Shown here piece after piece: positions 1 through 64,000 of a DNA stretch of 64,000 nt. This DNA is from Abditibacteriota bacterium (lineage in GTDB: Bacteria; Armatimonadota; UBA5829), in the NCBI GenBank assembly GCA_017445025.1, contig JAFSVJ010000028.1, positions 95,752 to 159,751 on the forward strand. Reading direction: 5' to 3'. The translations under genes were made by a program, and so were the position numbers. Position 1 is the first letter of the stretch. Each line of letters begins with the position of its first letter. The notes beneath the pieces were generated by a model. That model saw nothing but the letters and a program-made list of their open reading frames with translations. It made no database searches and was not told the DNA's origin.

Positions 1-2
1 GA

Positions 3-896
3 GACGGAGGAATTGAGTTTAGCACCAGCAAAATGAACCTGCTTTTCTACAAGGACAGCGATTCAGTTAAAATGAACTCTCTAAGCCTTAAACTCCCCAT
101 GAGCACCTATCTTGAAGATGGTAAACTTATGGTTCCTCTTTCATTTGTGGTAAAATCCTTAGGTGCGGAATACGATCAGGAAACCGATTTGATTATCCAC
201 ATAGACAACCTATCTATCCCAAAAAAAACAGAGCTTAAGGCCCCCACATTGGAACAACCTACTTCCAATTCTCCTGTCACAGAAGGCGTTTCCACTCCCG
301 CAGAGCCGGAAAAGGTTGTCACAGACTATCAAGCTCCTTCTCTTGACGGAAACTGGTTCCAAGGTATTGTAATGGCTTACGGCAAAAGACTTAACCTTAT
401 AGACGTGGATCTCTACAACTCTAACAACAAGCTTGTTCAAACCACCAAATCTACAGAAGGTGCTTTTGCCTTTAAAGGTCTCGACGACGGTAAGTATTAT
501 ATAAAAATAGACCACGCCAAAAACCCTTCATTTAAGACCTTTACCACAGCTCCTTTTAACGTTAAGGATATGGAAGGTAACAAGATTAAAAAGCCTTTAA
601 ACATATACAGAGCCATTAAATCAAACGGATGCAAGCCCAACGAAGTAAAAGGTCAAAAATGTTATATGTTCACTTGGAATGAAGTCCCCAACGTTGCCAA
701 TTATAAGGTTATCGTTTCCTCTTCCAACCCAAAGGCAAAAGTTGCCAAATATGACAAAAAAGTAGAAAAGATTAACATTCCAATCAGTGATATTTCCAAA
801 GGTCAAACCTATGGAGTTTCAGTTATTGCTTATGATAAATACGGTAATAAAATCGGTGAAAGCGTAGACTCCGGTTGGACATTTGAATCAAAATAG
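3..896 (+). CDS. Secreted protein, 5' end probably cut by the window edge. The N-terminal part resembles the copper-amine-oxidase N-terminal-like beta-sandwich domain; the C-terminal part is Ig/FN3-like.
   Basis: The reading frame is open back to position 3 with no upstream stop. The motif 'DGKLMVPLSFVVKSLGAEYDQETDLIIHI' is typical of Cu-amine-oxidase N-terminal-like domains. Confidence 0.4.
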   Translation, partial: DGGIEFSTSKMNLLFYKDSDSVKMNSLSLKLPMSTYLEDGKLMVPLSFVVKSLGAEYDQETDLIIHIDNLSIPKKTELKAPTLEQPTSNSPVTEGVSTPAEPEKVVTDYQAPSLDGNWFQGIVMAYGKRLNLIDVDLYNSNNKLVQTTKSTEGAFAFKGLDDGKYYIKIDHAKNPSFKTFTTAPFNVKDMEGNKIKKPLNIYRAIKSNGCKPNEVKGQKCYMFTWNEVPNVANYKVIVSSSNPKAKVAKYDKKVEKINIPISDISKGQTYGVSVIAYDKYGNKIGESVDSGWTFESK

Positions 897-1021
897 AAGG
901 CGAGTATAAAAATACCAAAGAACCGAAAATATCTTTTTTTTATAGGGATTTTCAAGCGAATAGCATAAGAAAAAATTGTTAAGCAAATAATAGGCTTTAG
1001 AATAAAGCCGGTGGATTAGCC

Positions 1022-1197
1022 CCATTTTCAAAAGAAATGGGGATTTTATTTATAAAAGTTCCATTTATGAAGAAAATGGGAGCTAAGGCAATTATGCGTC
1101 TACTATTTTTTCGTAAATGCGTGAGCGAAGGAAATCCCGTAATAAAAAATTAGAGATTTTCGGAAGATTTGGGATTTTTATACTCAAGACAAAATAA
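1022..1197. repeat. Left arm of a long inverted-repeat pair flanking the nitroreductase gene. It contains the MITE end-module 'TAATAAAAAATTAGAGATTTTCGGAAGATTTGGGATTTTT'.
   Basis: Its reverse complement matches 1978..2208 ('CCATTTTCAAAAGAAATGGGG', 'ATAAAAGTTCCATTTAT', 'ATGCGTCTA', 'AATAAAAAATTAGAGATTTTCGGAAGATTTGGGATTTTTATA', 'TCAAGACAAAATAA'). Confidence 0.75.
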
Positions 1198-1357
1198 AAA
1201 TCAAAAATAGAAAATATTACTCTCTAACCTAAGACATACTTATTGTTAACAGACATATTTTATATTTCATATTTCTTATTTTCTATTTTTGAAAATAGGT
1301 GTAAAATAAGGATTATTTAACTTAAACTAAGCCCCTTATGGGGCTTTTCTTTTAGGA

Positions 1358-1870
1358 GTGAATATGTTAGATGCCATAAAAAATCGTCGCTCCATACGAT
1401 TTATGAAAAAAGAAACTATACCGGAAAAAACTCTAAATGAGATTATATCTGCCGGTTTTCACGCTCCCAGCGGTCACAACAACAAAGGGTGGCATGTTTA
1501 TGTGACGGAGAATGAAGAAAAACTAAAGACACTCTCCAAATTGCACAAATGGACAAGATTTGTGTCTAATTCAAGTGCTGTAATTTGTGTATGTTACGAC
1601 ACAAGTGAACTTGAAGATTTTTGGATTGAAGACTGTGCCGCTTTTATGGAAAATATGCTCCTGCAAGCTACAGAAGAAGGCCTTGGCTCTTGTTGGATAG
1701 GTGTGAGGGGAATAGAAGTGGGGGGGATTGTTATGGAAGACGAGGTACGAAAAATATTTGAAGTAAACTCTTCTTTTAAGATTCTTTCTCTGTGTATTTT
1801 GGGAAAAGTCGCCAACTCCTTTAACTTTTCAAAGAAAATAGATATATCAAAACGAATCCACAAAGTTTAA
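1358..1870 (+). CDS. Nitroreductase family protein
   Basis: The N-terminal motif 'NRRSIRFMKKETIPEKTLNEIISAGFHAPSGHNNKGWHVYV' is characteristic of the nitroreductase fold. The gene is preceded by a hairpin terminator-like element and a GGAG ribosome-binding site. Confidence 0.85.
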   Translation: MNMLDAIKNRRSIRFMKKETIPEKTLNEIISAGFHAPSGHNNKGWHVYVTENEEKLKTLSKLHKWTRFVSNSSAVICVCYDTSELEDFWIEDCAAFMENMLLQATEEGLGSCWIGVRGIEVGGIVMEDEVRKIFEVNSSFKILSLCILGKVANSFNFSKKIDISKRIHKV

Positions 1871-1873
1871 AAT

Positions 1874-1958
1874 AATGCATAATTAATGCACAATGAACAA
1901 TTTACTCAGGGGGGATTTAGGGGGGTGATAATTATTCATTGTGCATTAATTATGCATT
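1874..1958. promoter_or_regulatory. Perfect 24-bp inverted repeat (AATGCATAATTAATGCACAATGAA / TTCATTGTGCATTAATTATGCATT) around a G-run loop, immediately 3' of the nitroreductase stop codon.
   Basis: The two arms, 1874-1897 and 1935-1958, are exact reverse complements of each other. Confidence 0.5.
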
Positions 1959-1977
1959 TTGCATTGTTAATTATTCA

Positions 1978-2208
1978 TTATTTTGTCTTGATTATAAAAA
2001 TCCCAAATCTTCCGAAAATCTCTAATTTTTTATTACGAAAATCTCTTCGCTCCTTAACCTACAATTTTTTTTATAGACGCATAAAACCCTAAGCCCAAAT
2101 CCCAAAAAGTTTTGCAAGCTCAACTTTTCGGGAACCCTTGGGCGGCTCCCAATTTCTTTATAAATGGAACTTTTATAGATAAAAGCCCCATTTCTTTTGA
2201 AATTGGAG
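1978..2208. repeat. Right arm of the inverted-repeat pair flanking the nitroreductase gene. It carries a nested ~50 bp 'CCCAAAAAGT...ACTTTTCGGG' hairpin element at 2096-2150.
   Basis: Its reverse complement aligns with 1022..1197 along the whole length except for the nested insert. Confidence 0.75.
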
Positions 2209-2317
2209 CTTATGGACGGCTTTCGCCTTTTTATTTGCTTAATAAAAAAATCTTGTTATAGTCGCTTGATATTTTCTATAAAAAATTGATCTTTTCGGTG
2301 CTTTGGTATTTTTATAC

Positions 2318-3352
2318 TCACTTCTTATACTCGCTTGGAATTAGTTTGGGCTTTATTATTTTGTTATATTCTATTAAAGGTTTGTTTTCAATTAAAGCAT
2401 TTAATAATTCTATAGCTTCTCTTCCCACTTTGTATAAATCAAATTCCAGTCTTGAAATTTTATATTCTTCATTATAGTTTTGGTGAGCATGAGATTGGGT
2501 GATTATAGGTGTGTCTTTAAAAATATTGGGATAATCTCTAAAATATTCTGATGTAATATCAAACAAGTTATTATCCGTAAAAACTATCAAATCCGGTTTG
2601 GTTTTTATTGTATCAAGAATTTCTATAATTTCTCCTTCACCTTTATCTTTTTTTGAAATATAATTAATTCTGTAAAGACTATACTTTTCAAATATAATTG
2701 CTTCAAGGTGAAAAGGATAACAATCAAAGATTCTGTCAACATCTTCATCAAGTGGGTTTATGGTAAAAACCAGAACATTTTGAGCATTCATCTTATTTAT
2801 TTGATTTATTATTTCTTTATATAAATAAATATAATCTAATGAAACAGTTGGGTAAGGAAGATTATTAAATCTTAAAATATCCACTATAGGAATATCCAAC
2901 GACGCTATATATTGTAGATCCTTTAGCTCTGCACTTAGTGAAATTGCTCCGTCTATTTCGTTTTTAAAAGGACCTACAGAAGTTTCAATATCAAGAATAT
3001 CATTAGCAATAAAATACAAAGGAGTATAACCTTTGTCAATAATATATTTATTTAAAATCTTACAAAAAAACCTGTATAGTTTTTTTGTATCTCCTTTTGT
3101 TGAATAGGTTGTGGATACAATAAGAATATACTTTTTCTTTTCATTATTTTTTGCAACAAATGTTCCGCTACCTCTTATTCTTTTGATAATTCCTTCTTGT
3201 TCTAAATCTGTAAAGGCACTTCTTATGGTATTCCTGTTAACATTAAGTGTTTCTGCAAGAAGAACTTCACTAATCAGTTTGTCTCCGTATTTTAAGTTAT
3301 TTTCTTTTATATGATTATTAATATAATCTATTATTTGTTGTTTTTTTGTCAT
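2318..3352 (-). CDS. GntR-family transcriptional regulator with a C-terminal periplasmic-binding-protein-like (sugar-binding) domain; paralog 1.
   Basis: N-terminal winged helix-turn-helix motif 'YGDKLISEVLLAETLNVNRNTIRSAFTDLEQEGIIKRIRGSGTFVA'. Start placed at the internal 'MTKKQQ' preceded by GGAAGG. About 60% identical to the product of 8269..9309. Confidence 0.75.
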   Translation of the reverse strand: MTKKQQIIDYINNHIKENNLKYGDKLISEVLLAETLNVNRNTIRSAFTDLEQEGIIKRIRGSGTFVAKNNEKKKYILIVSTTYSTKGDTKKLYRFFCKILNKYIIDKGYTPLYFIANDILDIETSVGPFKNEIDGAISLSAELKDLQYIASLDIPIVDILRFNNLPYPTVSLDYIYLYKEIINQINKMNAQNVLVFTINPLDEDVDRIFDCYPFHLEAIIFEKYSLYRINYISKKDKGEGEIIEILDTIKTKPDLIVFTDNNLFDITSEYFRDYPNIFKDTPIITQSHAHQNYNEEYKISRLEFDLYKVGREAIELLNALIENKPLIEYNKIIKPKLIPSEYKK

Positions 3353-3476
3353 TTTTATTATCCTTCCCAATTTATTATATAACAAATCAACAAAGAAAGT
3401 CAACTTTAAAAATAATTAGTCTATACAACTTTTTTGTAAAAGATAGATTTTTTAGATTTTTTCTATAAAAATTCTA

Positions 3477-3506
3477 TTGACTTTATTTGTTTGATTATGG
3501 TATAAT
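3477..3506 (+). promoter_or_regulatory. Sigma70-type promoter for pilin-like gene 1: -35 TTGACT at 3477-3482, an 18-nt spacer, and an extended -10 TGGTATAAT at 3498-3506.
   Basis: Consensus hexamers with the TGn extension. The same 'TGGTATAATATAA' occurs upstream of the paralog at 9455. Confidence 0.6.
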
Positions 3507-3529
3507 ATAAATGTAAAAGCATAGTCCGG

Positions 3530-3558
3530 TAAATAATTAGTGTATACTTTTTTATTTA
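3530..3558. promoter_or_regulatory. Candidate operator: palindrome TAAATAA-N15-TTATTTA with a central GTATAC, lying between the -10 and the ribosome-binding site of pilin-like gene 1.
   Basis: Dyad symmetry read directly from the sequence. Analogous dyads occur at the same position in the two paralogous modules. Confidence 0.45.
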
Positions 3559-3596
3559 TCAGTTTATGTAAAAATATATTTAGGAGGAACATAAAA

Positions 3597-4376
3597 ATGT
3601 TCAAAAGAGGATTTACCCTTATAGAATTGTTGGTGGTTATCGCTATAATCGCCATTCTTGCTGCAATTCTATTTCCCGTTTTTGCCCAAGCAAGAGAAAA
3701 AGCCCGAGCCGCCAGTTGTCTGTCCAATGTAAAGCAGTTGGGAACAGCCCTTCAGCTTTATATTGATGACTACGACGAAACCCTTCCAGTTGGTTATGAT
3801 CCGGCCAGACCCACAACTAACTTGAGTGCCGATTATAACAACTATCCGGCTAAGTGTTTCCCATATATGTTCGCACAGGGATTGCAAGCTGAGATACATT
3901 ATTGGACTTGGATGGATTCCATATTCCCTTATGTTAAAAACGTAAAGTTATATACTTGTCCCTCATCCGGTAATATTAAAATCAATAATGTTTATACTTG
4001 CGGCTATGGATTTAACTACAAATTCACCGAATATTTACCAACAGGGGCTCCACAAGTAATTGCCTATGGTTCACTAAACAATCCATCTAAAAAAGTGTTC
4101 CTTGCTGATACTCAAGTTTCAACTGCAGGTTGGACAGACTTTATTATATGTCCTTACACTATGAGAATAAGAAAAAACGAAGGTGCAATAGCTTGGGTTG
4201 TAGGAATTCCTTCTATAAGACATAACGATGGAGCAAATTACACTTTCTGTGATGGTCATGCTAAGTTCTATAAAAGAAATGCTGGACCGACAGAGACAGT
4301 TATTGTTAACGGAACAGAAGCCAATAACTCTAATTACTGGGGTAATGGCGTTGATTGGTGGGATCCGGCTGCATAA
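3597..4376 (+). CDS. Secreted protein with a prepilin-type N-terminal cleavage/methylation domain and a C-terminal H-X9-DG motif (PVC-group pseudopilin-like family); paralog 1.
   Basis: '[32 protein letters not shown]' is a class III signal/prepilin N-terminus. '[17 protein letters not shown]' gives H-X9-DG. Strong ribosome-binding site AGGAGG. Confidence 0.8.
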
Positions 4377-4383
4377 TATCCAT

Positions 4384-4441
4384 CCCCCCGTCATTTGCCT
4401 TTGGCAAATGCCACCCCCCAAAGCTTCGCTTTAGGGGGACA
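4384..4441 (+). repeat. C/G-clamped double-hairpin intergenic element (CCCCCCGTCA-hairpin-CCACCCCCCA-hairpin-AGGGGGACA), copy 1.
   Basis: Five copies in the window (4384, 11759, 19885, 46173, 47782), all in the same orientation, with compensatory base changes in the stems. Confidence 0.7.
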
Positions 4442-4449
4442 GGTTCAGT

Positions 4450-4483
4450 GCCTCTTTTTTTAAGAGGCATTTTATTTTTTTTT
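4450..4483 (+). terminator. Rho-independent terminator (GCCTC-N9-GAGGC followed by a T-run) after pilin-like gene 1.
   Basis: Hairpin followed by a T-tract. Confidence 0.6.
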
Positions 4484-4702
4484 CAAGGCGTAAACACAAC
4501 TCCCCTAAAAATCTCTAATTTTTTATTTAATGAAATAACTCTTGTCTTATCTCATTGACGCTCTTTCGTATTAGAACAAAATCTATTCGGACTGCGTCCT
4601 CTATCTTTTGCCCTACTACTCTTTCGCTACACTCGATGACGACAATTCGCTATTTCTTATAAAAAAATTGATCTTTTTGGTGATTTGTGTTTACACCTTG
4701 AG
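4483..4702 (-). mobile_element. MITE-like non-autonomous element (~220 bp) with 17-bp terminal inverted repeats TCAAGG(C/T)GTAAACACAA, flanked by a ~20-bp direct repeat GAGGCATTTTATTT(A)TTTTTT.
   Basis: Homologous to the inserts at 23055..23271 and 44695..44909. Shared ends are 'CACAAATCACCAAAAAGATCAATTTTT' and 'TTAAATAAAAAATTAGAGATTTTTAGGGGAGTTG'. Confidence 0.7.
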
Positions 4703-4731
4703 GCATTTTATTTATTTTTTTAGGTTGTAAT

Positions 4732-7700
4732 ATGAAATTTTTATTAACTTTTATTTTTGTATTTTTCTCAATATGTGTATTTGCCGGTGAAGTTGATATA
4801 GAAATACCAAAAAGTAAAAAACCGGTCAAACAAGGAGTTGTGACGGAATTTTCCGATGCTGTGGTTATAGATCATTTTAACACTCAAAACTATCTTTTTG
4901 AAGGGGAACCTAAAACACAATTATATCTAAAATATGATGATAATAACTTATACGCTCTGTTTATATGTTATGAAAACCAAAAAGGTTATCCAAAGGCTTT
5001 TAACAGAGAAGAAAATCTAATGATTGATGATGCTGTTCAAATAGTTTTAGGTTTATCAGCGGAAGAAAGTGCTCGGGGCAGTTTAAATATGGGGGGATAT
5101 GAAGGAGCATATAGTGAAATAAGTCCTTGCGATTTTTATTATCAATTTACAGTAAACAGTGAAAACTCTAAAACCAGAGATTATTTGGAAATGCATCTTG
5201 ACAGGCCTTTATTTGACAGTAAAATCAAAAAAGAAAATAATCGGTGGCTTGCTTTAATGACAATACCTTTTAAATCTTGGGGAGTAAAAAAACCGGATGG
5301 TTTAAGCTTTTACTTTAATGCTTATAGAAGTCGTCCACCCGAAACATTTGGTTATAAAAACTATTCCTATGGTGGTTATAGACCTATGTCATTTGCCAGA
5401 GCAAAATTTACATCAGAACCTTCATTAAATAATACATTTACCCAAAAAGAAACCAAAAAAGAAAACATAATAGATGATTTTTCTTTGAGATATTATCCCA
5501 CTGCCAAACAGATTTGTTCTCAAGCATTAATGAGTAATACAAATCAAAATTTTTATCTTATTATGGAAAGTGATAAATTTGAAACTATTAAAAATGAAAT
5601 AAAAGCCGGAAAACAAACAAATTTAGCTTTTAATATAGGTGATAACCCTAATTTACCTATAAATGTTAAGGCAAAGATTATATCTTCAGCCGGAACAGTT
5701 TTAAAAGAAGATAGTTTAACAGTAGAAAGCACTCCGGAAATGCCTGAGTATCTAAATTTTGAATTTGGAGAAGGTATTATTCCAAAACCTTGGACAAAAC
5801 CTGTAATTAAAGGTAATACCATAAAACTTCTTAACAAAGATATTGTTATAGGAAAAGGTGGTTTTTTTGCTTCTGTAACAGGTAAAGGCGAACTTCTTGC
5901 CGGAGATATGAACCTAATTATAAATATAAACGGAAAACCTGTCCCATTAGAACTGATTAATCAAGATATTAAAGAATATGGCAGAGGAGTTTTAGTAACC
6001 AGTAAATATAAATGCCATAATGGAACTTTTGATATAAAATTAAAGATAGATTTTGACGGCTTTACGCAAGTAAAAATGAGATCTGCGGATATTGAACCGG
6101 ATATACTCTCCAAACTCAGCTTAAATGTGCCTCTTAAAAGAGAAAATGCCTTATTTGTAAACAGAAGCAATGTTCAAAGAACCGTTAAAATTGATAAATT
6201 CGGTTGGCATGGGGATTGTGATGGATATATGTGGGTCGGATGCCACGAATGTGGCTTGGGATACGAATACGATCAATTTAACTCGACCTTTGCCGAAAAA
6301 AAGAGAAACAATATTGAAATAATAAATGATAAAGATATAAGTTTATTAAAACTAAATTTTATTGATGAAAAAGGTCAAATAAAAGAAAAAGGTCACGTTT
6401 TTGTTTTTTATCTGACACCAACCCCTACAAAAGATTATTCTTTGAATAAACATGGTTTATATCATGGTGTGGAATTGTGGTTTGAAACTTGGAGCGATTG
6501 GCAAGGATATTTTGATTTTGCCAAACTTCCGCAAATAAAGGAAAGAGTGGAAAACGCAGAAAAGAAAGGAAATGATTTTGCTATTTATTTTTCTCAATGT
6601 TTAGCAGAAGATTCACCCGCATCACAATTATATTTCAATGATTTGACAGCTTTCCCTAAAGCAAATATGTATCAAAGGGCTTACGAAAATATTCCGGGAA
6701 AAGGGGTACCTTGTTATTTAAGTTGTGTTAGGGAACTTTTTGGAGATTTAATATTATATGGAATAGATAAAGCTGTCAAAGAAGCTGGCTTATCTTGCAT
6801 TTATATGGACGGTCCTTCTCTTCCTTGGGCTTGTCAAAACCCAAGTCACAATCACTGTGATTCAAATGTCTATGATATTTGGGAAGATGATTATCTCTAT
6901 CCTTATGAAAAAACAAGAGATTTTTTAATTAAAATGAGAAATATCCTATCTCAAAGCGGAAAACCAATTACTATGGTAGCCCATACCGGTGGGGGTATAT
7001 CTCCGGGAACCATGAGTTTATGTGATAATTTCTTTGAAGGAGAACAAGTTTCAAGATATAAACAAGGCTATAATATTCCGCAAAATATTTTTTCTGTAGG
7101 ATATAGCGGTACTCCTTGGGGAATGAGGCATGAGATTATAATATCTCCAAATATTAACAATGATAAAAAGTTAAGAGCATTGTGTTTATTGCACGATTCA
7201 ACCTGTGCACCATATAAAGATTCTTATGACCTTGAAAATAAAATATATAAAGATTTTCAAAATGATAAAGAAACTGAGTTTTATCCCTATTGGCGTAAGC
7301 AGGATAAAATAAATTATGAGGGCAAATCTCTTATGACTTATTATCTAAATAAGGATAAAGCTTTAGTGGTATTCGGAAATTTGACTTTTTATAATGATAC
7401 AATTAAGTGTGATTTATCTAAATTATTAGGAGAAAGAGCGGTCGCTATTGACGGAGATGATGATAGTATTATATACGATGATGTTAAAAATATATCATTT
7501 AATATAGCGCCAAATCACTATAAAATACTAATGGTTTATAAAGATAAAAGTTTAGTAAATCAAACCAAGGAAACAATCAAAAAAAACATTATAAAAGAAA
7601 AACAAGAAGAATATAAATATGAAAATTCTACCACAGGTTGGAAAGCTAATATTGGAGATCCCGGAAATGCAGGCGAGATTTTAGATAATAATATAACCAT

Positions 7701-8121
7701 AAATACTACTCTTCAAAAAGCTGAAGGAATTATTGAATTTGAGAAAAATATAGATAATTTCTTTGGTGAGTTTGAAATAGAAAGAGTGGGACCTATAAGT
7801 ATAAACATTGGTCCTTCAAGAGTTTTAATTGCCAATAAGACAGTTAAGTTAGAAACAGTTGATGATTGGAACAATGGTATTATTATAAGTAATGATTTTG
7901 ATGAAATAACCCATTTAAATGTTAAATTATCAATTAATAACAATGAAATGGATGTAATTATTAATGATAAAGTGGTTTGTTATAATGTTATGCCAAAACT
8001 TGATAAAGATATAAATAAAATATCATTTAGAACATGGGCAGATTCATATATAATATTTAAACCTATATTGGTGACTAATAACGAAACAGACCTAATACCA
8101 CAAGTTCACCCTGTGCTGTAA
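4732..8121 (+). CDS. Large secreted protein (1129 aa) of unknown function, possibly a carbohydrate-active enzyme given its neighbours.
   Basis: Signal peptide 'MKFLLTFIFVFFSICVFA'. Long ORF with no overlapping alternative. No family recognised. Confidence 0.5.
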   Translation: MKFLLTFIFVFFSICVFAGEVDIEIPKSKKPVKQGVVTEFSDAVVIDHFNTQNYLFEGEPKTQLYLKYDDNNLYALFICYENQKGYPKAFNREENLMIDDAVQIVLGLSAEESARGSLNMGGYEGAYSEISPCDFYYQFTVNSENSKTRDYLEMHLDRPLFDSKIKKENNRWLALMTIPFKSWGVKKPDGLSFYFNAYRSRPPETFGYKNYSYGGYRPMSFARAKFTSEPSLNNTFTQKETKKENIIDDFSLRYYPTAKQICSQALMSNTNQNFYLIMESDKFETIKNEIKAGKQTNLAFNIGDNPNLPINVKAKIISSAGTVLKEDSLTVESTPEMPEYLNFEFGEGIIPKPWTKPVIKGNTIKLLNKDIVIGKGGFFASVTGKGELLAGDMNLIININGKPVPLELINQDIKEYGRGVLVTSKYKCHNGTFDIKLKIDFDGFTQVKMRSADIEPDILSKLSLNVPLKRENALFVNRSNVQRTVKIDKFGWHGDCDGYMWVGCHECGLGYEYDQFNSTFAEKKRNNIEIINDKDISLLKLNFIDEKGQIKEKGHVFVFYLTPTPTKDYSLNKHGLYHGVELWFETWSDWQGYFDFAKLPQIKERVENAEKKGNDFAIYFSQCLAEDSPASQLYFNDLTAFPKANMYQRAYENIPGKGVPCYLSCVRELFGDLILYGIDKAVKEAGLSCIYMDGPSLPWACQNPSHNHCDSNVYDIWEDDYLYPYEKTRDFLIKMRNILSQSGKPITMVAHTGGGISPGTMSLCDNFFEGEQVSRYKQGYNIPQNIFSVGYSGTPWGMRHEIIISPNINNDKKLRALCLLHDSTCAPYKDSYDLENKIYKDFQNDKETEFYPYWRKQDKINYEGKSLMTYYLNKDKALVVFGNLTFYNDTIKCDLSKLLGERAVAIDGDDDSIIYDDVKNISFNIAPNHYKILMVYKDKSLVNQTKETIKKNIIKEKQEEYKYENSTTGWKANIGDPGNAGEILDNNITINTTLQKAEGIIEFEKNIDNFFGEFEIERVGPISINIGPSRVLIANKTVKLETVDDWNNGIIISNDFDEITHLNVKLSINNNEMDVIINDKVVCYNVMPKLDKDINKISFRTWADSYIIFKPILVTNNETDLIPQVHPVL

Positions 8122-8156
8122 AATAAAGCATAATTAACAATACACAATGCACAATT

Positions 8157-8195
8157 GTCCCCCACTAAATACTATCTAATACATAGGTGGGGGAC
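8157..8195. terminator. Stem-loop (GTCCCCCAC-N21-GTGGGGGAC) between the convergent genes 4732..8121 and 8269..9309.
   Basis: 9-bp GC-rich inverted repeat. There is no clear T-tract, so it may act bidirectionally or only as a structural element. Confidence 0.35.
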
Positions 8196-8268
8196 TTACT
8201 GTTAACCATAGCTTGCCTTAACAGTAAGATCCGGCAAAAATATTATGCATTCATCATTAAATTAAGCA

Positions 8269-9309
8269 TTATTCATTATTCTTATACTCGCTTGGGATTA
8301 GTTTGTGTTTTATTATTTTGTTATACTCTATTAAAGGTTTATTTTGAATTATACCCTCTAATAACTCCATAGTCGCCCTTCCCATTTCATATAAATCAAA
8401 TTCCAGTCTTGTAATATTATACTTACCTGTATAGCTCCAATTTATATTTGAATGAGTTATAATAGGAGTATCTTTAAATATATGAGGATAATCATCAAAA
8501 TATTCTGATGTTATCTTGAACAAATTATCGTCCAAAAACACTACCATATCAGGCTTTTCTTTTATGTTATCCAATATATTTACTATTTCTTCTTCACCAT
8601 TATCTTCACTTTGACCATAACTTATACGATTGTTATTGTAATCACTAAATATAAAATCTTCCAACTGAAAGGGATAACTGCTGTATACATTGCTAACACT
8701 ATCTTTTCTCAAAGCCAAAGAAAATATCAAAACATTAGTGCAACCGTTTCTTTTGATTATTTTTATTATCTCTTCATGAAAATAACTAAAATCAAAGGTG
8801 ACCAAGGGATAAGGGGTTGGCAAGACACCTAAAACATCTACAATGGGTATATTGTTTGACGCAATATAATCTAAATCTTCCACTCTGCCCGCTAATGAAA
8901 TAACTCCTGCAATCTCATATTTATATGTCTCTATTAAAGTTTTAATATCTATCATTTTATTGGAAATAAAATATATAGGTGTATAATTTCTGTCAATAAT
9001 ATACTTATTTAATATTTTAAAGAAGAATCTAAAGATTTTCTTTATATCTCCTTGAGTTGCGTAATCTGTGGAAACTATAAAAATATACTTTTTTTCCTTA
9101 TTCTTCAGTGCCACAAATGTGCCTCTGCCATGCTCTCTATCTATAATCCCTTCTTTTTCAAGATCAGCATAAGCTATTCTAACGGTTCCCCTACTGATTT
9201 TTAATTCTTCCGCAAGGAGAGTTTCACTTATTATTTTATCTCCGTATTTTAAATTATTGTCTTTAATATAATCTTTTATATACTTAATTATTTCTTCTCT
9301 TTTGGTCAT
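8269..9309 (-). CDS. GntR-family transcriptional regulator with a sugar-binding-like C-terminal domain; paralog 2.
   Basis: 'YGDKIISETLLAEELKISRGTVRIAYADLEKEGIIDREHGRGTFVA'. Ribosome-binding site AGAGGTGA. Confidence 0.75.
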   Translation of the reverse strand: MTKREEIIKYIKDYIKDNNLKYGDKIISETLLAEELKISRGTVRIAYADLEKEGIIDREHGRGTFVALKNKEKKYIFIVSTDYATQGDIKKIFRFFFKILNKYIIDRNYTPIYFISNKMIDIKTLIETYKYEIAGVISLAGRVEDLDYIASNNIPIVDVLGVLPTPYPLVTFDFSYFHEEIIKIIKRNGCTNVLIFSLALRKDSVSNVYSSYPFQLEDFIFSDYNNNRISYGQSEDNGEEEIVNILDNIKEKPDMVVFLDDNLFKITSEYFDDYPHIFKDTPIITHSNINWSYTGKYNITRLEFDLYEMGRATMELLEGIIQNKPLIEYNKIIKHKLIPSEYKNNE

Positions 9310-9434
9310 ATTTCACCTCTGTCAATTATATTATAATATAAAAACACATTAAAAAGCAATTTATTAAAAAATAGGTATAAACAAGTTTTTTCAAAAAAAT
9401 GAGTTTCAATAATATTTTATATATAAGATCTCCT

Positions 9435-9463
9435 TGACATTTATAATTTAAATATGGTATAAT
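9435..9463 (+). promoter_or_regulatory. Sigma70-type promoter for pilin-like gene 2: -35 TTGACA at 9435-9440, a 17-nt spacer, and an extended -10 TGGTATAAT at 9455-9463.
   Basis: Consensus hexamers with the TGn extension. Confidence 0.65.
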
Positions 9464-9486
9464 ATAATTGATAAAGAAAAATCCAA

Positions 9487-9518
9487 ACAATTAATAGGTA
9501 TATACAAGTTAATTGTTT
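9487..9518. promoter_or_regulatory. Candidate operator palindrome AACAATTAA-TAGGTATATACAAG-TTAATTGTT between the -10 and the ribosome-binding site of pilin-like gene 2.
   Basis: 9-bp perfect arms; the centre contains the palindrome GTATATAC. Confidence 0.5.
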
Positions 9519-9546
9519 AGATTAAAAATTTAGGAGGAACATTACC

Positions 9547-10242
9547 ATGTTCAAAAAAGGATTTACCCTTATAGAATTGTTGGTTGTAATAGCAATTATA
9601 GCCATTCTTGCTGCAATTCTATTCCCCGTTTTCGCTCAAGCAAGAGAAAAGGCCAGACAAACCAGTTGTTTGTCAAATTGTAAACAAATAGGAACAGCGC
9701 TTCAACTTTATGTTGATGACTATGATGAAACTGTTCCGTTAATGTGGTACAACAGCAACCCATTTCCAACAGATAATTCATATCCTTGCTGTATGTTTAC
9801 CACAATGGATTTTATCTATGGCGGTCCAGCACTATGGACTACTTGGATGGATGCTATATTTCCTTATGTAAAGAATAGAAATATATTTATTTGTCCTTCC
9901 GGAGGAAAAAATCTTGCAGGTTATGGTTATAATGGTAATTTAGTTGGTGGTTATACTGTATGGACACAGGAAAACGCAAAGCCTATCAATCTCGCTCAAA
10001 TCAATAACTCTTCTCAATTAACATTTATTGGGGATACTCTCCAAGGTGGAACTTATAGTGCTATGCCTTTATCTTCTGCTTTAATTTATGCTTATAAGAA
10101 AAATATTAATAGGCATATTAGTGGTATGAATTGGACATTTTGTGATAGTCATGCTAAATACTATAAAGATTCAGCAGGACCGGCCTCTGCACCTAACGAC
10201 TGGATTTGTGCAGGAAATGTTTGGTGGGACCCTGCTGCTTAA
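9547..10242 (+). CDS. Prepilin-type N-terminal cleavage/methylation plus H-X9-D(S/G) protein; paralog 2.
   Basis: '[38 protein letters not shown]'. The C-terminal '[17 protein letters not shown]' gives H-X9-DS. Confidence 0.8.
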
Positions 10243-10262
10243 TTAAAAAATAAAAAACTATT

Positions 10263-10289
10263 AGGGGGATATATTCCCCTTTTTTTTTG
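10263..10289 (+). terminator. Rho-independent terminator (AGGGGGATATATTCCCCT followed by T9).
   Basis: Perfect hairpin followed by a T-run. Confidence 0.7.
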
Positions 10290-10352
10290 TAATAAAATAA
10301 TAAATATGATATAATATAATTAAGTAAAAAAATATTTTTTAGGGAGATTACA

Positions 10353-11657
10353 ATGAAAATTTTACTGAACATATTCTTATTAGTTCTACTCACGGGAATG
10401 TTATTGGCTCAAAACAACAGTGCATATATATCAGATGTATATTCAAAACAAGTTCCTCACATAGATAAAAACGGGAATATCCTAACAAAATATGACGAAA
10501 AGAAATCCTTTTTCCCTATTGCAATGTGGGGAGTACCTACATCCGAGGAAGTCTATGGCAAAACCTATAATTGGAACATATTAAAAAAAGCGGGCTACAA
10601 TACAGTTTGGCCCTGGCCCTCAGAAAACAGAGTTGCACAGTTAGACAAAGGAGCTGAATATGGCTTTCAAGTTGTCCTTATGAACCCCATAAGCGACGAA
10701 TCCCTTCCCTTAATTAATAATCATCCTAATCTTTTGGGAAACTGTTGGAGAGACGAACCTATAGGTCAATTAGGCCCTAAAATGCAAAGTATTTTTGATG
10801 ATTTTACTCAATATAAAGATAAAGCCAAGAAATTAGCTCCAAAACTAAAAGTTTTTGTTAACGATGCACCTTGGATAACAGAACCCGCCACAGAATGGTG
10901 GATCAAGTGGAACAAGGCGGGAGACATCTCTTGTCACGATTCCTATCCTGTTTACAACAAAGACGGAGAAGCCGCAAGATCTTTGGGAACAGGCATCAAT
11001 ATGCCGGCATCTATGAACTTGGCTGTATCTTCTACCGATGAAAAAATGCCTGTTTGGCTTATAGTGGGAGCCTTTACCCAACCTAATGAATACGGTAACA
11101 GTTATCCTTTCAGACACCCTACCCCCAACCAACTTCGTTCCTGTGTTTATACAGCTATAGAACATGGTGCTACAGGAATAACCTACTTTATATGGGACAG
11201 CTATATTTCAAGAGAAGGTCAGTGTATAGGTATGTCACCGGATCCTCAAACAGATATGGGAAACGGAGATTCCAAATATGTAATAGCCAAGCCCATTGAT
11301 TTAATAAATGCAAAAGCTAATTGGGAAATGGCTACTCAAATCAACAGAGAACTTAAGGAACTTGCTCCTATCATCTTAACTCCCACTGATACAAAAACTC
11401 AGTTTACAGTTAAAATTACAGGAAAAGGGGTAACGGAGCAACCTATTCACTGTATGCTTAAAAAAGACCCGGAAGGTGGCTGGATACTCTTTACAACCAA
11501 TATAGACGCTTCTTTCTTAAAGGTGGAATATACTTTTATGACATCTATCACAGAAGCAAAGGCTTTGTATGAAAACCAAAAGCCTTTAACAGTTGAAAAC
11601 GATACATTTTCTCTGTCATACGAACCCTTTGAAACACATATAATAAAGATAAAATAA
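10353..11657 (+). CDS. Secreted protein; first of a tandem pair of paralogs. Possible TIM-barrel glycoside hydrolase ('GNCWRDEPIG', 'HGATGITYFIWDS').
   Basis: Signal peptide present. Roughly 45% identical to the product of 11902..13254. Possible NEP-like acid/base motif 'DEP'. Confidence 0.45.
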   Translation: MKILLNIFLLVLLTGMLLAQNNSAYISDVYSKQVPHIDKNGNILTKYDEKKSFFPIAMWGVPTSEEVYGKTYNWNILKKAGYNTVWPWPSENRVAQLDKGAEYGFQVVLMNPISDESLPLINNHPNLLGNCWRDEPIGQLGPKMQSIFDDFTQYKDKAKKLAPKLKVFVNDAPWITEPATEWWIKWNKAGDISCHDSYPVYNKDGEAARSLGTGINMPASMNLAVSSTDEKMPVWLIVGAFTQPNEYGNSYPFRHPTPNQLRSCVYTAIEHGATGITYFIWDSYISREGQCIGMSPDPQTDMGNGDSKYVIAKPIDLINAKANWEMATQINRELKELAPIILTPTDTKTQFTVKITGKGVTEQPIHCMLKKDPEGGWILFTTNIDASFLKVEYTFMTSITEAKALYENQKPLTVENDTFSLSYEPFETHIIKIK

Positions 11658-11758
11658 AAACAAAAAGCAAATCTTAAATATGAAATAAAGAATATAAAAC
11701 AAAAAATAAAAAATATGTCTATCAACTATAAGAAAATCTTAGGTTAAAGGAATTTCCA

Positions 11759-11816
11759 CCCCCCCGTCATTTGCCTTTGGCAAATGACACCCCCCAATCT
11801 TACGATTAGGGGGACA
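11759..11816 (+). repeat. C/G-clamped double-hairpin element, copy 2.
   Basis: CCCCCCGTCATTTGCCTTTGGCAAATGACACCCCCCAATCTTACGATTAGGGGGACAG. Confidence 0.7.
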
Positions 11817-11901
11817 GATTTTACATTTTCTATTTTATATTTTCTATTTAAAAATAATTTTGTGATGACAAAGCATAAACAAAGAAATTCAAGGACAGAT
11901 T

Positions 11902-13254
11902 ATGAAAATACTACTTTATTTATTAATATTTTTAATCTCAGTTTCATCTATTTTAGCTGATGAATTTGAAACTTTGAGAAAAAATCAAAGAAATTTCAAC
12001 AGCATTCAGTTAATATATCAAGACGGTGTCCCTCACACAGACAAAACCGGCAACATTCTAATGGAATATGACAAAGAAAAATCTTTTTTTACCATTGCAG
12101 CTTGGGGTGTTCCTCTGCACGGTGAGCAATTGGGAGAGACTTATGACTGGCAACTCCTAAAAGACGCCGGATTTAACACTGTATGGCCCTATCCTATTTA
12201 CCCTATAGATAAACAGATAGAAGCTTTTGAGAAATTTGATATGCAAGGAATTATTTTACACCCTATAAATGATGAAGATTTGCTCAAAACCATAGGAAAC
12301 AGTCACATACTGGGTAATTGCTTTAAAGACGAGCCAATAGGCCTTGTAGGCTCATATTATGAAGATAATACGCCAAAATCAGATAAAATTTTTAAAGACT
12401 ATTTGGACTACAAAGCTCACGCTCAAGAAATCAATCCCAATCTAAAGATCTTTGTAAATGATTGCACCTGGAACACAGAACCAGCCACAAGTTGGTGGGT
12501 TAAGTGGAACACTGCAGGAGACATTCAATGTCAAGACGCCTATCCCATTACTTTGGATGAAGAAGGAGCTACAAGAACCTTAGCTCACAATAATATAGAC
12601 CTACCTAATTCGGTAGCTTGGGCTACAGCTATAAACAAAGAACAAAAACCTGTATGGCTTATTGTAGGTCCCTTCTCTCAAGTAGATAATTACGGTGGTG
12701 GTTCCTGTTTCAGGTGGCCTACTCCAAACCAACTCCGCTCTTGTGTTTATGCGGGAATTGAACACGGTGCAACAGGAATAATCTATTTTATATGGGACAG
12801 TTTCATATCAAGGGAAGGACGAGTTATAGGTATGAGCCCTAATCCTAAGGTTAAAATGGCTGAAGCAGATAAATATGTGGTAGCTAAGCCTCAAGACCTT
12901 GTAAACTCAAAAGCTATGTGGGAAACCACCAAACAGATAAACAAAGAGCTTAAGGAACTTGCTCCCTACATTCTGTCAAAAACTGTCAAAGAAAAAACTT
13001 ATAGTGTAAAGATAGAAGGCAAATTTATAAGCCCCAACGGTTTAAGATGTCTTCTAAAACAGGACGGAGAAGGTGGATATATTTTGTTTGCCACAAATAT
13101 AGACGCAGCTTGGCTACAAGCAGAATTTACTTTTGAAAAAGAGTTTTTATTAGCGGAAACCATGTTTGAAGACGGAAAGATTTTAGGCAAAGCCGACAAA
13201 GTCTTCAAAGCTGATTTTGACCCCTTTGAAACACATATAATACATATAAGATAA
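11902..13254 (+). CDS. Secreted protein; second of the tandem paralog pair. Possible glycoside hydrolase.
   Basis: 'GNCFKDEPIG', 'NQLRSCVYAGIEHGATGIIYFIWDS'; paralog of 10353..11657. Confidence 0.45.
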   Translation: MKILLYLLIFLISVSSILADEFETLRKNQRNFNSIQLIYQDGVPHTDKTGNILMEYDKEKSFFTIAAWGVPLHGEQLGETYDWQLLKDAGFNTVWPYPIYPIDKQIEAFEKFDMQGIILHPINDEDLLKTIGNSHILGNCFKDEPIGLVGSYYEDNTPKSDKIFKDYLDYKAHAQEINPNLKIFVNDCTWNTEPATSWWVKWNTAGDIQCQDAYPITLDEEGATRTLAHNNIDLPNSVAWATAINKEQKPVWLIVGPFSQVDNYGGGSCFRWPTPNQLRSCVYAGIEHGATGIIYFIWDSFISREGRVIGMSPNPKVKMAEADKYVVAKPQDLVNSKAMWETTKQINKELKELAPYILSKTVKEKTYSVKIEGKFISPNGLRCLLKQDGEGGYILFATNIDAAWLQAEFTFEKEFLLAETMFEDGKILGKADKVFKADFDPFETHIIHIR

Positions 13255-13295
13255 AGCAGAAAGCAGAAAATTAAATTTGCGTTGCAAATTTAAAA

Positions 13296-13362
13296 TCAAT
13301 AATCAAAAATCAAAATCGTGGTGCGACCCACCACGTGTTGTAATTTGTGATTTGTGATTTGG
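13296..13362. repeat. Short palindromic element: AATCAAAAATCAAAATC + a GTGGTGCGACCCACCAC hairpin + GATTTGTGATTTGTGATT.
   Basis: Same family as 18092..18166, 26442..26660, 39013..39060 and 46148..46312. Confidence 0.55.
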
Positions 13363-13486
13363 AAAATTAATAATTAATTTTCCATTATATCTTAAAACTT
13401 GTTTTTCTTTTTATTTTTTGATAAAATATATATGAAAGGTATTCTACTATTAAAAATAAATACAAAAGCATACACAGAGTTTTAAT

Positions 13487-14689
13487 ATGAAAATAAAAGT
13501 TGTTGATTTTAACGAATTACCGGTTCACGATACCACTTGGGCTTTATGCGGTGGTATTCACGGAGAAGCCTATGTGGGAGCCTGTTGCGAACACATAGGA
13601 GGTGTCAACGCTGTTGTTGTTCGCTACAATTCCGACGGCACAAGAGAGCCTCTTATGGATATGGGAGATATTGCCGGACAGCCCGCCGACAACGGACGTG
13701 CCACACAGTGCAAAGTCCACGACTCTCTCTTTGTAGATTATGACGGACTTCTCTATGCCGCTACTCACTTAAGCGGTCCTCCCGTCAACCAAATCATTTA
13801 CAACCCTTGGGGTAACTGGATGGACAACCATGTGTCCTTCCCGGGTGCTGTTCTCGCTGTTTATGATACAAACACAGACACTCTCATAAGCAGTGATTAT
13901 ATATACCCCCAAGAAGGTTGCAGAGCCTTAGCCCTTGACCCTATAAGAAAGAAATTATACTCCTGCACCTACCCCTTAAACCATTTCCACGTTTGGGATA
14001 TTGAGAAAAAGCAAGACACAGACTACGGAAGAGTGGGAGCTGTAAACCCTATTTGTATATGGGTTGACAGTAAGGGAAACGGATACCACTGTGACGATTT
14101 CGGCAGAGTTATACGCTTTAATGCAGAAACAGAAAGATTGGAATTCACGGAAGCCTTTACAACTTACCCCAAAAAATCTCAAGGTGGTTGGCACAATGTT
14201 TCTTACGATATAGTAAATACAAAAGAAAAAGATGTGGTTGTCGGTGTCAGCTGGAACTCTTATCCACATCTTTGGAAATATGATATGACCTGTGATAAAA
14301 CAGAAGATTTAGGACCTATCCACCTAAACACAACGGGTAAAGAAGCGCCTCGTATTAACAACTCCCATGTGGCAGGTCTGTGCTTCGGCCCCGACGACAA
14401 ACTATATATGTTTGGAATGACAGAAAACAATGACCTTCCCGGACAGGCCTTAACTCACATTCTTCGCTATACTATGGAAACCGGTGAGTGGGAAGACTTA
14501 GGTCCTCTTGTAGACGACAAGGGAGAAAAGGTTTGGTATATCTCCAGAGCTGTTTGGATAAACAGAAGAGAAATTGTGGGAGCTATAGTGGGCAGAGTGC
14601 CTACAGGAGTGGCTCACATAATTTTTGATGACAATGAAATAGATGACAAAGGGGATAAAAACTTCCCACAACTGAGGATTTGGGGATAA
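13487..14689 (+). CDS. Hypothetical protein, possibly a beta-propeller fold. Local GC content is clearly higher than the surroundings.
   Basis: Long ORF. The compositional shift also produces spurious overlapping ORFs in other frames. Confidence 0.5.
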   Translation: MKIKVVDFNELPVHDTTWALCGGIHGEAYVGACCEHIGGVNAVVVRYNSDGTREPLMDMGDIAGQPADNGRATQCKVHDSLFVDYDGLLYAATHLSGPPVNQIIYNPWGNWMDNHVSFPGAVLAVYDTNTDTLISSDYIYPQEGCRALALDPIRKKLYSCTYPLNHFHVWDIEKKQDTDYGRVGAVNPICIWVDSKGNGYHCDDFGRVIRFNAETERLEFTEAFTTYPKKSQGGWHNVSYDIVNTKEKDVVVGVSWNSYPHLWKYDMTCDKTEDLGPIHLNTTGKEAPRINNSHVAGLCFGPDDKLYMFGMTENNDLPGQALTHILRYTMETGEWEDLGPLVDDKGEKVWYISRAVWINRREIVGAIVGRVPTGVAHIIFDDNEIDDKGDKNFPQLRIWG

Positions 14690-15240
14690 ATAAATGCACA
14701 ATATACCCCCCACGATGAAAAACTTTTTGTTTTTCATCGTTGCCCCCCTCGGGGGGCAAAAGGGTTTTCCCTTTAACTTTGGATATGTTTATAAATTTAC
14801 GCTCTTAATAATAAGAAAATTTCCCTTTACCTCCCTTTTTTCCTATGGCTCTTTTTGAGCAAATCCAAAATCTTGAGACTTATTTATAAACACCTTTTTT
14901 GGTAGTATATTTTATTCTCTGTCTTCGAATGTTCATAAAATACACCACCAAAAAAGATGTTATGTAATAGGCTTATCTAAATTTTAATTTCGTATTTGCT
15001 CAAATTCCAAGGGCTCCCGAAAAGTCGTAGCGTAGCAAGACTTTTTGGGAATGGAAAAATAACCATAACAAAAAAAGGGGCGTTCCTTAATTTAAAGGCT
15101 GGCTTCGGTTAATTGACTCTTTAATCACGGGAAATAAGAGCAAGAAGGGAAACTTGAGCCTCCTTTAAGTAGAATTCACACCTCTTGCAAATTCACATAA
15201 AAATAGAGCAAAACTATTCACAATATATTAGGTTATTATT

Positions 15241-16380
15241 ATGATAGATCTTAGTCAAAAGAAATTTCCCGATAGGGAAAGAGAAATGAACAAGAAAAAA
15301 ATAGGCAGACCTATTCACAATTCCGCCTTTGATACTTTCGTCAAAGAAGGGTCTCTATATGTCCGTTCCATAAACTGCAACAGGCAAATAAAAGATATAG
15401 ATTTTTATTCTTCCAATATTACAACCTTAGCATATAACAATGGATATATTATAGGTGCCACCTCCGGAGAGAAAAGTGTTATTTTCTTACAAGTTCTCCA
15501 CTCAGCCTATGACTGTGCCGCCCCCATATATGAACTAAAGGAAACCAACAATACAGTAGGAATAGCTACCATATCCCTAACTGATATCATAATAGGTTCC
15601 AATAATGATAAAGGTAATATTATCAAAATCACAGGCGTTCACGGCTACGGTGATGTTATTCAGGAGTGGGACTACCCCTACCCTGAAGAAGAAAAATTAT
15701 TAGAAATTCCGGATAAAATCCTCACCTTTAAACAGAGCAAGAAAGATAAAAATATAGTTTACATTATCACAGACACAGGAAAATTTATTATATATAATAT
15801 TGAAGAAAATTCTTTAAATAAAATAGGTATTCTCTCCGAAAACTTCTTCTCAAAAGTAATTTGTGAAGGAGACGATGGTAATGTATATCTGTTTAAGGAA
15901 TTAGGTGGAATCCTTATCTATAAAGATAATAAAATTGAGGAAACAGGTATAAAAATCCCTTGCTTCCCGGGAAAAGGCCCCTATGCCAAAATCTCTGCTG
16001 CTATATGGAAAGATAACACCCTTATTGTGGGAGATACAGAAGGTTTATTGTCAAAGGTTATATTGCCAAACGAAGAGTGTAAAAATGAAATTATACCTCT
16101 CGGAAAGCCCACATCTGTAGGCGGAATTGATTTTCTTGTTGAAATAACAGACGGAAGAATTTACGGAGTTGCGGGAAGTTTTGATGGAATGGCTCATCTA
16201 TTCTTGTATAATCCCAAAAAGCACTCCATAAAAGATTTGGGTGTTTGTTGTGCCACAGTGGAAAAGGGCTGGTATGGTTATGTTATAGGTGATATGGTTG
16301 TCTGCCCCGACGGACACATTGTTTTAGGTGAAAACGATAAACTTGGTTGCCTATTCCACTATTACCCCCCGATTGTGTAA
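15241..16380 (+). CDS. Hypothetical protein, possibly a beta-propeller, distantly similar to the product of 13487..14689.
   Basis: Long ORF with a shared C-terminal pattern (…G..G.AHL..Y…DLG…). Confidence 0.45.
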   Translation: MIDLSQKKFPDREREMNKKKIGRPIHNSAFDTFVKEGSLYVRSINCNRQIKDIDFYSSNITTLAYNNGYIIGATSGEKSVIFLQVLHSAYDCAAPIYELKETNNTVGIATISLTDIIIGSNNDKGNIIKITGVHGYGDVIQEWDYPYPEEEKLLEIPDKILTFKQSKKDKNIVYIITDTGKFIIYNIEENSLNKIGILSENFFSKVICEGDDGNVYLFKELGGILIYKDNKIEETGIKIPCFPGKGPYAKISAAIWKDNTLIVGDTEGLLSKVILPNEECKNEIIPLGKPTSVGGIDFLVEITDGRIYGVAGSFDGMAHLFLYNPKKHSIKDLGVCCATVEKGWYGYVIGDMVVCPDGHIVLGENDKLGCLFHYYPPIV

Positions 16381-16760
16381 AGCAGAAAATTAAAGCAAAA
16401 AGCAAAAAGTTAAATTTGCGATGGCAAATTTAAAAATATTAAAGCATAAAGCATAAAGCATAAAAAAGTGGAGCTAAGGCTCCACTTTGGTTTTGTGGTG
16501 CTTCGCACCACTTTTGTTAAGTGGCCTCTAAATTTTTTAGTGACGACTACAGAACATAGCTAAATAAAAAACTAAAATAAAAGGCTCCCATTTGGGAGCC
16601 ATTTTTATTTAGCGTAAACCAAATTCATATTTAGTCTGACATCCCCAACAATGCCTTTCATAAATAGTTGGTTCATCCCCCGGTCCTCTTTCTATCGGTA
16701 TAACTTTTATAGATTCCTTTGGTTCTTCATAAAGACAACCATCATGTGGACAATCAGAGA

Positions 16761-17015
16761 TTACATAACAATATGTGGAACATATTTTTCTATTTTACAA
16801 TTTACTGTTCTACTGGCTAACCTTTTATACTGTTCGTAAGCAACAGGATCCTTTAAATAATCACAACCTATAACACATCCACCTACTATCCCAGTAAATG
16901 CAAAAATTCCGAAAATTGCTGCTGCCACAATCCAATCTTTATCTATTCCAATACATGTTAAAATAAGAAAAACTATTCCAAAAACAATCATAATAATAAA
17001 ATCTAACATTATCAT
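16761..17015 (-). CDS. Small membrane protein (84 aa, two transmembrane segments).
   Basis: Strong ribosome-binding site AAGGAGG. A Cys-rich (CPHDGC…CWGC) reading frame with no start codon continues downstream at roughly 16640-16800. Confidence 0.5.
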   Translation of the reverse strand: MIMLDFIIMIVFGIVFLILTCIGIDKDWIVAAAIFGIFAFTGIVGGCVIGCDYLKDPVAYEQYKRLASRTVNCKIEKYVPHIVM

Positions 17016-17230
17016 TTTCCTCCTTACAATTTTAATTCATATTTTTTATTTATTTAACTTGCAATTTGAATTCACAGTTAAAATATATTTCATTTTTATT
17101 TATCACTATTATATTTCTTTATAGATATATAATACTCTGTAAAAAAATAATTCACAAAAAATACTAATCGTCATTTGAATAAAACTCACATTCCTTGACA
17201 ACAATAAAATGACGGAAAAATGTTTATTTA

Positions 17231-17440
17231 TTAATGCCAATGAATTATACAGAGATAATGTCTTCCACACCAATTACAAATAATATCTCTTCTTAATTTA
17301 GGATAATCGTCAGGATAAGATATATATTGTGAACGTAGATGTTTTTTGTGACAGTGAGGGCAAAATGTTGCAAAATGACCTGATTTGTATCTGTAATCTA
17401 AAATTTCGCAATTTTCAACTGCATAAGGTTCCTCAAGCAT
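17231..17440 (-). CDS. Small four-cysteine zinc-ribbon protein (69 aa).
   Basis: CxxC…CPHCH…CNWCGRHY. Ribosome-binding site AGGAGA. Paralog of 17711..17926. Confidence 0.55.
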   Translation of the reverse strand: MLEEPYAVENCEILDYRYKSGHFATFCPHCHKKHLRSQYISYPDDYPKLRRDIICNWCGRHYLCIIHWH

Positions 17441-17534
17441 ATTTTTCTCCTATCTTAGTTTGATAAAAATATCAACTGTCAAGATTTTCTTGACAGTTGA
17501 TACACAGTAAAAGTATTCTATGTATGGATATTAA

Positions 17535-17690
17535 TCAATTCTTCTTACATTAGAGATTTGAACTTCTACTGTTGCATATTCCGCAAATAAAAGTCTTCTT
17601 GCATTAGTTTCACTTGAAGCTGTATAAGTTTTAACTTGTATACCCGGAATACCTTTAACTCTATACCTAATCTCATAAGTATGCATAACA
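17535..17690 (-). CDS. Small protein (51 aa), not present in the ORF track.
   Basis: ATG preceded by GGAAGGTGA. Translation: MHTYEIRYRVKGIPGIQVKTYTASSETNARRLLFAEYATVEVQISNVRRID. Confidence 0.35.
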
Positions 17691-17710
17691 TTCACCTTCC
17701 TATAATTTTA

Positions 17711-17926
17711 TTATCGCCATTCGATATAAGCATGTATATGTTCATGACAATGAGAACAATTTACAGTTGGTCCACCATGTCCTAAATAAGTAAAAGGGTG
17801 TTTTGCTGACATTACACGACCGCATTTAGGGCATACTACAACAAGGTATCCATGTCTACCATCAAAGCTTACAATTTCGCAATTAATGCAAACAGGTTCT
17901 TTATCCATTATTTTTCTCCTTCGCAT
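17711..17926 (-). CDS. Small four-cysteine zinc-ribbon protein (71 aa).
   Basis: CINCEI…CPKCG…CSHCHEH. Ribosome-binding site AAGGAG. Confidence 0.55.
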   Translation of the reverse strand: MRRRKIMDKEPVCINCEIVSFDGRHGYLVVVCPKCGRVMSAKHPFTYLGHGGPTVNCSHCHEHIHAYIEWR

Positions 17927-18091
17927 ATTTCTATGCTTTAAAATTAGTTTTTATTGGTTAGAACAAGTAAAATTTCCTTACATAACCATATATATTATAC
18001 TCAAAAAAAAAAAAAACGCAAGTTTTAAGACATAAATGGTGAAAAAAATAAAAAAATTTCATTTCGGGGCAAATAAAAAGCAAAAATAGAT

Positions 18092-18166
18092 AATCAAAAA
18101 TCAAAGTCGTGGTGCTATGCACCACGTATTTCTGCTTTTTACTTTTATTTTTTGATTTGTGATTTA
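18092..18166. repeat. AATCAAAAATCAAAGTC + GTGGTGCTATGCACCAC hairpin + TTTGATTTGTGATTT element.
   Basis: Member of the family listed at 13296. Confidence 0.5.
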
Positions 18167-18244
18167 TGTAAAATTTATGGTATAATAAATATGGATTTGT
18201 AAATATAATATTGGGTGAATGTTACCTTTACTTCCAATAAAGGA

Positions 18245-19845
18245 TTTTTATAAAGAATCACCCCCCTAACGCAGTGCGACAACTGTTTTTTTTCGGACAA
18301 TTACATAAAGATTTGTTTAGTTAGTGGGTAAGACTTTAAATTTCGCGCCATAAGTGCTTTTTAGATTGTAGATTGTTGAACAAAAAAAGCCTTTTGTTTA
18401 CGGAAATCTAAAACCTTACGTAATCACTTTAGACATCAGTCTTTAATACCGAAATCGTTTAGGTTCTTTATCATTATTATGACTAAAACAGAAATTTATC
18501 TCCGGAATTTCCATTTCTGTTCCTTCATAATACTTTGAATACATTTGGAATGTAGTCATATTAGTGTTTGTATATTTTCGTTCATAATTATAATAATGCA
18601 TCCATTCTTCTATTCCTTTATTGAACACTTCAAGTGTTTCAAACTGGCGTTGATTATAAAACTCATCTCTAAGAACGTGATAAAATTGTTCAATAAAGGG
18701 ATTATCTGTGCTTTTATAGGGACGGCTGTGACTTTGCTTTAAACCTAATTTCTCTAAATAATTATGAAAGCCATAAGTGCGATATATTCCCGCTCTATCT
18801 GAATGAAATATACCATCGGTGATCTTAAAAGGTAAAGCTTTTTCTAATAGTTTTAGGGTTTCATTTGCCAGATCGGAATTTTCATGAAATGAAGTGTGAA
18901 AACATATTATCATACGGGAATAATAATCCATAACACAAGATACTTTTATTATGCCAAAGCTATATTCCAACTTAATAACATCGGTGCAAAAGTATCTTAA
19001 AGGTTCATTTGCTCTAAAACCTGTTTTAATTAATCGTTCACATGCCGGCATCCTATCTTTTGTTAAGGATTTATTCTTGCAGCGACTCTCTTTTTTGGTT
19101 AAAAGCAGTCCTTCTTTTTTGGCAATTTTATAGACCTTTTCTTTATAAGTTTTAATACCATAGTCTTCGTAAAGAATAGAAACTAAAGCTTTGCAACCAC
19201 GATATATCTTTCTACGTTCTCGTATATCATGTAAAGCTAAACGAATCTTTTCGTCAATCGGATCTTGTGGCTTTTCCTCTTTAGGCTTATCGTTATCATA
19301 AAAGGTAGAACTTGGTATTTTAGTATGTTTAAACAACATTGTTTTTGTAAAAAATTCTTGATATAAATTGACTATAAAAACCTTAACATCATTTTTTATC
19401 TTTGTCTTTTTTTTTTCAAGAACATTAAATGCTGTGTTAACACAAAGCTCACAATCTAAATCTTTTATGATTTCAATTAATTCTTTTTGGGATTTATTTT
19501 CTAATTGTTTAAGATCAATGGGTTTTCTAAATTCAGCTTCATTTTTCTTTTTTTCTTTGTTAAAAAAGCTCATTGGACCTTTATCCTTATATTGACTAAC
19601 CCAAGAACGAATTGTTTTTCCGCCAGGCTTAGTTTGATTGGGAAGCAATTTTCTTGCAGTTTGCTTAAATGAAAGAAAATGCTCTCTCATATATATTATA
19701 GCATATATTTTGTATTCTGGCGAATAATAAGCCCTCTTTTGTGGCTTTTTTGAGATTTTGCTATCCATTAATTTTCCTCCTATTTGTCCGAAAATTAACA
19801 GATAGCACACGCAGTAGGGGGGGGACTGATTGTCAATCATAGCCA
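18245..19845 (-). mobile_element. Insertion sequence (~1.6 kb) with ~40-bp imperfect terminal inverted repeats (TTGTCCGAAAA..CAG…GC..TAGGGGGG.TGATT) at 18250-18310 and 19780-19840.
   Basis: The inverted repeats were found by comparing the reverse complement of the left end with the right end. A transposase ORF lies between them. Confidence 0.65.
18443..19768 (-). CDS. DDE transposase with an rve/integrase core (IS3/IS481 superfamily), encoded as a single ORF.
   Basis: 'HSDRAGIY' and 'SRPYKSTDNPFIEQFY' match the rve catalytic-core signatures (HSDRG…, SR.G…DNA..E). N-terminal helix-turn-helix. Start placed at the internal 'MDSKISKK' so that the CDS lies inside the right inverted repeat. Confidence 0.75.
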   Translation of the reverse strand: MDSKISKKPQKRAYYSPEYKIYAIIYMREHFLSFKQTARKLLPNQTKPGGKTIRSWVSQYKDKGPMSFFNKEKKKNEAEFRKPIDLKQLENKSQKELIEIIKDLDCELCVNTAFNVLEKKKTKIKNDVKVFIVNLYQEFFTKTMLFKHTKIPSSTFYDNDKPKEEKPQDPIDEKIRLALHDIRERRKIYRGCKALVSILYEDYGIKTYKEKVYKIAKKEGLLLTKKESRCKNKSLTKDRMPACERLIKTGFRANEPLRYFCTDVIKLEYSFGIIKVSCVMDYYSRMIICFHTSFHENSDLANETLKLLEKALPFKITDGIFHSDRAGIYRTYGFHNYLEKLGLKQSHSRPYKSTDNPFIEQFYHVLRDEFYNQRQFETLEVFNKGIEEWMHYYNYERKYTNTNMTTFQMYSKYYEGTEMEIPEINFCFSHNNDKEPKRFRY

Positions 19846-19884
19846 AGTATAAACTTTGGATGCCCGACAAACTTTAAATTCCAT

Positions 19885-19936
19885 CCCCCGTCAGTCCTTA
19901 CGGACTGCCACCCCCCAAGCGACACTTAGAGGGACA
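19885..19936 (+). repeat. C/G-clamped double-hairpin element, copy 3; the second hairpin is degenerate.
   Basis: CCCCCGTCAGTCCTTACGGACTGCCACCCCCCAAGCGACACTTAGAGGGACA. Confidence 0.6.
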
Positions 19937-19974
19937 AATTGTGCATTGTTAATTGTGATTATAGAATTAAAACT

Positions 19975-22900
19975 ATGAACCCTGTGTATTCTCTTGAAAC
20001 AAAAATTAATAATAAATTAAAAGAGCTTAAGGCTCTTATTACTTTAAAAGAAATAAATATGGAGCCTTGGGAAATTCGTCATGCCAAATATATAGACTTT
20101 GGCAATTATGATTATTTAGATGATTGGCAAACTCTCAACATAGGGGATTTTTGGGCCACTTCCGGAGAGACTGCTTTCATAAAAAAAACTGTTAACATTA
20201 ATAACCATAAAGGGGAATATATAGCTCTTTTTTTGGATACAGACGGAGAGGGTTTATTATATCTCAACGGAAAACCTTTCCACGGAGTTGACAATTTTAG
20301 AGGCTATATCTGCCTCACTCCTTCCGCAAAAGAAACAGAAACTTTCAATCTTCTCATAGAGCACAAAGCAGGTGGTTATGAGGACTTTGAAGACAAACCT
20401 ATAAAACATATATTCAAAGAAGCTAAATTACTATCCCTTGACAAAGAACTTGAAAGCATATATTACGACTATCTTGTGCCTTTTGATGTTGCTTGTCACA
20501 CCAAAGATGAAATCACCTCCAAACTTGTCAAGAATTTAGTCTACGACAGCCTTTTATCCGTTAACTTCAATAAAAACAGGGATACAGTCAAAAAAGCTCT
20601 TATAGAGGAAATTCAAAACTTTAAAGACAAACTTTCCACTCTCCCTAAAGCTCCCGGAGCGGTTCATTTTATAGGTAATTCCCATATAGATTTGGTTTTC
20701 ATGTGGCCGGAGCGAGAGACTCACAGAAAGGTGGGCAGAACCTTTAACTCTCTCTGTCGCCTTATGGAAGAATTTCCTCACTATTATTTTATGTGTTCCC
20801 AAGTTCCCATTTATGAATATTTAAAAGAGCTTTACCCTGACACATACTCTCAAATCAAAGAATTAATCAAAGAAGGAAGATTTGAGCCTATCGGTGGCAC
20901 TTATGTCCAACACTCCACCAATCTCCTATCCGGTGAAAGTTTGGTTCGTCAATGCCTATACGGAAAAAGATTTTTCAGAAAAGAATTTAATTATGATGTA
21001 AAAATCGGTTGGCTTCCGGACACCTTCGGTTTTGTTCACTCTCTTCCCCAAATCTACAAGCAAGCGGGAATTGACACACTCATAACTCAAAAGCTACGCT
21101 ACAATGACATAAATTCACATTATGAAGAAAACCTACCCCCTGAGTTGTTATTTAACTGGAAAGGCTGTGACGGTTCCACTCTTTTGGTCTACCACACAGG
21201 GTCCTACAAACATTTAACAACAAATAATATGGAATTTATGCTATATAACATTGGTTATTATTATAATAAAATTAAACATTTGCCAATGCCTGACTATTTG
21301 GCACCATACGGTTTCGGTGACGGTGGAGGTGGTGTTAACAGACGAGAATTGGAATATATAAAAAGGCTTGACACAGCTCCGGGTTTTCCAAAAGTTAAAT
21401 ATGGCACTGTTAAAGATTTCACAGAAAACCTGCCCACAGAGAATTTAAATACAATTGACGATGAACTTTACCTTGAAGCTCACAGAGGCACATACACAAG
21501 TCAAGGTGAAATTAAAAAATTAAACAGACTTTGCGAGATTGGTCTCAGAAACTGTGAAATATTAGGTGTAATAACCCAAAATTATGATAAGACAAAACTT
21601 GCCACGCTTTGGAAAAAAACTCTCTTTAATCATTTTCACGATATTCTTCCCGGATCCTCTATTCACGAAGGAGTAATAGACGCCAAAAAGTCTTACACTG
21701 AAATTCTTTCTGAATCAAACAGAATTATCCACCATAATCTAAAAGTTTTGGCAAAAAGGACAAACACTGAAGGAGATGGTGTTTCTATATTTGTATTTAA
21801 TCCTCTTTCTTATAGGAGAGAAGCTTTAGTTTCTGTTCCTATTACTGAAAATCAAATTATCAAAGATAAAGACGGAAATATTGTCCCAAGTCAAATCTCC
21901 GGGAATAACATCATATTTAACGCCAATATAGACGCCTTTAGTGGAAAAGTATATTTTGCCAACATAGGTATAAATAAAAACACATCACTTATTACATTTA
22001 AAAACAATATTATTGACACTCCTTTGCTTAAAATCACCTTAAAGGATGGTTATATCTCTCAAATCTATGACAAGGATGCAGACAGAGAGCTGTTAGAATG
22101 CGACAGTAATGTTCTGCAAGTTTTTGAAGACAAAGGCGGTTTCTTTGACGCTTGGGATATAGACCCATTATTTGAGAAAAATAAAGAAGAATTTATTCTT
22201 TGTTCAGAGCCAACCCTTATGGAAATTGGTCCTGTCAGATGTGTTATAAGAAGTGAGTATAAATATAACAAATCTTCCATAACTCAAGATATGATAGTCT
22301 ATCCCAATTCAAAGAGAATTGATTTTAAGACACAAGCTAATTGGCACGAAAGCCACACTATGCTAAAAGCATCTTTTAAAGTCAATACAAGATCCACAGA
22401 AGCCACTTATGAAATTCCCTACGGATCTATCAAACGACCCACCACAAGAAATAACAATATAGAAAGAGCAAAGTTTGAAGTATGCGGGCAAAGATGGGCC
22501 GACTTGTCAGAACCTAACTATGGAATATCAATTCTCAACAATTGCAAATACGGTTATGATATAAAAGAAAATGAAATGAGAATTACTCTTCTTCGCAGTC
22601 CCAAGCACCCGGATGCCACCTGCGATATGGGAGACCATGAGTTTACCTATTCCCTATTCCCCCATACAACTTGCTTATTAAAAGAAACAGTTAAAGAAGC
22701 TCATTCTTTAAATAATCCTCTCTTGTCTACAATTACAGACAACCACAAGGGAGAAGAATTAACATCTTTTGTGAATGTTTTAACAGATAATGTTATTATT
22801 GACTGTATCAAATTTGCTGAAGATACTGATGATATTGTCCTTCGCCTTTATGAACCCTACGGTCAAAGGGGAAAAGTGACCTTATCATTTAACAAAAACA

Positions 22901-23022
22901 TAAGAAATATAAAAGAAATTAATATTCTTGAAGAAGAAATAGGAAAAGTTCAAATCAATAACAATATTATGGAATTTGACATTAAACCTTTTGAAATAAA
23001 GAGTTTTCTTATAAAATGTTAG
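19975..23022 (+). CDS. Glycoside hydrolase family 38 alpha-mannosidase
   Basis: The N-terminal catalytic region 'FIGNSHIDLVFMWPERETHRKVGRTFNSLCRLMEEFPHYYFMCSQVPIYEYLKE' is characteristic of GH38. Length of about 1000 aa is consistent. Confidence 0.8.
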   Translation: MNPVYSLETKINNKLKELKALITLKEINMEPWEIRHAKYIDFGNYDYLDDWQTLNIGDFWATSGETAFIKKTVNINNHKGEYIALFLDTDGEGLLYLNGKPFHGVDNFRGYICLTPSAKETETFNLLIEHKAGGYEDFEDKPIKHIFKEAKLLSLDKELESIYYDYLVPFDVACHTKDEITSKLVKNLVYDSLLSVNFNKNRDTVKKALIEEIQNFKDKLSTLPKAPGAVHFIGNSHIDLVFMWPERETHRKVGRTFNSLCRLMEEFPHYYFMCSQVPIYEYLKELYPDTYSQIKELIKEGRFEPIGGTYVQHSTNLLSGESLVRQCLYGKRFFRKEFNYDVKIGWLPDTFGFVHSLPQIYKQAGIDTLITQKLRYNDINSHYEENLPPELLFNWKGCDGSTLLVYHTGSYKHLTTNNMEFMLYNIGYYYNKIKHLPMPDYLAPYGFGDGGGGVNRRELEYIKRLDTAPGFPKVKYGTVKDFTENLPTENLNTIDDELYLEAHRGTYTSQGEIKKLNRLCEIGLRNCEILGVITQNYDKTKLATLWKKTLFNHFHDILPGSSIHEGVIDAKKSYTEILSESNRIIHHNLKVLAKRTNTEGDGVSIFVFNPLSYRREALVSVPITENQIIKDKDGNIVPSQISGNNIIFNANIDAFSGKVYFANIGINKNTSLITFKNNIIDTPLLKITLKDGYISQIYDKDADRELLECDSNVLQVFEDKGGFFDAWDIDPLFEKNKEEFILCSEPTLMEIGPVRCVIRSEYKYNKSSITQDMIVYPNSKRIDFKTQANWHESHTMLKASFKVNTRSTEATYEIPYGSIKRPTTRNNNIERAKFEVCGQRWADLSEPNYGISILNNCKYGYDIKENEMRITLLRSPKHPDATCDMGDHEFTYSLFPHTTCLLKETVKEAHSLNNPLLSTITDNHKGEELTSFVNVLTDNVIIDCIKFAEDTDDIVLRLYEPYGQRGKVTLSFNKNIRNIKEINILEEEIGKVQINNNIMEFDIKPFEIKSFLIKC

Positions 23023-23054
23023 CACTTATAACAGGAGCCTCTGATGGTATAGGG

Positions 23055-23271
23055 AAACAAAAAAATACAAATCATCCAAAAGCACAATTTTTTATAAGCA
23101 ATTTTGAGTGTAGTCGTCGACTGTAGACTCGCAGAATAAGGTTATTTTTAAAGGCAAAAGCCATTTAAAAATGTCCTTAGGCGAGAATCGTCAAGGAGAC
23201 ACGAAACGAAAAAGTGCGTTAAATAAAAAATTAGGGATTTTGAGAGGAGTTGTGATTTTATGTTTTTAATA
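23055..23271 (+). mobile_element. MITE-like element (~217 bp, degenerate ends) inserted at the mannosidase/SDR gene junction and flanked by ~70-bp direct repeats (22987..23054 and 23272..23343).
   Basis: The direct repeats each contain the 3' end of the mannosidase gene plus the 5' end of the SDR gene. The internal sequence is homologous to 4483..4702 and 44695..44909. Confidence 0.7.
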
Positions 23272-23305
23272 CCTTTTGAAATAAAATCTTTTTTAATAAA
23301 ATGAA

Positions 23306-24067
23306 ATGACAGCACTCATAACAGGAGCCTCTGATGGTATAGGCAAAGCATTTGCTTATGAACTGGCAAAAAAACAATATAATTTAATACTCATTGCAAG
23401 AAGAGAAGAATTGTTATCAAAAATAAAATCTTCTCTTGAAAAAGAATATAACATTTCAGTCAATTATTATTCTCTCGATTTGACCACTCAGATAAATGAA
23501 TTTTGCCAAATCATAAGAGATAACAAGCCGGACATCCTTATCAATTCCGCAGGCTTCGGAAGACCCGGGCTTTTTGTGGATTTGGACTTTGCCTGTCACG
23601 CAGAAATGCTCTCAGTCCATATTGAAGCTGTTGTGAAGAGCAATTATGAAGCCTTAAAATATATGAGAGAAAAGAAAGAAGGCATGATTATAAATATCTC
23701 ATCTCTTGCCGGACTGATTTTAGGAAAAGGCTACACTATGTATGGCTCCACCAAACATTTTATAGCAGATTTCTCTCAAAGATTGGCTTTTGAGGCAAGA
23801 AAAGATAATGTCTATATTCAAGCTCTCTGCCCCGGCTTCACATATACAGGATTTCACGACACAGAATATTACCCCCATTTCGACAGAAGCAAATATCCCA
23901 AATTTCTTTGGCAAAGTCCGGAGTCTGTGACACAAGAAAGTCTTAAAAAATATAAAACTCCCCTACTAATTCCAAGGACACTTAACAGATTTATCTATAT
24001 TTTAAGTCAAACTCTTCTTTTTAAATACATAATTGCCAAAATAATGAAAAGTAGCAAATTTGTATAA
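23306..24067 (+). CDS. Short-chain dehydrogenase/reductase (SDR) family oxidoreductase
   Basis: 'TGASDGIGKAFA' Rossmann motif. Confidence 0.75.
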   Translation: MTALITGASDGIGKAFAYELAKKQYNLILIARREELLSKIKSSLEKEYNISVNYYSLDLTTQINEFCQIIRDNKPDILINSAGFGRPGLFVDLDFACHAEMLSVHIEAVVKSNYEALKYMREKKEGMIINISSLAGLILGKGYTMYGSTKHFIADFSQRLAFEARKDNVYIQALCPGFTYTGFHDTEYYPHFDRSKYPKFLWQSPESVTQESLKKYKTPLLIPRTLNRFIYILSQTLLFKYIIAKIMKSSKFV

Positions 24068-24082
24068 TCTCGGCATTTATCT

Positions 24083-25186
24083 ATGACAATCAAACCCAAA
24101 AAAATATATGAAATAACCGTTCCACCTTCAAAATCCTATCTTCACAGAGCGTTGATAGGAGCTTTTTTGTGTAAAGACAAATGTCATATAAAAAATATAT
24201 ATCATTCTCAAGATATTGACACAACAATAAAAGCTCTTGAAAGTCTGAATAAAAATGATATAATAAACTGCAATGAATGTGCTTCAACACTCAGGTTTTT
24301 GATACCCCTTTCTCTTGTCATAAACAGCAAAGGAGCTTTTTGTTTTGAGGAAAGCTTGGGCAAACGTCCTCTTGAAGAATATTTAAACATATTTGACACA
24401 AAAGGTATAAAATACTCTAAAAATAAAGATAATTTAGTAGTTCAAGGAAATCTTAAACCGGAAATTTATAATATTCAAGGCAATGTTTCCAGCCAATTTT
24501 TGACAGGTTTGTTATTGGCTTTACCACTCCTTAAAGGCAACAGTGAAGTTCACATAGAAAAAGAGCTTCAATCAAAGCCATATACAGACATTACTATTGA
24601 TATACTGAAAGATTTTGGTATTGAAATTGAAAACCAAAACTACCAAATTTTCAAAATCAAAGGAAACCAAGAATATAAATGCAAGGAATACGCATGTGAG
24701 GGAGATTGGTCCACGGGGGCTTTTTGGTATTTGCTATCTCAAAAATTTAATATAAAAATAAATAATTTAAATATGGATTCAATTCAGCCGGACGCTGTGG
24801 TGACTAAAATCACCCCACATTTGCCGGAAATTTTTGATGCCAAGGACACTCCTGACTTAGTGCCTCTCCTTGTTGCTTATGCCATAGGCACACACCAAGA
24901 AATAAAAATCACAGACTGTGAAAGATTAAAATATGAAGAAAGCAACAGGCTTTTGGCTTTAAAAGAATTTGAAAAAACAGGTGGAAAAATTAAAATTGAT
25001 GACAATTCAATAATTATTAATAAATCTCAATCGTTAAATAGTGGATTTTTAAACAGTTTTCACGACCACAGAATTGTTATGGCTTATGCTCTTTTTTCTT
25101 TCTTAACAAACACAGAATTAGAAACAGACGATATTGAATGTCTTAAAAAATCCTATCCGGAATTGATAGATATAATAAAAGGTTAA
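24083..25186 (+). CDS. aroA: 3-phosphoshikimate 1-carboxyvinyltransferase (EPSP synthase), short form
   Basis: 'ITVPPSKSYLHRALIGAFL' EPSP-synthase N-terminal signature. Adjacent to aroC. Confidence 0.75.
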   Translation: MTIKPKKIYEITVPPSKSYLHRALIGAFLCKDKCHIKNIYHSQDIDTTIKALESLNKNDIINCNECASTLRFLIPLSLVINSKGAFCFEESLGKRPLEEYLNIFDTKGIKYSKNKDNLVVQGNLKPEIYNIQGNVSSQFLTGLLLALPLLKGNSEVHIEKELQSKPYTDITIDILKDFGIEIENQNYQIFKIKGNQEYKCKEYACEGDWSTGAFWYLLSQKFNIKINNLNMDSIQPDAVVTKITPHLPEIFDAKDTPDLVPLLVAYAIGTHQEIKITDCERLKYEESNRLLALKEFEKTGGKIKIDDNSIIINKSQSLNSGFLNSFHDHRIVMAYALFSFLTNTELETDDIECLKKSYPELIDIIKG

Positions 25187-25190
25187 AAAA

Positions 25191-26246
25191 ATGAGTTTTA
25201 CAACAGGTAATAAATATAAAATCACCCTTTTCGGCACTTCTCACGGAGATTGTATAGGTTGCACTATTGAAGGTATTCCCGAAGGCTTAGAAATAGACTT
25301 TGAGAAAATTGACACAGAAATGAAAAGGCGAAAACCTCAGGGAACACTAACCACAAAAAGAAAAGAAACAGATAATTATGATATAATTTCCGGAGTATTG
25401 GATGAAATATGTGACGGAAGCCCTTTGACCTGTGTCATTCCAAACACAGATGCCATTTTTTCAGATTACAACAAAGATATCCCACGACCGGGACACGCTG
25501 ACTATGCAGCAAATATAAAATACAATGGTTACAACGATTACAGAGGAGGAGGCTTCTTCTCCGGGAGAATGACCGCTCCCTTGGTATTTGCGGGAGCTGT
25601 AGCCAAACAGATTTTAGAGAAAAAAGGCATTTATGTTTACAGTCATATTCTGTCTGTAAAGGATTCCAAAGAAGCATCTTTCAGTGACCTGGACTGTAAT
25701 ACAATAATTAACAGACTGAGAGAAATAAAAACATATCCTTTCCCCTGCTTAGAAAAAGAAAAAGAATTCATAAACATAATAAAAGAAAACTCCCCCGATA
25801 GCGTGGGGGGAGTGTGTGAAATAATGGTTTTGGGTGTTCCCGTAGGGGTTGGAGAGCCATTTTTTGACAGTATAGAAAGCACCCTGTCAAAACTCTTCTT
25901 CTCAGTGCCGGGAATAAAAGGGGTTGAATTTGGAGATGGATTTAAAATCACAGAATTGACCGGTTCCGTAGCCAATGACTGCCCTCATTATATTAAGGAC
26001 GAAATAACATTCCTGTCAAATCACTCGGGAGGAATAAACGGAGGCCTTGCCAACGGAATGCCCATAATTTGCAGAGTTGCGGTCCGCCCCACTCCTTCTG
26101 TATCAATAGAACAAGAAACCGTGGATTTAGAGAAAGGTGAAAACACCAAAATCACTGTCCACGGAAGACACGACAGAGCAATTATCCTTCGCATTGCCCC
26201 GGTTATGGAAGCCGTCACAGCCATGGGGATTTTGGATTTACTGTAA
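25191..26246 (+). CDS. aroC: Chorismate synthase
   Basis: 'GTSHGDCIGCTIEGIPEGL…RRKPQ' and 'RHDRAI'-type motifs. Confidence 0.85.
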   Translation: MSFTTGNKYKITLFGTSHGDCIGCTIEGIPEGLEIDFEKIDTEMKRRKPQGTLTTKRKETDNYDIISGVLDEICDGSPLTCVIPNTDAIFSDYNKDIPRPGHADYAANIKYNGYNDYRGGGFFSGRMTAPLVFAGAVAKQILEKKGIYVYSHILSVKDSKEASFSDLDCNTIINRLREIKTYPFPCLEKEKEFINIIKENSPDSVGGVCEIMVLGVPVGVGEPFFDSIESTLSKLFFSVPGIKGVEFGDGFKITELTGSVANDCPHYIKDEITFLSNHSGGINGGLANGMPIICRVAVRPTPSVSIEQETVDLEKGENTKITVHGRHDRAIILRIAPVMEAVTAMGILDLL

Positions 26247-26441
26247 ATTCAGCCCCCCCACTATGTAAGGGGTTGAATTGCAGCAATCTCGGGGTCCCCA
26301 AAAAGCCCTGCGAATAGCGAAAACAACCCAAGGGATCCCGAAAAGTCGTAGCATAGCAAGACTTTTTGGGAATGGGTTTTAGGGGTGAGAAATAAGCATC
26401 GCTTTTTTGTAAAAACGCCCAAGGCACCCCGTCATTATTAT

Positions 26442-26660
26442 AATCAAAAATAGAAAATCAAAAATCAAAATTGAAAGTGCTAACCTTTAAGAGCAACTGA
26501 AAAGTTAAGAGCCGGCTAATTGGATTATTAATTATTAATTTTAAAAATAGGGGGCGAACCGGCGTGCAAATTTAAAAAGGCGTCTATAAAGCTTAGAGCC
26601 CACCAACATAAGTGGTGCGTAGCACCACGAATTTTGATTTTCTATTTTTGATTTTTGATT
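26442..26660. mobile_element. MITE-like element with ~30-bp terminal inverted repeats (AATCAAAAATAGAAAATCAAAAATCAAAATT / AATTTTGATTTTCTATTTTTGATTTTTGATT) enclosing ~155 bp that includes a GTGGTGCGTAGCACCAC hairpin. The right inverted repeat overlaps the last codons of hydE.
   Basis: Inverted repeats verified by reverse complement. The internal segment 'GCTAACCTTTAAGAGCAACTGAAAAGTTAAGAGCCG' is shared with 46240-46275. Confidence 0.6.
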
Positions 26661-27685
26661 ATATTTCTTGCGTGGCCTTGATCTATAGATACTTGACGAT
26701 TGCAAGAAATTATAAGATCTTTAATTGTAGATAAGATTGTATCCGTGTTTTCGGAGATACACTTTTTTCCGGGGTAAATTTCATATAATATCTTATACTT
26801 TTGAGGAGTAAAGTTAATCATAATAACATCACATCCCACGCTCAAACCTTTCTTATAACCTTCATTACCTATGGTTGCAAGGGCTGTGGTTGCAGGCATA
26901 AGAGCGGTTTTTGTTATTATTCTCACCAGTGCCAACATTTTAAGAGTCAAAAAAACATCTCCGTTAGGCTCACCCTTAAAAGGTGTATGTTCATGCATAA
27001 CATAAGGACCTATTCCCACCATTTCAGGTTTGAAATCTCTTATAAACTCCAAATCTTCAGCCAAATATTCTGTCTTCTGTCCCGGAGAGCCCACCATACA
27101 CCCTACCCCGGTTTGATAACCTAATTTTTTTAAATTTCTCAAACATTCAAGCCTTGTGTCCAAAACTCCGTCAGGGTGCAAATATTTATAATGTTCCTTG
27201 TTGGCGGTTTCATGTCTCAACAGATACCTGTTAGCTCCGGCCTCTTTCCAAAGCTTATAAGTTTCAAAAGAATGTTCCCCAAGGCTTAAAGTCACAGCCA
27301 TATCAGTGTTAGATTTTATTTCCCTTATTAAATCTGCCAAATCAAAAGGATTATAGGTCTTGCTTTCCCCACCTTGCATAACTAAGGTTTTTACACCTTT
27401 TTTATCCATATCAAGAGCAATTGAATATATCTCCTCTATGGGCATTTTATACCTTTGAACAAGATCATTATTTGCCCTTACACCGCAATAATTACAATTA
27501 CGAGCACATATATTGCTTATTTCCAACAAACCTCTTATTTGAACCTTTTCACCACAATAATCCTTTCTTATTTTATCGGAAAGACTAAATAAAGAAACAG
27601 CCTCATCCGAATTTAAAGACAAGGCCTCTATTAAGTCATTTTTGGTATAATTATTTGATTTTATTTTATTTAGTAAATTATTCAT
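26642..27685 (-). CDS. hydE: Radical SAM protein of the BioB/HydE type, likely the [FeFe]-hydrogenase maturase HydE.
   Basis: 'CARNCNYCGVRANND' radical-SAM Cx3Cx2C motif. About 350 aa. Adjacent to a HydG-like gene. Confidence 0.55.
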   Translation of the reverse strand: MNNLLNKIKSNNYTKNDLIEALSLNSDEAVSLFSLSDKIRKDYCGEKVQIRGLLEISNICARNCNYCGVRANNDLVQRYKMPIEEIYSIALDMDKKGVKTLVMQGGESKTYNPFDLADLIREIKSNTDMAVTLSLGEHSFETYKLWKEAGANRYLLRHETANKEHYKYLHPDGVLDTRLECLRNLKKLGYQTGVGCMVGSPGQKTEYLAEDLEFIRDFKPEMVGIGPYVMHEHTPFKGEPNGDVFLTLKMLALVRIITKTALMPATTALATIGNEGYKKGLSVGCDVIMINFTPQKYKILYEIYPGKKCISENTDTILSTIKDLIISCNRQVSIDQGHARNIIKNQK

Positions 27686-28023
27686 TGGAATGATTATTAT
27701 TTCCTTATAAATCCAAGAGAACTTATTCTAAATCTTGTAAAGCCAACTGTAAACCTTAATTGCTCCTATACTAAGTAGGGCAAAAGTTAGTAGACTTTTT
27801 GGGATTTACAAAACTGCTTCACCCTCTTTGAACTGAATTTGCTTTCGCAAATTCATTTCAAGGAGGGGGACCACAAGGCGTAAGCCATTGTGGTGGGTGG
27901 TCAGGAATAAATTTGCATAGAATTGCAAATTTATGATAGAAGCATAATAATATAACAGAGCAACCACATTTGAAGACGGTGGGTGGTCAGGAGTAAAAAT
28001 AGCTAAACTGCAAATTTTACGAT

Positions 28024-29415
28024 TTATATATATTGATCTTTTTCGCCTTTATCTATGTTGGCGATAAGTTCTTTCACTTTTGATTTCATATTCTCCGGTA
28101 AGGTTTCCACATATTTATTGATTACCACATTTGCTTTTGCTTTCACTTCGTCACTTGCAAAATCGTGAAGATATTCTCTGAAAGAAAGAAGTGCATTGGG
28201 AAGACACATTTCGTGGATATCCCCTTCCTTTGCGTGTTTCATAAAAGTTTCACCGGTTCTTCCTCTTCTATAGCAAGCAGTGCAGAAAGATGGTATAAAT
28301 TCATCATTTAATAGAACATCTATTATTTGCGCCAAGGTTCTTTGGTCTGAAAGTTGAAATTGGTCTTTACTCTCCACCAAACCTTCTTCTTTTGAATACT
28401 CTCCCGGTCCCACTCTTGAACCCGCAGAAATTTGACTTACACCCAAGTTAATAAGTTCGTTTCTAAATTCTGCTCTCTCTCTTGTGGAAAGAATAATACC
28501 TGTATAAGGCACAGCCACTCTGAATACAGAAACTATCTTTCTCATTATATCTTCATTTACAGGATAAGGAATATTCTCTGCCACAGGGGCGTTTTGAGCA
28601 GGCTCAAGTCTTGGGACAGATATGGTATGAGGACCTATGTTGTATAAAGCATTTAAGTGTTCACAGTGTTGTAAAGTTGCCAAAGTTTCAAATCTGAAAT
28701 CATACAAGCCATACAAAGGACCTATTCCCACATCGTCAATACCCGCTTCAATTGCTCTGTCCGGTGCTAAAAGTCTGTTTGCCATATCTCTCTTAGGACC
28801 GGAAACATGGTATTTCATATAACTGTCATAGTGATAGGTTTCTTGGAAAACTTGATAGGTTCCTATTCCACACTGTTTCAACCGTTTAAAATCTTCTCCA
28901 CTCAAAGGTGCACAGTTTACGTTAACTCTTCTTATGCCCACACCATTATATCTTGCTTTGTAAATGGCTGCCACTGCTTTTTCAAGATATTCTATTCCTG
29001 AGTATTTGGGATGCTCTCCCGCAACCAACAATACTCTCTTGTGTCCCTCTCTCAAAAGGAAAAGTGTTTCATTTTCTATTTCTTCCGGAGATTGGCAAAT
29101 TCTCTTAAGATCCTTGTTTCCCGTTCTGAAAGCACAGTATAAACAGTTGTTTGCACATATATTGGATACATACATAGGTGCAAAAAACACTATTCTCTTT
29201 CCATAGATTTGCTCTTTAATATATCCTGCTATTTCGTATAATTTCTCAAGTAAACCTTTATCCGTCAATTGAAGAAGACAGGCTGCCTCTTCAATGGTTA
29301 TTCCTTTACATTCTTTTGCCTTTGCAAGTATATCATTGATATGCTCTTTACTTAAATCCGCATTGTCCAATGCATTAAAGATTTGCTCTTCATTCACAAA
29401 AGCATTATCTTTCAT
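28024..29415 (-). CDS. hydG: Radical SAM protein of the ThiH/HydG family, likely the [FeFe]-hydrogenase maturase HydG.
   Basis: 'CANNCLYCAFRTGN'. Length 463 aa with an extra C-terminal Cys motif (CTACYRRGRTGE). Confidence 0.55.
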   Translation of the reverse strand: MKDNAFVNEEQIFNALDNADLSKEHINDILAKAKECKGITIEEAACLLQLTDKGLLEKLYEIAGYIKEQIYGKRIVFFAPMYVSNICANNCLYCAFRTGNKDLKRICQSPEEIENETLFLLREGHKRVLLVAGEHPKYSGIEYLEKAVAAIYKARYNGVGIRRVNVNCAPLSGEDFKRLKQCGIGTYQVFQETYHYDSYMKYHVSGPKRDMANRLLAPDRAIEAGIDDVGIGPLYGLYDFRFETLATLQHCEHLNALYNIGPHTISVPRLEPAQNAPVAENIPYPVNEDIMRKIVSVFRVAVPYTGIILSTRERAEFRNELINLGVSQISAGSRVGPGEYSKEEGLVESKDQFQLSDQRTLAQIIDVLLNDEFIPSFCTACYRRGRTGETFMKHAKEGDIHEMCLPNALLSFREYLHDFASDEVKAKANVVINKYVETLPENMKSKVKELIANIDKGEKDQYI

Positions 29416-29567
29416 GTTACGCCTCTTAAATTGATAAATTTTTAACTATTTCTAATATATATTATACCACTTTTAAAAAAAATAATCAATTAATATAAAT
29501 GTTTTTCGGAACTTTTTTTATTATTTTTCGTTTATATATATGTCCCTCATATGGGCTTGGAGGTTAA

Positions 29568-29897
29568 ATGATCAAACTTTTACACAGAATCAGATTTTAC
29601 CTGGCTTGTCTGAACCTTCTCTACGGAAAAGAAATTTTTCCGGTGGGAAACAATTTTAAGGTAAAAAAAGGCGATTTTCTAATTTTAGCCAAGATGTCAA
29701 ACAGACAGCTGGATGTCTTTATCGAAGAAGCTTCCAGATTCGGGAGACTGTTTCTCTTAATGGACTCTATGGCGCAACAAGGAAAAAACTATGCTCTTTT
29801 TGAAGCAAATGAAAAAAGAGGAAGACTAAAACAAATATTTGAACAGTTAGAGGATGATTTGATATACAACACTTCCAAATTTACAGAGGACAAATAA
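29568..29897 (+). CDS. Hypothetical protein
   Basis: ORF with a hairpin terminator (GGGGCAATTGCCCC followed by a T-run) downstream. Confidence 0.4.
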   Translation: MIKLLHRIRFYLACLNLLYGKEIFPVGNNFKVKKGDFLILAKMSNRQLDVFIEEASRFGRLFLLMDSMAQQGKNYALFEANEKRGRLKQIFEQLEDDLIYNTSKFTEDK

Positions 29898-29928
29898 AGG
29901 GGCAATTGCCCCTCTTTTTTTTATATTA

Positions 29929-30237
29929 GTGATAATTATGTTAAAATATATTGAAAACAAATTATTATTTGAAATGAATGGTATAACTTACCGGCTTACA
30001 AGTCAACCCTACGAGCCCTGTTTGTATATAAATTATAATGGGCAGATTATAAAAACCATCCATAATGCATGGACATGGGATACAATTTCCGAAACATTCC
30101 AAAAAGGAGAAAAAATAGAAGCTTTGGATGGTAAGTGTTACTCCGAAGAAGAATTTTGTTCTGTTTTGGAGAAATTTATGGAATCAAGCAGAACAGAGGC
30201 CGATTTCGCATTTATAGCAAAAACGGAAGAAATATAA
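29929..30237 (+). CDS. Hypothetical protein
   Basis: ORF only. Confidence 0.35.
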   Translation: MIIMLKYIENKLLFEMNGITYRLTSQPYEPCLYINYNGQIIKTIHNAWTWDTISETFQKGEKIEALDGKCYSEEEFCSVLEKFMESSRTEADFAFIAKTEEI

Positions 30238-30400
30238 AACGATTTATTATAAATAAAGAAGGGGTGTCAAGGTCAAAAGTGTGTATTAATTGAAATTTTT
30301 GGTAAAAAGTAATATAATATATAATGGTATATTTTACAAAAAAAAGATTTTTAACACAAATTTGCGTAATTTAAATTAGTATATTGAATTTACAGGTTAG

Positions 30401-31297
30401 GTGACAGATATGAGAAAGATAGATATGGAAAATATGGACGACATAGATATAGCCAAATTACTTAAAAACATGTCAGAAGAAAATGTTGATGATATTTCTG
30501 ATGAAAATGTCTCTGTTGAAGAAACTGAAAACAATACAGACATTGAAGACACAAAATCACAAGAGAAGAAAGAAAACACCATATCAGATATAGCACATCA
30601 AATAGAAGAAATGGAAGAAAACGATGAAGATGAATCTTTTTATGATTCAAATACCATTAAAGTTGTTCTTCAAGACTATAAAGACCTAAAAGAAAAGTAT
30701 GATGAATTAAATGATAAATATCTCAGGTCCGTTGCCGACTTTGGTAACTTCCGAAAAAGAAACTTAGAAGAAAACAGAACCAAAATCGAAAAAAGTAAAG
30801 TAAGTCTTGTAAAGGAAATCATTACTCTTAACGATTCTCTTGAAAAAGCTCTCAAAGAAGCGGAAGAAAGTCAATCCTTCGAAAATCTTTTTGAAGGTGT
30901 CCAAGCAATACAAAAAATGGTAAGCTTTGCCTTAGAAAAAGAAAACGTTCGCCCCATTGATGCTGTAGGTGAAAAATTCAATCCTGAACTTCACGACTGT
31001 ATATTGGTAGCTCCTATCCCGGGAGTTGAAGCGGAAACCATTGTTGAAGAAACAGAAAAAGGTTATACCATTAACAAAACCGTGGTTCGTCCCGCCAAGG
31101 TAATAGTAGCCGGAGGGAGTCCTGAGGTTTCTGTTGATGAAAATGATGAAGAAATTCAAAAAACAGATACAGAAACCCAAGTGGAAGATACTCCCGAAAA
31201 CCCACAGGAGCCTGATACTGAAGAACCGGAAAATGCTTCCGAGCCCCCAGACTCCGAAGATGAAGTAGAAATTCCTGTAAATGTAAGAGAAGAATGA
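30401..31297 (+). CDS. grpE: Nucleotide exchange factor GrpE with long acidic N- and C-terminal extensions
   Basis: 'YLRSVADFGNFRKRNLEE' GrpE signature. Confidence 0.75.
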   Translation: MTDMRKIDMENMDDIDIAKLLKNMSEENVDDISDENVSVEETENNTDIEDTKSQEKKENTISDIAHQIEEMEENDEDESFYDSNTIKVVLQDYKDLKEKYDELNDKYLRSVADFGNFRKRNLEENRTKIEKSKVSLVKEIITLNDSLEKALKEAEESQSFENLFEGVQAIQKMVSFALEKENVRPIDAVGEKFNPELHDCILVAPIPGVEAETIVEETEKGYTINKTVVRPAKVIVAGGSPEVSVDENDEEIQKTDTETQVEDTPENPQEPDTEEPENASEPPDSEDEVEIPVNVREE

Positions 31298-31478
31298 TTT
31301 TCCAAATCACAAAAAGTTTTAACATTTTTTAGGGAACCCTTGGATTTTTTACAAAAACATCTTGTATTTCTGCCCCAATGAGCCTAAAAGAGATTCATTA
31401 AGTTAGTGGGGGACTGAATTTTAGAGGTAGCTCTACAGGGTAAAGGCGATAGGTTCCTCATGATTTGCTAACAAAAAC

Positions 31479-32957
31479 ATGAATATTGTATCATCTGAAA
31501 ATATAAAAGAAATAGATAGAATCTGTGAAGAAAAATACAACATTCCCACTCTCATTTTAATGGAAAATGCGGGAAAGAGTATTTTTAGTCATATTTCTTC
31601 AAATATTGATATAAACAAAAACATAGCTGTTGTTTGCGGTAAAGGAAATAATGGCGGTGATGGTTTGGTTTGTGCCAGACACTTAATTAACAATAACTAC
31701 AATGTGACAATTTATCTCTTAGGAGAACCTTCCACAAAAGACTGTAAAACCAACCTGTCAATTTTAGAATCAATTAAAGCCAAAATCATTTTTATAACAA
31801 AAGATAATTTACCAAATTTCAAGGAATATGATATTATAATTGACGCTCTCTTAGGTATAGGTATCAAAGGAGCACCAAAAGATTTATTCTCAAAAGTCAT
31901 TAATGCCATAAATTCTGCTTCTTCCTATATTTACTCCATAGATATTCCAAGCGGTATCAACGGAACAACAGGTGAAGGAGTAATATTCATAAAAGCCAAT
32001 GAAACCTTAACTCTCGGATATCCAAAAATAGGTTCTTTTGTTTTTCCCGGTCGTGAGGCTTGCGGGAAAGTGACAACTCTTGATATATCTCTTCCGAAAG
32101 ACATTCTTGATAATATAGAATCTCTCACCCACGCTTTTACCAAAGAGGATTTCCAAAAGCCGGAAAGATTTGCCAATTCTCACAAAGGCACATATGGGCA
32201 TGTTGGAATTATTGGAGGCCTGGCATATATGACAGGAGCTGCTACCTTAACGGGACTTGCTTCCTATGGTGTGGGGTGCGGGTATGTTTCCATAGCGTCT
32301 CCTATTCACTATATGAGCTCATTTTCAAACAAATTGACGGAAGCTGTTATAACCCCTATTTACAAATCCAATGAAGATTCCTATTCACAAGCCTCCATAC
32401 CGGAGCTTATATCCTTTACCAAAAGCAAAAGTGTGGTGGTTTTAGGCCCCGGATTAGGCAAAAACGAGACTTCCATAGATATTGTATCAAATATATGTAA
32501 CAACAGCCAAAGTCCCCTAATTTTAGACGCTGACGCTATTTACGGGATTTCATATAATCTTGATAAACTTAAACCCAACACTGTTTTGACCCCTCATCCA
32601 AAGGAAATGACTTATCTCACAGGCCTTAATATAGGTGATATTCAAAAAAACAGAATTAAAATCGCAAAAGAATTTGCAAAAAAATATAACATAATTCTTG
32701 TTCTTAAAGGTGCCGACACGGTAACCACAGACGGAAAAGAAGTTTATATCAACACCTCAGGCTCCGACGGAATGGCAACAGCAGGCAGCGGTGATGTTTT
32801 AAGCGGCATTATAGCAGGTTTGATTGCCCAAAAAGGTGTCTCTCTTAAAACTGTGGCAAGTGCTGTATGGCTTCACGGAAAAGCCGGTGAAGAAGCACAA
32901 AAAGCTTTGGGCTTCGGTATGAGAGCCTCTAATATTATTGAATACATAAAACTATAG
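31479..32957 (+). CDS. nnr: Bifunctional NAD(P)H-hydrate repair enzyme (YjeF N-terminal epimerase plus C-terminal dehydratase)
   Basis: 'VVCGKGNNGGDGLV' and 'GSDGMATAGSGDVLSGIIAG'. Confidence 0.85.
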   Translation: MNIVSSENIKEIDRICEEKYNIPTLILMENAGKSIFSHISSNIDINKNIAVVCGKGNNGGDGLVCARHLINNNYNVTIYLLGEPSTKDCKTNLSILESIKAKIIFITKDNLPNFKEYDIIIDALLGIGIKGAPKDLFSKVINAINSASSYIYSIDIPSGINGTTGEGVIFIKANETLTLGYPKIGSFVFPGREACGKVTTLDISLPKDILDNIESLTHAFTKEDFQKPERFANSHKGTYGHVGIIGGLAYMTGAATLTGLASYGVGCGYVSIASPIHYMSSFSNKLTEAVITPIYKSNEDSYSQASIPELISFTKSKSVVVLGPGLGKNETSIDIVSNICNNSQSPLILDADAIYGISYNLDKLKPNTVLTPHPKEMTYLTGLNIGDIQKNRIKIAKEFAKKYNIILVLKGADTVTTDGKEVYINTSGSDGMATAGSGDVLSGIIAGLIAQKGVSLKTVASAVWLHGKAGEEAQKALGFGMRASNIIEYIKL

Positions 32958-32965
32958 GTTTTTTT

Positions 32966-34021
32966 ATGAAAAAAATCATATTTATTATTATTTTTTTACT
33001 CATAGCAACCTGTGTTTTTTCCAAGGGCATGAAGGCTGTTTATGTCAGCACATGGAACCCGGGACTTTTTACCAAATCACAGGTAGATAATACAATCAAA
33101 GCTTGCAAGACAGCAGGAATAACAGATCTCTTTGTTCAAGTAAGACGAATGAACGATGCATATTATACTTCCAAAATTGTCCCTAAAGCTACCAATCTAA
33201 AAGAAAACTTTGATATGTTGGACTATACCATTAAATCTTGCAAAAAGAACAATATAAAAGTTCACGCTTGGTTTGTTATTTGCAGAATAGGAAGAGACGA
33301 TTACAAAAAAAGCCTAAACCCCAATCAAATATCTTGGCTGGACAAAGATAAAAAAGGCAACTTGATTAGCGAAAAAAATGTTTTCATTGACCCTTCCAAC
33401 GAAGCAGCAAGAAAATATATCACAAGTGTTATTAAAGAAGTTATTACCAAATATCCCGTTGACGGAGTTCATTTAGATTATATAAGATACCCAAATGCCA
33501 ACTATGGTTTTTGTCCCCATTCCGTTAAACAATTTACCCTTGAAACAGGTACCTTAGCCCCTATGGGTCCCCAGTTTGATAATTTCAGAAGAGAACAAAT
33601 AACCAAACTTGTGGCAGAAATCAGACATACTTGCAACAGCAGTAAAAGAAAAATAATTCTTTCCGCTTCTATTGTCAGTTGGGGAGGAGCCACATCATAC
33701 ACAAAACTTTCTTCTTATGCGAATACTTTCCAAGACTATGATAAATGGATTAGAAATAACTATGTGGACTATGTTATGCCTATGATTTACAAAAGACAAA
33801 ACGTGGATAAACAAGCAAAAGACTACATAGAATGGCTGAAGGTATATTCCAATGCCAAACATAAAAGCAAAATAGTCCCCGCAATAGCCGGATATTTAAA
33901 CACATCTGACGGCTTAAAAAGGCAGATTACAATAACGGAACAAGCAGGTTACAATAATTGGATTGTATTTGACTTTAACGAAGGGGCTGACAGAAAGAAC
34001 CTCATAGCAGCATTAAAATAA
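32966..34021 (+). CDS. Glycoside-hydrolase-like family 10 (GHL10) lipoprotein
   Basis: 'VDGVHLDYIRYP' signature. Signal peptide present. Confidence 0.65.
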   Translation: MKKIIFIIIFLLIATCVFSKGMKAVYVSTWNPGLFTKSQVDNTIKACKTAGITDLFVQVRRMNDAYYTSKIVPKATNLKENFDMLDYTIKSCKKNNIKVHAWFVICRIGRDDYKKSLNPNQISWLDKDKKGNLISEKNVFIDPSNEAARKYITSVIKEVITKYPVDGVHLDYIRYPNANYGFCPHSVKQFTLETGTLAPMGPQFDNFRREQITKLVAEIRHTCNSSKRKIILSASIVSWGGATSYTKLSSYANTFQDYDKWIRNNYVDYVMPMIYKRQNVDKQAKDYIEWLKVYSNAKHKSKIVPAIAGYLNTSDGLKRQITITEQAGYNNWIVFDFNEGADRKNLIAALK

Positions 34022-34153
34022 AAATACCAATAATAATGGCAGGTTTACTCCTGCCATTTGTTTATTATGTTTAAAACAAGAAAGCAGGGACGAGCCCTGC
34101 TTAAATATATTCAAAAAAAAACATCCGTAAAATCCAAAAACTATATGTAATTA

Positions 34154-35182
34154 TTATTGCCACATTTTGAGAAAATCATCGGTGATTTTCTGCTCCGTTT
34201 CCTCTTCTTCTTTTTTCTTTAAATATTCATTGACAAAACCTTTGTAAAGTCTTGTTTCAAAATTAGTCTTATTGTTCTTTGTGAAAGCATCGTCAGATTT
34301 GTCGCCTTGAACCAAATTAACAAAATAATGAACTTTAAAACTTATTTCATCTGCCAAGTGAAGAACCATTGCTTCTAAGGTGCAGGGGACTTTCGGAGAA
34401 CCATATTCCAACTTTCCATGATGAGACAATATCATGTGAGATATAATTCCGCAAAACTCCTCATCCAAACCAAGTTCCTTACAAGCCTCCATTGCCATGG
34501 AAGCACCCATTACCAAATGGCCTATAAAATGACCTTCATTGGTAAACTCTATTCCGGACTTAATCTTATACTCCCTTATCTTTGCCATATCATGAAGGAG
34601 AGCACCCGTTATCAACACATCTCTTTTAATGATTTCATAATAAACTGAGGCTACCTTGTCTGCCACGTTACACACATCCAAAGTATGTTCCAAAAGACCT
34701 GCCACATAAGCATGGTGAAAAGTCATAGCCGCCGGAGCCTCTATAAACTTATTATAAAAAGACTGATTATCAAAAAAATAATGCAAAAGCTTTTTACAAT
34801 TCTCATCCTTTACAGACACAATGATATTATTCAGCTTTTTCTTCATATCATTAATATCTTTTGGACTGGAAGCCAAGAAATCTGCACAATTGCAATTTTC
34901 ACTTGTCTTGGCAATGGAATCCACCCTAAATTGCAAATTTCCGTTATAATCATTTACCAATCCCGTAATATTATAATACTTTCCTTCCACGAGGTCATCA
35001 AACTCATTCTCTGAGGAAATATTCCATTTCTTACCGTCTATCTCACCGGTTTTATCCACAAGTTTTAAACTTAAATATTGATTGTCATTTTTCCCCACAC
35101 ACAATTGTTTATGTGTCAGCAAAAATATATCATTTATTTTTTCCCCTGATAAAAAATCTTTTATAAATTTGGTTTTTGGCAT
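34154..35182 (-). CDS. yhaM: OB-fold plus HD-domain 3'-5' exoribonuclease of the YhaM type
   Basis: N-terminal OB fold and HD motif ('HHAYVAGLLEHTLDV'). Confidence 0.6.
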   Translation of the reverse strand: MPKTKFIKDFLSGEKINDIFLLTHKQLCVGKNDNQYLSLKLVDKTGEIDGKKWNISSENEFDDLVEGKYYNITGLVNDYNGNLQFRVDSIAKTSENCNCADFLASSPKDINDMKKKLNNIIVSVKDENCKKLLHYFFDNQSFYNKFIEAPAAMTFHHAYVAGLLEHTLDVCNVADKVASVYYEIIKRDVLITGALLHDMAKIREYKIKSGIEFTNEGHFIGHLVMGASMAMEACKELGLDEEFCGIISHMILSHHGKLEYGSPKVPCTLEAMVLHLADEISFKVHYFVNLVQGDKSDDAFTKNNKTNFETRLYKGFVNEYLKKKEEEETEQKITDDFLKMWQ

Positions 35183-35194
35183 ATTATATTCCTT

Positions 35195-36592
35195 TTATTT
35201 TCCAATACAAAATTGTGAGAAAATATAGTCAAGTATATCTTCGGTTGTAGTCTCTCCGGTAATCAAACCCAGTTGATACATGGCATCCGTCAAATCTATT
35301 GCCACACAATCAAGTTCCATACCGTTCTCATTGCTTTCTTTAGCCAACAAAAGAGATTTAACAGCTTTTTTAATTGCGTCAAGATGCCTGTTGTTGGTAA
35401 TCATTAAGTCTTCGCTGCCCACAAAATCTTTGATATATTCATATATAATTGTTTTTAATTTTTCAATTGAAGAAGGTTCTTTAGCACTGATTGTGACAAA
35501 ATTTAAAATATCATTGTTCTTATATGTCAACTTATCAACAGAAGCTAAATAATCTTTGTATTCATTAATAATTAACGGACAAGATATATCTTCTTTATTT
35601 ACCACAAATAAAATATCTTTACTAAAAGTTAAAATATGCGAAAGAATATACTTATCTTCCTCGCTTATCTCTCTTGATCCGTCAAAAACCATTATAATCA
35701 AATCAGCTTCTTCCGATACGGAAAGAGATCTTAAAACACCTTCTCTCTCTATCACATCTTCCGTGTCTCTCACTCCCGCAGTATCACTTATAACCACAGG
35801 AACGCCCTTTATATCCAAACTCTCCGTAATTATATCACGAGTAGTGCCCGGAATATCCGTCACTATAGCTCTTTGACTGTCCAATAGTCCGTTTAAGATG
35901 GAAGATTTTCCCACATTGACACATCCTACCAAACTGACCTTCATTCCGTCTCGAAAATAATAAGACTTTTGATTGGTATTAACAATATTTTCCAAATAAT
36001 CTATTATTTTTGAAAAACTTTTATCCAAATCTTCTCTCTCCGGCTCAAGCACATCTTCCGGGAAATCAATGTTAGCTTCAATAGATGCCCTAATATCCAT
36101 AATCTCTTTATTGATTTCCTTCATTTTCATGCCGAGAGAACCTTTCAGTTGAGAGAGAGCAATTTGTTTACTTCTTTTGGTTTGGGATTTGATTAAATCG
36201 TTTACAGCCTCTGCTTGGGAAAGATCCAATTTCCCATTCAAAAAAGCACGTTTGGTAAACTCTCCGGGTTCAGCAATAACAGCACCGGCTTCCAAAAGAG
36301 AATTAATGATCTCCTCCACAATAATTATATTACCATGGGAAGAGATTTCAATCACATCTTCTCCCGTATATGAATGAGGACCTTGAAATTTGGTAATGAC
36401 AATGTCATCAATTGTTTTTCCTTCAAAATTAAAAAAGTTGCCGTGTAGAATTGTTCTCGGAGCTTGGTTAATAACATCCTCTGAAAATAGCTTATTAACT
36501 ATTTCAAAGCTTTTATCACCACTTACTCTAATAACACTCATACCACCACTGCCTTGTGGAGTGGCTACGGCAACAATAGTATCATTTAGCAT
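35195..36592 (-). CDS. mnmE: tRNA modification GTPase MnmE
   Basis: N-terminal 'IVAVATPQGSGGMSVIRVSG', G-domain, and the C-terminal 'CIGK' motif. Confidence 0.9.
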   Translation of the reverse strand: MLNDTIVAVATPQGSGGMSVIRVSGDKSFEIVNKLFSEDVINQAPRTILHGNFFNFEGKTIDDIVITKFQGPHSYTGEDVIEISSHGNIIIVEEIINSLLEAGAVIAEPGEFTKRAFLNGKLDLSQAEAVNDLIKSQTKRSKQIALSQLKGSLGMKMKEINKEIMDIRASIEANIDFPEDVLEPEREDLDKSFSKIIDYLENIVNTNQKSYYFRDGMKVSLVGCVNVGKSSILNGLLDSQRAIVTDIPGTTRDIITESLDIKGVPVVISDTAGVRDTEDVIEREGVLRSLSVSEEADLIIMVFDGSREISEEDKYILSHILTFSKDILFVVNKEDISCPLIINEYKDYLASVDKLTYKNNDILNFVTISAKEPSSIEKLKTIIYEYIKDFVGSEDLMITNNRHLDAIKKAVKSLLLAKESNENGMELDCVAIDLTDAMYQLGLITGETTTEDILDYIFSQFCIGK

Positions 36593-36634
36593 AATGTTTT
36601 TTATTTGATTTTCTGCTTTCTGTTTTAATATTTA

Positions 36635-37348
36635 TTAATTATCCTTCGGAGAGATTATAACATGTCTCTCCATGCCTTCGCCTTCTGAGTAAGTTTTAAC
36701 ACCCTCATAATTGCGAAGAGCCATGTGAACAATTCGTCTGTCATTGGCACTTTGAGGCTCCATAACAGCTTCTCGTCCGTGCTTAACTACCATTTCAGCT
36801 ATCTTTAAAGCCCTTTCTTGTAATTCTTTGGTTCTCTTGGCTCTGTGACCGTCGGCATCAATTACTATTCTTCTTTTACAAGGGTATTTCTTATTGGCAA
36901 TAATACAGGCAAGATATTGAAGAGAATCCAAAGTTGCACCAAATTTACCGATTAATATTGCTATATCTTCACCCACTATGTTAAAAGCAATACGGTCTTC
37001 TGTCACAGTATCAATAATCAAATTAACCTTGATACCCATTAGTTCAATGGTTTTTTCTATAAACTCTTTAGCTGTGTCAAAGAAAATATCTTCATTTGAT
37101 TCTTCTTCCACCAATACAGGCTTTTCTTCAGGTTCCCCCTCTTCCTTTGTAATGGAAACAGGAGTTGCAGGAGAGGGAGCTTCTTTTTTACTTGCTTCTA
37201 TAACTACTTTGCTTCCTAAACCCAAAAAACCTTTTACTTCTTCTACAACTGAATATTCTATCAAAGAAACGGGAGCACCTAAGGCTTCGCCTGCCGAAGC
37301 AAGTGCGTCCTCAAGATTAGAACCTTCAAATTTTTGTTTTTCGTCCAT
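36635..37348 (-). CDS. jag: Jag/KhpB RNA-binding protein (KH plus R3H domains)
   Basis: R3H motif 'SANDRRIVHMALRNYEGVKTYSEGEG'. Sits in the conserved yidC-jag-mnmE context. Confidence 0.8.
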   Translation of the reverse strand: MDEKQKFEGSNLEDALASAGEALGAPVSLIEYSVVEEVKGFLGLGSKVVIEASKKEAPSPATPVSITKEEGEPEEKPVLVEEESNEDIFFDTAKEFIEKTIELMGIKVNLIIDTVTEDRIAFNIVGEDIAILIGKFGATLDSLQYLACIIANKKYPCKRRIVIDADGHRAKRTKELQERALKIAEMVVKHGREAVMEPQSANDRRIVHMALRNYEGVKTYSEGEGMERHVIISPKDN

Positions 37349-37369
37349 TTATTTAATCCTTATACAAGT

Positions 37370-38581
37370 TTATTTCTTATTATTCTTTTCTTCTTTCGGT
37401 AATTCTTTTACTTTTGTTTCGCTTGTTCCGTTCTCTTCATCATATTTCTTATAAAACATTTTCTGTTGAATGGTTTGGAAAATGTTAAACACAAGCCAAT
37501 AAAGTAAGAATGCACTGGGGAACCCGGCAAACAAGAATGCGAACATTATGGGGAACATGTAGCTCATCATTTTTTGTTGGTCTGCCTGCTGCTTGTCGGC
37601 AACGGGAGTATTCATTTTCATAGAAACGAAAGTTGAAATAATGTATATAACCAAAAGTATTAAGTCTGCTTCTGCAAGATTTGCACCACAAAACCAAACA
37701 ACTTGTCCCGGCTGTCCCAAAACATTTAATGAGAAGTGATGTTCAAAAGTTGAACCTATCCACAAAAATGTTCCCTTTTGGAATTGAATTTCATAAGATT
37801 TTATAACATAAAATAGGAAGAAGAGAATAGGCATCTGTATTAACAAAGGCAAACAACCACTCAAAGGGTTTATATTATGCTCTTTGTATAAAGCCATAGT
37901 CTCCTGACCTAATTTCTGTTGATCGTCTTTATATTTCTCTTGAAGAGCCTTTATCTTAGGCTGAATCTTCTGCATCTCCTTCATAGATCTCATTTGAGTA
38001 TTAAAAAGAGGAGTTAGGACAATCTTAACCACAATGGCTATCAAAACAATGGCAAACCAATAAGAAAACCCCGGTTTTGAGCCTGTCAACTTAACGAGAA
38101 AATCAATTATCTTATAATTAAGTTTTTCAGAATTTTGCTTATCAAGAAGCAACCCCACTTCCTGTTTTTTCTCTTTGATTTCTACAACTTTGTTCTTAAT
38201 CTCTCCGATTTCTTTTGTGGTAAACCCGGCTTTATCCAATTCGGCATCAGTTCTATCCCAACGAACCACAAGCATTTTCAAAGCTTCATAAGCTCTTTGA
38301 GTTTGTTTGGGGTCTCCTGATGCTGCTTGAATTTTGGCAAGTTCATATTGAGCATATATAGCTTCCGGAGTATCTTTGGTTTTCTTGTTTTTAAGAATAT
38401 CATTAAAACATTCGGAAGCCTCAGCTTGAAGTTCCTTTTTCTCAGAGGATGACTGAGAAGCCTCAGCCTTTTGTACATACTCCATTCCCTTGTTGTATAG
38501 TTCTTGAGATTTTGTCTCATCTGCAAAAACACCAACTGACAAGAATAGAATAAAACATATAAATAAAAATCTTAATTTCAT
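37370..38581 (-). CDS. yidC: Membrane protein insertase YidC/Oxa1 family with an N-terminal TPR-like periplasmic region
   Basis: 'LPLLIQMPILFFLFYV' YidC core, and gene context. Confidence 0.75.
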   Translation of the reverse strand: MKLRFLFICFILFLSVGVFADETKSQELYNKGMEYVQKAEASQSSSEKKELQAEASECFNDILKNKKTKDTPEAIYAQYELAKIQAASGDPKQTQRAYEALKMLVVRWDRTDAELDKAGFTTKEIGEIKNKVVEIKEKKQEVGLLLDKQNSEKLNYKIIDFLVKLTGSKPGFSYWFAIVLIAIVVKIVLTPLFNTQMRSMKEMQKIQPKIKALQEKYKDDQQKLGQETMALYKEHNINPLSGCLPLLIQMPILFFLFYVIKSYEIQFQKGTFLWIGSTFEHHFSLNVLGQPGQVVWFCGANLAEADLILLVIYIISTFVSMKMNTPVADKQQADQQKMMSYMFPIMFAFLFAGFPSAFLLYWLVFNIFQTIQQKMFYKKYDEENGTSETKVKELPKEEKNNKK

Positions 38582-38689
38582 TAAATAACCTTATAATATA
38601 ATTCTTAACATATCCATGTAAAAGTTTGGGAAAGGGCACTTGTTATTTACCATTTTTAAATAGATTTGCTACGCAAATCATTTTTCTTC

Positions 38690-38960
38690 TTATTATCGCA
38701 AAATCGTTCCGCACCCCCCGCCGTTTTTGACAGTTTTCCTACGGAAAACACCAAAAACGACTACAGGGTGGGGGGTCTATAAAGGGCTCCCGAAAAGTCG
38801 TAAGACTTTTTGGGAATAATGCCCTATGGGGATGGGGGCCCGACTTCGGGGCTACCCCCCTCCGGCTCCCCCCTATATGCCTTCTAGTATAGGCTGGTCA
38901 ACAGAATTTTACCCCCATAGGGGGGGAGAGAGTGGTGCTCCTACATTACCATTTCCCTTG
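38690..38960. repeat. GC-rich, G/C-run-rich repeat mosaic inserted between yidD and yidC (CCCCCC/GGGGGG runs and a CCCGAAAAGTCGTAAGACTTTTTGGG hairpin).
   Basis: Composition clearly differs from the AT-rich background. It contains copies of the hairpin families seen elsewhere in the window. Confidence 0.5.
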
Positions 38961-39088
38961 ACTAAAGTATCTATCCACCATAGCCCACCTTAAAAATTAG
39001 GGCCCGGTAACCTAAGTGGTGCGAACCACCACAAGTTTGATTTTCTATTTTTTGATTATTGATTTTAAATTTGCCATTGGCAAATTTA

Positions 39089-39316
39089 TTATTTCACGGG
39101 GTCATCTCCCCCTTTTGACCATGGGTTGCAACGAATTATTCGCCATATTCCCAATAAAGAGCCTTTAAGAACTCCATATTTTTCAATAGCTTGAGCCGTA
39201 TATTCGGAACAAGTGGGATGAAAACGACAAGTTGGTGGCAAAAACTTTCTTGAAAAAGGTTGATAACATCGTCTTATAAGAAAAAGACAAAATTTCTTAA
39301 TCACCTGTGACCCCAT
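39089..39316 (-). CDS. yidD: Membrane protein insertion efficiency factor YidD
   Basis: '[19 protein letters not shown]…[16 protein letters not shown]'. Confidence 0.85.
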
Positions 39317-39644
39317 TTAAAATTCCGACTTTGCTTAATAGACTGTCCAAACTCATCTTTAACCTTCTATAGTCCTTTTCTTTTGCCCCCTTAAGAACTA
39401 CAATAACCGCTAAATATGGCTTCAAGACCTCAAGCTCAAGATAAATAATCTCCGAAAGCCTACGCTTTATTTTGTTTCTTTCACAGGATTTTCCGTATTT
39501 TTTGTTAATAGAAAAACCTACTTTAAAACAATAACTTTTCGGATAAAAGTAAAGAACAAAATCTTCATTTGCTACTTTTTTTCCTTTTCTGTAAACAAAC
39601 GAAAACTCTCTGTCCTTTCTGATACGATTTTCTTTACAAAGCAA
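39297..39644 (-). CDS. rnpA: Ribonuclease P protein component
   Basis: Basic protein in the rpmH-rnpA context ('[24 protein letters not shown]'). Confidence 0.85.
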
Positions 39645-39719
39645 ATCTAAACCTTATATTAAATACTTAAAAAGTATGGAAATATCATCGTGGTATGATC
39701 TCATACCACGCAATAAAGA

Positions 39720-39854
39720 TTAAACGGTCAGTGACCATCTTCCTTTTTGGCGTCTGTTGGCAAGGACTTTTCGCCCACCCTTAGAAGCCATTCTTGCCAT
39801 AAAACCATGAACTCTGTGCATCTTACGGTTTTTGGGCTGATATGTTCTTTTCAT
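39720..39854 (-). CDS. rpmH: 50S ribosomal protein L34 (44 aa; not in the ORF track)
   Basis: Translation: [44 protein letters not shown]. Confidence 0.9.
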
Positions 39855-40146
39855 TATAACCTCCATAAAAAGACAATCATTATAAATTATATCACAAATC
39901 GGGCTCTTTTGTCAAATTATACAAAAAAACTACCTGTTAATAATATAAAAAAACCACATCTAATGTCTCTAACAAATTAAATTTTCTCTAAAAATTGTAT
40001 ATTAATATAAAAATGTAGTATAATAATATTAGGTGTATTAAATTTAAAAATTATTAATTATATTTTTATTCATATTTATAGAAAATAACTTGTTTATATT
40101 AGGTGTCACTTTTTATAATCTATTGACATATTAATAGGAGGCTTTT

Positions 40147-41874
40147 ATGGAGCTTTTACATAACAGATATGAAATAATTAAAAGGCTTAGCGATACCACC
40201 GTCTGTGAAGTCTATTTGTGTAAAGATAACACAAACGACACTTCCGTCAGTGTTTACAAAGTCAAGTCTTCCTTTATGCAGGATGTTTCTTTTGTAAACG
40301 GTTTGACACAGGGTATTATTGATTGCAGAGACCTTAATCATGCAAATACACTAAAATTTATAGATGTGGATACTGACCCGGATAACGAAAGTATTATCTA
40401 TGTTTACGAATATGCCGACGGTGTTTCTCTTAAAGAAGTTTTTGCCAGACAAGCCAAACTGCCATTGCAAAAATCCATAGAAATTGCGGTTAACGTCCTT
40501 CAATCCCTTGACAATGCTCACTTAATGGGAATTTGTCACGGAGACCTTTACACTGATGATGTTTTTATCACCCAGGATGGTCATGTTAAAGTTCGTGGTT
40601 TCGGTAGAAAAGACGGTATAGAGCAATCTTCCATTGCCAAAGAACACCTATCTCTTGAAACCATAAGATACCAATCTCCGGAAGTATTAGAAAACCAAGG
40701 CCTATATGAATCCAGTGACGTTTACTCTGTAGGTGTAATTCTCTATCAAATGCTCACGGGACGATTGCCCTTTGACGGAAATACCTCCGTTGAAATTGCT
40801 ACCAAAATATTAAGAGATGCTCCACTATCACCGAGAATGATTAACAGAGACCTTTCCGCTTCTCTCTCATCTCTTATTCTTGAATCCATTAACAAAGAAT
40901 ACAACGCTCGTGTAGGCACAGCATCCCTCTTTATCTCAAGATTAACAGACGCACTGAGAGGATACAAGCAAGGAGAATACTCAGCACCAAAAGAACATAT
41001 TGCCATAAAACAAGAAACGGGAAAAGACAAAAAATCAGTTATTCCCATGCTCCTTGTTTTGTTTGTGGTAGCTTGTGTCTTAACCGCAGCCATTACGGTT
41101 GTAGCAATAAACGGTAAAAAGATGCAAACCCCTAATCTCATAGGATTAACAGAAGAAGAAGCTATCAACAAGCTCCAAGGGCTTAAATTAGGCTTTAACA
41201 AAGGAGAAGACAGATTCTCCACAGACTATGGTGCAGGTGTGATTTGTGACCAAAGCCCAAAAGCCGGAGAAAAAATAGGTAAAAAAGAAAAAGTTGAATA
41301 TTACCTTAGCAAGGGTGCTCCGGAAATCAAAATGCCTTATATCATAGGTCTTGATTATGAAACAGCAAAAGAAAAGTTATCTATGGGTAATTTCACCATT
41401 GAATTAAAAGAAGAATTTTCAAACTCCGTTCCCGACGGATCGGTTATAAGCACATCTCCGGAAACCGGTGTTACCTTGAGCAACGGTGCTCCAATTACCA
41501 TTACAATTTCCAAGGGTTCAGGCGGAGGCTCTTACACCAGCAGCGGAACAACCTCAGGCAGAATTAATTACGGAAATTCCGAAACAGGCGCTCCCACATA
41601 CACAGGTGATAACCCGGAAGGAAACGACTCTGAAGACAGACCAAGAAGAAGTTCAAAACAGGGCAAAAAAGTATCTTCTCAGGGTTCCGACACTCCCACA
41701 GAGACAACTACTTCAAAGAAAACCGATGAAGGAAAAACTTCAACCAAAAAAGAAGAAGCAAAAGTTGATACTCCCAAGCCTCAACCTAAGGAAACATCCA
41801 AACCTTCCGAAAGTCACAGTTCCTACTCTTCTTCCGGAGGCTCTACACCCGACGCAACAGTTGATTTTGAATAA
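40147..41874 (+). CDS. Ser/Thr protein-kinase-like protein with a transmembrane segment and PASTA repeats. The catalytic motifs are degenerate, so it is likely a pseudokinase.
   Basis: HGD in place of HRD, 'GFG' in place of DFG, APE-like 'SPE'. Two PASTA-like repeats after the transmembrane segment, followed by a low-complexity Ser/Thr/Pro tail. Confidence 0.6.
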   Translation: MELLHNRYEIIKRLSDTTVCEVYLCKDNTNDTSVSVYKVKSSFMQDVSFVNGLTQGIIDCRDLNHANTLKFIDVDTDPDNESIIYVYEYADGVSLKEVFARQAKLPLQKSIEIAVNVLQSLDNAHLMGICHGDLYTDDVFITQDGHVKVRGFGRKDGIEQSSIAKEHLSLETIRYQSPEVLENQGLYESSDVYSVGVILYQMLTGRLPFDGNTSVEIATKILRDAPLSPRMINRDLSASLSSLILESINKEYNARVGTASLFISRLTDALRGYKQGEYSAPKEHIAIKQETGKDKKSVIPMLLVLFVVACVLTAAITVVAINGKKMQTPNLIGLTEEEAINKLQGLKLGFNKGEDRFSTDYGAGVICDQSPKAGEKIGKKEKVEYYLSKGAPEIKMPYIIGLDYETAKEKLSMGNFTIELKEEFSNSVPDGSVISTSPETGVTLSNGAPITITISKGSGGGSYTSSGTTSGRINYGNSETGAPTYTGDNPEGNDSEDRPRRSSKQGKKVSSQGSDTPTETTTSKKTDEGKTSTKKEEAKVDTPKPQPKETSKPSESHSSYSSSGGSTPDATVDFE

Positions 41875-41889
41875 AAACAGGATATATTT

Positions 41890-42546
41890 ATGAAAAATAT
41901 TATTATAATGCCTTCAATTTTAAGTGCGGATTTCAGCATAATGAAGGAACAATTAAATGATGTAAAGCAAGCAGGAGCAGACGCTATTCACTGCGACATT
42001 ATGGACGGACATTTTGTGCCTAACATAACTTTCGGACCGGGATTTATAGAAGCTTGTGCAAAGGTATGCGACTTGCCTTTTTATGTACACCTTATGATTG
42101 AAAATCCTGATCAATACTTGGCAGCCTTTGCCAAACCGAAAAATGTAGTTGAAATAGGAGTTCACGAAGAAGCTTGTGTTCATCTCCACAGAACCGTTCA
42201 AAACATAAAAGCCCTTGGCAAGAGAGCTTGTGTGGCTCTTAACCCCCACACTCCCGCCTCTAATTTGGATTATATTCTTGATGACCTTGACGCTGTTTTG
42301 GTTATGACAGTAAACCCGGGCTTCGGTGGTCAAAAGTTCATAGAATCACAGCTCCGTAAAATAGAAGAAATCCGTAAGGAAGCGGACAGGCGAGGACTGG
42401 ACCTGGACATTCAAGTAGACGGTGGTGTGGACGGTATCACCAGCAAGAAAATTGCTGTCGCCGGTGCCAATATGTTTGTGGCAGGCTCCTATGTCTTTAC
42501 CAACAAAACTCTGTCTATGAAAGAAGCCATTAAAAGTTTGAGATAA
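41890..42546 (+). CDS. rpe: Ribulose-phosphate 3-epimerase
   Basis: 'MPSILSADFSIMKEQLNDVKQAGADAIHCDIMDGHFVPNITFGP'. Confidence 0.9.
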   Translation: MKNIIIMPSILSADFSIMKEQLNDVKQAGADAIHCDIMDGHFVPNITFGPGFIEACAKVCDLPFYVHLMIENPDQYLAAFAKPKNVVEIGVHEEACVHLHRTVQNIKALGKRACVALNPHTPASNLDYILDDLDAVLVMTVNPGFGGQKFIESQLRKIEEIRKEADRRGLDLDIQVDGGVDGITSKKIAVAGANMFVAGSYVFTNKTLSMKEAIKSLR

Positions 42547-42548
42547 AA

Positions 42549-42923
42549 ATGAATTACGCCCTAAGTTCAATAATAACCATGCTCTTTGGCATTTTAGGAG
42601 GCATATTCTCTTTGGTGTTTTTTGCCATTGAGTATGGAAAGTGGAAAAGAAAAGTAATTGCCATAAGTATGGAGCAAAAAATAATAAGAAGTGTTTCTTT
42701 TATTTTTATGCTTTTAATCTTTGGAGGAATTTTCCTTTTCGGTTTCTTTGGAATGGGAGGGCAAAAAAAAGTAGCTCTTGTGACTTTTCTGTTGGTTTTG
42801 ATATTGATTTTGTTTTTGCTTATTAATCTCTCCGTAGATTTGATTTTAACAAGAAAAAAGAAATATTTTCTCAAAAAAGAAGATTTTCAAAAATGTCTTT
42901 TTAACAGAGATTTAAAAGATTAA
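42549..42923 (+). CDS. Small membrane protein, hypothetical
   Basis: Three predicted transmembrane segments. Confidence 0.4.
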   Translation: MNYALSSIITMLFGILGGIFSLVFFAIEYGKWKRKVIAISMEQKIIRSVSFIFMLLIFGGIFLFGFFGMGGQKKVALVTFLLVLILILFLLINLSVDLILTRKKKYFLKKEDFQKCLFNRDLKD

Positions 42924-42925
42924 CC

Positions 42926-43984
42926 ATGAACAAAGATTTTATGCTCTATGCTATAGATATGGCAAAACAATATTTGCCAAGCCCCAATCCTCGTGTAGGA
43001 TGTGTTATAGTAAAAGATGACAACATAATAGGTTTCGGTGCCCACATCAAAGCAGGAGAAGCCCACGCTGAAGTGAATGCTGTTAACTCTTGCACAGAAT
43101 CCACAAAGGGAGCAGATGTCTACGTCACATTAGAACCTTGTTCTCACTTTGGAAAAACTCCACCTTGTGCGGATATGCTTTGCAAATTAGGCATAAAAAA
43201 TGTTTACATTGGAATGAAAGACCCGGATGAAAAAGTATCCGGGAAAGGTATTGAAAAACTAAAAGCCGCAGGTATAAATGTTGTTGTGGGAATTTGCGAA
43301 GAAGAATGCAGAGAAATGAATAAGGGGTATATTAAACACAGAACTACAGGCTTGCCTTACATTGTTCTCAAATCAGCCATGACCTTAGACGGTAAAATCG
43401 CCACAAGGAGTGGAGACTCCAAATGGATAACCAGTGCGGAAGCTCTCTCTTTCTCTCACAAACAAAGGAAAGAATCCGACGCCATTATGGTAGGAGGAAA
43501 CACAGAAAAGGAAGACAATCCTACCCTAACGGCACGTTGTGAAACCGTCACCTACCCCAACAGAATAGTTTTAACAAGTCGCAAAATAAACAAAAATGCC
43601 AATATTTTCACAGTCCCGGGAAAAGTTTTTATTTGTTCTCTTTTAGGGGATTTTAAAGAAGAAAAAGAAAATAACGGTATTTGTGAAATTGTTCATGTGA
43701 CAGCCAAAAATCTTGTGGATTTGTTGAAATACTTTGCCTCTTGCGGTATAATGAGATTGTTAGTCGAAGGCGGAGGCACTTTGGTAGGCTCTTTTCTCAA
43801 AGAAAAATTAGGAGATGAATTGATGCTCTATTACGGAGCAAAAATCATTGGTGATGCGGGAGCAGTGTGTGGCATCTCAAACATCTCAGTTGATAAATTA
43901 AGCGACGCCATAAATGTGGAAATTGTAGATATTATTAAATTTAGAAAGGATTTTGTGGTTAAAGCCAAACCTATATTTAAGTAA
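42926..43984 (+). CDS. ribD: Bifunctional riboflavin biosynthesis deaminase/reductase
   Basis: 'HAEVNAV…TLEPCSHFGKTPPC' deaminase zinc motif. Confidence 0.85.
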   Translation: MNKDFMLYAIDMAKQYLPSPNPRVGCVIVKDDNIIGFGAHIKAGEAHAEVNAVNSCTESTKGADVYVTLEPCSHFGKTPPCADMLCKLGIKNVYIGMKDPDEKVSGKGIEKLKAAGINVVVGICEEECREMNKGYIKHRTTGLPYIVLKSAMTLDGKIATRSGDSKWITSAEALSFSHKQRKESDAIMVGGNTEKEDNPTLTARCETVTYPNRIVLTSRKINKNANIFTVPGKVFICSLLGDFKEEKENNGICEIVHVTAKNLVDLLKYFASCGIMRLLVEGGGTLVGSFLKEKLGDELMLYYGAKIIGDAGAVCGISNISVDKLSDAINVEIVDIIKFRKDFVVKAKPIFK

Positions 43985-44614
43985 ATGTTTACCGGAATAG
44001 TTGAAGAAATAGGAAAAATAGCTTCAATTAATGTTGGAGTTGTTTATGATTTAATTATAAAATGCCCCATAACGGCACCAAAATGCTCCATAGGTGACAG
44101 CGTAGCCGTAAACGGTATATGTCTTACTGTGACAAAAATAAAAGGTGATTTACTCTCTTTTAATGCCGTGAGAGAAACCATAAGCAGAACCTCTTTAAAA
44201 GAATTAAAAGTGGGAAGTGAAATAAACCTTGAAACTGCTCTGACTTTATCTAAACCCATAGGAGGCCATTTGGTTTCAGGTCATATTGACGGAGTGGGAT
44301 TAATTTCAAACATTCTCAATGTTGGTGACTCAAAGGAAATAACCTTTTCTGCGGGAAAAGATATTTTAAAATATATTATAGAAAAAGGATCTGTTTGTAT
44401 TGACGGGATATCCTTGACTGTAGCATCGGTCTCTTCGGACAGTTTTAAAGTTGCCTTTATACCGCACACCCTTGAAAATACTTCCCTTAAAAGCAAAGGC
44501 ATTGGTTCAAATGTCAATATCGAATGTGATATAATAGGAAAATATGTGGAAAAATTACTCAACAAAAGTAGTGAAAAATCACTGATTGATTTATTGAAAG
44601 AAAACGGATTTTAA
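43985..44614 (+). CDS. ribE: Riboflavin synthase alpha subunit
   Basis: 'MFTGIVEEIGKI'. Confidence 0.85.
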   Translation: MFTGIVEEIGKIASINVGVVYDLIIKCPITAPKCSIGDSVAVNGICLTVTKIKGDLLSFNAVRETISRTSLKELKVGSEINLETALTLSKPIGGHLVSGHIDGVGLISNILNVGDSKEITFSAGKDILKYIIEKGSVCIDGISLTVASVSSDSFKVAFIPHTLENTSLKSKGIGSNVNIECDIIGKYVEKLLNKSSEKSLIDLLKENGF

Positions 44615-44748
44615 TGGATTTTATAATAAATGATTTTGAATTTGCGACAATAGAAGATGCAATTAAAGATATACAACAAGGTAAAATGTTAATTTTTAAA
44701 ATCACAAATCACCAAAAAGATCAATTTTTCGCAAGAAATATGGAATGA
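44614..44748 (+). pseudogene. Duplicated 5' fragment of ribBA (first 27 codons) that reads into the inserted MITE and terminates.
   Basis: 'MDFIINDFEFATIEDAIKDIQQGKMLI' is about 90% identical to the true ribBA start at 44913. Confidence 0.6.
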
Positions 44749-44909
44749 AGTCGTCGACCGTAGACTCGGAACAAAATGTTTTTTTTCAAGGCATTAGCCA
44801 TTGATAAAATGTTATTATGTGAGAATCGTCAGGAAGACACGGAAAGACATATTTCGTTAAGCGAAAAAATAGAGATTTTTAGGGGAGTTGGGTTTTTAAA
44901 AATAAAAAA
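44695..44909 (+). mobile_element. MITE-like element (~215 bp) inserted at the ribE/ribBA junction and flanked by ~84-bp direct repeats (44611..44694 and 44910..44993).
   Basis: Direct repeats read from the sequence. The insert is homologous to 23055..23271 and 4483..4702 ('GAAGTCGTCGACCGTAGACTCGG', 'GAGAATCGTCAGGAAGACACGGAAAG'). Confidence 0.7.
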
Positions 44910-44912
44910 TTA

Positions 44913-46130
44913 ATGGATTTAATAATGAATAATTTTGAATTTGCGACAATAGAAGATGCAATTAAAGATATACAACAAGGTAAAATGTTAATCGTTGCTG
45001 ATGATGAAGATCGAGAAAACGAAGGCGATTTCATAATGGCTGCGGAAAAAATAACCCCTGCAGATGTAAATTTTATAACAAAATACGGAAGGGGATTGGT
45101 TTGTTGCCCAACCACAGGAGAAAGATTGGAAGAATTAAAACTTCCTATGATGGTTCAAAACAATACAGCTCCTTTAGGAACAGCTTTTACAGTAAGTGTA
45201 GACGCTCTCAAAGGAACAACCACAGGAATTTCTTGCAATGACAGAGCCATAACCCTAAATGCTATGGCAAATCCAAACACTAAGCCTGAGGATTTGGGAC
45301 GTCCCGGTCATATTCACCCTCTCAAAGCCAAGGATGGGGGCGTGTTGGCAAGAGCGGGACATACGGAAGCTGTGGTTGACCTGTGTAAATTGGCAGGTTT
45401 ACATCCCACCGGTGTCTTATGCGAAATACTTAAAGAGGACGGCACTATGGCAAGGGTGCCGGATTTGATTGAAATATCAAAAAAATTTAATTTAAAATTT
45501 ATAACCATTGCAGAAATAATCAAATACAGACGAAAACACGAAAAACTGGTAAAGAGATCTGCGGAATGTCACCTTCCTACCGAATATGGAGATTTTAATA
45601 TGATTGCATACGAAACATCCATAGAAGCAGACCCCTATATAGCTTTAACAATAGGAAATATAGCTGACGGTGAACCTTGTTTGGTTCGGGTTCACTCAGG
45701 ATGTTTTACCGGCGATGTTTTAGGCTCAAAACGATGTGATTGCGGTGACCAACTACACAAATCAATGGAAATGATTGCAAAGGAAGGCAAAGGAGTTGTG
45801 GTTTATATTCAACACCACGAAGGACGAGGGATTGGCCTTATAAATAAATGCAAAGCTTACAAACTGCAAGAAAAGGGAAGAGACACTGTAGACGCCAATT
45901 TAGAATTGGGCTTTCCCGCAGATATGAGAGATTACTCATTAGGCGCACAAGTCTTAATGGACTTAGGCGTCACAAAAATGAGACTTTTAACTAATAACCC
46001 AAAGAAATATGTTGGACTTTCCGGATACGGATTGGAAATAGTGGAAAGAGTGCCTATTGTAATAAAACCAAATGAAATTAATAAAGATTATTTGGAAACA
46101 AAGAAAGAGAGAATGGGACACTTATTGTAA
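44913..46130 (+). CDS. ribBA: Bifunctional 3,4-dihydroxy-2-butanone-4-phosphate synthase / GTP cyclohydrolase II
   Basis: 'RENEGDFIMAAE', 'RVHSGCFTGDVLGSKRCDCG'. Confidence 0.9.
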   Translation: MDLIMNNFEFATIEDAIKDIQQGKMLIVADDEDRENEGDFIMAAEKITPADVNFITKYGRGLVCCPTTGERLEELKLPMMVQNNTAPLGTAFTVSVDALKGTTTGISCNDRAITLNAMANPNTKPEDLGRPGHIHPLKAKDGGVLARAGHTEAVVDLCKLAGLHPTGVLCEILKEDGTMARVPDLIEISKKFNLKFITIAEIIKYRRKHEKLVKRSAECHLPTEYGDFNMIAYETSIEADPYIALTIGNIADGEPCLVRVHSGCFTGDVLGSKRCDCGDQLHKSMEMIAKEGKGVVVYIQHHEGRGIGLINKCKAYKLQEKGRDTVDANLELGFPADMRDYSLGAQVLMDLGVTKMRLLTNNPKKYVGLSGYGLEIVERVPIVIKPNEINKDYLETKKERMGHLL

Positions 46131-46147
46131 ATTATAATCAAATACAG

Positions 46148-46312
46148 AAAATCAAAAATCAAGAATTCCATTCCCCGGTCACTCCAAATCCCAAAAGTTG
46201 AGTTTACGAAACTATTAAGGATTTAGGGTTAAGGGGACAGATGCTAACTTTAAAGATCAACTCTAAAGTTTAGAGCCGATTTTTGATTATTGATTATTAA
46301 TTATTGATTTTT
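46148..46312. repeat. Composite repeat: AATCAAAAATCAAG-ended element carrying a divergent copy of the C/G-clamped element (46173-46239).
   Basis: Shares 'CTAACTTTAAAGATCAACTCTAAAGTTTAGAGCCG' with 26477-26510, and its ends match 13296. Confidence 0.5.
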
Positions 46313-46328
46313 AAAAACGAGGTGAAAT

Positions 46329-46787
46329 ATGATATTTGAAGGTAATTTTGATGCCAAAGGACTTAAATTTGCCATAGTATGTTCAAGATTTAATGAACTA
46401 ATTACAAGCAAACTTTTAGGCGGTGCTATGGATGCCATAAAAAGACATGGCGGTGTCAAGGAAGACATTGATGTGGCTTGGGTGCCCGGTTCCTTTGAAA
46501 TTCCTTTGATTGCAAAAAAAATGGCTGAAAGCGGAAATTATAACGCTGTTATTTGTTTGGGTGCGGTTATAAGAGGTGCTACGGGACATTATGATATGGT
46601 GGCTAACGAAATGACCAAAGGCATAGCACAAGCAAGTATGTCAACTGGAGTTCCGGTAATATTCGGAGTTTTGACCACAGATACAATAGAACAAGCCATT
46701 GAAAGAGCCGGAACTAAAAGCGGAAACAAGGGCTTTGATTGTGCCAATACAGCCATTGAAATGGCAAATTTAATCAAAAAATTATAA
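46329..46787 (+). CDS. ribH: 6,7-dimethyl-8-ribityllumazine synthase
   Basis: '[28 protein letters not shown]'. Confidence 0.9.
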
Positions 46788-46825
46788 ATTATTCATTATT
46801 ACTAACAAAAAAAAGGGACAAAGCT

Positions 46826-47683
46826 ATGTTTACAAAATGTTATAAAGAATATTGTAACTTTCTCACAAGAGCAAGCAGAAGCGAATATTGGATATACACC
46901 ATTATAATGAGTCTTATCAACTCAATATTGTTAGCCATTGCAATATCTATTTTTGTTATATTAATTAAAAATGGAACAATAAACAATAATATGTCGGAAG
47001 AGGCTTTTGTAAGATTCTTTTTTACATCCCCTTATCTGTTAGTTTATATAGTTTTATCACTTATCAGTTCAATTATCACTTGTCCTTGGTATGCAGTGGC
47101 AGTTCGACGACTTCACGATATAGGCTATAACGCTTGGTGGCTTTTGATAAGTTGCATTCCTATCATAGGCGGAATTTGGTTTTTGGTTTTAACTCTTTTG
47201 CCGGGACAGAAGGAAGACAATCAATGGGGAGCAAACCCTCATAATGTTCCTTCAGAAAATATAGACCAAATCAGCAAATGCGGTTACTGTTTTAAGAAAG
47301 CTTTTGCCAAAACCTTTGATTACAGTTCAACCTCACCCATAGAAGAATATTACGGTTTCGGTTTTGTATTCTCTATTTTAATTACAATCTTTTTTATAAT
47401 TGCAACAATTATATCATATTTTGTAAATTTAAGTGCCGAACTTTGGCCCGTATATTACTGCTTTATTTTTATGTTAGTAGGTTTATGGATCTTAGAAACA
47501 CTGCTTCAAAGCATTCCCCTTATGGTCAGAAGATTGAGAGACGCAGGATTTTCACCCTATCTGGCTTTACTGCTTTTGCTCAATTGGAATATTGTCACAT
47601 ATATCTTAATGGTATTTTGCAGCCAGCCCACCAAACAAGCAGAGGAAACCAAAACCCCACCCTCTTATGACCAAAATATCTAA
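46826..47683 (+). CDS. DUF805-family membrane protein (two repeats)
   Basis: 'RRLHDIGYNAWW' and 'RRLRDAGFSPY' signatures. Confidence 0.65.
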   Translation: MFTKCYKEYCNFLTRASRSEYWIYTIIMSLINSILLAIAISIFVILIKNGTINNNMSEEAFVRFFFTSPYLLVYIVLSLISSIITCPWYAVAVRRLHDIGYNAWWLLISCIPIIGGIWFLVLTLLPGQKEDNQWGANPHNVPSENIDQISKCGYCFKKAFAKTFDYSSTSPIEEYYGFGFVFSILITIFFIIATIISYFVNLSAELWPVYYCFIFMLVGLWILETLLQSIPLMVRRLRDAGFSPYLALLLLLNWNIVTYILMVFCSQPTKQAEETKTPPSYDQNI

Positions 47684-47781
47684 ATGATTTGGACTTGTCT
47701 TATCTATGCTTTTCCTTGAAAACAGGATAAGAGAATTAATTTTGCTACGCAAAATGTGATTTTTTTCAAAAATCACTTATT

Positions 47782-47841
47782 CCCCCCGTCATTCACTACG
47801 TGAATGCCACCCCCCATTTTGCTTCGCAAAATAGGGGGACA
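47782..47841 (+). repeat. C/G-clamped double-hairpin element, copy 4.
   Basis: CCCCCCGTCATTCACTACGTGAATGCCACCCCCCATTTTGCTTCGCAAAATAGGGGGACA. Confidence 0.7.
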
Positions 47842-47893
47842 CATTTAGCGATTCCCTTTATAAAAAGGGGAAATAAAACAATGAGTTAATAAT

Positions 47894-48898
47894 ATGAAAA
47901 AAATACCTGTTATACTTGATATGGATCCGGGAGCAGACGACGCTCTTGCTATCCTTTTAGCGGTAAAGTCACAGGCTTTTGATATAAAAGGAATTACCAT
48001 TTGCGGTGGAAATGTTTCTTCCGACCAATGTGCTCGCAATGCGGCAAAAGTTCTCAACTTTCTAAAAGTTGATATTCCCATTTACAAAGGTTCCTACAGA
48101 CCTCTTACCGCCTCTCCGAAAATAAGTGATTATGTCCACGGCACAGATGGTTTGGGAAATATATCATCAAAATGGACATATAATGAGGACCTTATTAAAA
48201 AGATCTCTGCCACTGATTTTATTCTCGAAACTTTGGATAAGAATCCTAACCTTAAAATCATTGCCACAGGTCCTTTAACCAATATAGCAAAATGTATAAG
48301 CAAAAACAGACCTCTTATGTCTAAGCTTAAGCACCTTTATTGGATGGGTGGAGCATATACATGTGCGGGAAACGTAACCCCCGTAGGAGAGTTTAACGCC
48401 ATTTGCGACCCACAAGCTGCAAAAGAAGTTTTTAATTCCTATATTCCCATGACTGTTGTGGGCTTGGACGTTACAATGAAGCTTATGCTTCCGAAAGATA
48501 CTGTTGACACTCTTGCAAAAGAGGGAAACGAAACCGCAAAATTCTGCCGGGAAATACTTAAAGCCTATTTTTCATACTATACAACTTACACAAGCAAGCC
48601 GGAGTGTTGCCTCCACGACCCCTTGGCAGTATTGGTTTGCTTATACCCAAATATTATTTCCTACAGCAAAATATACAAAGTAGATGTAAGCCTTGAGGGT
48701 ATTACGGAAGGACAGACCATTATTGACAGACGCCCTTCTTACAAATGGCATAACAAAGATTTCCTTAAGTATTACGAAAAAGAAAAAGACAATTTCAAAA
48801 AATATGGCATAAATGAAAAAATGCCTACAACAAATATAGTATTGGATTTAGATTTTAAAAAAGCATTAGAAAAATTCATATCAATAGTATTTAAATAA
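47894..48898 (+). CDS. Inosine-uridine preferring nucleoside hydrolase family
   Basis: 'PVILDMDPGADDALAILLA' aspartate-cluster signature. Confidence 0.85.
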   Translation: MKKIPVILDMDPGADDALAILLAVKSQAFDIKGITICGGNVSSDQCARNAAKVLNFLKVDIPIYKGSYRPLTASPKISDYVHGTDGLGNISSKWTYNEDLIKKISATDFILETLDKNPNLKIIATGPLTNIAKCISKNRPLMSKLKHLYWMGGAYTCAGNVTPVGEFNAICDPQAAKEVFNSYIPMTVVGLDVTMKLMLPKDTVDTLAKEGNETAKFCREILKAYFSYYTTYTSKPECCLHDPLAVLVCLYPNIISYSKIYKVDVSLEGITEGQTIIDRRPSYKWHNKDFLKYYEKEKDNFKKYGINEKMPTTNIVLDLDFKKALEKFISIVFK

Positions 48899-48910
48899 GA
48901 GGTTAAAAAT

Positions 48911-49426
48911 ATGAAGAAAATTATTTTATGTATTATTATCTTAGGGGCATTAAGTTTTCTTATAGGTTGTGGCGGAAGCGGTGGCTCTTCTCACAAGAAA
49001 GATGACCCTTCAACAGAAACCTTAGTTGTGGTCACATGCCCAACAGAATTTCATGGTGATGCCATAAAGTTGGCATATTCTTCTGCCGGACACCTAATTA
49101 CAGTTAAAACTACTCTTTCAGACAAATATAAAGATAAAGTTTTACTTTATAATTGGTATTGGGACTCTACGGGTGGAGCACCTTTATTTGGAACGGATGA
49201 TGTTTACAACAATGCAGAATTTATTTACAGGCCAAATGACACAAGCATAATTCCTCCGGACGTAACCTATGGAACAGAAAGAGTATATAACAGAGGATTT
49301 AAGCTTTTGAGCAGCAATATAGATCGATATTTATATTTGATTGTAAAGACATCCACAGGTGCAACTCTTGATACAATAAAATTCTATGTTGCCGAACCTG
49401 TAGCACCACCTGCACCAAATCAATAA
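48911..49426 (+). CDS. Lipoprotein, hypothetical
   Basis: Lipobox 'LIGCGG'. Confidence 0.5.
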   Translation: MKKIILCIIILGALSFLIGCGGSGGSSHKKDDPSTETLVVVTCPTEFHGDAIKLAYSSAGHLITVKTTLSDKYKDKVLLYNWYWDSTGGAPLFGTDDVYNNAEFIYRPNDTSIIPPDVTYGTERVYNRGFKLLSSNIDRYLYLIVKTSTGATLDTIKFYVAEPVAPPAPNQ

Positions 49427-49452
49427 AATATAATTTAACATAAGGATATATT

Positions 49453-50265
49453 ATGGAAATAGGAATTATTAACGGTTTATACAACCAAGGAAAATGCTTT
49501 GACAAATTAATAAGTTTGGGACTTCGCACATGCCAATTGGCAGGTTGGGATTTCACTCAGCAAACAGAAGAAGCAATAGAAAATGTTAAACAAGAAATAA
49601 AAGAGAAAAATCTCAATATAAGATCCTTTTGGGCAGGTTGGAGCGGAAACCAACACTGGGACCTTATAGACGGTCCTCTCACCTTGGGTATTGTTCCGAT
49701 TCAATACAGAGCCAAAAGAGTAGCCGAACTCAAAAGCTGGGCAGACTTTGCTCACAAAATCGGTATCAAAAATATGATTACTCACTTTGGGTTTATACCA
49801 GAAAACATGTGTGACCCTAACTATTGGGGAGTTGTTGACACTATAAAAGAATTGGCAGAATATTGTCTCCAATATGACATGGGACTGTGGTTTGAAACAG
49901 GTCAAGAAACCCCTGTGGTTATTCTCCGAACCATTGAAGCTGTTGGCACAGGAAACCTTGGAATTAACTTAGACCCCGCCAACCTTATTCTCTACGGAAA
50001 AGGTAATCCTATTGATGCTTTAGATGTTTTTGGAAAATATGTTTGCCAAGTTCACGTTAAAGACGCCCTTCCCCCTACTTGCGGAACAAAATTAGGATTG
50101 GAAGTAGCCCCGGGACAAGGTTCTGTTCGTTTCCCTGAATTTATCCAAAAATTAAAGAAAATCGGTTTCACAGGTGAATTTATTATAGAAAGAGAAATAT
50201 CCGGTGAACAACAAATTAAAGACATGAAACAAACCATCCTTGATCTTCAAGAGTGGTGGAAATAA
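49453..50265 (+). CDS. Sugar phosphate isomerase/epimerase (xylose-isomerase-like TIM barrel)
   Basis: Fold-level resemblance (…HFGF…GINLDPANL…). Confidence 0.55.
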   Translation: MEIGIINGLYNQGKCFDKLISLGLRTCQLAGWDFTQQTEEAIENVKQEIKEKNLNIRSFWAGWSGNQHWDLIDGPLTLGIVPIQYRAKRVAELKSWADFAHKIGIKNMITHFGFIPENMCDPNYWGVVDTIKELAEYCLQYDMGLWFETGQETPVVILRTIEAVGTGNLGINLDPANLILYGKGNPIDALDVFGKYVCQVHVKDALPPTCGTKLGLEVAPGQGSVRFPEFIQKLKKIGFTGEFIIEREISGEQQIKDMKQTILDLQEWWK

Positions 50266-51411
50266 ATGATAAAAATATCAGTCTTAGGTAGCACAGGTTC
50301 CATAGGCACTCAAGTTTTAGATGTTTGCAAAAGAATCAAGGACCATATTTCCGTTATAGCTCTCGGAGCACAAAACAATGCAGACCTTCTCATAAAGCAA
50401 ATAAATGAATTCAAACCTAAATATGCTTGTATCGGAAATGGGGCTTTATATGATTATGTCAAAGAAAATATACCGGAAGACACCAAACTTGTATCCGACG
50501 AAGAAGGGTTTTTGACATTAACGGAAATTGAAGCAGACAAAATCATTATTTCCATAGCAGGATTTCCCGGGTTCTTTCCAACTCTACGGGCCATTGAACT
50601 TAGAAAAACAGTCTGTTTGGCATCAAAGGAAGTCCTTGTTGCCGGCGGTCATATCGTCACAGAATATGCAAAAAAATATAATGTGCCTATTTTGCCTATC
50701 GATTCAGAACACAGTGCCATTTTCCAATGTTTGCAAGGAAATGACAAAAGAGAAATAAAAAAACTTATTTTAACCGCTTCCGGTGGTGCTTTCCGTGATA
50801 AATCCATTGAAGAATTATCAAAAGTCACATACAAAGAAGCTCTCAACCACCCTACTTGGAAAATGGGGAAAAAAGTTACCATTGACAGTGCAACTCTTAT
50901 GAACAAAGGGTTGGAAATAATAGAGGCAAAATGGCTATTTGGAGTAGAGGCAGACCAAATAGATGTGCTTCTCCACAGAGAAAGTATTATTCATTCTATG
51001 GTGGAATTTAAAGACAGAGCAGTCATAGCCCAATTGGGACGTGCGGACATGAGAGTGCCTATTCAATACTCCCTATTATATCCCCATAGAATTGAAAACG
51101 GACTTGAGAGCCTTGATTTAAGGGCCTTTGGCTCCCTAAATTTTGGTTATATTGATTATAAGAAATTTCCATGTTTAAAAATAGCTTTTGAAGTATTGAA
51201 AGAAGGCGGTAATATTCCTTGTATTATGAATGCGGCAGATGACGCCTGTGTCAAACTCTTTATGGAAGAAAAAATAGGTTTTCTTGATATACCGAGAATC
51301 ATTGAAGAAAATATCTCTTCATATACAAAAACAAAAGCACCAAGTATAAATGAATTAATCAACCTTGATAAAGAGGTTAAAGCCAAAATATACGAAAAAT
51401 ATAATTACTGA
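50266..51411 (+). CDS. dxr: 1-deoxy-D-xylulose 5-phosphate reductoisomerase
   Basis: 'ISVLGSTGSIGTQVLDV', 'DSEHSAIFQCL'. Confidence 0.9.
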   Translation: MIKISVLGSTGSIGTQVLDVCKRIKDHISVIALGAQNNADLLIKQINEFKPKYACIGNGALYDYVKENIPEDTKLVSDEEGFLTLTEIEADKIIISIAGFPGFFPTLRAIELRKTVCLASKEVLVAGGHIVTEYAKKYNVPILPIDSEHSAIFQCLQGNDKREIKKLILTASGGAFRDKSIEELSKVTYKEALNHPTWKMGKKVTIDSATLMNKGLEIIEAKWLFGVEADQIDVLLHRESIIHSMVEFKDRAVIAQLGRADMRVPIQYSLLYPHRIENGLESLDLRAFGSLNFGYIDYKKFPCLKIAFEVLKEGGNIPCIMNAADDACVKLFMEEKIGFLDIPRIIEENISSYTKTKAPSINELINLDKEVKAKIYEKYNY

Positions 51412-51423
51412 GCGAAAGAAAAT

Positions 51424-52446
51424 ATGCCTAAAAAGAAAAAAGAAGAAATAACAAACATTCCACAACGAGAAACTACAAAGCCTGTAAGAATGAAAGATGT
51501 GGCAGAGATGTGCGGAACATCCATTTCTACTGTATCTCGTGTGTTGAACGGAATAAAAACAGATTGGATATCAAAAGAAACTGAAAATAGAATTAATGAA
51601 GTAGCATACACCATGGGTTATAAGAAAAATGTTTTTGCACAGGCATTAACAGGGGGAAAAACCTATCTGATTGATATTCAAATCCCGGCTCAATATTATG
51701 GCATGATATATTGTTTTAATACCTTATCAAGAGATACGGATTATAGCATTATTACCAGAGATGTGGAAATTAAATATATATCAAATAAAGATATAATAAA
51801 TCTTTCAGTAGATGGTGTTATTTCTATTGTAGATGTATCTTTAATAGAAAGCTATATGAAAAACCTTCCTCACAAAAACTGTGTAAGTATAGGAAGAAAC
51901 TGTTCTACCAAATTTGACCATATTTATGAAGATTTTTATGACGGAACTTGTGAAGCCATTGAATATTTAATCAAAACCGGTTGTAAAAAAATAGGTTACT
52001 TAACTGATGATTTAATGATCCCAAAAAGAGAAGAAAAAGTTAGAGCTTATTTAACAACCCTTGAAAAACACAATTTAAAGTCTGTTTTTATTAATACAAA
52101 AGGCTGGAATCCCAATGACGTTTACGAGGGAGTGCTTTCAAAGCTTAAATCCGGTCTTAAAGTAGATGCTATTTTTTGCCACTCTGACGTTCGACATGAT
52201 CCATGTGTGAAAGCCCTGCAAGACTATGGTTTAAAAATCCCGAAAGATGTGTCCATTCTCACCGCCGGTCATATATCAGACCCAATTTTAGGCTTTAAAA
52301 AAGATATTTCAGGAATATTTATTGAAGACAGTGTTATTTGCGAAAAAGCTTGGAATTTCTTAATTAAGAGAATTGAAAACCCTAAATTACCCATTCAAGA
52401 ATTCATAGCAAAATATAGATTTATAAAAGGAAACTCCACAAAATAA
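51424..52446 (+). CDS. LacI-family transcriptional regulator
   Basis: Helix-turn-helix 'VRMKDVAEMCGTSISTVSRVLNG' plus a periplasmic-binding-protein fold. Confidence 0.75.
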   Translation: MPKKKKEEITNIPQRETTKPVRMKDVAEMCGTSISTVSRVLNGIKTDWISKETENRINEVAYTMGYKKNVFAQALTGGKTYLIDIQIPAQYYGMIYCFNTLSRDTDYSIITRDVEIKYISNKDIINLSVDGVISIVDVSLIESYMKNLPHKNCVSIGRNCSTKFDHIYEDFYDGTCEAIEYLIKTGCKKIGYLTDDLMIPKREEKVRAYLTTLEKHNLKSVFINTKGWNPNDVYEGVLSKLKSGLKVDAIFCHSDVRHDPCVKALQDYGLKIPKDVSILTAGHISDPILGFKKDISGIFIEDSVICEKAWNFLIKRIENPKLPIQEFIAKYRFIKGNSTK

Positions 52447-52855
52447 ATTTGTGTAGCAAATTCCACGGGTTCCCGAAAACCCCCGCTTGCGAATTACCCT
52501 AGGGTCCCCTAAAAAACCCTTGCGTAGCAAAACTTTTTGGAAATGTTTTTTTTGGATTTAGAATAGTCCTCCGACTTTTTGAGATTTGGGTAAGGAGGAT
52601 ATAGGGGGGGATATTTAAAGCGAATTTTTGCATTCACTCGCTTTGTGAGATAGAAGCCTAATAATCTACAGAGCAACCCAAATAAGAAAGTGTATCAATT
52701 GGGAAATATAAAAAAATTTTTAATAGCAATGCTTAAAAATTGTTTTTTTTTGATATGTTATAACACTATCGGGATTGCAAATGTTTCTTTTTACAATTAC
52801 AATTCACAATAAAAAAAATTCCCCATAAGGAGAATTCTTTTTTTTGTTTTAATTA

Positions 52856-54226
52856 TTATTTTAATACTTCTTTTATTCTGTCAGCCAAGGTATGAACTAT
52901 TCTGTCCACATCATCTTGGTTATCACCTTCAGCCATTACTCTTATAAGATTTTCTGTGCCGGAAGCTCTTAATACCAATCTTCCGCTATCTCTCAGTTCT
53001 TCTTCGGCTTTTTCCTTTGCCTTCAAAATCTCCTCATTCTCTTCCCAACCTTCCTTGTTTTCCACTTTAACATTTACCAAAAGCTGAGGATATTCTTTTA
53101 TGTCTTTTGTCAATTCCTTTAAAGTCTTTCCACTCTGTAAAATTGTTTTAATAACCATAAGAGCGGTTAACATCCCGTCTCCCACAGGGGCTATTTCATT
53201 AAAAATTATGTGACCGCTTTTTTCTCCGCCCACAACAGCTCCAAGAGTTATCATATCTTCTGCCACATATCGGTCACCCACTTTTGATCTGTGAAGTTTT
53301 ATACCGGAAGCTTTTAAATATTTGGCAAGGCCCAAATTACTCATAACTGTCCCTACCACACAATCTGCGGGAAGACCGACACTCTCTTTTCTCTCTTTAG
53401 CATAAAGAGCCATTATTTTATCACCGTCAACAATATTCCCTTCGTGATCACACATTATAACTCTGTCTGCGTCACCGTCAAAGGCACAGCCTAAATCTGC
53501 TCCTTCTTCTTTTGTCGCCTTAGCGATAAATTCAGGATGAAGAGAACCGCATCCTCTGTTAATATTTAGACCATCGGGAGTGTGATTAAAAGATATAGCT
53601 TTTGCTCCTAAACTTTCAAAAAGTTCTTTAGCTATATTTGATGAAGCGCCATAAGCACAATCAAGAGCTATAGTCATGCCGGAAAGATTCAAAGGCTCAT
53701 CATTTATCTTTACAGCATTTTTCAAAAAATCCATATAAAGATGAACATATTCACTGCCATCTATTCTTATTCCAATCTTATCTTCCGATTCAAACTTTGG
53801 GCTAATATTATCCATAATGTTTTCTATGTAAGTTTCTGTTTCGTCAGAAAGTTTATTTCCGTCTTTTGAAAGAATTTTAATGCCGTTATCATAATATGGA
53901 TTATGAGAAGCGCTTATTACAACTCCCAAACTTACAAATGAATTGTTTTTGGTAACAAAGCCAACGCCGGGAGTGGTTATAACACCCAAATCCAAAACAT
54001 TCACACCCATAGAACACAAACCTGATGAGAGTGCGCTCTTTAGCATAAATCCGGAAAGCCTTGTATCTGTGCCTATGGCAACAGTTTTACCTAAACCCTT
54101 TTCATTCAAATATTGCCCTAAAGCATAACCTAATTTTAGTGATAAAAGAGATGTCAATCCTTTATTTGCCACACCTCTGATACCGTCTGTGCCGAAATAT
54201 TTACCCATATTTTTCCTCCTACTCAA
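52856..54226 (-). CDS. glmM: Phosphoglucosamine mutase
   Basis: 'GTDGIRG', active-site 'SASHNPYYDNGIK'. Confidence 0.9.
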   Translation of the reverse strand: MSRRKNMGKYFGTDGIRGVANKGLTSLLSLKLGYALGQYLNEKGLGKTVAIGTDTRLSGFMLKSALSSGLCSMGVNVLDLGVITTPGVGFVTKNNSFVSLGVVISASHNPYYDNGIKILSKDGNKLSDETETYIENIMDNISPKFESEDKIGIRIDGSEYVHLYMDFLKNAVKINDEPLNLSGMTIALDCAYGASSNIAKELFESLGAKAISFNHTPDGLNINRGCGSLHPEFIAKATKEEGADLGCAFDGDADRVIMCDHEGNIVDGDKIMALYAKERKESVGLPADCVVGTVMSNLGLAKYLKASGIKLHRSKVGDRYVAEDMITLGAVVGGEKSGHIIFNEIAPVGDGMLTALMVIKTILQSGKTLKELTKDIKEYPQLLVNVKVENKEGWEENEEILKAKEKAEEELRDSGRLVLRASGTENLIRVMAEGDNQDDVDRIVHTLADRIKEVLK

Positions 54227-54446
54227 AATTAAAGATTATATGAGTTATTTAAAATGATATTTTCGACAAAAATTGAAGTAATTCTTTCCCTAAGAAAAAG
54301 AAGATACAATAATAGTATAATTATATTGAAGAGCTTTTACTACAATTTAAGCCACTATTATTATATCATAAAATCACTTTTTTTTCAAATTTAGAAATCA
54401 TATAAAAAACCCCCAATTAAGGGGGATTTTTAAAGACTAATAAATA

Positions 54447-56735
54447 TTATTTTAATACACATATTACTCTGTCAATGGTAATTGCTTCCGCACAATCCGG
54501 ATTATTTACACCGCACATATAAAATGTTCCGTCTTTACAATCTCCAAACTCAAAATTACCTAAATATATTATATTAAAAGAATTGTCATTTAGATCTTTG
54601 GCAGCAATATTATTCTTAAATCTGTTTGAATTTGTATTATAGTCCCAAACTCCTAAGGTAGCTATATCACCTATATCATTATGTTTATTTACGGTTTTAC
54701 ATTCAACATAAACATCAAGAGAAGTTTTCCCTGCCTTTTTGAAATTAACAATATTACCTGATACAGACCTTTGCATTGACCATTCGGTTTGTGTGGGATA
54801 AAGATCTGTGACTGTTCCGAATGAGGCATCTTTTTCTTCTCTTTGCACACCTATTGCATGTAAACCAAAATCAAGACTATCTATTTCAAACCAATCTTCA
54901 TCTTTTATGTTATTATCAATGATAAACTGCGGAGTTTTATCGGATTTTTTTAATTCATAAGCGGCTGCAACAAAATCTATAGGCTTTCCTTCACTTATAT
55001 ATCCGTTACCATGTGCGATAATATATTTTTCAAAATATTCACTAAATTCTTCTTTATCATTCCATGGCAGTTTACATTCCATAAGCACTCTGTCAAACTT
55101 TTCATCATTCATTACATACCAACCATATAAAAAGCTGATATAAATATTATTGATTTTTGTATTTGCTTGTTCATCTTTTTCTGTTTTCTTTAAGGCTTCT
55201 TGAAAAAGTTTTACACTCTTTACATAGTCATCTTCAGTCATCCATTCCATATCATATACATAAGTGGGATAATATAAACCTTTGTGATATACCGCATTAG
55301 TGTAAATATCTATAATTTTTAAAATTTCCTTATAACCTTTTCCGTAAACATTTTTACAAAAATCTTCTTTAAGTTTATCTACATCTTCATCAGGATTCCA
55401 CAAAAGTTTTGATATTAAGAAATTTTTAAGCTCATTAAATGTAGAACCTTCATTATAATAATCACCTTGTTCAAACATGGCAATTACATTGTGATCTCTG
55501 AAATATTGTAGATTTGGCTTTAATATATGCAAATTGGGATGAACTATATGACAATTAGAAAAGTTTACCGTATAATCCCACACATAAAGACTTTTACATA
55601 TATTAGCCCATGCTTCCAAATTATCCGCAAAAACCTTATTAATGGTTTGAGTATCTATATATCCCCAATTTCTTCCATTTACCGGGGTATATGGGCCAAA
55701 GGCACTTTTTTCTGCAATAGGCTCACAGAAATTATTTTCTATATCACAAACACGAATAATAACATTATCGGCACAAGTTATGCCCTTTGGAGCGGGAAGG
55801 GTGTGTTGATATGCCAAAGTTTCCACATAAACATTGGGATACTTTTTCTTAACCTCTCCTGCCACATAATTTATCATCTCTACCAAAGCTCCCGCAGGAG
55901 AAGCGTATTTTTCCTTGGCGGCACGGCAATTTTCACATTCACATTCAGTTGTATTATCCATTTGTGAAACATCTATAATCTTTGGATTATTATATGAATC
56001 CAATATTTCTATAACTCTTTTGGCAAGCTCCTTCTGCATTTCCTTGTTTGTCCAACAAAGTTGAATAGGCACTCTTCTGCCCGTCACAAGAGAATAAAAC
56101 TCCGGATGCTCATTCATATACTTTTCAGGTGGCAAATAAACCATACTTGAATGACACCAATTTATTAGTTCTATATGACCACCCATTTCTTCACTGATAT
56201 AATTATGATTTCCGTTTAACTTGTGCTTTAAAGCAAATTCCGGATAAGCATTGTTTCCGCGGTAATAAGCTTCCCTTGACATAAAAGAAGGAGTATAAGA
56301 ATAATTTATGTTATTACTTAAAACAATGGCTTTCTTTGAAGGTATCTTTTCTATGTCTTTGGTATAAAACTCAACACCTAAATATTTTACCAAGAATTCA
56401 TAAACGGAATAAATAGTTCCCCGTGGACTGTTTCCTTGAATATATAAATTATTATCCTTAAAGTTTATATTTACACCGTCGTCACCGGTTTCATCACCTA
56501 AGGCACTGATATAAACACTTTTAGGCGTCTCTGTTGTGGTTATATTTAATTTGTTTCCGGTTATTTTTTCAATATACTTTATAAATTCCTCTGCCGCATA
56601 CTTTTCAGCTTCGGTGGCATTTTCCTTAATAACCACATTAGTATTTTTAGTTATTGAAAAAGCAAACAAAGAAACTGAGAACATAAGTATAAATAGTAAT
56701 ACAAATAAAGATTTTAATAATATAACAACTTTCAT
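54447..56735 (-). CDS. Secreted DUF4838-like (GH20-related) putative glycoside hydrolase
   Basis: Signal peptide present. The 'CECENCRAAKEKY…YVETLAYQHT' region resembles DUF4838. Co-directional with pilin-like gene 3. Confidence 0.45.
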   Translation of the reverse strand: MKVVILLKSLFVLLFILMFSVSLFAFSITKNTNVVIKENATEAEKYAAEEFIKYIEKITGNKLNITTTETPKSVYISALGDETGDDGVNINFKDNNLYIQGNSPRGTIYSVYEFLVKYLGVEFYTKDIEKIPSKKAIVLSNNINYSYTPSFMSREAYYRGNNAYPEFALKHKLNGNHNYISEEMGGHIELINWCHSSMVYLPPEKYMNEHPEFYSLVTGRRVPIQLCWTNKEMQKELAKRVIEILDSYNNPKIIDVSQMDNTTECECENCRAAKEKYASPAGALVEMINYVAGEVKKKYPNVYVETLAYQHTLPAPKGITCADNVIIRVCDIENNFCEPIAEKSAFGPYTPVNGRNWGYIDTQTINKVFADNLEAWANICKSLYVWDYTVNFSNCHIVHPNLHILKPNLQYFRDHNVIAMFEQGDYYNEGSTFNELKNFLISKLLWNPDEDVDKLKEDFCKNVYGKGYKEILKIIDIYTNAVYHKGLYYPTYVYDMEWMTEDDYVKSVKLFQEALKKTEKDEQANTKINNIYISFLYGWYVMNDEKFDRVLMECKLPWNDKEEFSEYFEKYIIAHGNGYISEGKPIDFVAAAYELKKSDKTPQFIIDNNIKDEDWFEIDSLDFGLHAIGVQREEKDASFGTVTDLYPTQTEWSMQRSVSGNIVNFKKAGKTSLDVYVECKTVNKHNDIGDIATLGVWDYNTNSNRFKNNIAAKDLNDNSFNIIYLGNFEFGDCKDGTFYMCGVNNPDCAEAITIDRVICVLK

Positions 56736-56782
56736 AATATTTCTCCTTTTCTAATTATATTATAACATATTTAAACATAATA

Positions 56783-56813
56783 ATACAAAAAATAGCAGGA
56801 AATAATTCCTGCT
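56783..56813 (-). terminator. Rho-independent terminator (AGCAGGAATTATTTCCTGCT followed by a T-run on the minus strand) after pilin-like gene 3.
   Basis: Perfect hairpin followed by T7. Confidence 0.6.
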
Positions 56814-56920
56814 ATACACCAAAATCTCTATTACCTATACGTAAAGGGATATATATTACTCACATTAAGGACGCTTTTAATAGATAGATTTCTGTAAAGC
56901 AAAAAACGGGAAATGAAATC

Positions 56921-57664
56921 CTATTGATAGTAAGCAGGATCCCAATATTGGCAATTATCCCCCCAAGATTCCAAATAAACAGACGGACCGCTGTGCCTTT
57001 TGTTATATTTTGCATGTCCATCACAATATGTAATGTTCATACCATCATTGTGCCTATTAGGTTGAGAATAACTGCCACCTGTCACAACATCACCGCAAGC
57101 AATTACCGGTGCCATTACAAAAGCACCCTGAGACCAAGGTTCAGCAGTTTGAACCAGTGCATCACAACAAAATACAATCTCTGAAACATTACTTATTCCG
57201 GATAAAGAATAAGGGTTGCATCCTGAAGCAACATCTATTGAGTTATATCCATGATTTAACATTATATTAAAGCCATAACCGTTAAACTTTTTGTTAAGAG
57301 AAGGACAATTAAAAATATTAACATTTTTAACATATGGGAATATAGAATCCATCCAAGTCCAACTATAAGAAACGTTTATAACCCAAGCTGTTGTTCTTAA
57401 TTTTGTAAATGGATATCCGGGCCAATTTGCCACGTCAGCATCAGTATACATACTGAGCCTTGAGTCACAACATGGTGGGACAGTCTCCTCAAAATCGTCT
57501 ATATAGAGTTGCAATGCCGTCCCAATCTGTTTAGTATTGGATAAACAATTTGCAGCTCTTGCCTTTTCCCTTGCCTGTGCAAACACAGGAAACAATATTG
57601 CTGCCAGAATAGCTATAATAGCTATCACTACCAACAACTCGATTAATGTAAAAGCTTTCTTCAT
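56921..57664 (-). CDS. Prepilin-type N-terminal cleavage/methylation plus H-X9-DG protein; paralog 3.
   Basis: '[40 protein letters not shown]'. C-terminal '[17 protein letters not shown]'. Confidence 0.8.
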
Positions 57665-57695
57665 TTTTTTACCTCTCTCATTTTCCTACTTGTAT

Positions 57696-57726
57696 TAATA
57701 AGTTTTTAATACAAGTATGATATATT
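57696..57726. promoter_or_regulatory. Candidate operator palindrome TACTTGTATTAA-TAAGTTT-TTAATACAAGTA between the promoter and the ribosome-binding site of pilin-like gene 3.
   Basis: 12-bp perfect arms. Confidence 0.5.
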
Positions 57727-57754
57727 TTTTTGCTTTACAATAATAATTATATCA

Positions 57755-57783
57755 CATTTTCATCAAAATGTCAAGGTTTTTTT
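57755..57783 (-). promoter_or_regulatory. Sigma70-type promoter for pilin-like gene 3 on the minus strand: -35 TTGACA (57778-57783), a 17-nt spacer, and an extended -10 TGATATAAT (57755-57763).
   Basis: Consensus hexamers. Confidence 0.55.
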
Positions 57784-57913
57784 AAGTAAAAAATTCAAAA
57801 AATTCAAAAAATCGAAAAAAAGTTATTATAATAAATTAAGTTATAACTTGATTTTTTTTTATAAATATAGTATAATAATATATGATAACTTATTAGTATA
57901 AATCAGGTATAAT

Positions 57914-58945
57914 ATGAATAAAAAGGATATAGTTATAAAATATATTGAAGAAAACATAAACAATGGTAAATGGAAGGTCGGCTCCAAAATTTTCTCAGAA
58001 AATCAATTAATTGATTATTTGGGAGTTTCCAGAGTGACCATTCGTTTAGCCATAAATGAATTGTGCAATAAAGGCGTCCTTGAAACTCGCCAAGGAAGCG
58101 GAACATATATCAAAGGACAATACACAAACCCGGGAAAATATATTATCATATTAACAAGTATAGGTGCTGTAACGGGAGACACCAATTATATTTACAGATA
58201 TTTTATAGACTTATTGGAAAAATATATTAAAAGTTTGGGATACTCACCTATAGCTTATGTGGGAAATCCGGATATTAACATAGAAGAGGGTCTTGCAAGC
58301 AAACTAAATGACATCGGAGGGATCATATTTCTTTACGGACTCCAAAAAGACTTAGATGTGCTTAATATGCTTAACATCCCCATTATTTCTTCCTTAGGTG
58401 CATTTAGCAATTTTTGTCCGGGAGTTCTATTAGACTATACGGATTTAATCTACAAAACAGACTACCTTTTAAAAAAATATAATTATAAAGAAGTTATTAT
58501 TTTTAAAATCAATCAAAACAACAAAAAACATGTTAAAGAAAATCTTGTTTGGCTTGCCATGGACAGTTTCTTTTCTAATTATCATGTTGTAAATATGCCC
58601 ATATCCTACGACCACAATATGAAGGTAGATATTTTTAAAAGCACTATCTCAAAAATCAAAAAGTCTCCGGACTGTATTGTATTTATGGATGATACCATAT
58701 ATCTTACTGCCTCTCCATACTTTCAAAAATATCATAACATTTTAAAAGATACCAAAATTATAACCCACTCCTCAGGAAATTTGGAAACCACAGATGTTTA
58801 TAAAATCTGTAAAATAGAATTTAATTTAGATAAGGTTGCAAAAGAAACCGTAAACCTAATTGACAAAAGAATAAATAAAATTAATTTTAATGAATATAAC
58901 ATTTATATTAAACCTAAAGTTATAAATGAAGAAAACTTAATTTAA
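57914..58945 (+). CDS. GntR-family transcriptional regulator with a sugar-binding-like domain; paralog 3 (more divergent than the other two).
   Basis: 'SENQLIDYLGVSRVTIRLAINELCNKGVLETRQGSGTYI'. Confidence 0.7.
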   Translation: MNKKDIVIKYIEENINNGKWKVGSKIFSENQLIDYLGVSRVTIRLAINELCNKGVLETRQGSGTYIKGQYTNPGKYIIILTSIGAVTGDTNYIYRYFIDLLEKYIKSLGYSPIAYVGNPDINIEEGLASKLNDIGGIIFLYGLQKDLDVLNMLNIPIISSLGAFSNFCPGVLLDYTDLIYKTDYLLKKYNYKEVIIFKINQNNKKHVKENLVWLAMDSFFSNYHVVNMPISYDHNMKVDIFKSTISKIKKSPDCIVFMDDTIYLTASPYFQKYHNILKDTKIITHSSGNLETTDVYKICKIEFNLDKVAKETVNLIDKRINKINFNEYNIYIKPKVINEENLI

Positions 58946-59391
58946 AAAAAGCAAAAATTATAATCCTGTTTTAAAATTTTAAAGTTTACAAAGCAAAATA
59001 AAATGTGGGTGCAGACTTTTTGGGATTTGGTGCTACGTAATGGGCTCCATTGCGGCAAAAAAGCCTCAGTTGTTAGATTCACCCTCCTTAAACTAAAATT
59101 TGCAAATTTTCTTTTAAGGAGGGGGGACCATTCGCAAAGCGAATGGTGGGTGGTCAGGAATATATTTGCATAGAATTGCAAATTTATGCATTCACTCGCT
59201 TGCGAGATAGAAGCCTAATAATTTAAACCAACAACCCAAGTTCAATTCCCAAGGGGTCCCGAAAAGTTGAAGCATCTGCGAAAACTTTTTGGGAATGGGA
59301 AGGAGGGGTATAGATAGAACAAGCCTTAAGCTTATCGTTTATTTTGCATTCTGCATTTTTCATTAAAAAAAAGCCCTTTTCAGGGCTTTTT

Positions 59392-60117
59392 TTATTCTTC
59401 CTCGTCATCGTCGGGGATTATGTTCTCTTTCTTGTTTCTGTATTCACGGACTTTTTCAACTTCTGTTTGGACATCTTCATCATCTGCAAAACTACATAAA
59501 TCCATACTCTTTCTTGCATTATATGTAAGACTGTGTAAAGTCCCAAAATTCAATGCTGTTCCTTCTTTGTCCGCAGCATAAGTCATGGACAGTTTTCTGC
59601 TCATACCCAAGTCTTCCGCAAAATCTTCAGCCTCAAAATTGGCACCCATAAATATGAATTCCCAACCTGCATCCTTTCTCTTGCTCTCAATCAAAGATTT
59701 AATGGCTTTATGACTATATTCACGGCTGGAGTTTTCCATTCCGTCTGTCATAATCACAAACAATGTCTTTTGAGGCTTTAAATCCTCATTAATTTTGGTT
59801 GTTTGACTTATTGCAAAACCTACTGCGTCATAAAGTGCTGTTCCGCCTTCTGCAACATATTCCTTTGTTGTCATGTGTTTGGCTTTTTTAATGTCCTTGT
59901 TGGTATAAAGAACATCGGTCTCTGTGTTAAATAGATAACAAGATACCACAGCTTCACCCACTGATTCTTCTTTTTGTTTGTCCAAATAAGAATTGAATCC
60001 ACCAATGGTGTCGGCAGTCAATTGATACATTGATCCGCTCTTGTCCAAAATAAAAACTATATGTGTTAAATTCTTCTCTGAATCTTCCATAACTTTCTTC
60101 GGGGCATTCTTTGCCAT
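59392..60117 (-). CDS. von Willebrand factor A (vWA) domain protein
   Basis: MIDAS 'DKSGSM', '…TALYDAVG…', 'MTDGMENSS'. Confidence 0.7.
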   Translation of the reverse strand: MAKNAPKKVMEDSEKNLTHIVFILDKSGSMYQLTADTIGGFNSYLDKQKEESVGEAVVSCYLFNTETDVLYTNKDIKKAKHMTTKEYVAEGGTALYDAVGFAISQTTKINEDLKPQKTLFVIMTDGMENSSREYSHKAIKSLIESKRKDAGWEFIFMGANFEAEDFAEDLGMSRKLSMTYAADKEGTALNFGTLHSLTYNARKSMDLCSFADDEDVQTEVEKVREYRNKKENIIPDDDEEE

Positions 60118-60131
60118 AAAAATATCTCCTA

Positions 60132-60821
60132 TTACTTTTTCTTAGAAATATCCGATCTTTCTTTTTCGGTGATATAACCACCCTTTACCATTTCTCTCAA
60201 AACTTTGTCCTGTCTTTGTAGGCATAAATCTTTATTTACTTTTGGGGAATACTTTGACGGTGCATTTGGAACTCCCACCAAAATGGTGCACTCATTTAGG
60301 TCAAGGTCCTTCGGCTTCTTATTAAAATAACCCTTTGAAGCCTCATAAATGCCTGTATACCCGCTTCCGTAATAAATGCAATTCACATATATTTCCAACA
60401 CTTCTTCTTTACTGTAATCTCTTTCAATCTTTAATGCCATTAATATCTCGGCCACCTTTCTCTTTACAGTATAGTCTAAAGGGAAATATAAATTCTTTGC
60501 CAATTGTTGGGATATGGTTGAGCCTCCCTCCTTCAACTTTCTCCCCTTCAGGTTTACATAGACTGCTCTGCCGGACCCTATTAAATCCAAACCATTGTGA
60601 ACATAATACCGCCTGTCCTCTGTTGCTATTAAAGCATTAAAATACATTTTCGGTATATCAGAATATTTGGTGTAATGGGGTTCCTGCTTTAAAGCTTCTA
60701 TCTTTTTATCCAATGGATCGTTTTTGAGAGTATCTATATATAAATTATAACCGGGGATAATTAATAAATAAATACCATATAATATCCCCATAATTATAAT
60801 TAAACTTAATAACCTTTTCAT
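60132..60821 (-). CDS. mtgA: Monofunctional biosynthetic peptidoglycan transglycosylase (GT51)
   Basis: 'ATEDRRYYVHNGLD…GGSTISQQLAKNLY'. Confidence 0.85.
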   Translation of the reverse strand: MKRLLSLIIIMGILYGIYLLIIPGYNLYIDTLKNDPLDKKIEALKQEPHYTKYSDIPKMYFNALIATEDRRYYVHNGLDLIGSGRAVYVNLKGRKLKEGGSTISQQLAKNLYFPLDYTVKRKVAEILMALKIERDYSKEEVLEIYVNCIYYGSGYTGIYEASKGYFNKKPKDLDLNECTILVGVPNAPSKYSPKVNKDLCLQRQDKVLREMVKGGYITEKERSDISKKK

Positions 60822-61103
60822 AACTTTTTTATTGAATTTAATCTCAAATTTCTCTAATAAATATTTATACGAAAAAGAAAAAAAATAGTTCCCAAATAAT
60901 TAAAAAAAAAGGCAGGGGCGAGCCTTGAAATAATCTATAAAATTAGATCTGAAACCTAAAACCTATTCCCAAAAAGTCAAAGGTCCATCCCGCAAAATGC
61001 TTTCTACTCCCCTATTCGTGAAGCTAAAATTACAGACAGCAATAAAACAAGGGACCCTCTAAAATCAGAATATAAAAAAGTTCCCATAAAATATGGGAAC
61101 CTT

Positions 61104-61179
61104 TGGAGCCAACAGGGAGGGTCGAACTCCCGACCTGAGCTTTACGAAAGCCCTGCTCTGCCAACTGAGCTATGTTGGC
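61104..61179 (-). tRNA. tRNA-Thr (anticodon CGT), with CCA encoded
   Basis: Manual cloverleaf: acceptor GCCAACA/TGTTGGC, D-arm GCTC…GAGC, anticodon stem GGGCT/AGCTC with loop TTCGTAA, T-arm GGGAG-TTCGACC-CTCCC, CCA end. Confidence 0.85.
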
Positions 61180-61226
61180 AAAAAACATCCCTCTGATAAG
61201 TAGAGGGAATTGTTTACTGATTTCTA

Positions 61227-61676
61227 TTAATTGTTTTTAAATTCTTGACCGTTGCCTAAGTAAAATTGTTCCGCATAAACGGAATTTACACTTGAAACAT
61301 AATAGTTTTCATACTTTGCGGGCTTTTTGGTATTCATTGACACCAAATTGGCAGATAATACCACAACAACCAACAAACCCATACCAACGCAGAGACCTGC
61401 TTTCACAGGATTATGACCATAGCCAAAGAGAAAGTCAAACAAAGAAGGCTTAACTGCTTCCTCATCCAATCTTGCGTTAACTCTTTCCCTTATATTGGGT
61501 GGTTCCGGAACATTAACCTCCGGATTCAGTAGTGCCCTTATAGCTCTGTGATCAGCGTAAGCCTTTCTGCAAGAGGCACACACGCTTAAATGTTCTCTTA
61601 ACTCTCTCTCTTCTGATTTTGAGAGTTTTTCAAAGAGATTTTTACTTTCTATTTCATTAAATCTTGCACAATTCAT
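61227..61676 (-). CDS. Anti-sigma factor (zinc-finger, ChrR/RsrA-like N-terminus plus one transmembrane segment)
   Basis: 'HLSVCASCRKAYADH'. Immediately downstream of an ECF sigma gene. Confidence 0.6.
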   Translation of the reverse strand: MNCARFNEIESKNLFEKLSKSEERELREHLSVCASCRKAYADHRAIRALLNPEVNVPEPPNIRERVNARLDEEAVKPSLFDFLFGYGHNPVKAGLCVGMGLLVVVVLSANLVSMNTKKPAKYENYYVSSVNSVYAEQFYLGNGQEFKNN

Positions 61677-61746
61677 ATTATTAAACCTATTTAAACATAT
61701 TAATCCATATATAAATACTTTCTATTTTTGGGAATTGTTCCATAAT

Positions 61747-62328
61747 TTACCTAAAATCTGCTAATTTTTCTTCAAGGGCGGCTTTGGCACGGTTAATACG
61801 ACTTTTTACTGTTCCCACAGGAACATTTAATTTCTCGGCAATTTCTTCATAACCCAAACCCTCTTGAAAATACAACTTAATGGGAGTGGATTGGATTTCC
61901 GGAAGAGTCTCTACTATAGCCCAAATCTCCTTGCTTCTCTCCTCGCTTTCAACAGTCTCTTCCGGATTAAGAGCATCATCCCCTATTTCTCTTTGAATAG
62001 TGCCATCATCGGTTTCAATATCCGAATCAAGAGAAGCATAGTCAAACTTTTTATTGGCTTTTAACCTGTCTATATAAACATTTTTAACAATTGTAAAAAG
62101 CCATGAAGAAAAATTACAATCATTTCTAAAACTGGCAATAGCTTTAAAGGCACGAATAAATGCCTCAATTGTTATATCTGAGGCCTCTTCGTAATTCTTA
62201 TTTTTTAGTAAACCGAGAGCAAAACCATAGACTTGTTTCTCATGAATAGACATTAAATCATCAAAAGCTCGCCTGTCTCCTCGTTTACATTTTCTTATCA
62301 ATAATTGTAATTTCGGGTTGTCTGCCAT
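61747..62328 (-). CDS. RNA polymerase ECF (sigma-70 family) sigma factor
   Basis: Region 2 'HEKQVYGFALGLL', region 4 'YEEIAEKLNVPVGTVKSRINRAKAAL'. Confidence 0.85.
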   Translation of the reverse strand: MADNPKLQLLIRKCKRGDRRAFDDLMSIHEKQVYGFALGLLKNKNYEEASDITIEAFIRAFKAIASFRNDCNFSSWLFTIVKNVYIDRLKANKKFDYASLDSDIETDDGTIQREIGDDALNPEETVESEERSKEIWAIVETLPEIQSTPIKLYFQEGLGYEEIAEKLNVPVGTVKSRINRAKAALEEKLADFR

Positions 62329-62350
62329 TTTTCTGCTTTATACTTAATAT

Positions 62351-62803
62351 TTATTGAGTCACAGCATTTTTAAGAGCTATAATATCTTCTTCTTGCAGTT
62401 CCTTATCACTACCATCTTTATCTACTTTTATACAATAAAATCTGGAAATTTCTCTTGTAAACATTCCTCTTATAATAACTCCCTTATTCTCTTCGTTTAA
62501 AAGAGCCAGTGAGAAACTCTGGGCACCACCAGTATCCGCCACATCATATCTGTGTATTCCGATTTTCTTTATGGGAGATTTAGCATCCTTCTCTAACAAA
62601 GCAACTTTTGCCTTCAAAGTATTAATCTCTGCTTCTTTAATCTCTAAAATCTCCATAAGATTTTCTACTTGAGATACTATTTCGTCCGGCGTCCCCTCTT
62701 CAAGCTTCAATCTGCGATATTTGTAAAGCTTTGAAACCTGAATATGAATAACCAATAAGTATAATACCATTATACAAATCAATATAGTAAGAAAAATATT
62801 CAT
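62351..62803 (-). CDS. Membrane-anchored hypothetical protein (DUF4446-like?)
   Basis: Transmembrane segment plus coiled coil. Start placed at the internal 'MNIFLTIL'. Confidence 0.35.
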   Translation of the reverse strand: MNIFLTILICIMVLYLLVIHIQVSKLYKYRRLKLEEGTPDEIVSQVENLMEILEIKEAEINTLKAKVALLEKDAKSPIKKIGIHRYDVADTGGAQSFSLALLNEENKGVIIRGMFTREISRFYCIKVDKDGSDKELQEEDIIALKNAVTQ

Positions 62804-62929
62804 ATATATCCCTTTGTTGTTTTTTTTAACATACACATAATTATTATACCACAAATGCAATAATTTATTCAAGTTGTAATTTAACTCTAAATATGATATA
62901 ATATTATTGAAATATATAATTAAGGAAAT

Positions 62930-64000
62930 ATGATGAACTACATAGGCAATTTTTCAAAAACTCACACAAAAGTATATCCTGTATCTTTAAAAAATGTTAA
63001 AGTTAAAGGATACTTAGGAGATATAATTAATAAAAATGTTGAAAGTATATACAAAGGATTTGAATCCAACATAGGAGAATTATTTAAATTTTACAAAAAC
63101 GGAACTCCCCTATCAGATTTCCATAAACGTTTGGCTGCGGAAAGTGACTTCTTCAAACTTATGGAAGGAGCCTGTTATGCATATATTTACACACAAGATG
63201 AAAATCTTAAAAATCTCATTTATGAACATACTGAATATATGCTTTCAAAACAGGAAGAAGACGGTTTTATTCTTCACAACAAGGAAAGATTTGACAAAAA
63301 TGTTAACCACGACCTTTACATTTTAGGTCACTACTTAGAGTTTGTAGTAGCTCATTACGAAGCTTTTGGTGAAGATTTTATTATCAAATCCGGAAAGAAA
63401 TGGATAGATACAATCATTGAGGCAGAAAAAGCCGGTAATGATTATTTTGAAGATTTATGTGACAGAGAACACCCTGAAATAGAAGTTGCTTTAGTTCGTT
63501 TTGCAAGAGTGACCAAAGATAATAAATATTTGGATTTTGCAATTAAAATCATAAAAAAATACATAATAGAAGCCGAACTTAAAGATTGCAAAACCGGTGG
63601 CGGACACAGACATGTTGTCAGAACAAATTACTTATTTATGGGTATTCTTGAAGCATATTTAGAAACCGGTGATGAAAGTCTCTTCAAATACATAGAAGGT
63701 CTTGTAAATGAAATCATAGATACAAGGATCTATATCTGCGGCGGAGGAGGATACAGAGAGGCATACCCTGCCACTGCTTATGAGCTACCACAAGAAGGGA
63801 ACATTGCAGAAACCTGTGGCTCCGTATCCCTTTCAATGTTACTTTGGAGATTATTCCAAATAAATCCAAATTCCAAATATCTTAACACTTTAGAGCGTGT
63901 ATTTCACAACCACCTTATAGGAGCTCTAAATAAGGAGCAAGATGGAATTTACTATTACAATCCTATTCGTTCTACTGCAGGTTCAAGAAGCGATTTTGAC
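62930..64000 (+). CDS. Glycoside hydrolase family 127-like (DUF1680, beta-L-arabinofuranosidase family) protein; the 3' end is cut by the window edge. Not in the ORF track.
   Basis: The open frame starts at MMNYIGNF and runs to the window end. It contains 'IAETCGSVS', which matches the GH127 catalytic-Cys region (E-T-C). Confidence 0.5.
   Translation, partial: MMNYIGNFSKTHTKVYPVSLKNVKVKGYLGDIINKNVESIYKGFESNIGELFKFYKNGTPLSDFHKRLAAESDFFKLMEGACYAYIYTQDENLKNLIYEHTEYMLSKQEEDGFILHNKERFDKNVNHDLYILGHYLEFVVAHYEAFGEDFIIKSGKKWIDTIIEAEKAGNDYFEDLCDREHPEIEVALVRFARVTKDNKYLDFAIKIIKKYIIEAELKDCKTGGGHRHVVRTNYLFMGILEAYLETGDESLFKYIEGLVNEIIDTRIYICGGGGYREAYPATAYELPQEGNIAETCGSVSLSMLLWRLFQINPNSKYLNTLERVFHNHLIGALNKEQDGIYYYNPIRSTAGSRSDFD

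Follow-up and report, generated by a model that had tools for sequence, protein, structure and literature searches.

The window studied here, i.e., the whole stretch of 64,000 nucleotides that was analyzed, contains a riboflavin (rib) operon in which ribE and ribBA are separated by a small fold-back element with terminal inverted repeats (TIRs). The features of this region are the following:

43985 to 44614, + strand: ribE, riboflavin synthase of 209 aa (from the list of open reading frames; the Pfam domain Lum_binding is found in its orthologues at the loci L004, L019 and L022)
44611 to 44693, + strand: upstream copy of an 83-nt repeat, with the ribE stop, the spacer and ribBA codons 1 to 23
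44614 to 44748, + strand: putative dead-end ORF of 44 aa (from the same list), running from the ATG of a TAATG into the element
44694 to 44909, + strand: fold-back (TIR) element "E", subtype A, non-coding, 216 bp (from its TIRs, fold, family covariation and an nhmmer score of 194.5)
44706 to 44723, + strand: conserved core of the left arm, AAATCACCAAAAAGATCA, from the comparison of the family copies
44783 to 44810, + strand: weak sigma-70-like site, TTTTCA-16-TAAAAT with an upstream TG (9 of 12 matches), the only such site within the element
44864 to 44890, + strand: conserved core of the right arm, AAAAAATAGAGATTTTTAGGGGAGTTG, from the same comparison
44910 to 44992, + strand: downstream copy of the 83-nt repeat, which probably holds the functional ribosome-binding region and start of ribBA
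44925 to 46130, + strand: ribBA (DHBP synthase / GTP cyclohydrolase II), 401 codons from the conserved start
46131 to 46310, no strand assigned: a second, different small TIR element filling the ribBA-ribH spacer (repeat families D6/D15)
46329 to 46787, + strand: ribH, lumazine synthase (from the list of open reading frames; DMRL_synthase domain in orthologues)

A rib operon split by an element with a duplicated junction

A first-pass annotation of this DNA had described a MITE-like insertion splitting the rib operon exactly at the overlap of the ribE stop and the ribBA start. The insertion is there, but its left end lies 23 codons inside ribBA. The element is bracketed by the two copies of the 83-nt direct repeat, identical at 80 of 83 positions (96%, three mismatches), and the duplicated segment begins 3 nt ahead of the ribE stop and reaches codon 23 of ribBA. 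The ribE stop itself (TAA, 44612–44614) is within the upstream copy. The duplication of the ribBA start and the candidate 44-aa ORF that runs into the element had both been recognized correctly, and so had the presence of an intact ribBA downstream, although its start had been placed at 44913. An in-frame ATG at this position does open an ORF of 405 aa (44913–46130). However, the close RibBA relatives are all 400–401 aa long and begin with M-x-x-F/Y, which identifies ATG 44925 as the conserved start; the ATG of the TAATG "overlap" (44614 and 44913) is an additional in-frame ATG farther upstream, specific to the lineage. In the upstream repeat copy the conserved ribBA ATG reads ATA (44626–44628). 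Compared with four relatives, ribBA could be aligned free of gaps and gave dN/dS values between 0.03 and 0.06; the gene is intact and under purifying selection.

Relatives with RibBA proteins 88%, 82% and 73% identical lack the element and have a compact ribE-ribBA junction of 6–23 nt (uninterrupted in L003, L022 and L019, with 6, 13 and 23 nt, respectively). Once the element and one repeat copy are subtracted, the window is collinear with these three loci, and the element-free relatives share the compact synteny prkC-rpe-x-ribD-ribE-ribBA-ribH. Their ribBA-ribH spacer is 19–85 nt where the window has the second TIR element. A separately assembled ENA contig (L001) covers positions 44103–46340 of the window with 2 mismatches over 2238 nt and the same repeat-element-repeat order, so the structure of the rib locus is not an assembly artefact, and the observation of an element-split rib operon with a duplicated junction is confirmed. 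Each end of the rib duplication carries a TTAAT microhomology; since other loci do not show it, we do not take it for a general rule. GC skew gave no sign that the divergence point of yidC and prkC is the replication origin.

A family of hairpin elements with long flanking duplications

The termini of the element are imperfect inverted repeats with arms of 35 nt, 77% complementary, that are kept in 13 copies. The arms conserved in the family are AAATCACCAAAAAG ... TAGGGGAGTTG, and the family core has a constant length of 185 nt. The rib-locus copy is predicted to fold as a single long hairpin (-53 kcal/mol; z about -4.9 for both strands). Over the family alignment 95.5% of the cells are paired, versus 80.7% in shuffles, and compensatory changes occur at 34 of 62 pairs (21.2 +/- 2.2 in shuffles and 5–11 in slid controls); the hairpin spans the full length of the element and covaries strongly. 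The outermost tips differ among copies yet remain complementary, and examples such as TTTTAAAAT, AAGGTGTAAAC and TCTCAAAT fit no fixed consensus. The conserved mismatches of the stem, at three tandem GA/AG and two single A.G sites, are all purine-purine on the + strand (121 cells versus 0 C.T). The ratio of G.T to A.C is 40:13 counting symmetric internal loops and 34:2 without these loops, a strand asymmetry that we regard as suggestive. An internal ORF of 45 aa in the rib element (44776–44913) has early stops in the L005 and L010 copies, as read from the alignment, and no Rfam family matches the element itself, even at E<=10.

The window contains three copies and another two that belong to a sister subfamily; metagenome contigs contain at least 13 more, sister-subfamily copies included. 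The small size, the TIRs, the multiple dispersed copies and the lack of conserved coding capacity are those of a MITE. The short target duplication of fixed length that a MITE would have is not seen, the lengths found here varying from 20 to at least 118 bp. The other two family copies in the window are:

23058 to 23265, + strand: second copy, between a GH38 alpha-mannosidase gene and an SDR gene
4484 to 4699, - strand: third copy, with a subtype B interior and a 20-nt duplication (4700–4719 and 4464–4483), next to a terminator hairpin

The second copy has diverged flanking duplications of ~76–82 nt (22982–23057 and 23266–23347) across the stop/start junction; in a 93% relative, for which only the gene map was compared, the GH38 and SDR genes overlap by 7 nt with no gap. 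Most differences between the duplicates at the SDR locus are synonymous-type changes; for a duplication made at insertion, this needs an extra assumption, the later import of an allele through recombination. In the metagenome contigs we found flanking duplications of 80 nt (L007), at least 118 nt (L017), ~100 nt (L009) and ~65–75 nt (L016), together with two that meet the contig end (at least 52 nt in L010 and at least 40 nt in L018). Arrays of repeats and elements are present in L007, L012 and L017; that of L012 is a repeat-E1-repeat-E2-repeat array of two different subtypes. Across window and metagenome copies the duplications often extend over a gene start, and at every locus they directly adjoin the element ends. 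No clear long duplication was found at L005, L013, L014 and L045, that of L011 is weak, and some flanks are too short to judge. The duplicated flanks of L009 and L011, at first supposed to contain the 3' ends of an SRP-RNA and of a tRNA, respectively, gave no Rfam match at the gathering threshold and neither identity is claimed. In 10 of 11 informative loci it is the same element end that points to the start of the downstream gene (sense orientation), a count that leaves out three loci without downstream flank. Several of the metagenome contigs are short and break at or inside elements of the family. The duplication had at first been treated as incidental; it is instead the signature of the element family and, in our proposal, the reason why the insertion is tolerated.

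Neither an autonomous element nor a transposase with matching ends turned up in the window, in 14–16 metagenome loci, in 185,579 GTDB species genomes (two scans) or in IMG/VR. Among the species genomes the right-arm motif had 0 matches and the left-arm motif 20, each an isolated chance match in an unrelated taxon that has no right arm close by; the scan of IMG/VR gave 0 matches. The sole transposase of the window (18443–19870, minus strand) was rejected as a partner, being of the IS3 family with unrelated TIRs. We found no earlier description in the literature of MITEs with long duplications.

Origin of the duplication and expression of ribBA

We consider it probable that a non-autonomous fold-back element of ~210 bp, from a multicopy family of this uncultured AT-rich lineage, inserted in the rib operon with a long duplication. 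The family would make very long target-site duplications of variable length; here the target would have been cut at points 83 bp apart, and gap repair would have duplicated the 83-bp segment on either side of the element. We infer that the duplication formed at the moment of insertion, and likewise an enzyme responsible for it; the outermost tips, variable yet complementary, are unlike those of classical DDE elements. In this process ribE would keep its stop by means of the upstream copy, and ribBA its ribosome-binding region, start and N-terminus by means of the downstream one. With the ends of both genes rebuilt by the duplication, the insertion would be nearly neutral though physically inside a gene, and the upstream copy would be a decaying decoy, its conserved ATG already changed to ATA. 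Transcription of ribBA-ribH would most probably be read through from the prkC-rpe-ribD-ribE operon, with the element forming a long hairpin in the mRNA.

The first-pass annotation had named read-through or a promoter inside the element as the routes to ribBA, and a possible rewiring of the distal rib genes. In its full form the promoter idea would be a case of promoter delivery, in which the element blocks or attenuates the operon and an internal or right-end promoter drives ribBA-ribH, uncoupled from ribD-ribE. We regard it as unlikely. The TTTTCA-16-TAAAAT site with its upstream TG at 44783–44810 might be such a promoter, but promoter-like sites are not enriched between 41500 and 47000 (22 versus 16.6 +/- 3.3 in shuffles), and this lone candidate, found also in L010 and L018 (same spacing) and in L005 and L011 (altered spacing), is missing from the other subtypes. 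In favor of promoter delivery, the same end is turned towards the downstream gene start in 10 of the 11 informative loci; against it, the alignment showed on inspection no outward -35/-10 pair that is conserved within the conserved right arm. A further point in favor is the -53 kcal/mol hairpin that the transcript would carry; a further one against is that no terminator-like site exists in 44694–44909 on either strand. What we found is not an intrinsic terminator/promoter cassette, there being no terminator and one weak, subtype-specific promoter-like site. Furthermore, at several other loci the elements are at operon-internal junctions, where read-through must be tolerated. An element-borne promoter for ribBA has no real support, and read-through transcription is the likeliest way in which ribBA would be expressed. 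Rewired expression of the distal rib genes is possible; there is no positive evidence for it and plain read-through is simpler.

Nor can the missing FMN riboswitch be connected to the element. Its absence, already remarked upon, was borne out by a covariance scan with RF00050, both for the whole window, at the gathering threshold, and for 39500–47500, at E<=10. The loci of L003, L004, L019, L021 and L022 also lack it at the gathering threshold, and since element-free relatives are among those without an FMN riboswitch, the absence is ancestral and predates the element; it is a lineage trait. The rib operons with an FMN riboswitch (Bacillus ribDEAHT, RF00050) have the same gene order ribD-ribE-ribBA-ribH, but here there is no RF00050 match and the rib genes come directly after prkC-rpe.

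It is quite unlikely, but worth weighing, that the element is not a cut-and-paste DDE MITE and moves by a single-stranded (+)-strand intermediate, a hairpin of RNA or ssDNA. Synthesis primed by the hairpin itself or by the target would then produce copy-specific complementary tips and long variable duplications, with gene starts favored and a fixed orientation. The covariation is consistent with it, extending over the whole length, also into the interior, where no transposase-binding terminus lies; the copy-specific tips are still complementary, although covarying tips could reflect subfamily structure. The stem mismatches, purine-purine on the + strand in 121 cells versus 0 C.T, point in the same direction, as does the excess of G.T over A.C (40 to 13), an asymmetry that becomes weaker once the internal loops are counted. 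So does the sense orientation in 10 of 11 loci, a count from which the three loci without downstream flank are omitted. The failure to find a matching transposase also agrees with this route, but none of the copies is linked to a reverse transcriptase or an HUH enzyme. The single-strand transposons of the IS200/IS605 type are not known to make target duplications, and the palindrome-associated elements (PATE) of this type (no duplication, subterminal hairpins) differ from the element described here, which has duplications and a single full-length predicted hairpin. We give an equally low chance to the element representing an undescribed class of strand-specific hairpin mobile elements, with a (+)-strand intermediate, sense insertion near gene starts and duplications of 20–130 bp.

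Very unlikely is a duplication that was not made at insertion, arising either by unequal crossing-over between strains with nearby insertions or by tandem duplication followed by insertion. The copies at the SDR locus, differing mainly by synonymous-type changes as if they were two functional alleles, and the repeat-element arrays of L007, L012 and L017 would be understandable in this way, but at least eight independent loci would each need paired, gene-disrupting parental insertions in the same orientation. In addition, every locus has its duplications flush with the element ends, and the 20-nt and 80-nt intergenic duplications share the same geometry. Finally, an error of assembly, through a repeat-induced cycle or a chimera in the graph, is hardly conceivable: several short metagenome contigs do end at or inside elements, but the two repeat copies differ at three positions, the independent assembly repeats those differences, and neither ribE nor ribBA has a broken reading frame.

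Known parallels and significance

ERIC/IRU and the Correia elements of Neisseria are small, non-coding, multicopy imperfect palindromes found in intergenic or operon-internal positions. They are transcribed together with their neighbors, form hairpins in the mRNA and can alter its processing or provide promoters. The element described here resembles them in being a small, non-coding, multicopy imperfect palindrome, but it is unrelated in sequence. Moreover, ERIC/IRU and Correia elements duplicate just the TA dinucleotide and stay outside coding sequence, whereas this family enters the 5' ends of genes, which it would rescue by the long duplication.

The only known parallels for such duplications, rare among bacterial transposons, are IS1634/IS1549 and the IS1202 group. 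IS1634/IS1549 make long duplications of variable length, 8–514 bp (PMC2266710), a range that includes the long variable direct repeats found here (20, ~65–75, ~78, 80, 83, ~100 and at least 118 bp). However, they are autonomous elements of 1.5–2 kb with a DDE transposase, in contrast to a non-coding hairpin of ~210 bp whose partner was not found. Their published terminal consensus, C-----YT, is not seen here, where tips vary between copies, and most members of the IS1634 family make duplications of 5–6 bp, unlike this element. The unusually long target-site duplications of the IS1202 group, 16–28 bp (PMC10132070), match the 20-bp case at 4484–4699 and are never near 65–118 bp. This group has TGT...ACA ends and a TnsB-like transposase, neither of which is present here.

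If the insertion did occur with its long duplication, as we propose, a transposon can enter the 5' end of a biosynthetic gene while sparing both that gene and its upstream neighbor, the 83-bp duplication rebuilding the stop/start junction. Gene starts and operon junctions would be added to the "safe" target space, and the insertions would leave behind decoy starts as well as dead-end ORFs that annotators will misread. For riboflavin biology the message is modest, i.e., an operon without an FMN riboswitch, with or without the element. The family, short, multicopy and easily aligned, would be a tractable system for the origin of long staggered target cuts, and no model exists for the long duplications of IS1634/IS1549 (PMC2266710); a class with a single-stranded intermediate, if true, could shed light on them. 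Through homologous recombination the long flanking repeats would also allow insertions to be reversed or amplified, as fits the repeat-element-repeat-element-repeat arrays, and gene starts may in this simple way acquire phase-like variation.

A duplicated ribE-ribBA junction

The first-pass annotation held that an element insertion splits the rib operon and duplicates the ribBA start, and this is borne out by two 83-nt direct repeats enclosing a 216-bp insert, by a matching separate assembly and by relatives in which the junction is uninterrupted. The locus contains the following features, as read from the window sequence and its ORFs.

43985-44614, plus strand: ribE
44611-44693, plus strand: upstream repeat copy, 83 nt, 80/83 identical to 44910-44992
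44614-44748, plus strand: dead-end ORF of 44 aa, opened by the upstream copy and ending within the insert, as had been claimed
44694-44909, plus strand: element, 216 bp between the repeat copies, with 35-nt imperfect terminal inverted repeats (TIRs)
44910-44992, plus strand: downstream repeat copy, leading into the intact ribBA ORF
44913-46130, plus strand: ribBA ORF, 405 aa, intact, with DHBP-synthase and GTP-cyclohydrolase-II domains
46131-46310: a different small TIR element, filling the ribBA-ribH spacer

The structure is real, because a separately assembled ENA contig (L001), spanning window 44103-46340 with two mismatches, carries the whole repeat-element-repeat arrangement, down to the three positions at which the copies differ. 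We retrieved relatives of RibBA via the contigs encoding them. The gap between ribE and ribBA was 6 nt in L003 (RibBA 88% identical), 13 nt in L022 (82%) and 23 nt in L019/L020 (73%), and the window, minus the insert and one repeat copy, is collinear with all of these. The rib locus thus carries an insertion plus duplication, and the compact gene string of L019 (PASTA kinase, rpe, small ORF, ribD, ribE, ribBA, ribH) shows the ancestral layout. By RibBA, the host is nearest to Armatimonadota/Abditibacteriota MAGs (64-69% identity). The site appears to be an insertion hotspot that has been disturbed repeatedly, because two other relatives carry other sequences at the same junction: in L004 (RibBA 86% identical) an unrelated 660-bp composite of GC-rich hairpin repeats (L004:1477-2135), and in L002 (93%) 92 nt 5' of ribBA that are unrelated to ribE.

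The rib operon has been invaded twice, since the second, different TIR element occupies the ribBA-ribH spacer, which measures 198 nt in the window vs 19-85 nt in relatives. The arms of this element are AATCAAAAATCAA repeats, with a nested hairpin, and its kin lie at about 26437-26660, 18073-18170, 13284-13340 and 11681-11850. Hairpin repeats of ~48 nt (CCAAGGGnTCCCGAAAAGT...ACTTTTTGGGAATGG) were also found in the window (15007-15054, 26328-26375, 52499-52546, and nested at about 2100-2140), occurring solo and nested in larger elements, including the copy in contig L014. Directly 3' of ribH, L003 has phage terminase large-subunit genes (L003:1983-3858), suggesting that a prophage adjoins the operon in that lineage. 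At 35195-40147 of the window, yidC-jag-mnmE (minus strand) are followed by a 1.5-kb stretch (38581-40147) containing no ORF >=150 aa and then by the plus-strand prkC-rpe-rib string; the region could be origin-proximal, GC skew not being decisive at that scale.

The insertion had been placed exactly at the overlap of the ribE stop and the ribBA start, with the ATG of that overlap (TAATGG) as the latter. Its left end actually lies 23 codons inside ribBA, and the stop/start junction is restored to its right by the duplication. The conserved start is ATG 44925, and the overlap ATG (TAATG, 44614/44913) an extra, non-conserved in-frame ATG, because close relatives are all 400-401 aa long with an M-x-x-F/Y N-terminus and the window RibBA aligns to them gap-free from 44925. 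The repeat copies differ at three positions, all within 12 nt at the start codon (44621-44632 vs 44920-44931), a clustering expected by chance at ~0.02 under uniform mutation, (22/83)^3. One of these differences changes the conserved ribBA ATG of the upstream copy to ATA (44626-44628), and the cluster may reflect selection against this decoy start. The ribBA gene itself is full length, with dN/dS of 0.03-0.06 against four relatives.

The element family and its flanking duplications

The rib insert folds as a single long hairpin on either strand (-53 and -45 kcal/mol, z ~ -4.9 vs dinucleotide shuffles). A right-arm motif scan of JGI metagenome contigs found 14 loci and a profile search added further copies; motif scans of 185,579 species-representative genomes and of IMG/VR found no true copies. 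The host bacterium, AT-rich (31-38% GC) and uncultured, encodes DUF1559/prepilin-type proteins. In the window, a two-gene module of a GntR-family regulator and a divergent DUF1559/prepilin-type protein is duplicated at 2318-4376 and 8269-10242 (70-83% identical, 5957 nt apart).

Element copies and flanking duplications (lengths from local alignment of copy flanks)
44694-44909: rib copy; 83 nt
23058-23265: same-core copy between the GH38 alpha-mannosidase and SDR genes; about 76-82 nt, here too spanning a stop/start junction
4484-4699, minus strand: variant copy with a different interior; 20 nt
about 900-1190, plus strand: sister-subfamily copy, related arms
1992-2316, minus strand: sister-subfamily copy, related arms
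L007: 80 nt
L009: about 100 nt, diverged
L010: at least 52 nt (contig end reached), gene start included
L016: about 65-75 nt
L017: at least 118 nt
L018: at least 40 nt (contig end reached)

The two sister-subfamily copies share arm cores with the main family, but their interior is longer and contains small nested hairpins; they form a composite-transposon-like inverted pair around a nitroreductase gene (1358-1870). A diverged main-family copy occupies the orthologous intergenic site in the relative L045, where the SDR gene comes directly after the nitroreductase gene.

The element core has a constant length of 185 nt. Aligned, 13 copies share a single hairpin fold: 95.5% of cells are paired (80.7 +/- 0.9 in shuffles), and 34 of its 62 pairs show compensatory changes, where shuffles give 21.2 +/- 2.2 and slid controls 5-11. 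The outermost five to nine positions are copy-specific, yet complementary. Conserved stem mismatches are all purine-purine on a defined plus strand, with 121 cells vs 0 C.T; they comprise three tandem GA/AG sites plus two single A.G mismatches. In addition, G.T outnumbers A.C by 40 to 13, internal loops counted.

A long flanking duplication is the signature of the family; local flank alignment gave no convincing one for four or five copies, the flanks of some being too short to judge. L012:1-700 (minus strand) is a repeat-E1-repeat-E2-repeat array, in which two different element subtypes (E1, E2) alternate with three diverged copies of a segment carrying a ribosome-binding site and ATG. The L007 and L017 contigs open with an element end and then the repeat, suggesting similar arrays. 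For the SDR locus, a gene map was available from a 93% relative: its two genes overlap by 7 nt, with no 290-bp gap, in agreement with the upstream copy of the window. The flanking duplicates of the window's SDR copy (22982-23347) are about 89% identical. Most of their differences are changes of synonymous type (AGT/TCT for Ser, CTT/TTA for Leu) in what remains of the GH38 C-terminus, which suggests that recombination with a diverged allele later replaced one side.

On the simplest reading, the target would be cut at positions tens to >100 bp apart and gap repair would then duplicate the interval. That many duplications include a start codon would reflect survivorship, because an insertion in the first 15-30 codons would be harmless only if the duplication extends back beyond the ribosome-binding site. 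Movement via a single-stranded hairpin intermediate, something more novel, seems to us improbable.

ribBA expression and comparison with known systems

The annotation had ribBA expressed either by read-through or from a promoter inside the element, which may have rewired the distal rib genes. In our scan of 41500-47000 the element lacked terminator-like sites on both strands and contained only one weak promoter-like site (44783-44810, 9/12 matches), restricted to one interior subtype; promoter-like sites over this region (22) were not above shuffles (16.6 +/- 3.3). Inspected by eye in the family alignment, the conserved right arm shows no outward-facing -35/-10 pair that is conserved across copies. 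For these reasons read-through from the upstream operon would be the most economical account of ribBA expression. The annotation's observation is confirmed and its mechanistic speculation partly supported. The reported lack of an FMN riboswitch upstream of the rib genes held: there was no match in the whole window at the gathering threshold, in 39500-47500 at E<=10, or in the rib loci of five relatives. This absence is a lineage trait unconnected with the insertion, because the loci of element-free relatives also have none. The plus strand of the element is sense to the downstream gene at 10 of 11 loci where that gene is known (binomial p ~0.012; three further loci gave no call). Possible causes are a polar effect of elements in the reverse orientation, insertion by a strand-specific mechanism, or a role at the RNA level.

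ERIC and Correia elements, transcribed palindromic repeats whose likely host effect this element's would resemble, duplicate TA only. The element resembles MITEs (non-autonomous TIR elements) in size, TIRs, copy number and lack of coding capacity, but not in having a short fixed-length duplication, and no MITE with duplications this long was described in the literature searched. Duplications of 16-28 bp are made by the IS1202 group (PMC10132070), and long, variable direct repeats of 8-514 bp, with "no mechanistic model", by IS1549 and IS1634 (PMC2266710). Membership of the IS1634 family cannot be asserted, because only the duplication behaviour is common to both and the published terminal consensus is not matched by the variable tips of the element. 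No partner IS was identified. The window's only transposase was rejected as such, since it belongs to an unrelated IS3-family element:

18261-19823: IS3-family insertion sequence with a 475-aa ORF (18443-19870, minus strand; NF033516, 189.5 bits vs 160-bit cutoff) and inverted repeats of roughly 43 nt that begin CCCCCCTAACGCAGT and have no relation to the hairpin element

Overall, the best description of the rib locus is that of a nearly neutral insertion by a fold-back element, one of a family with exceptionally long target duplications.
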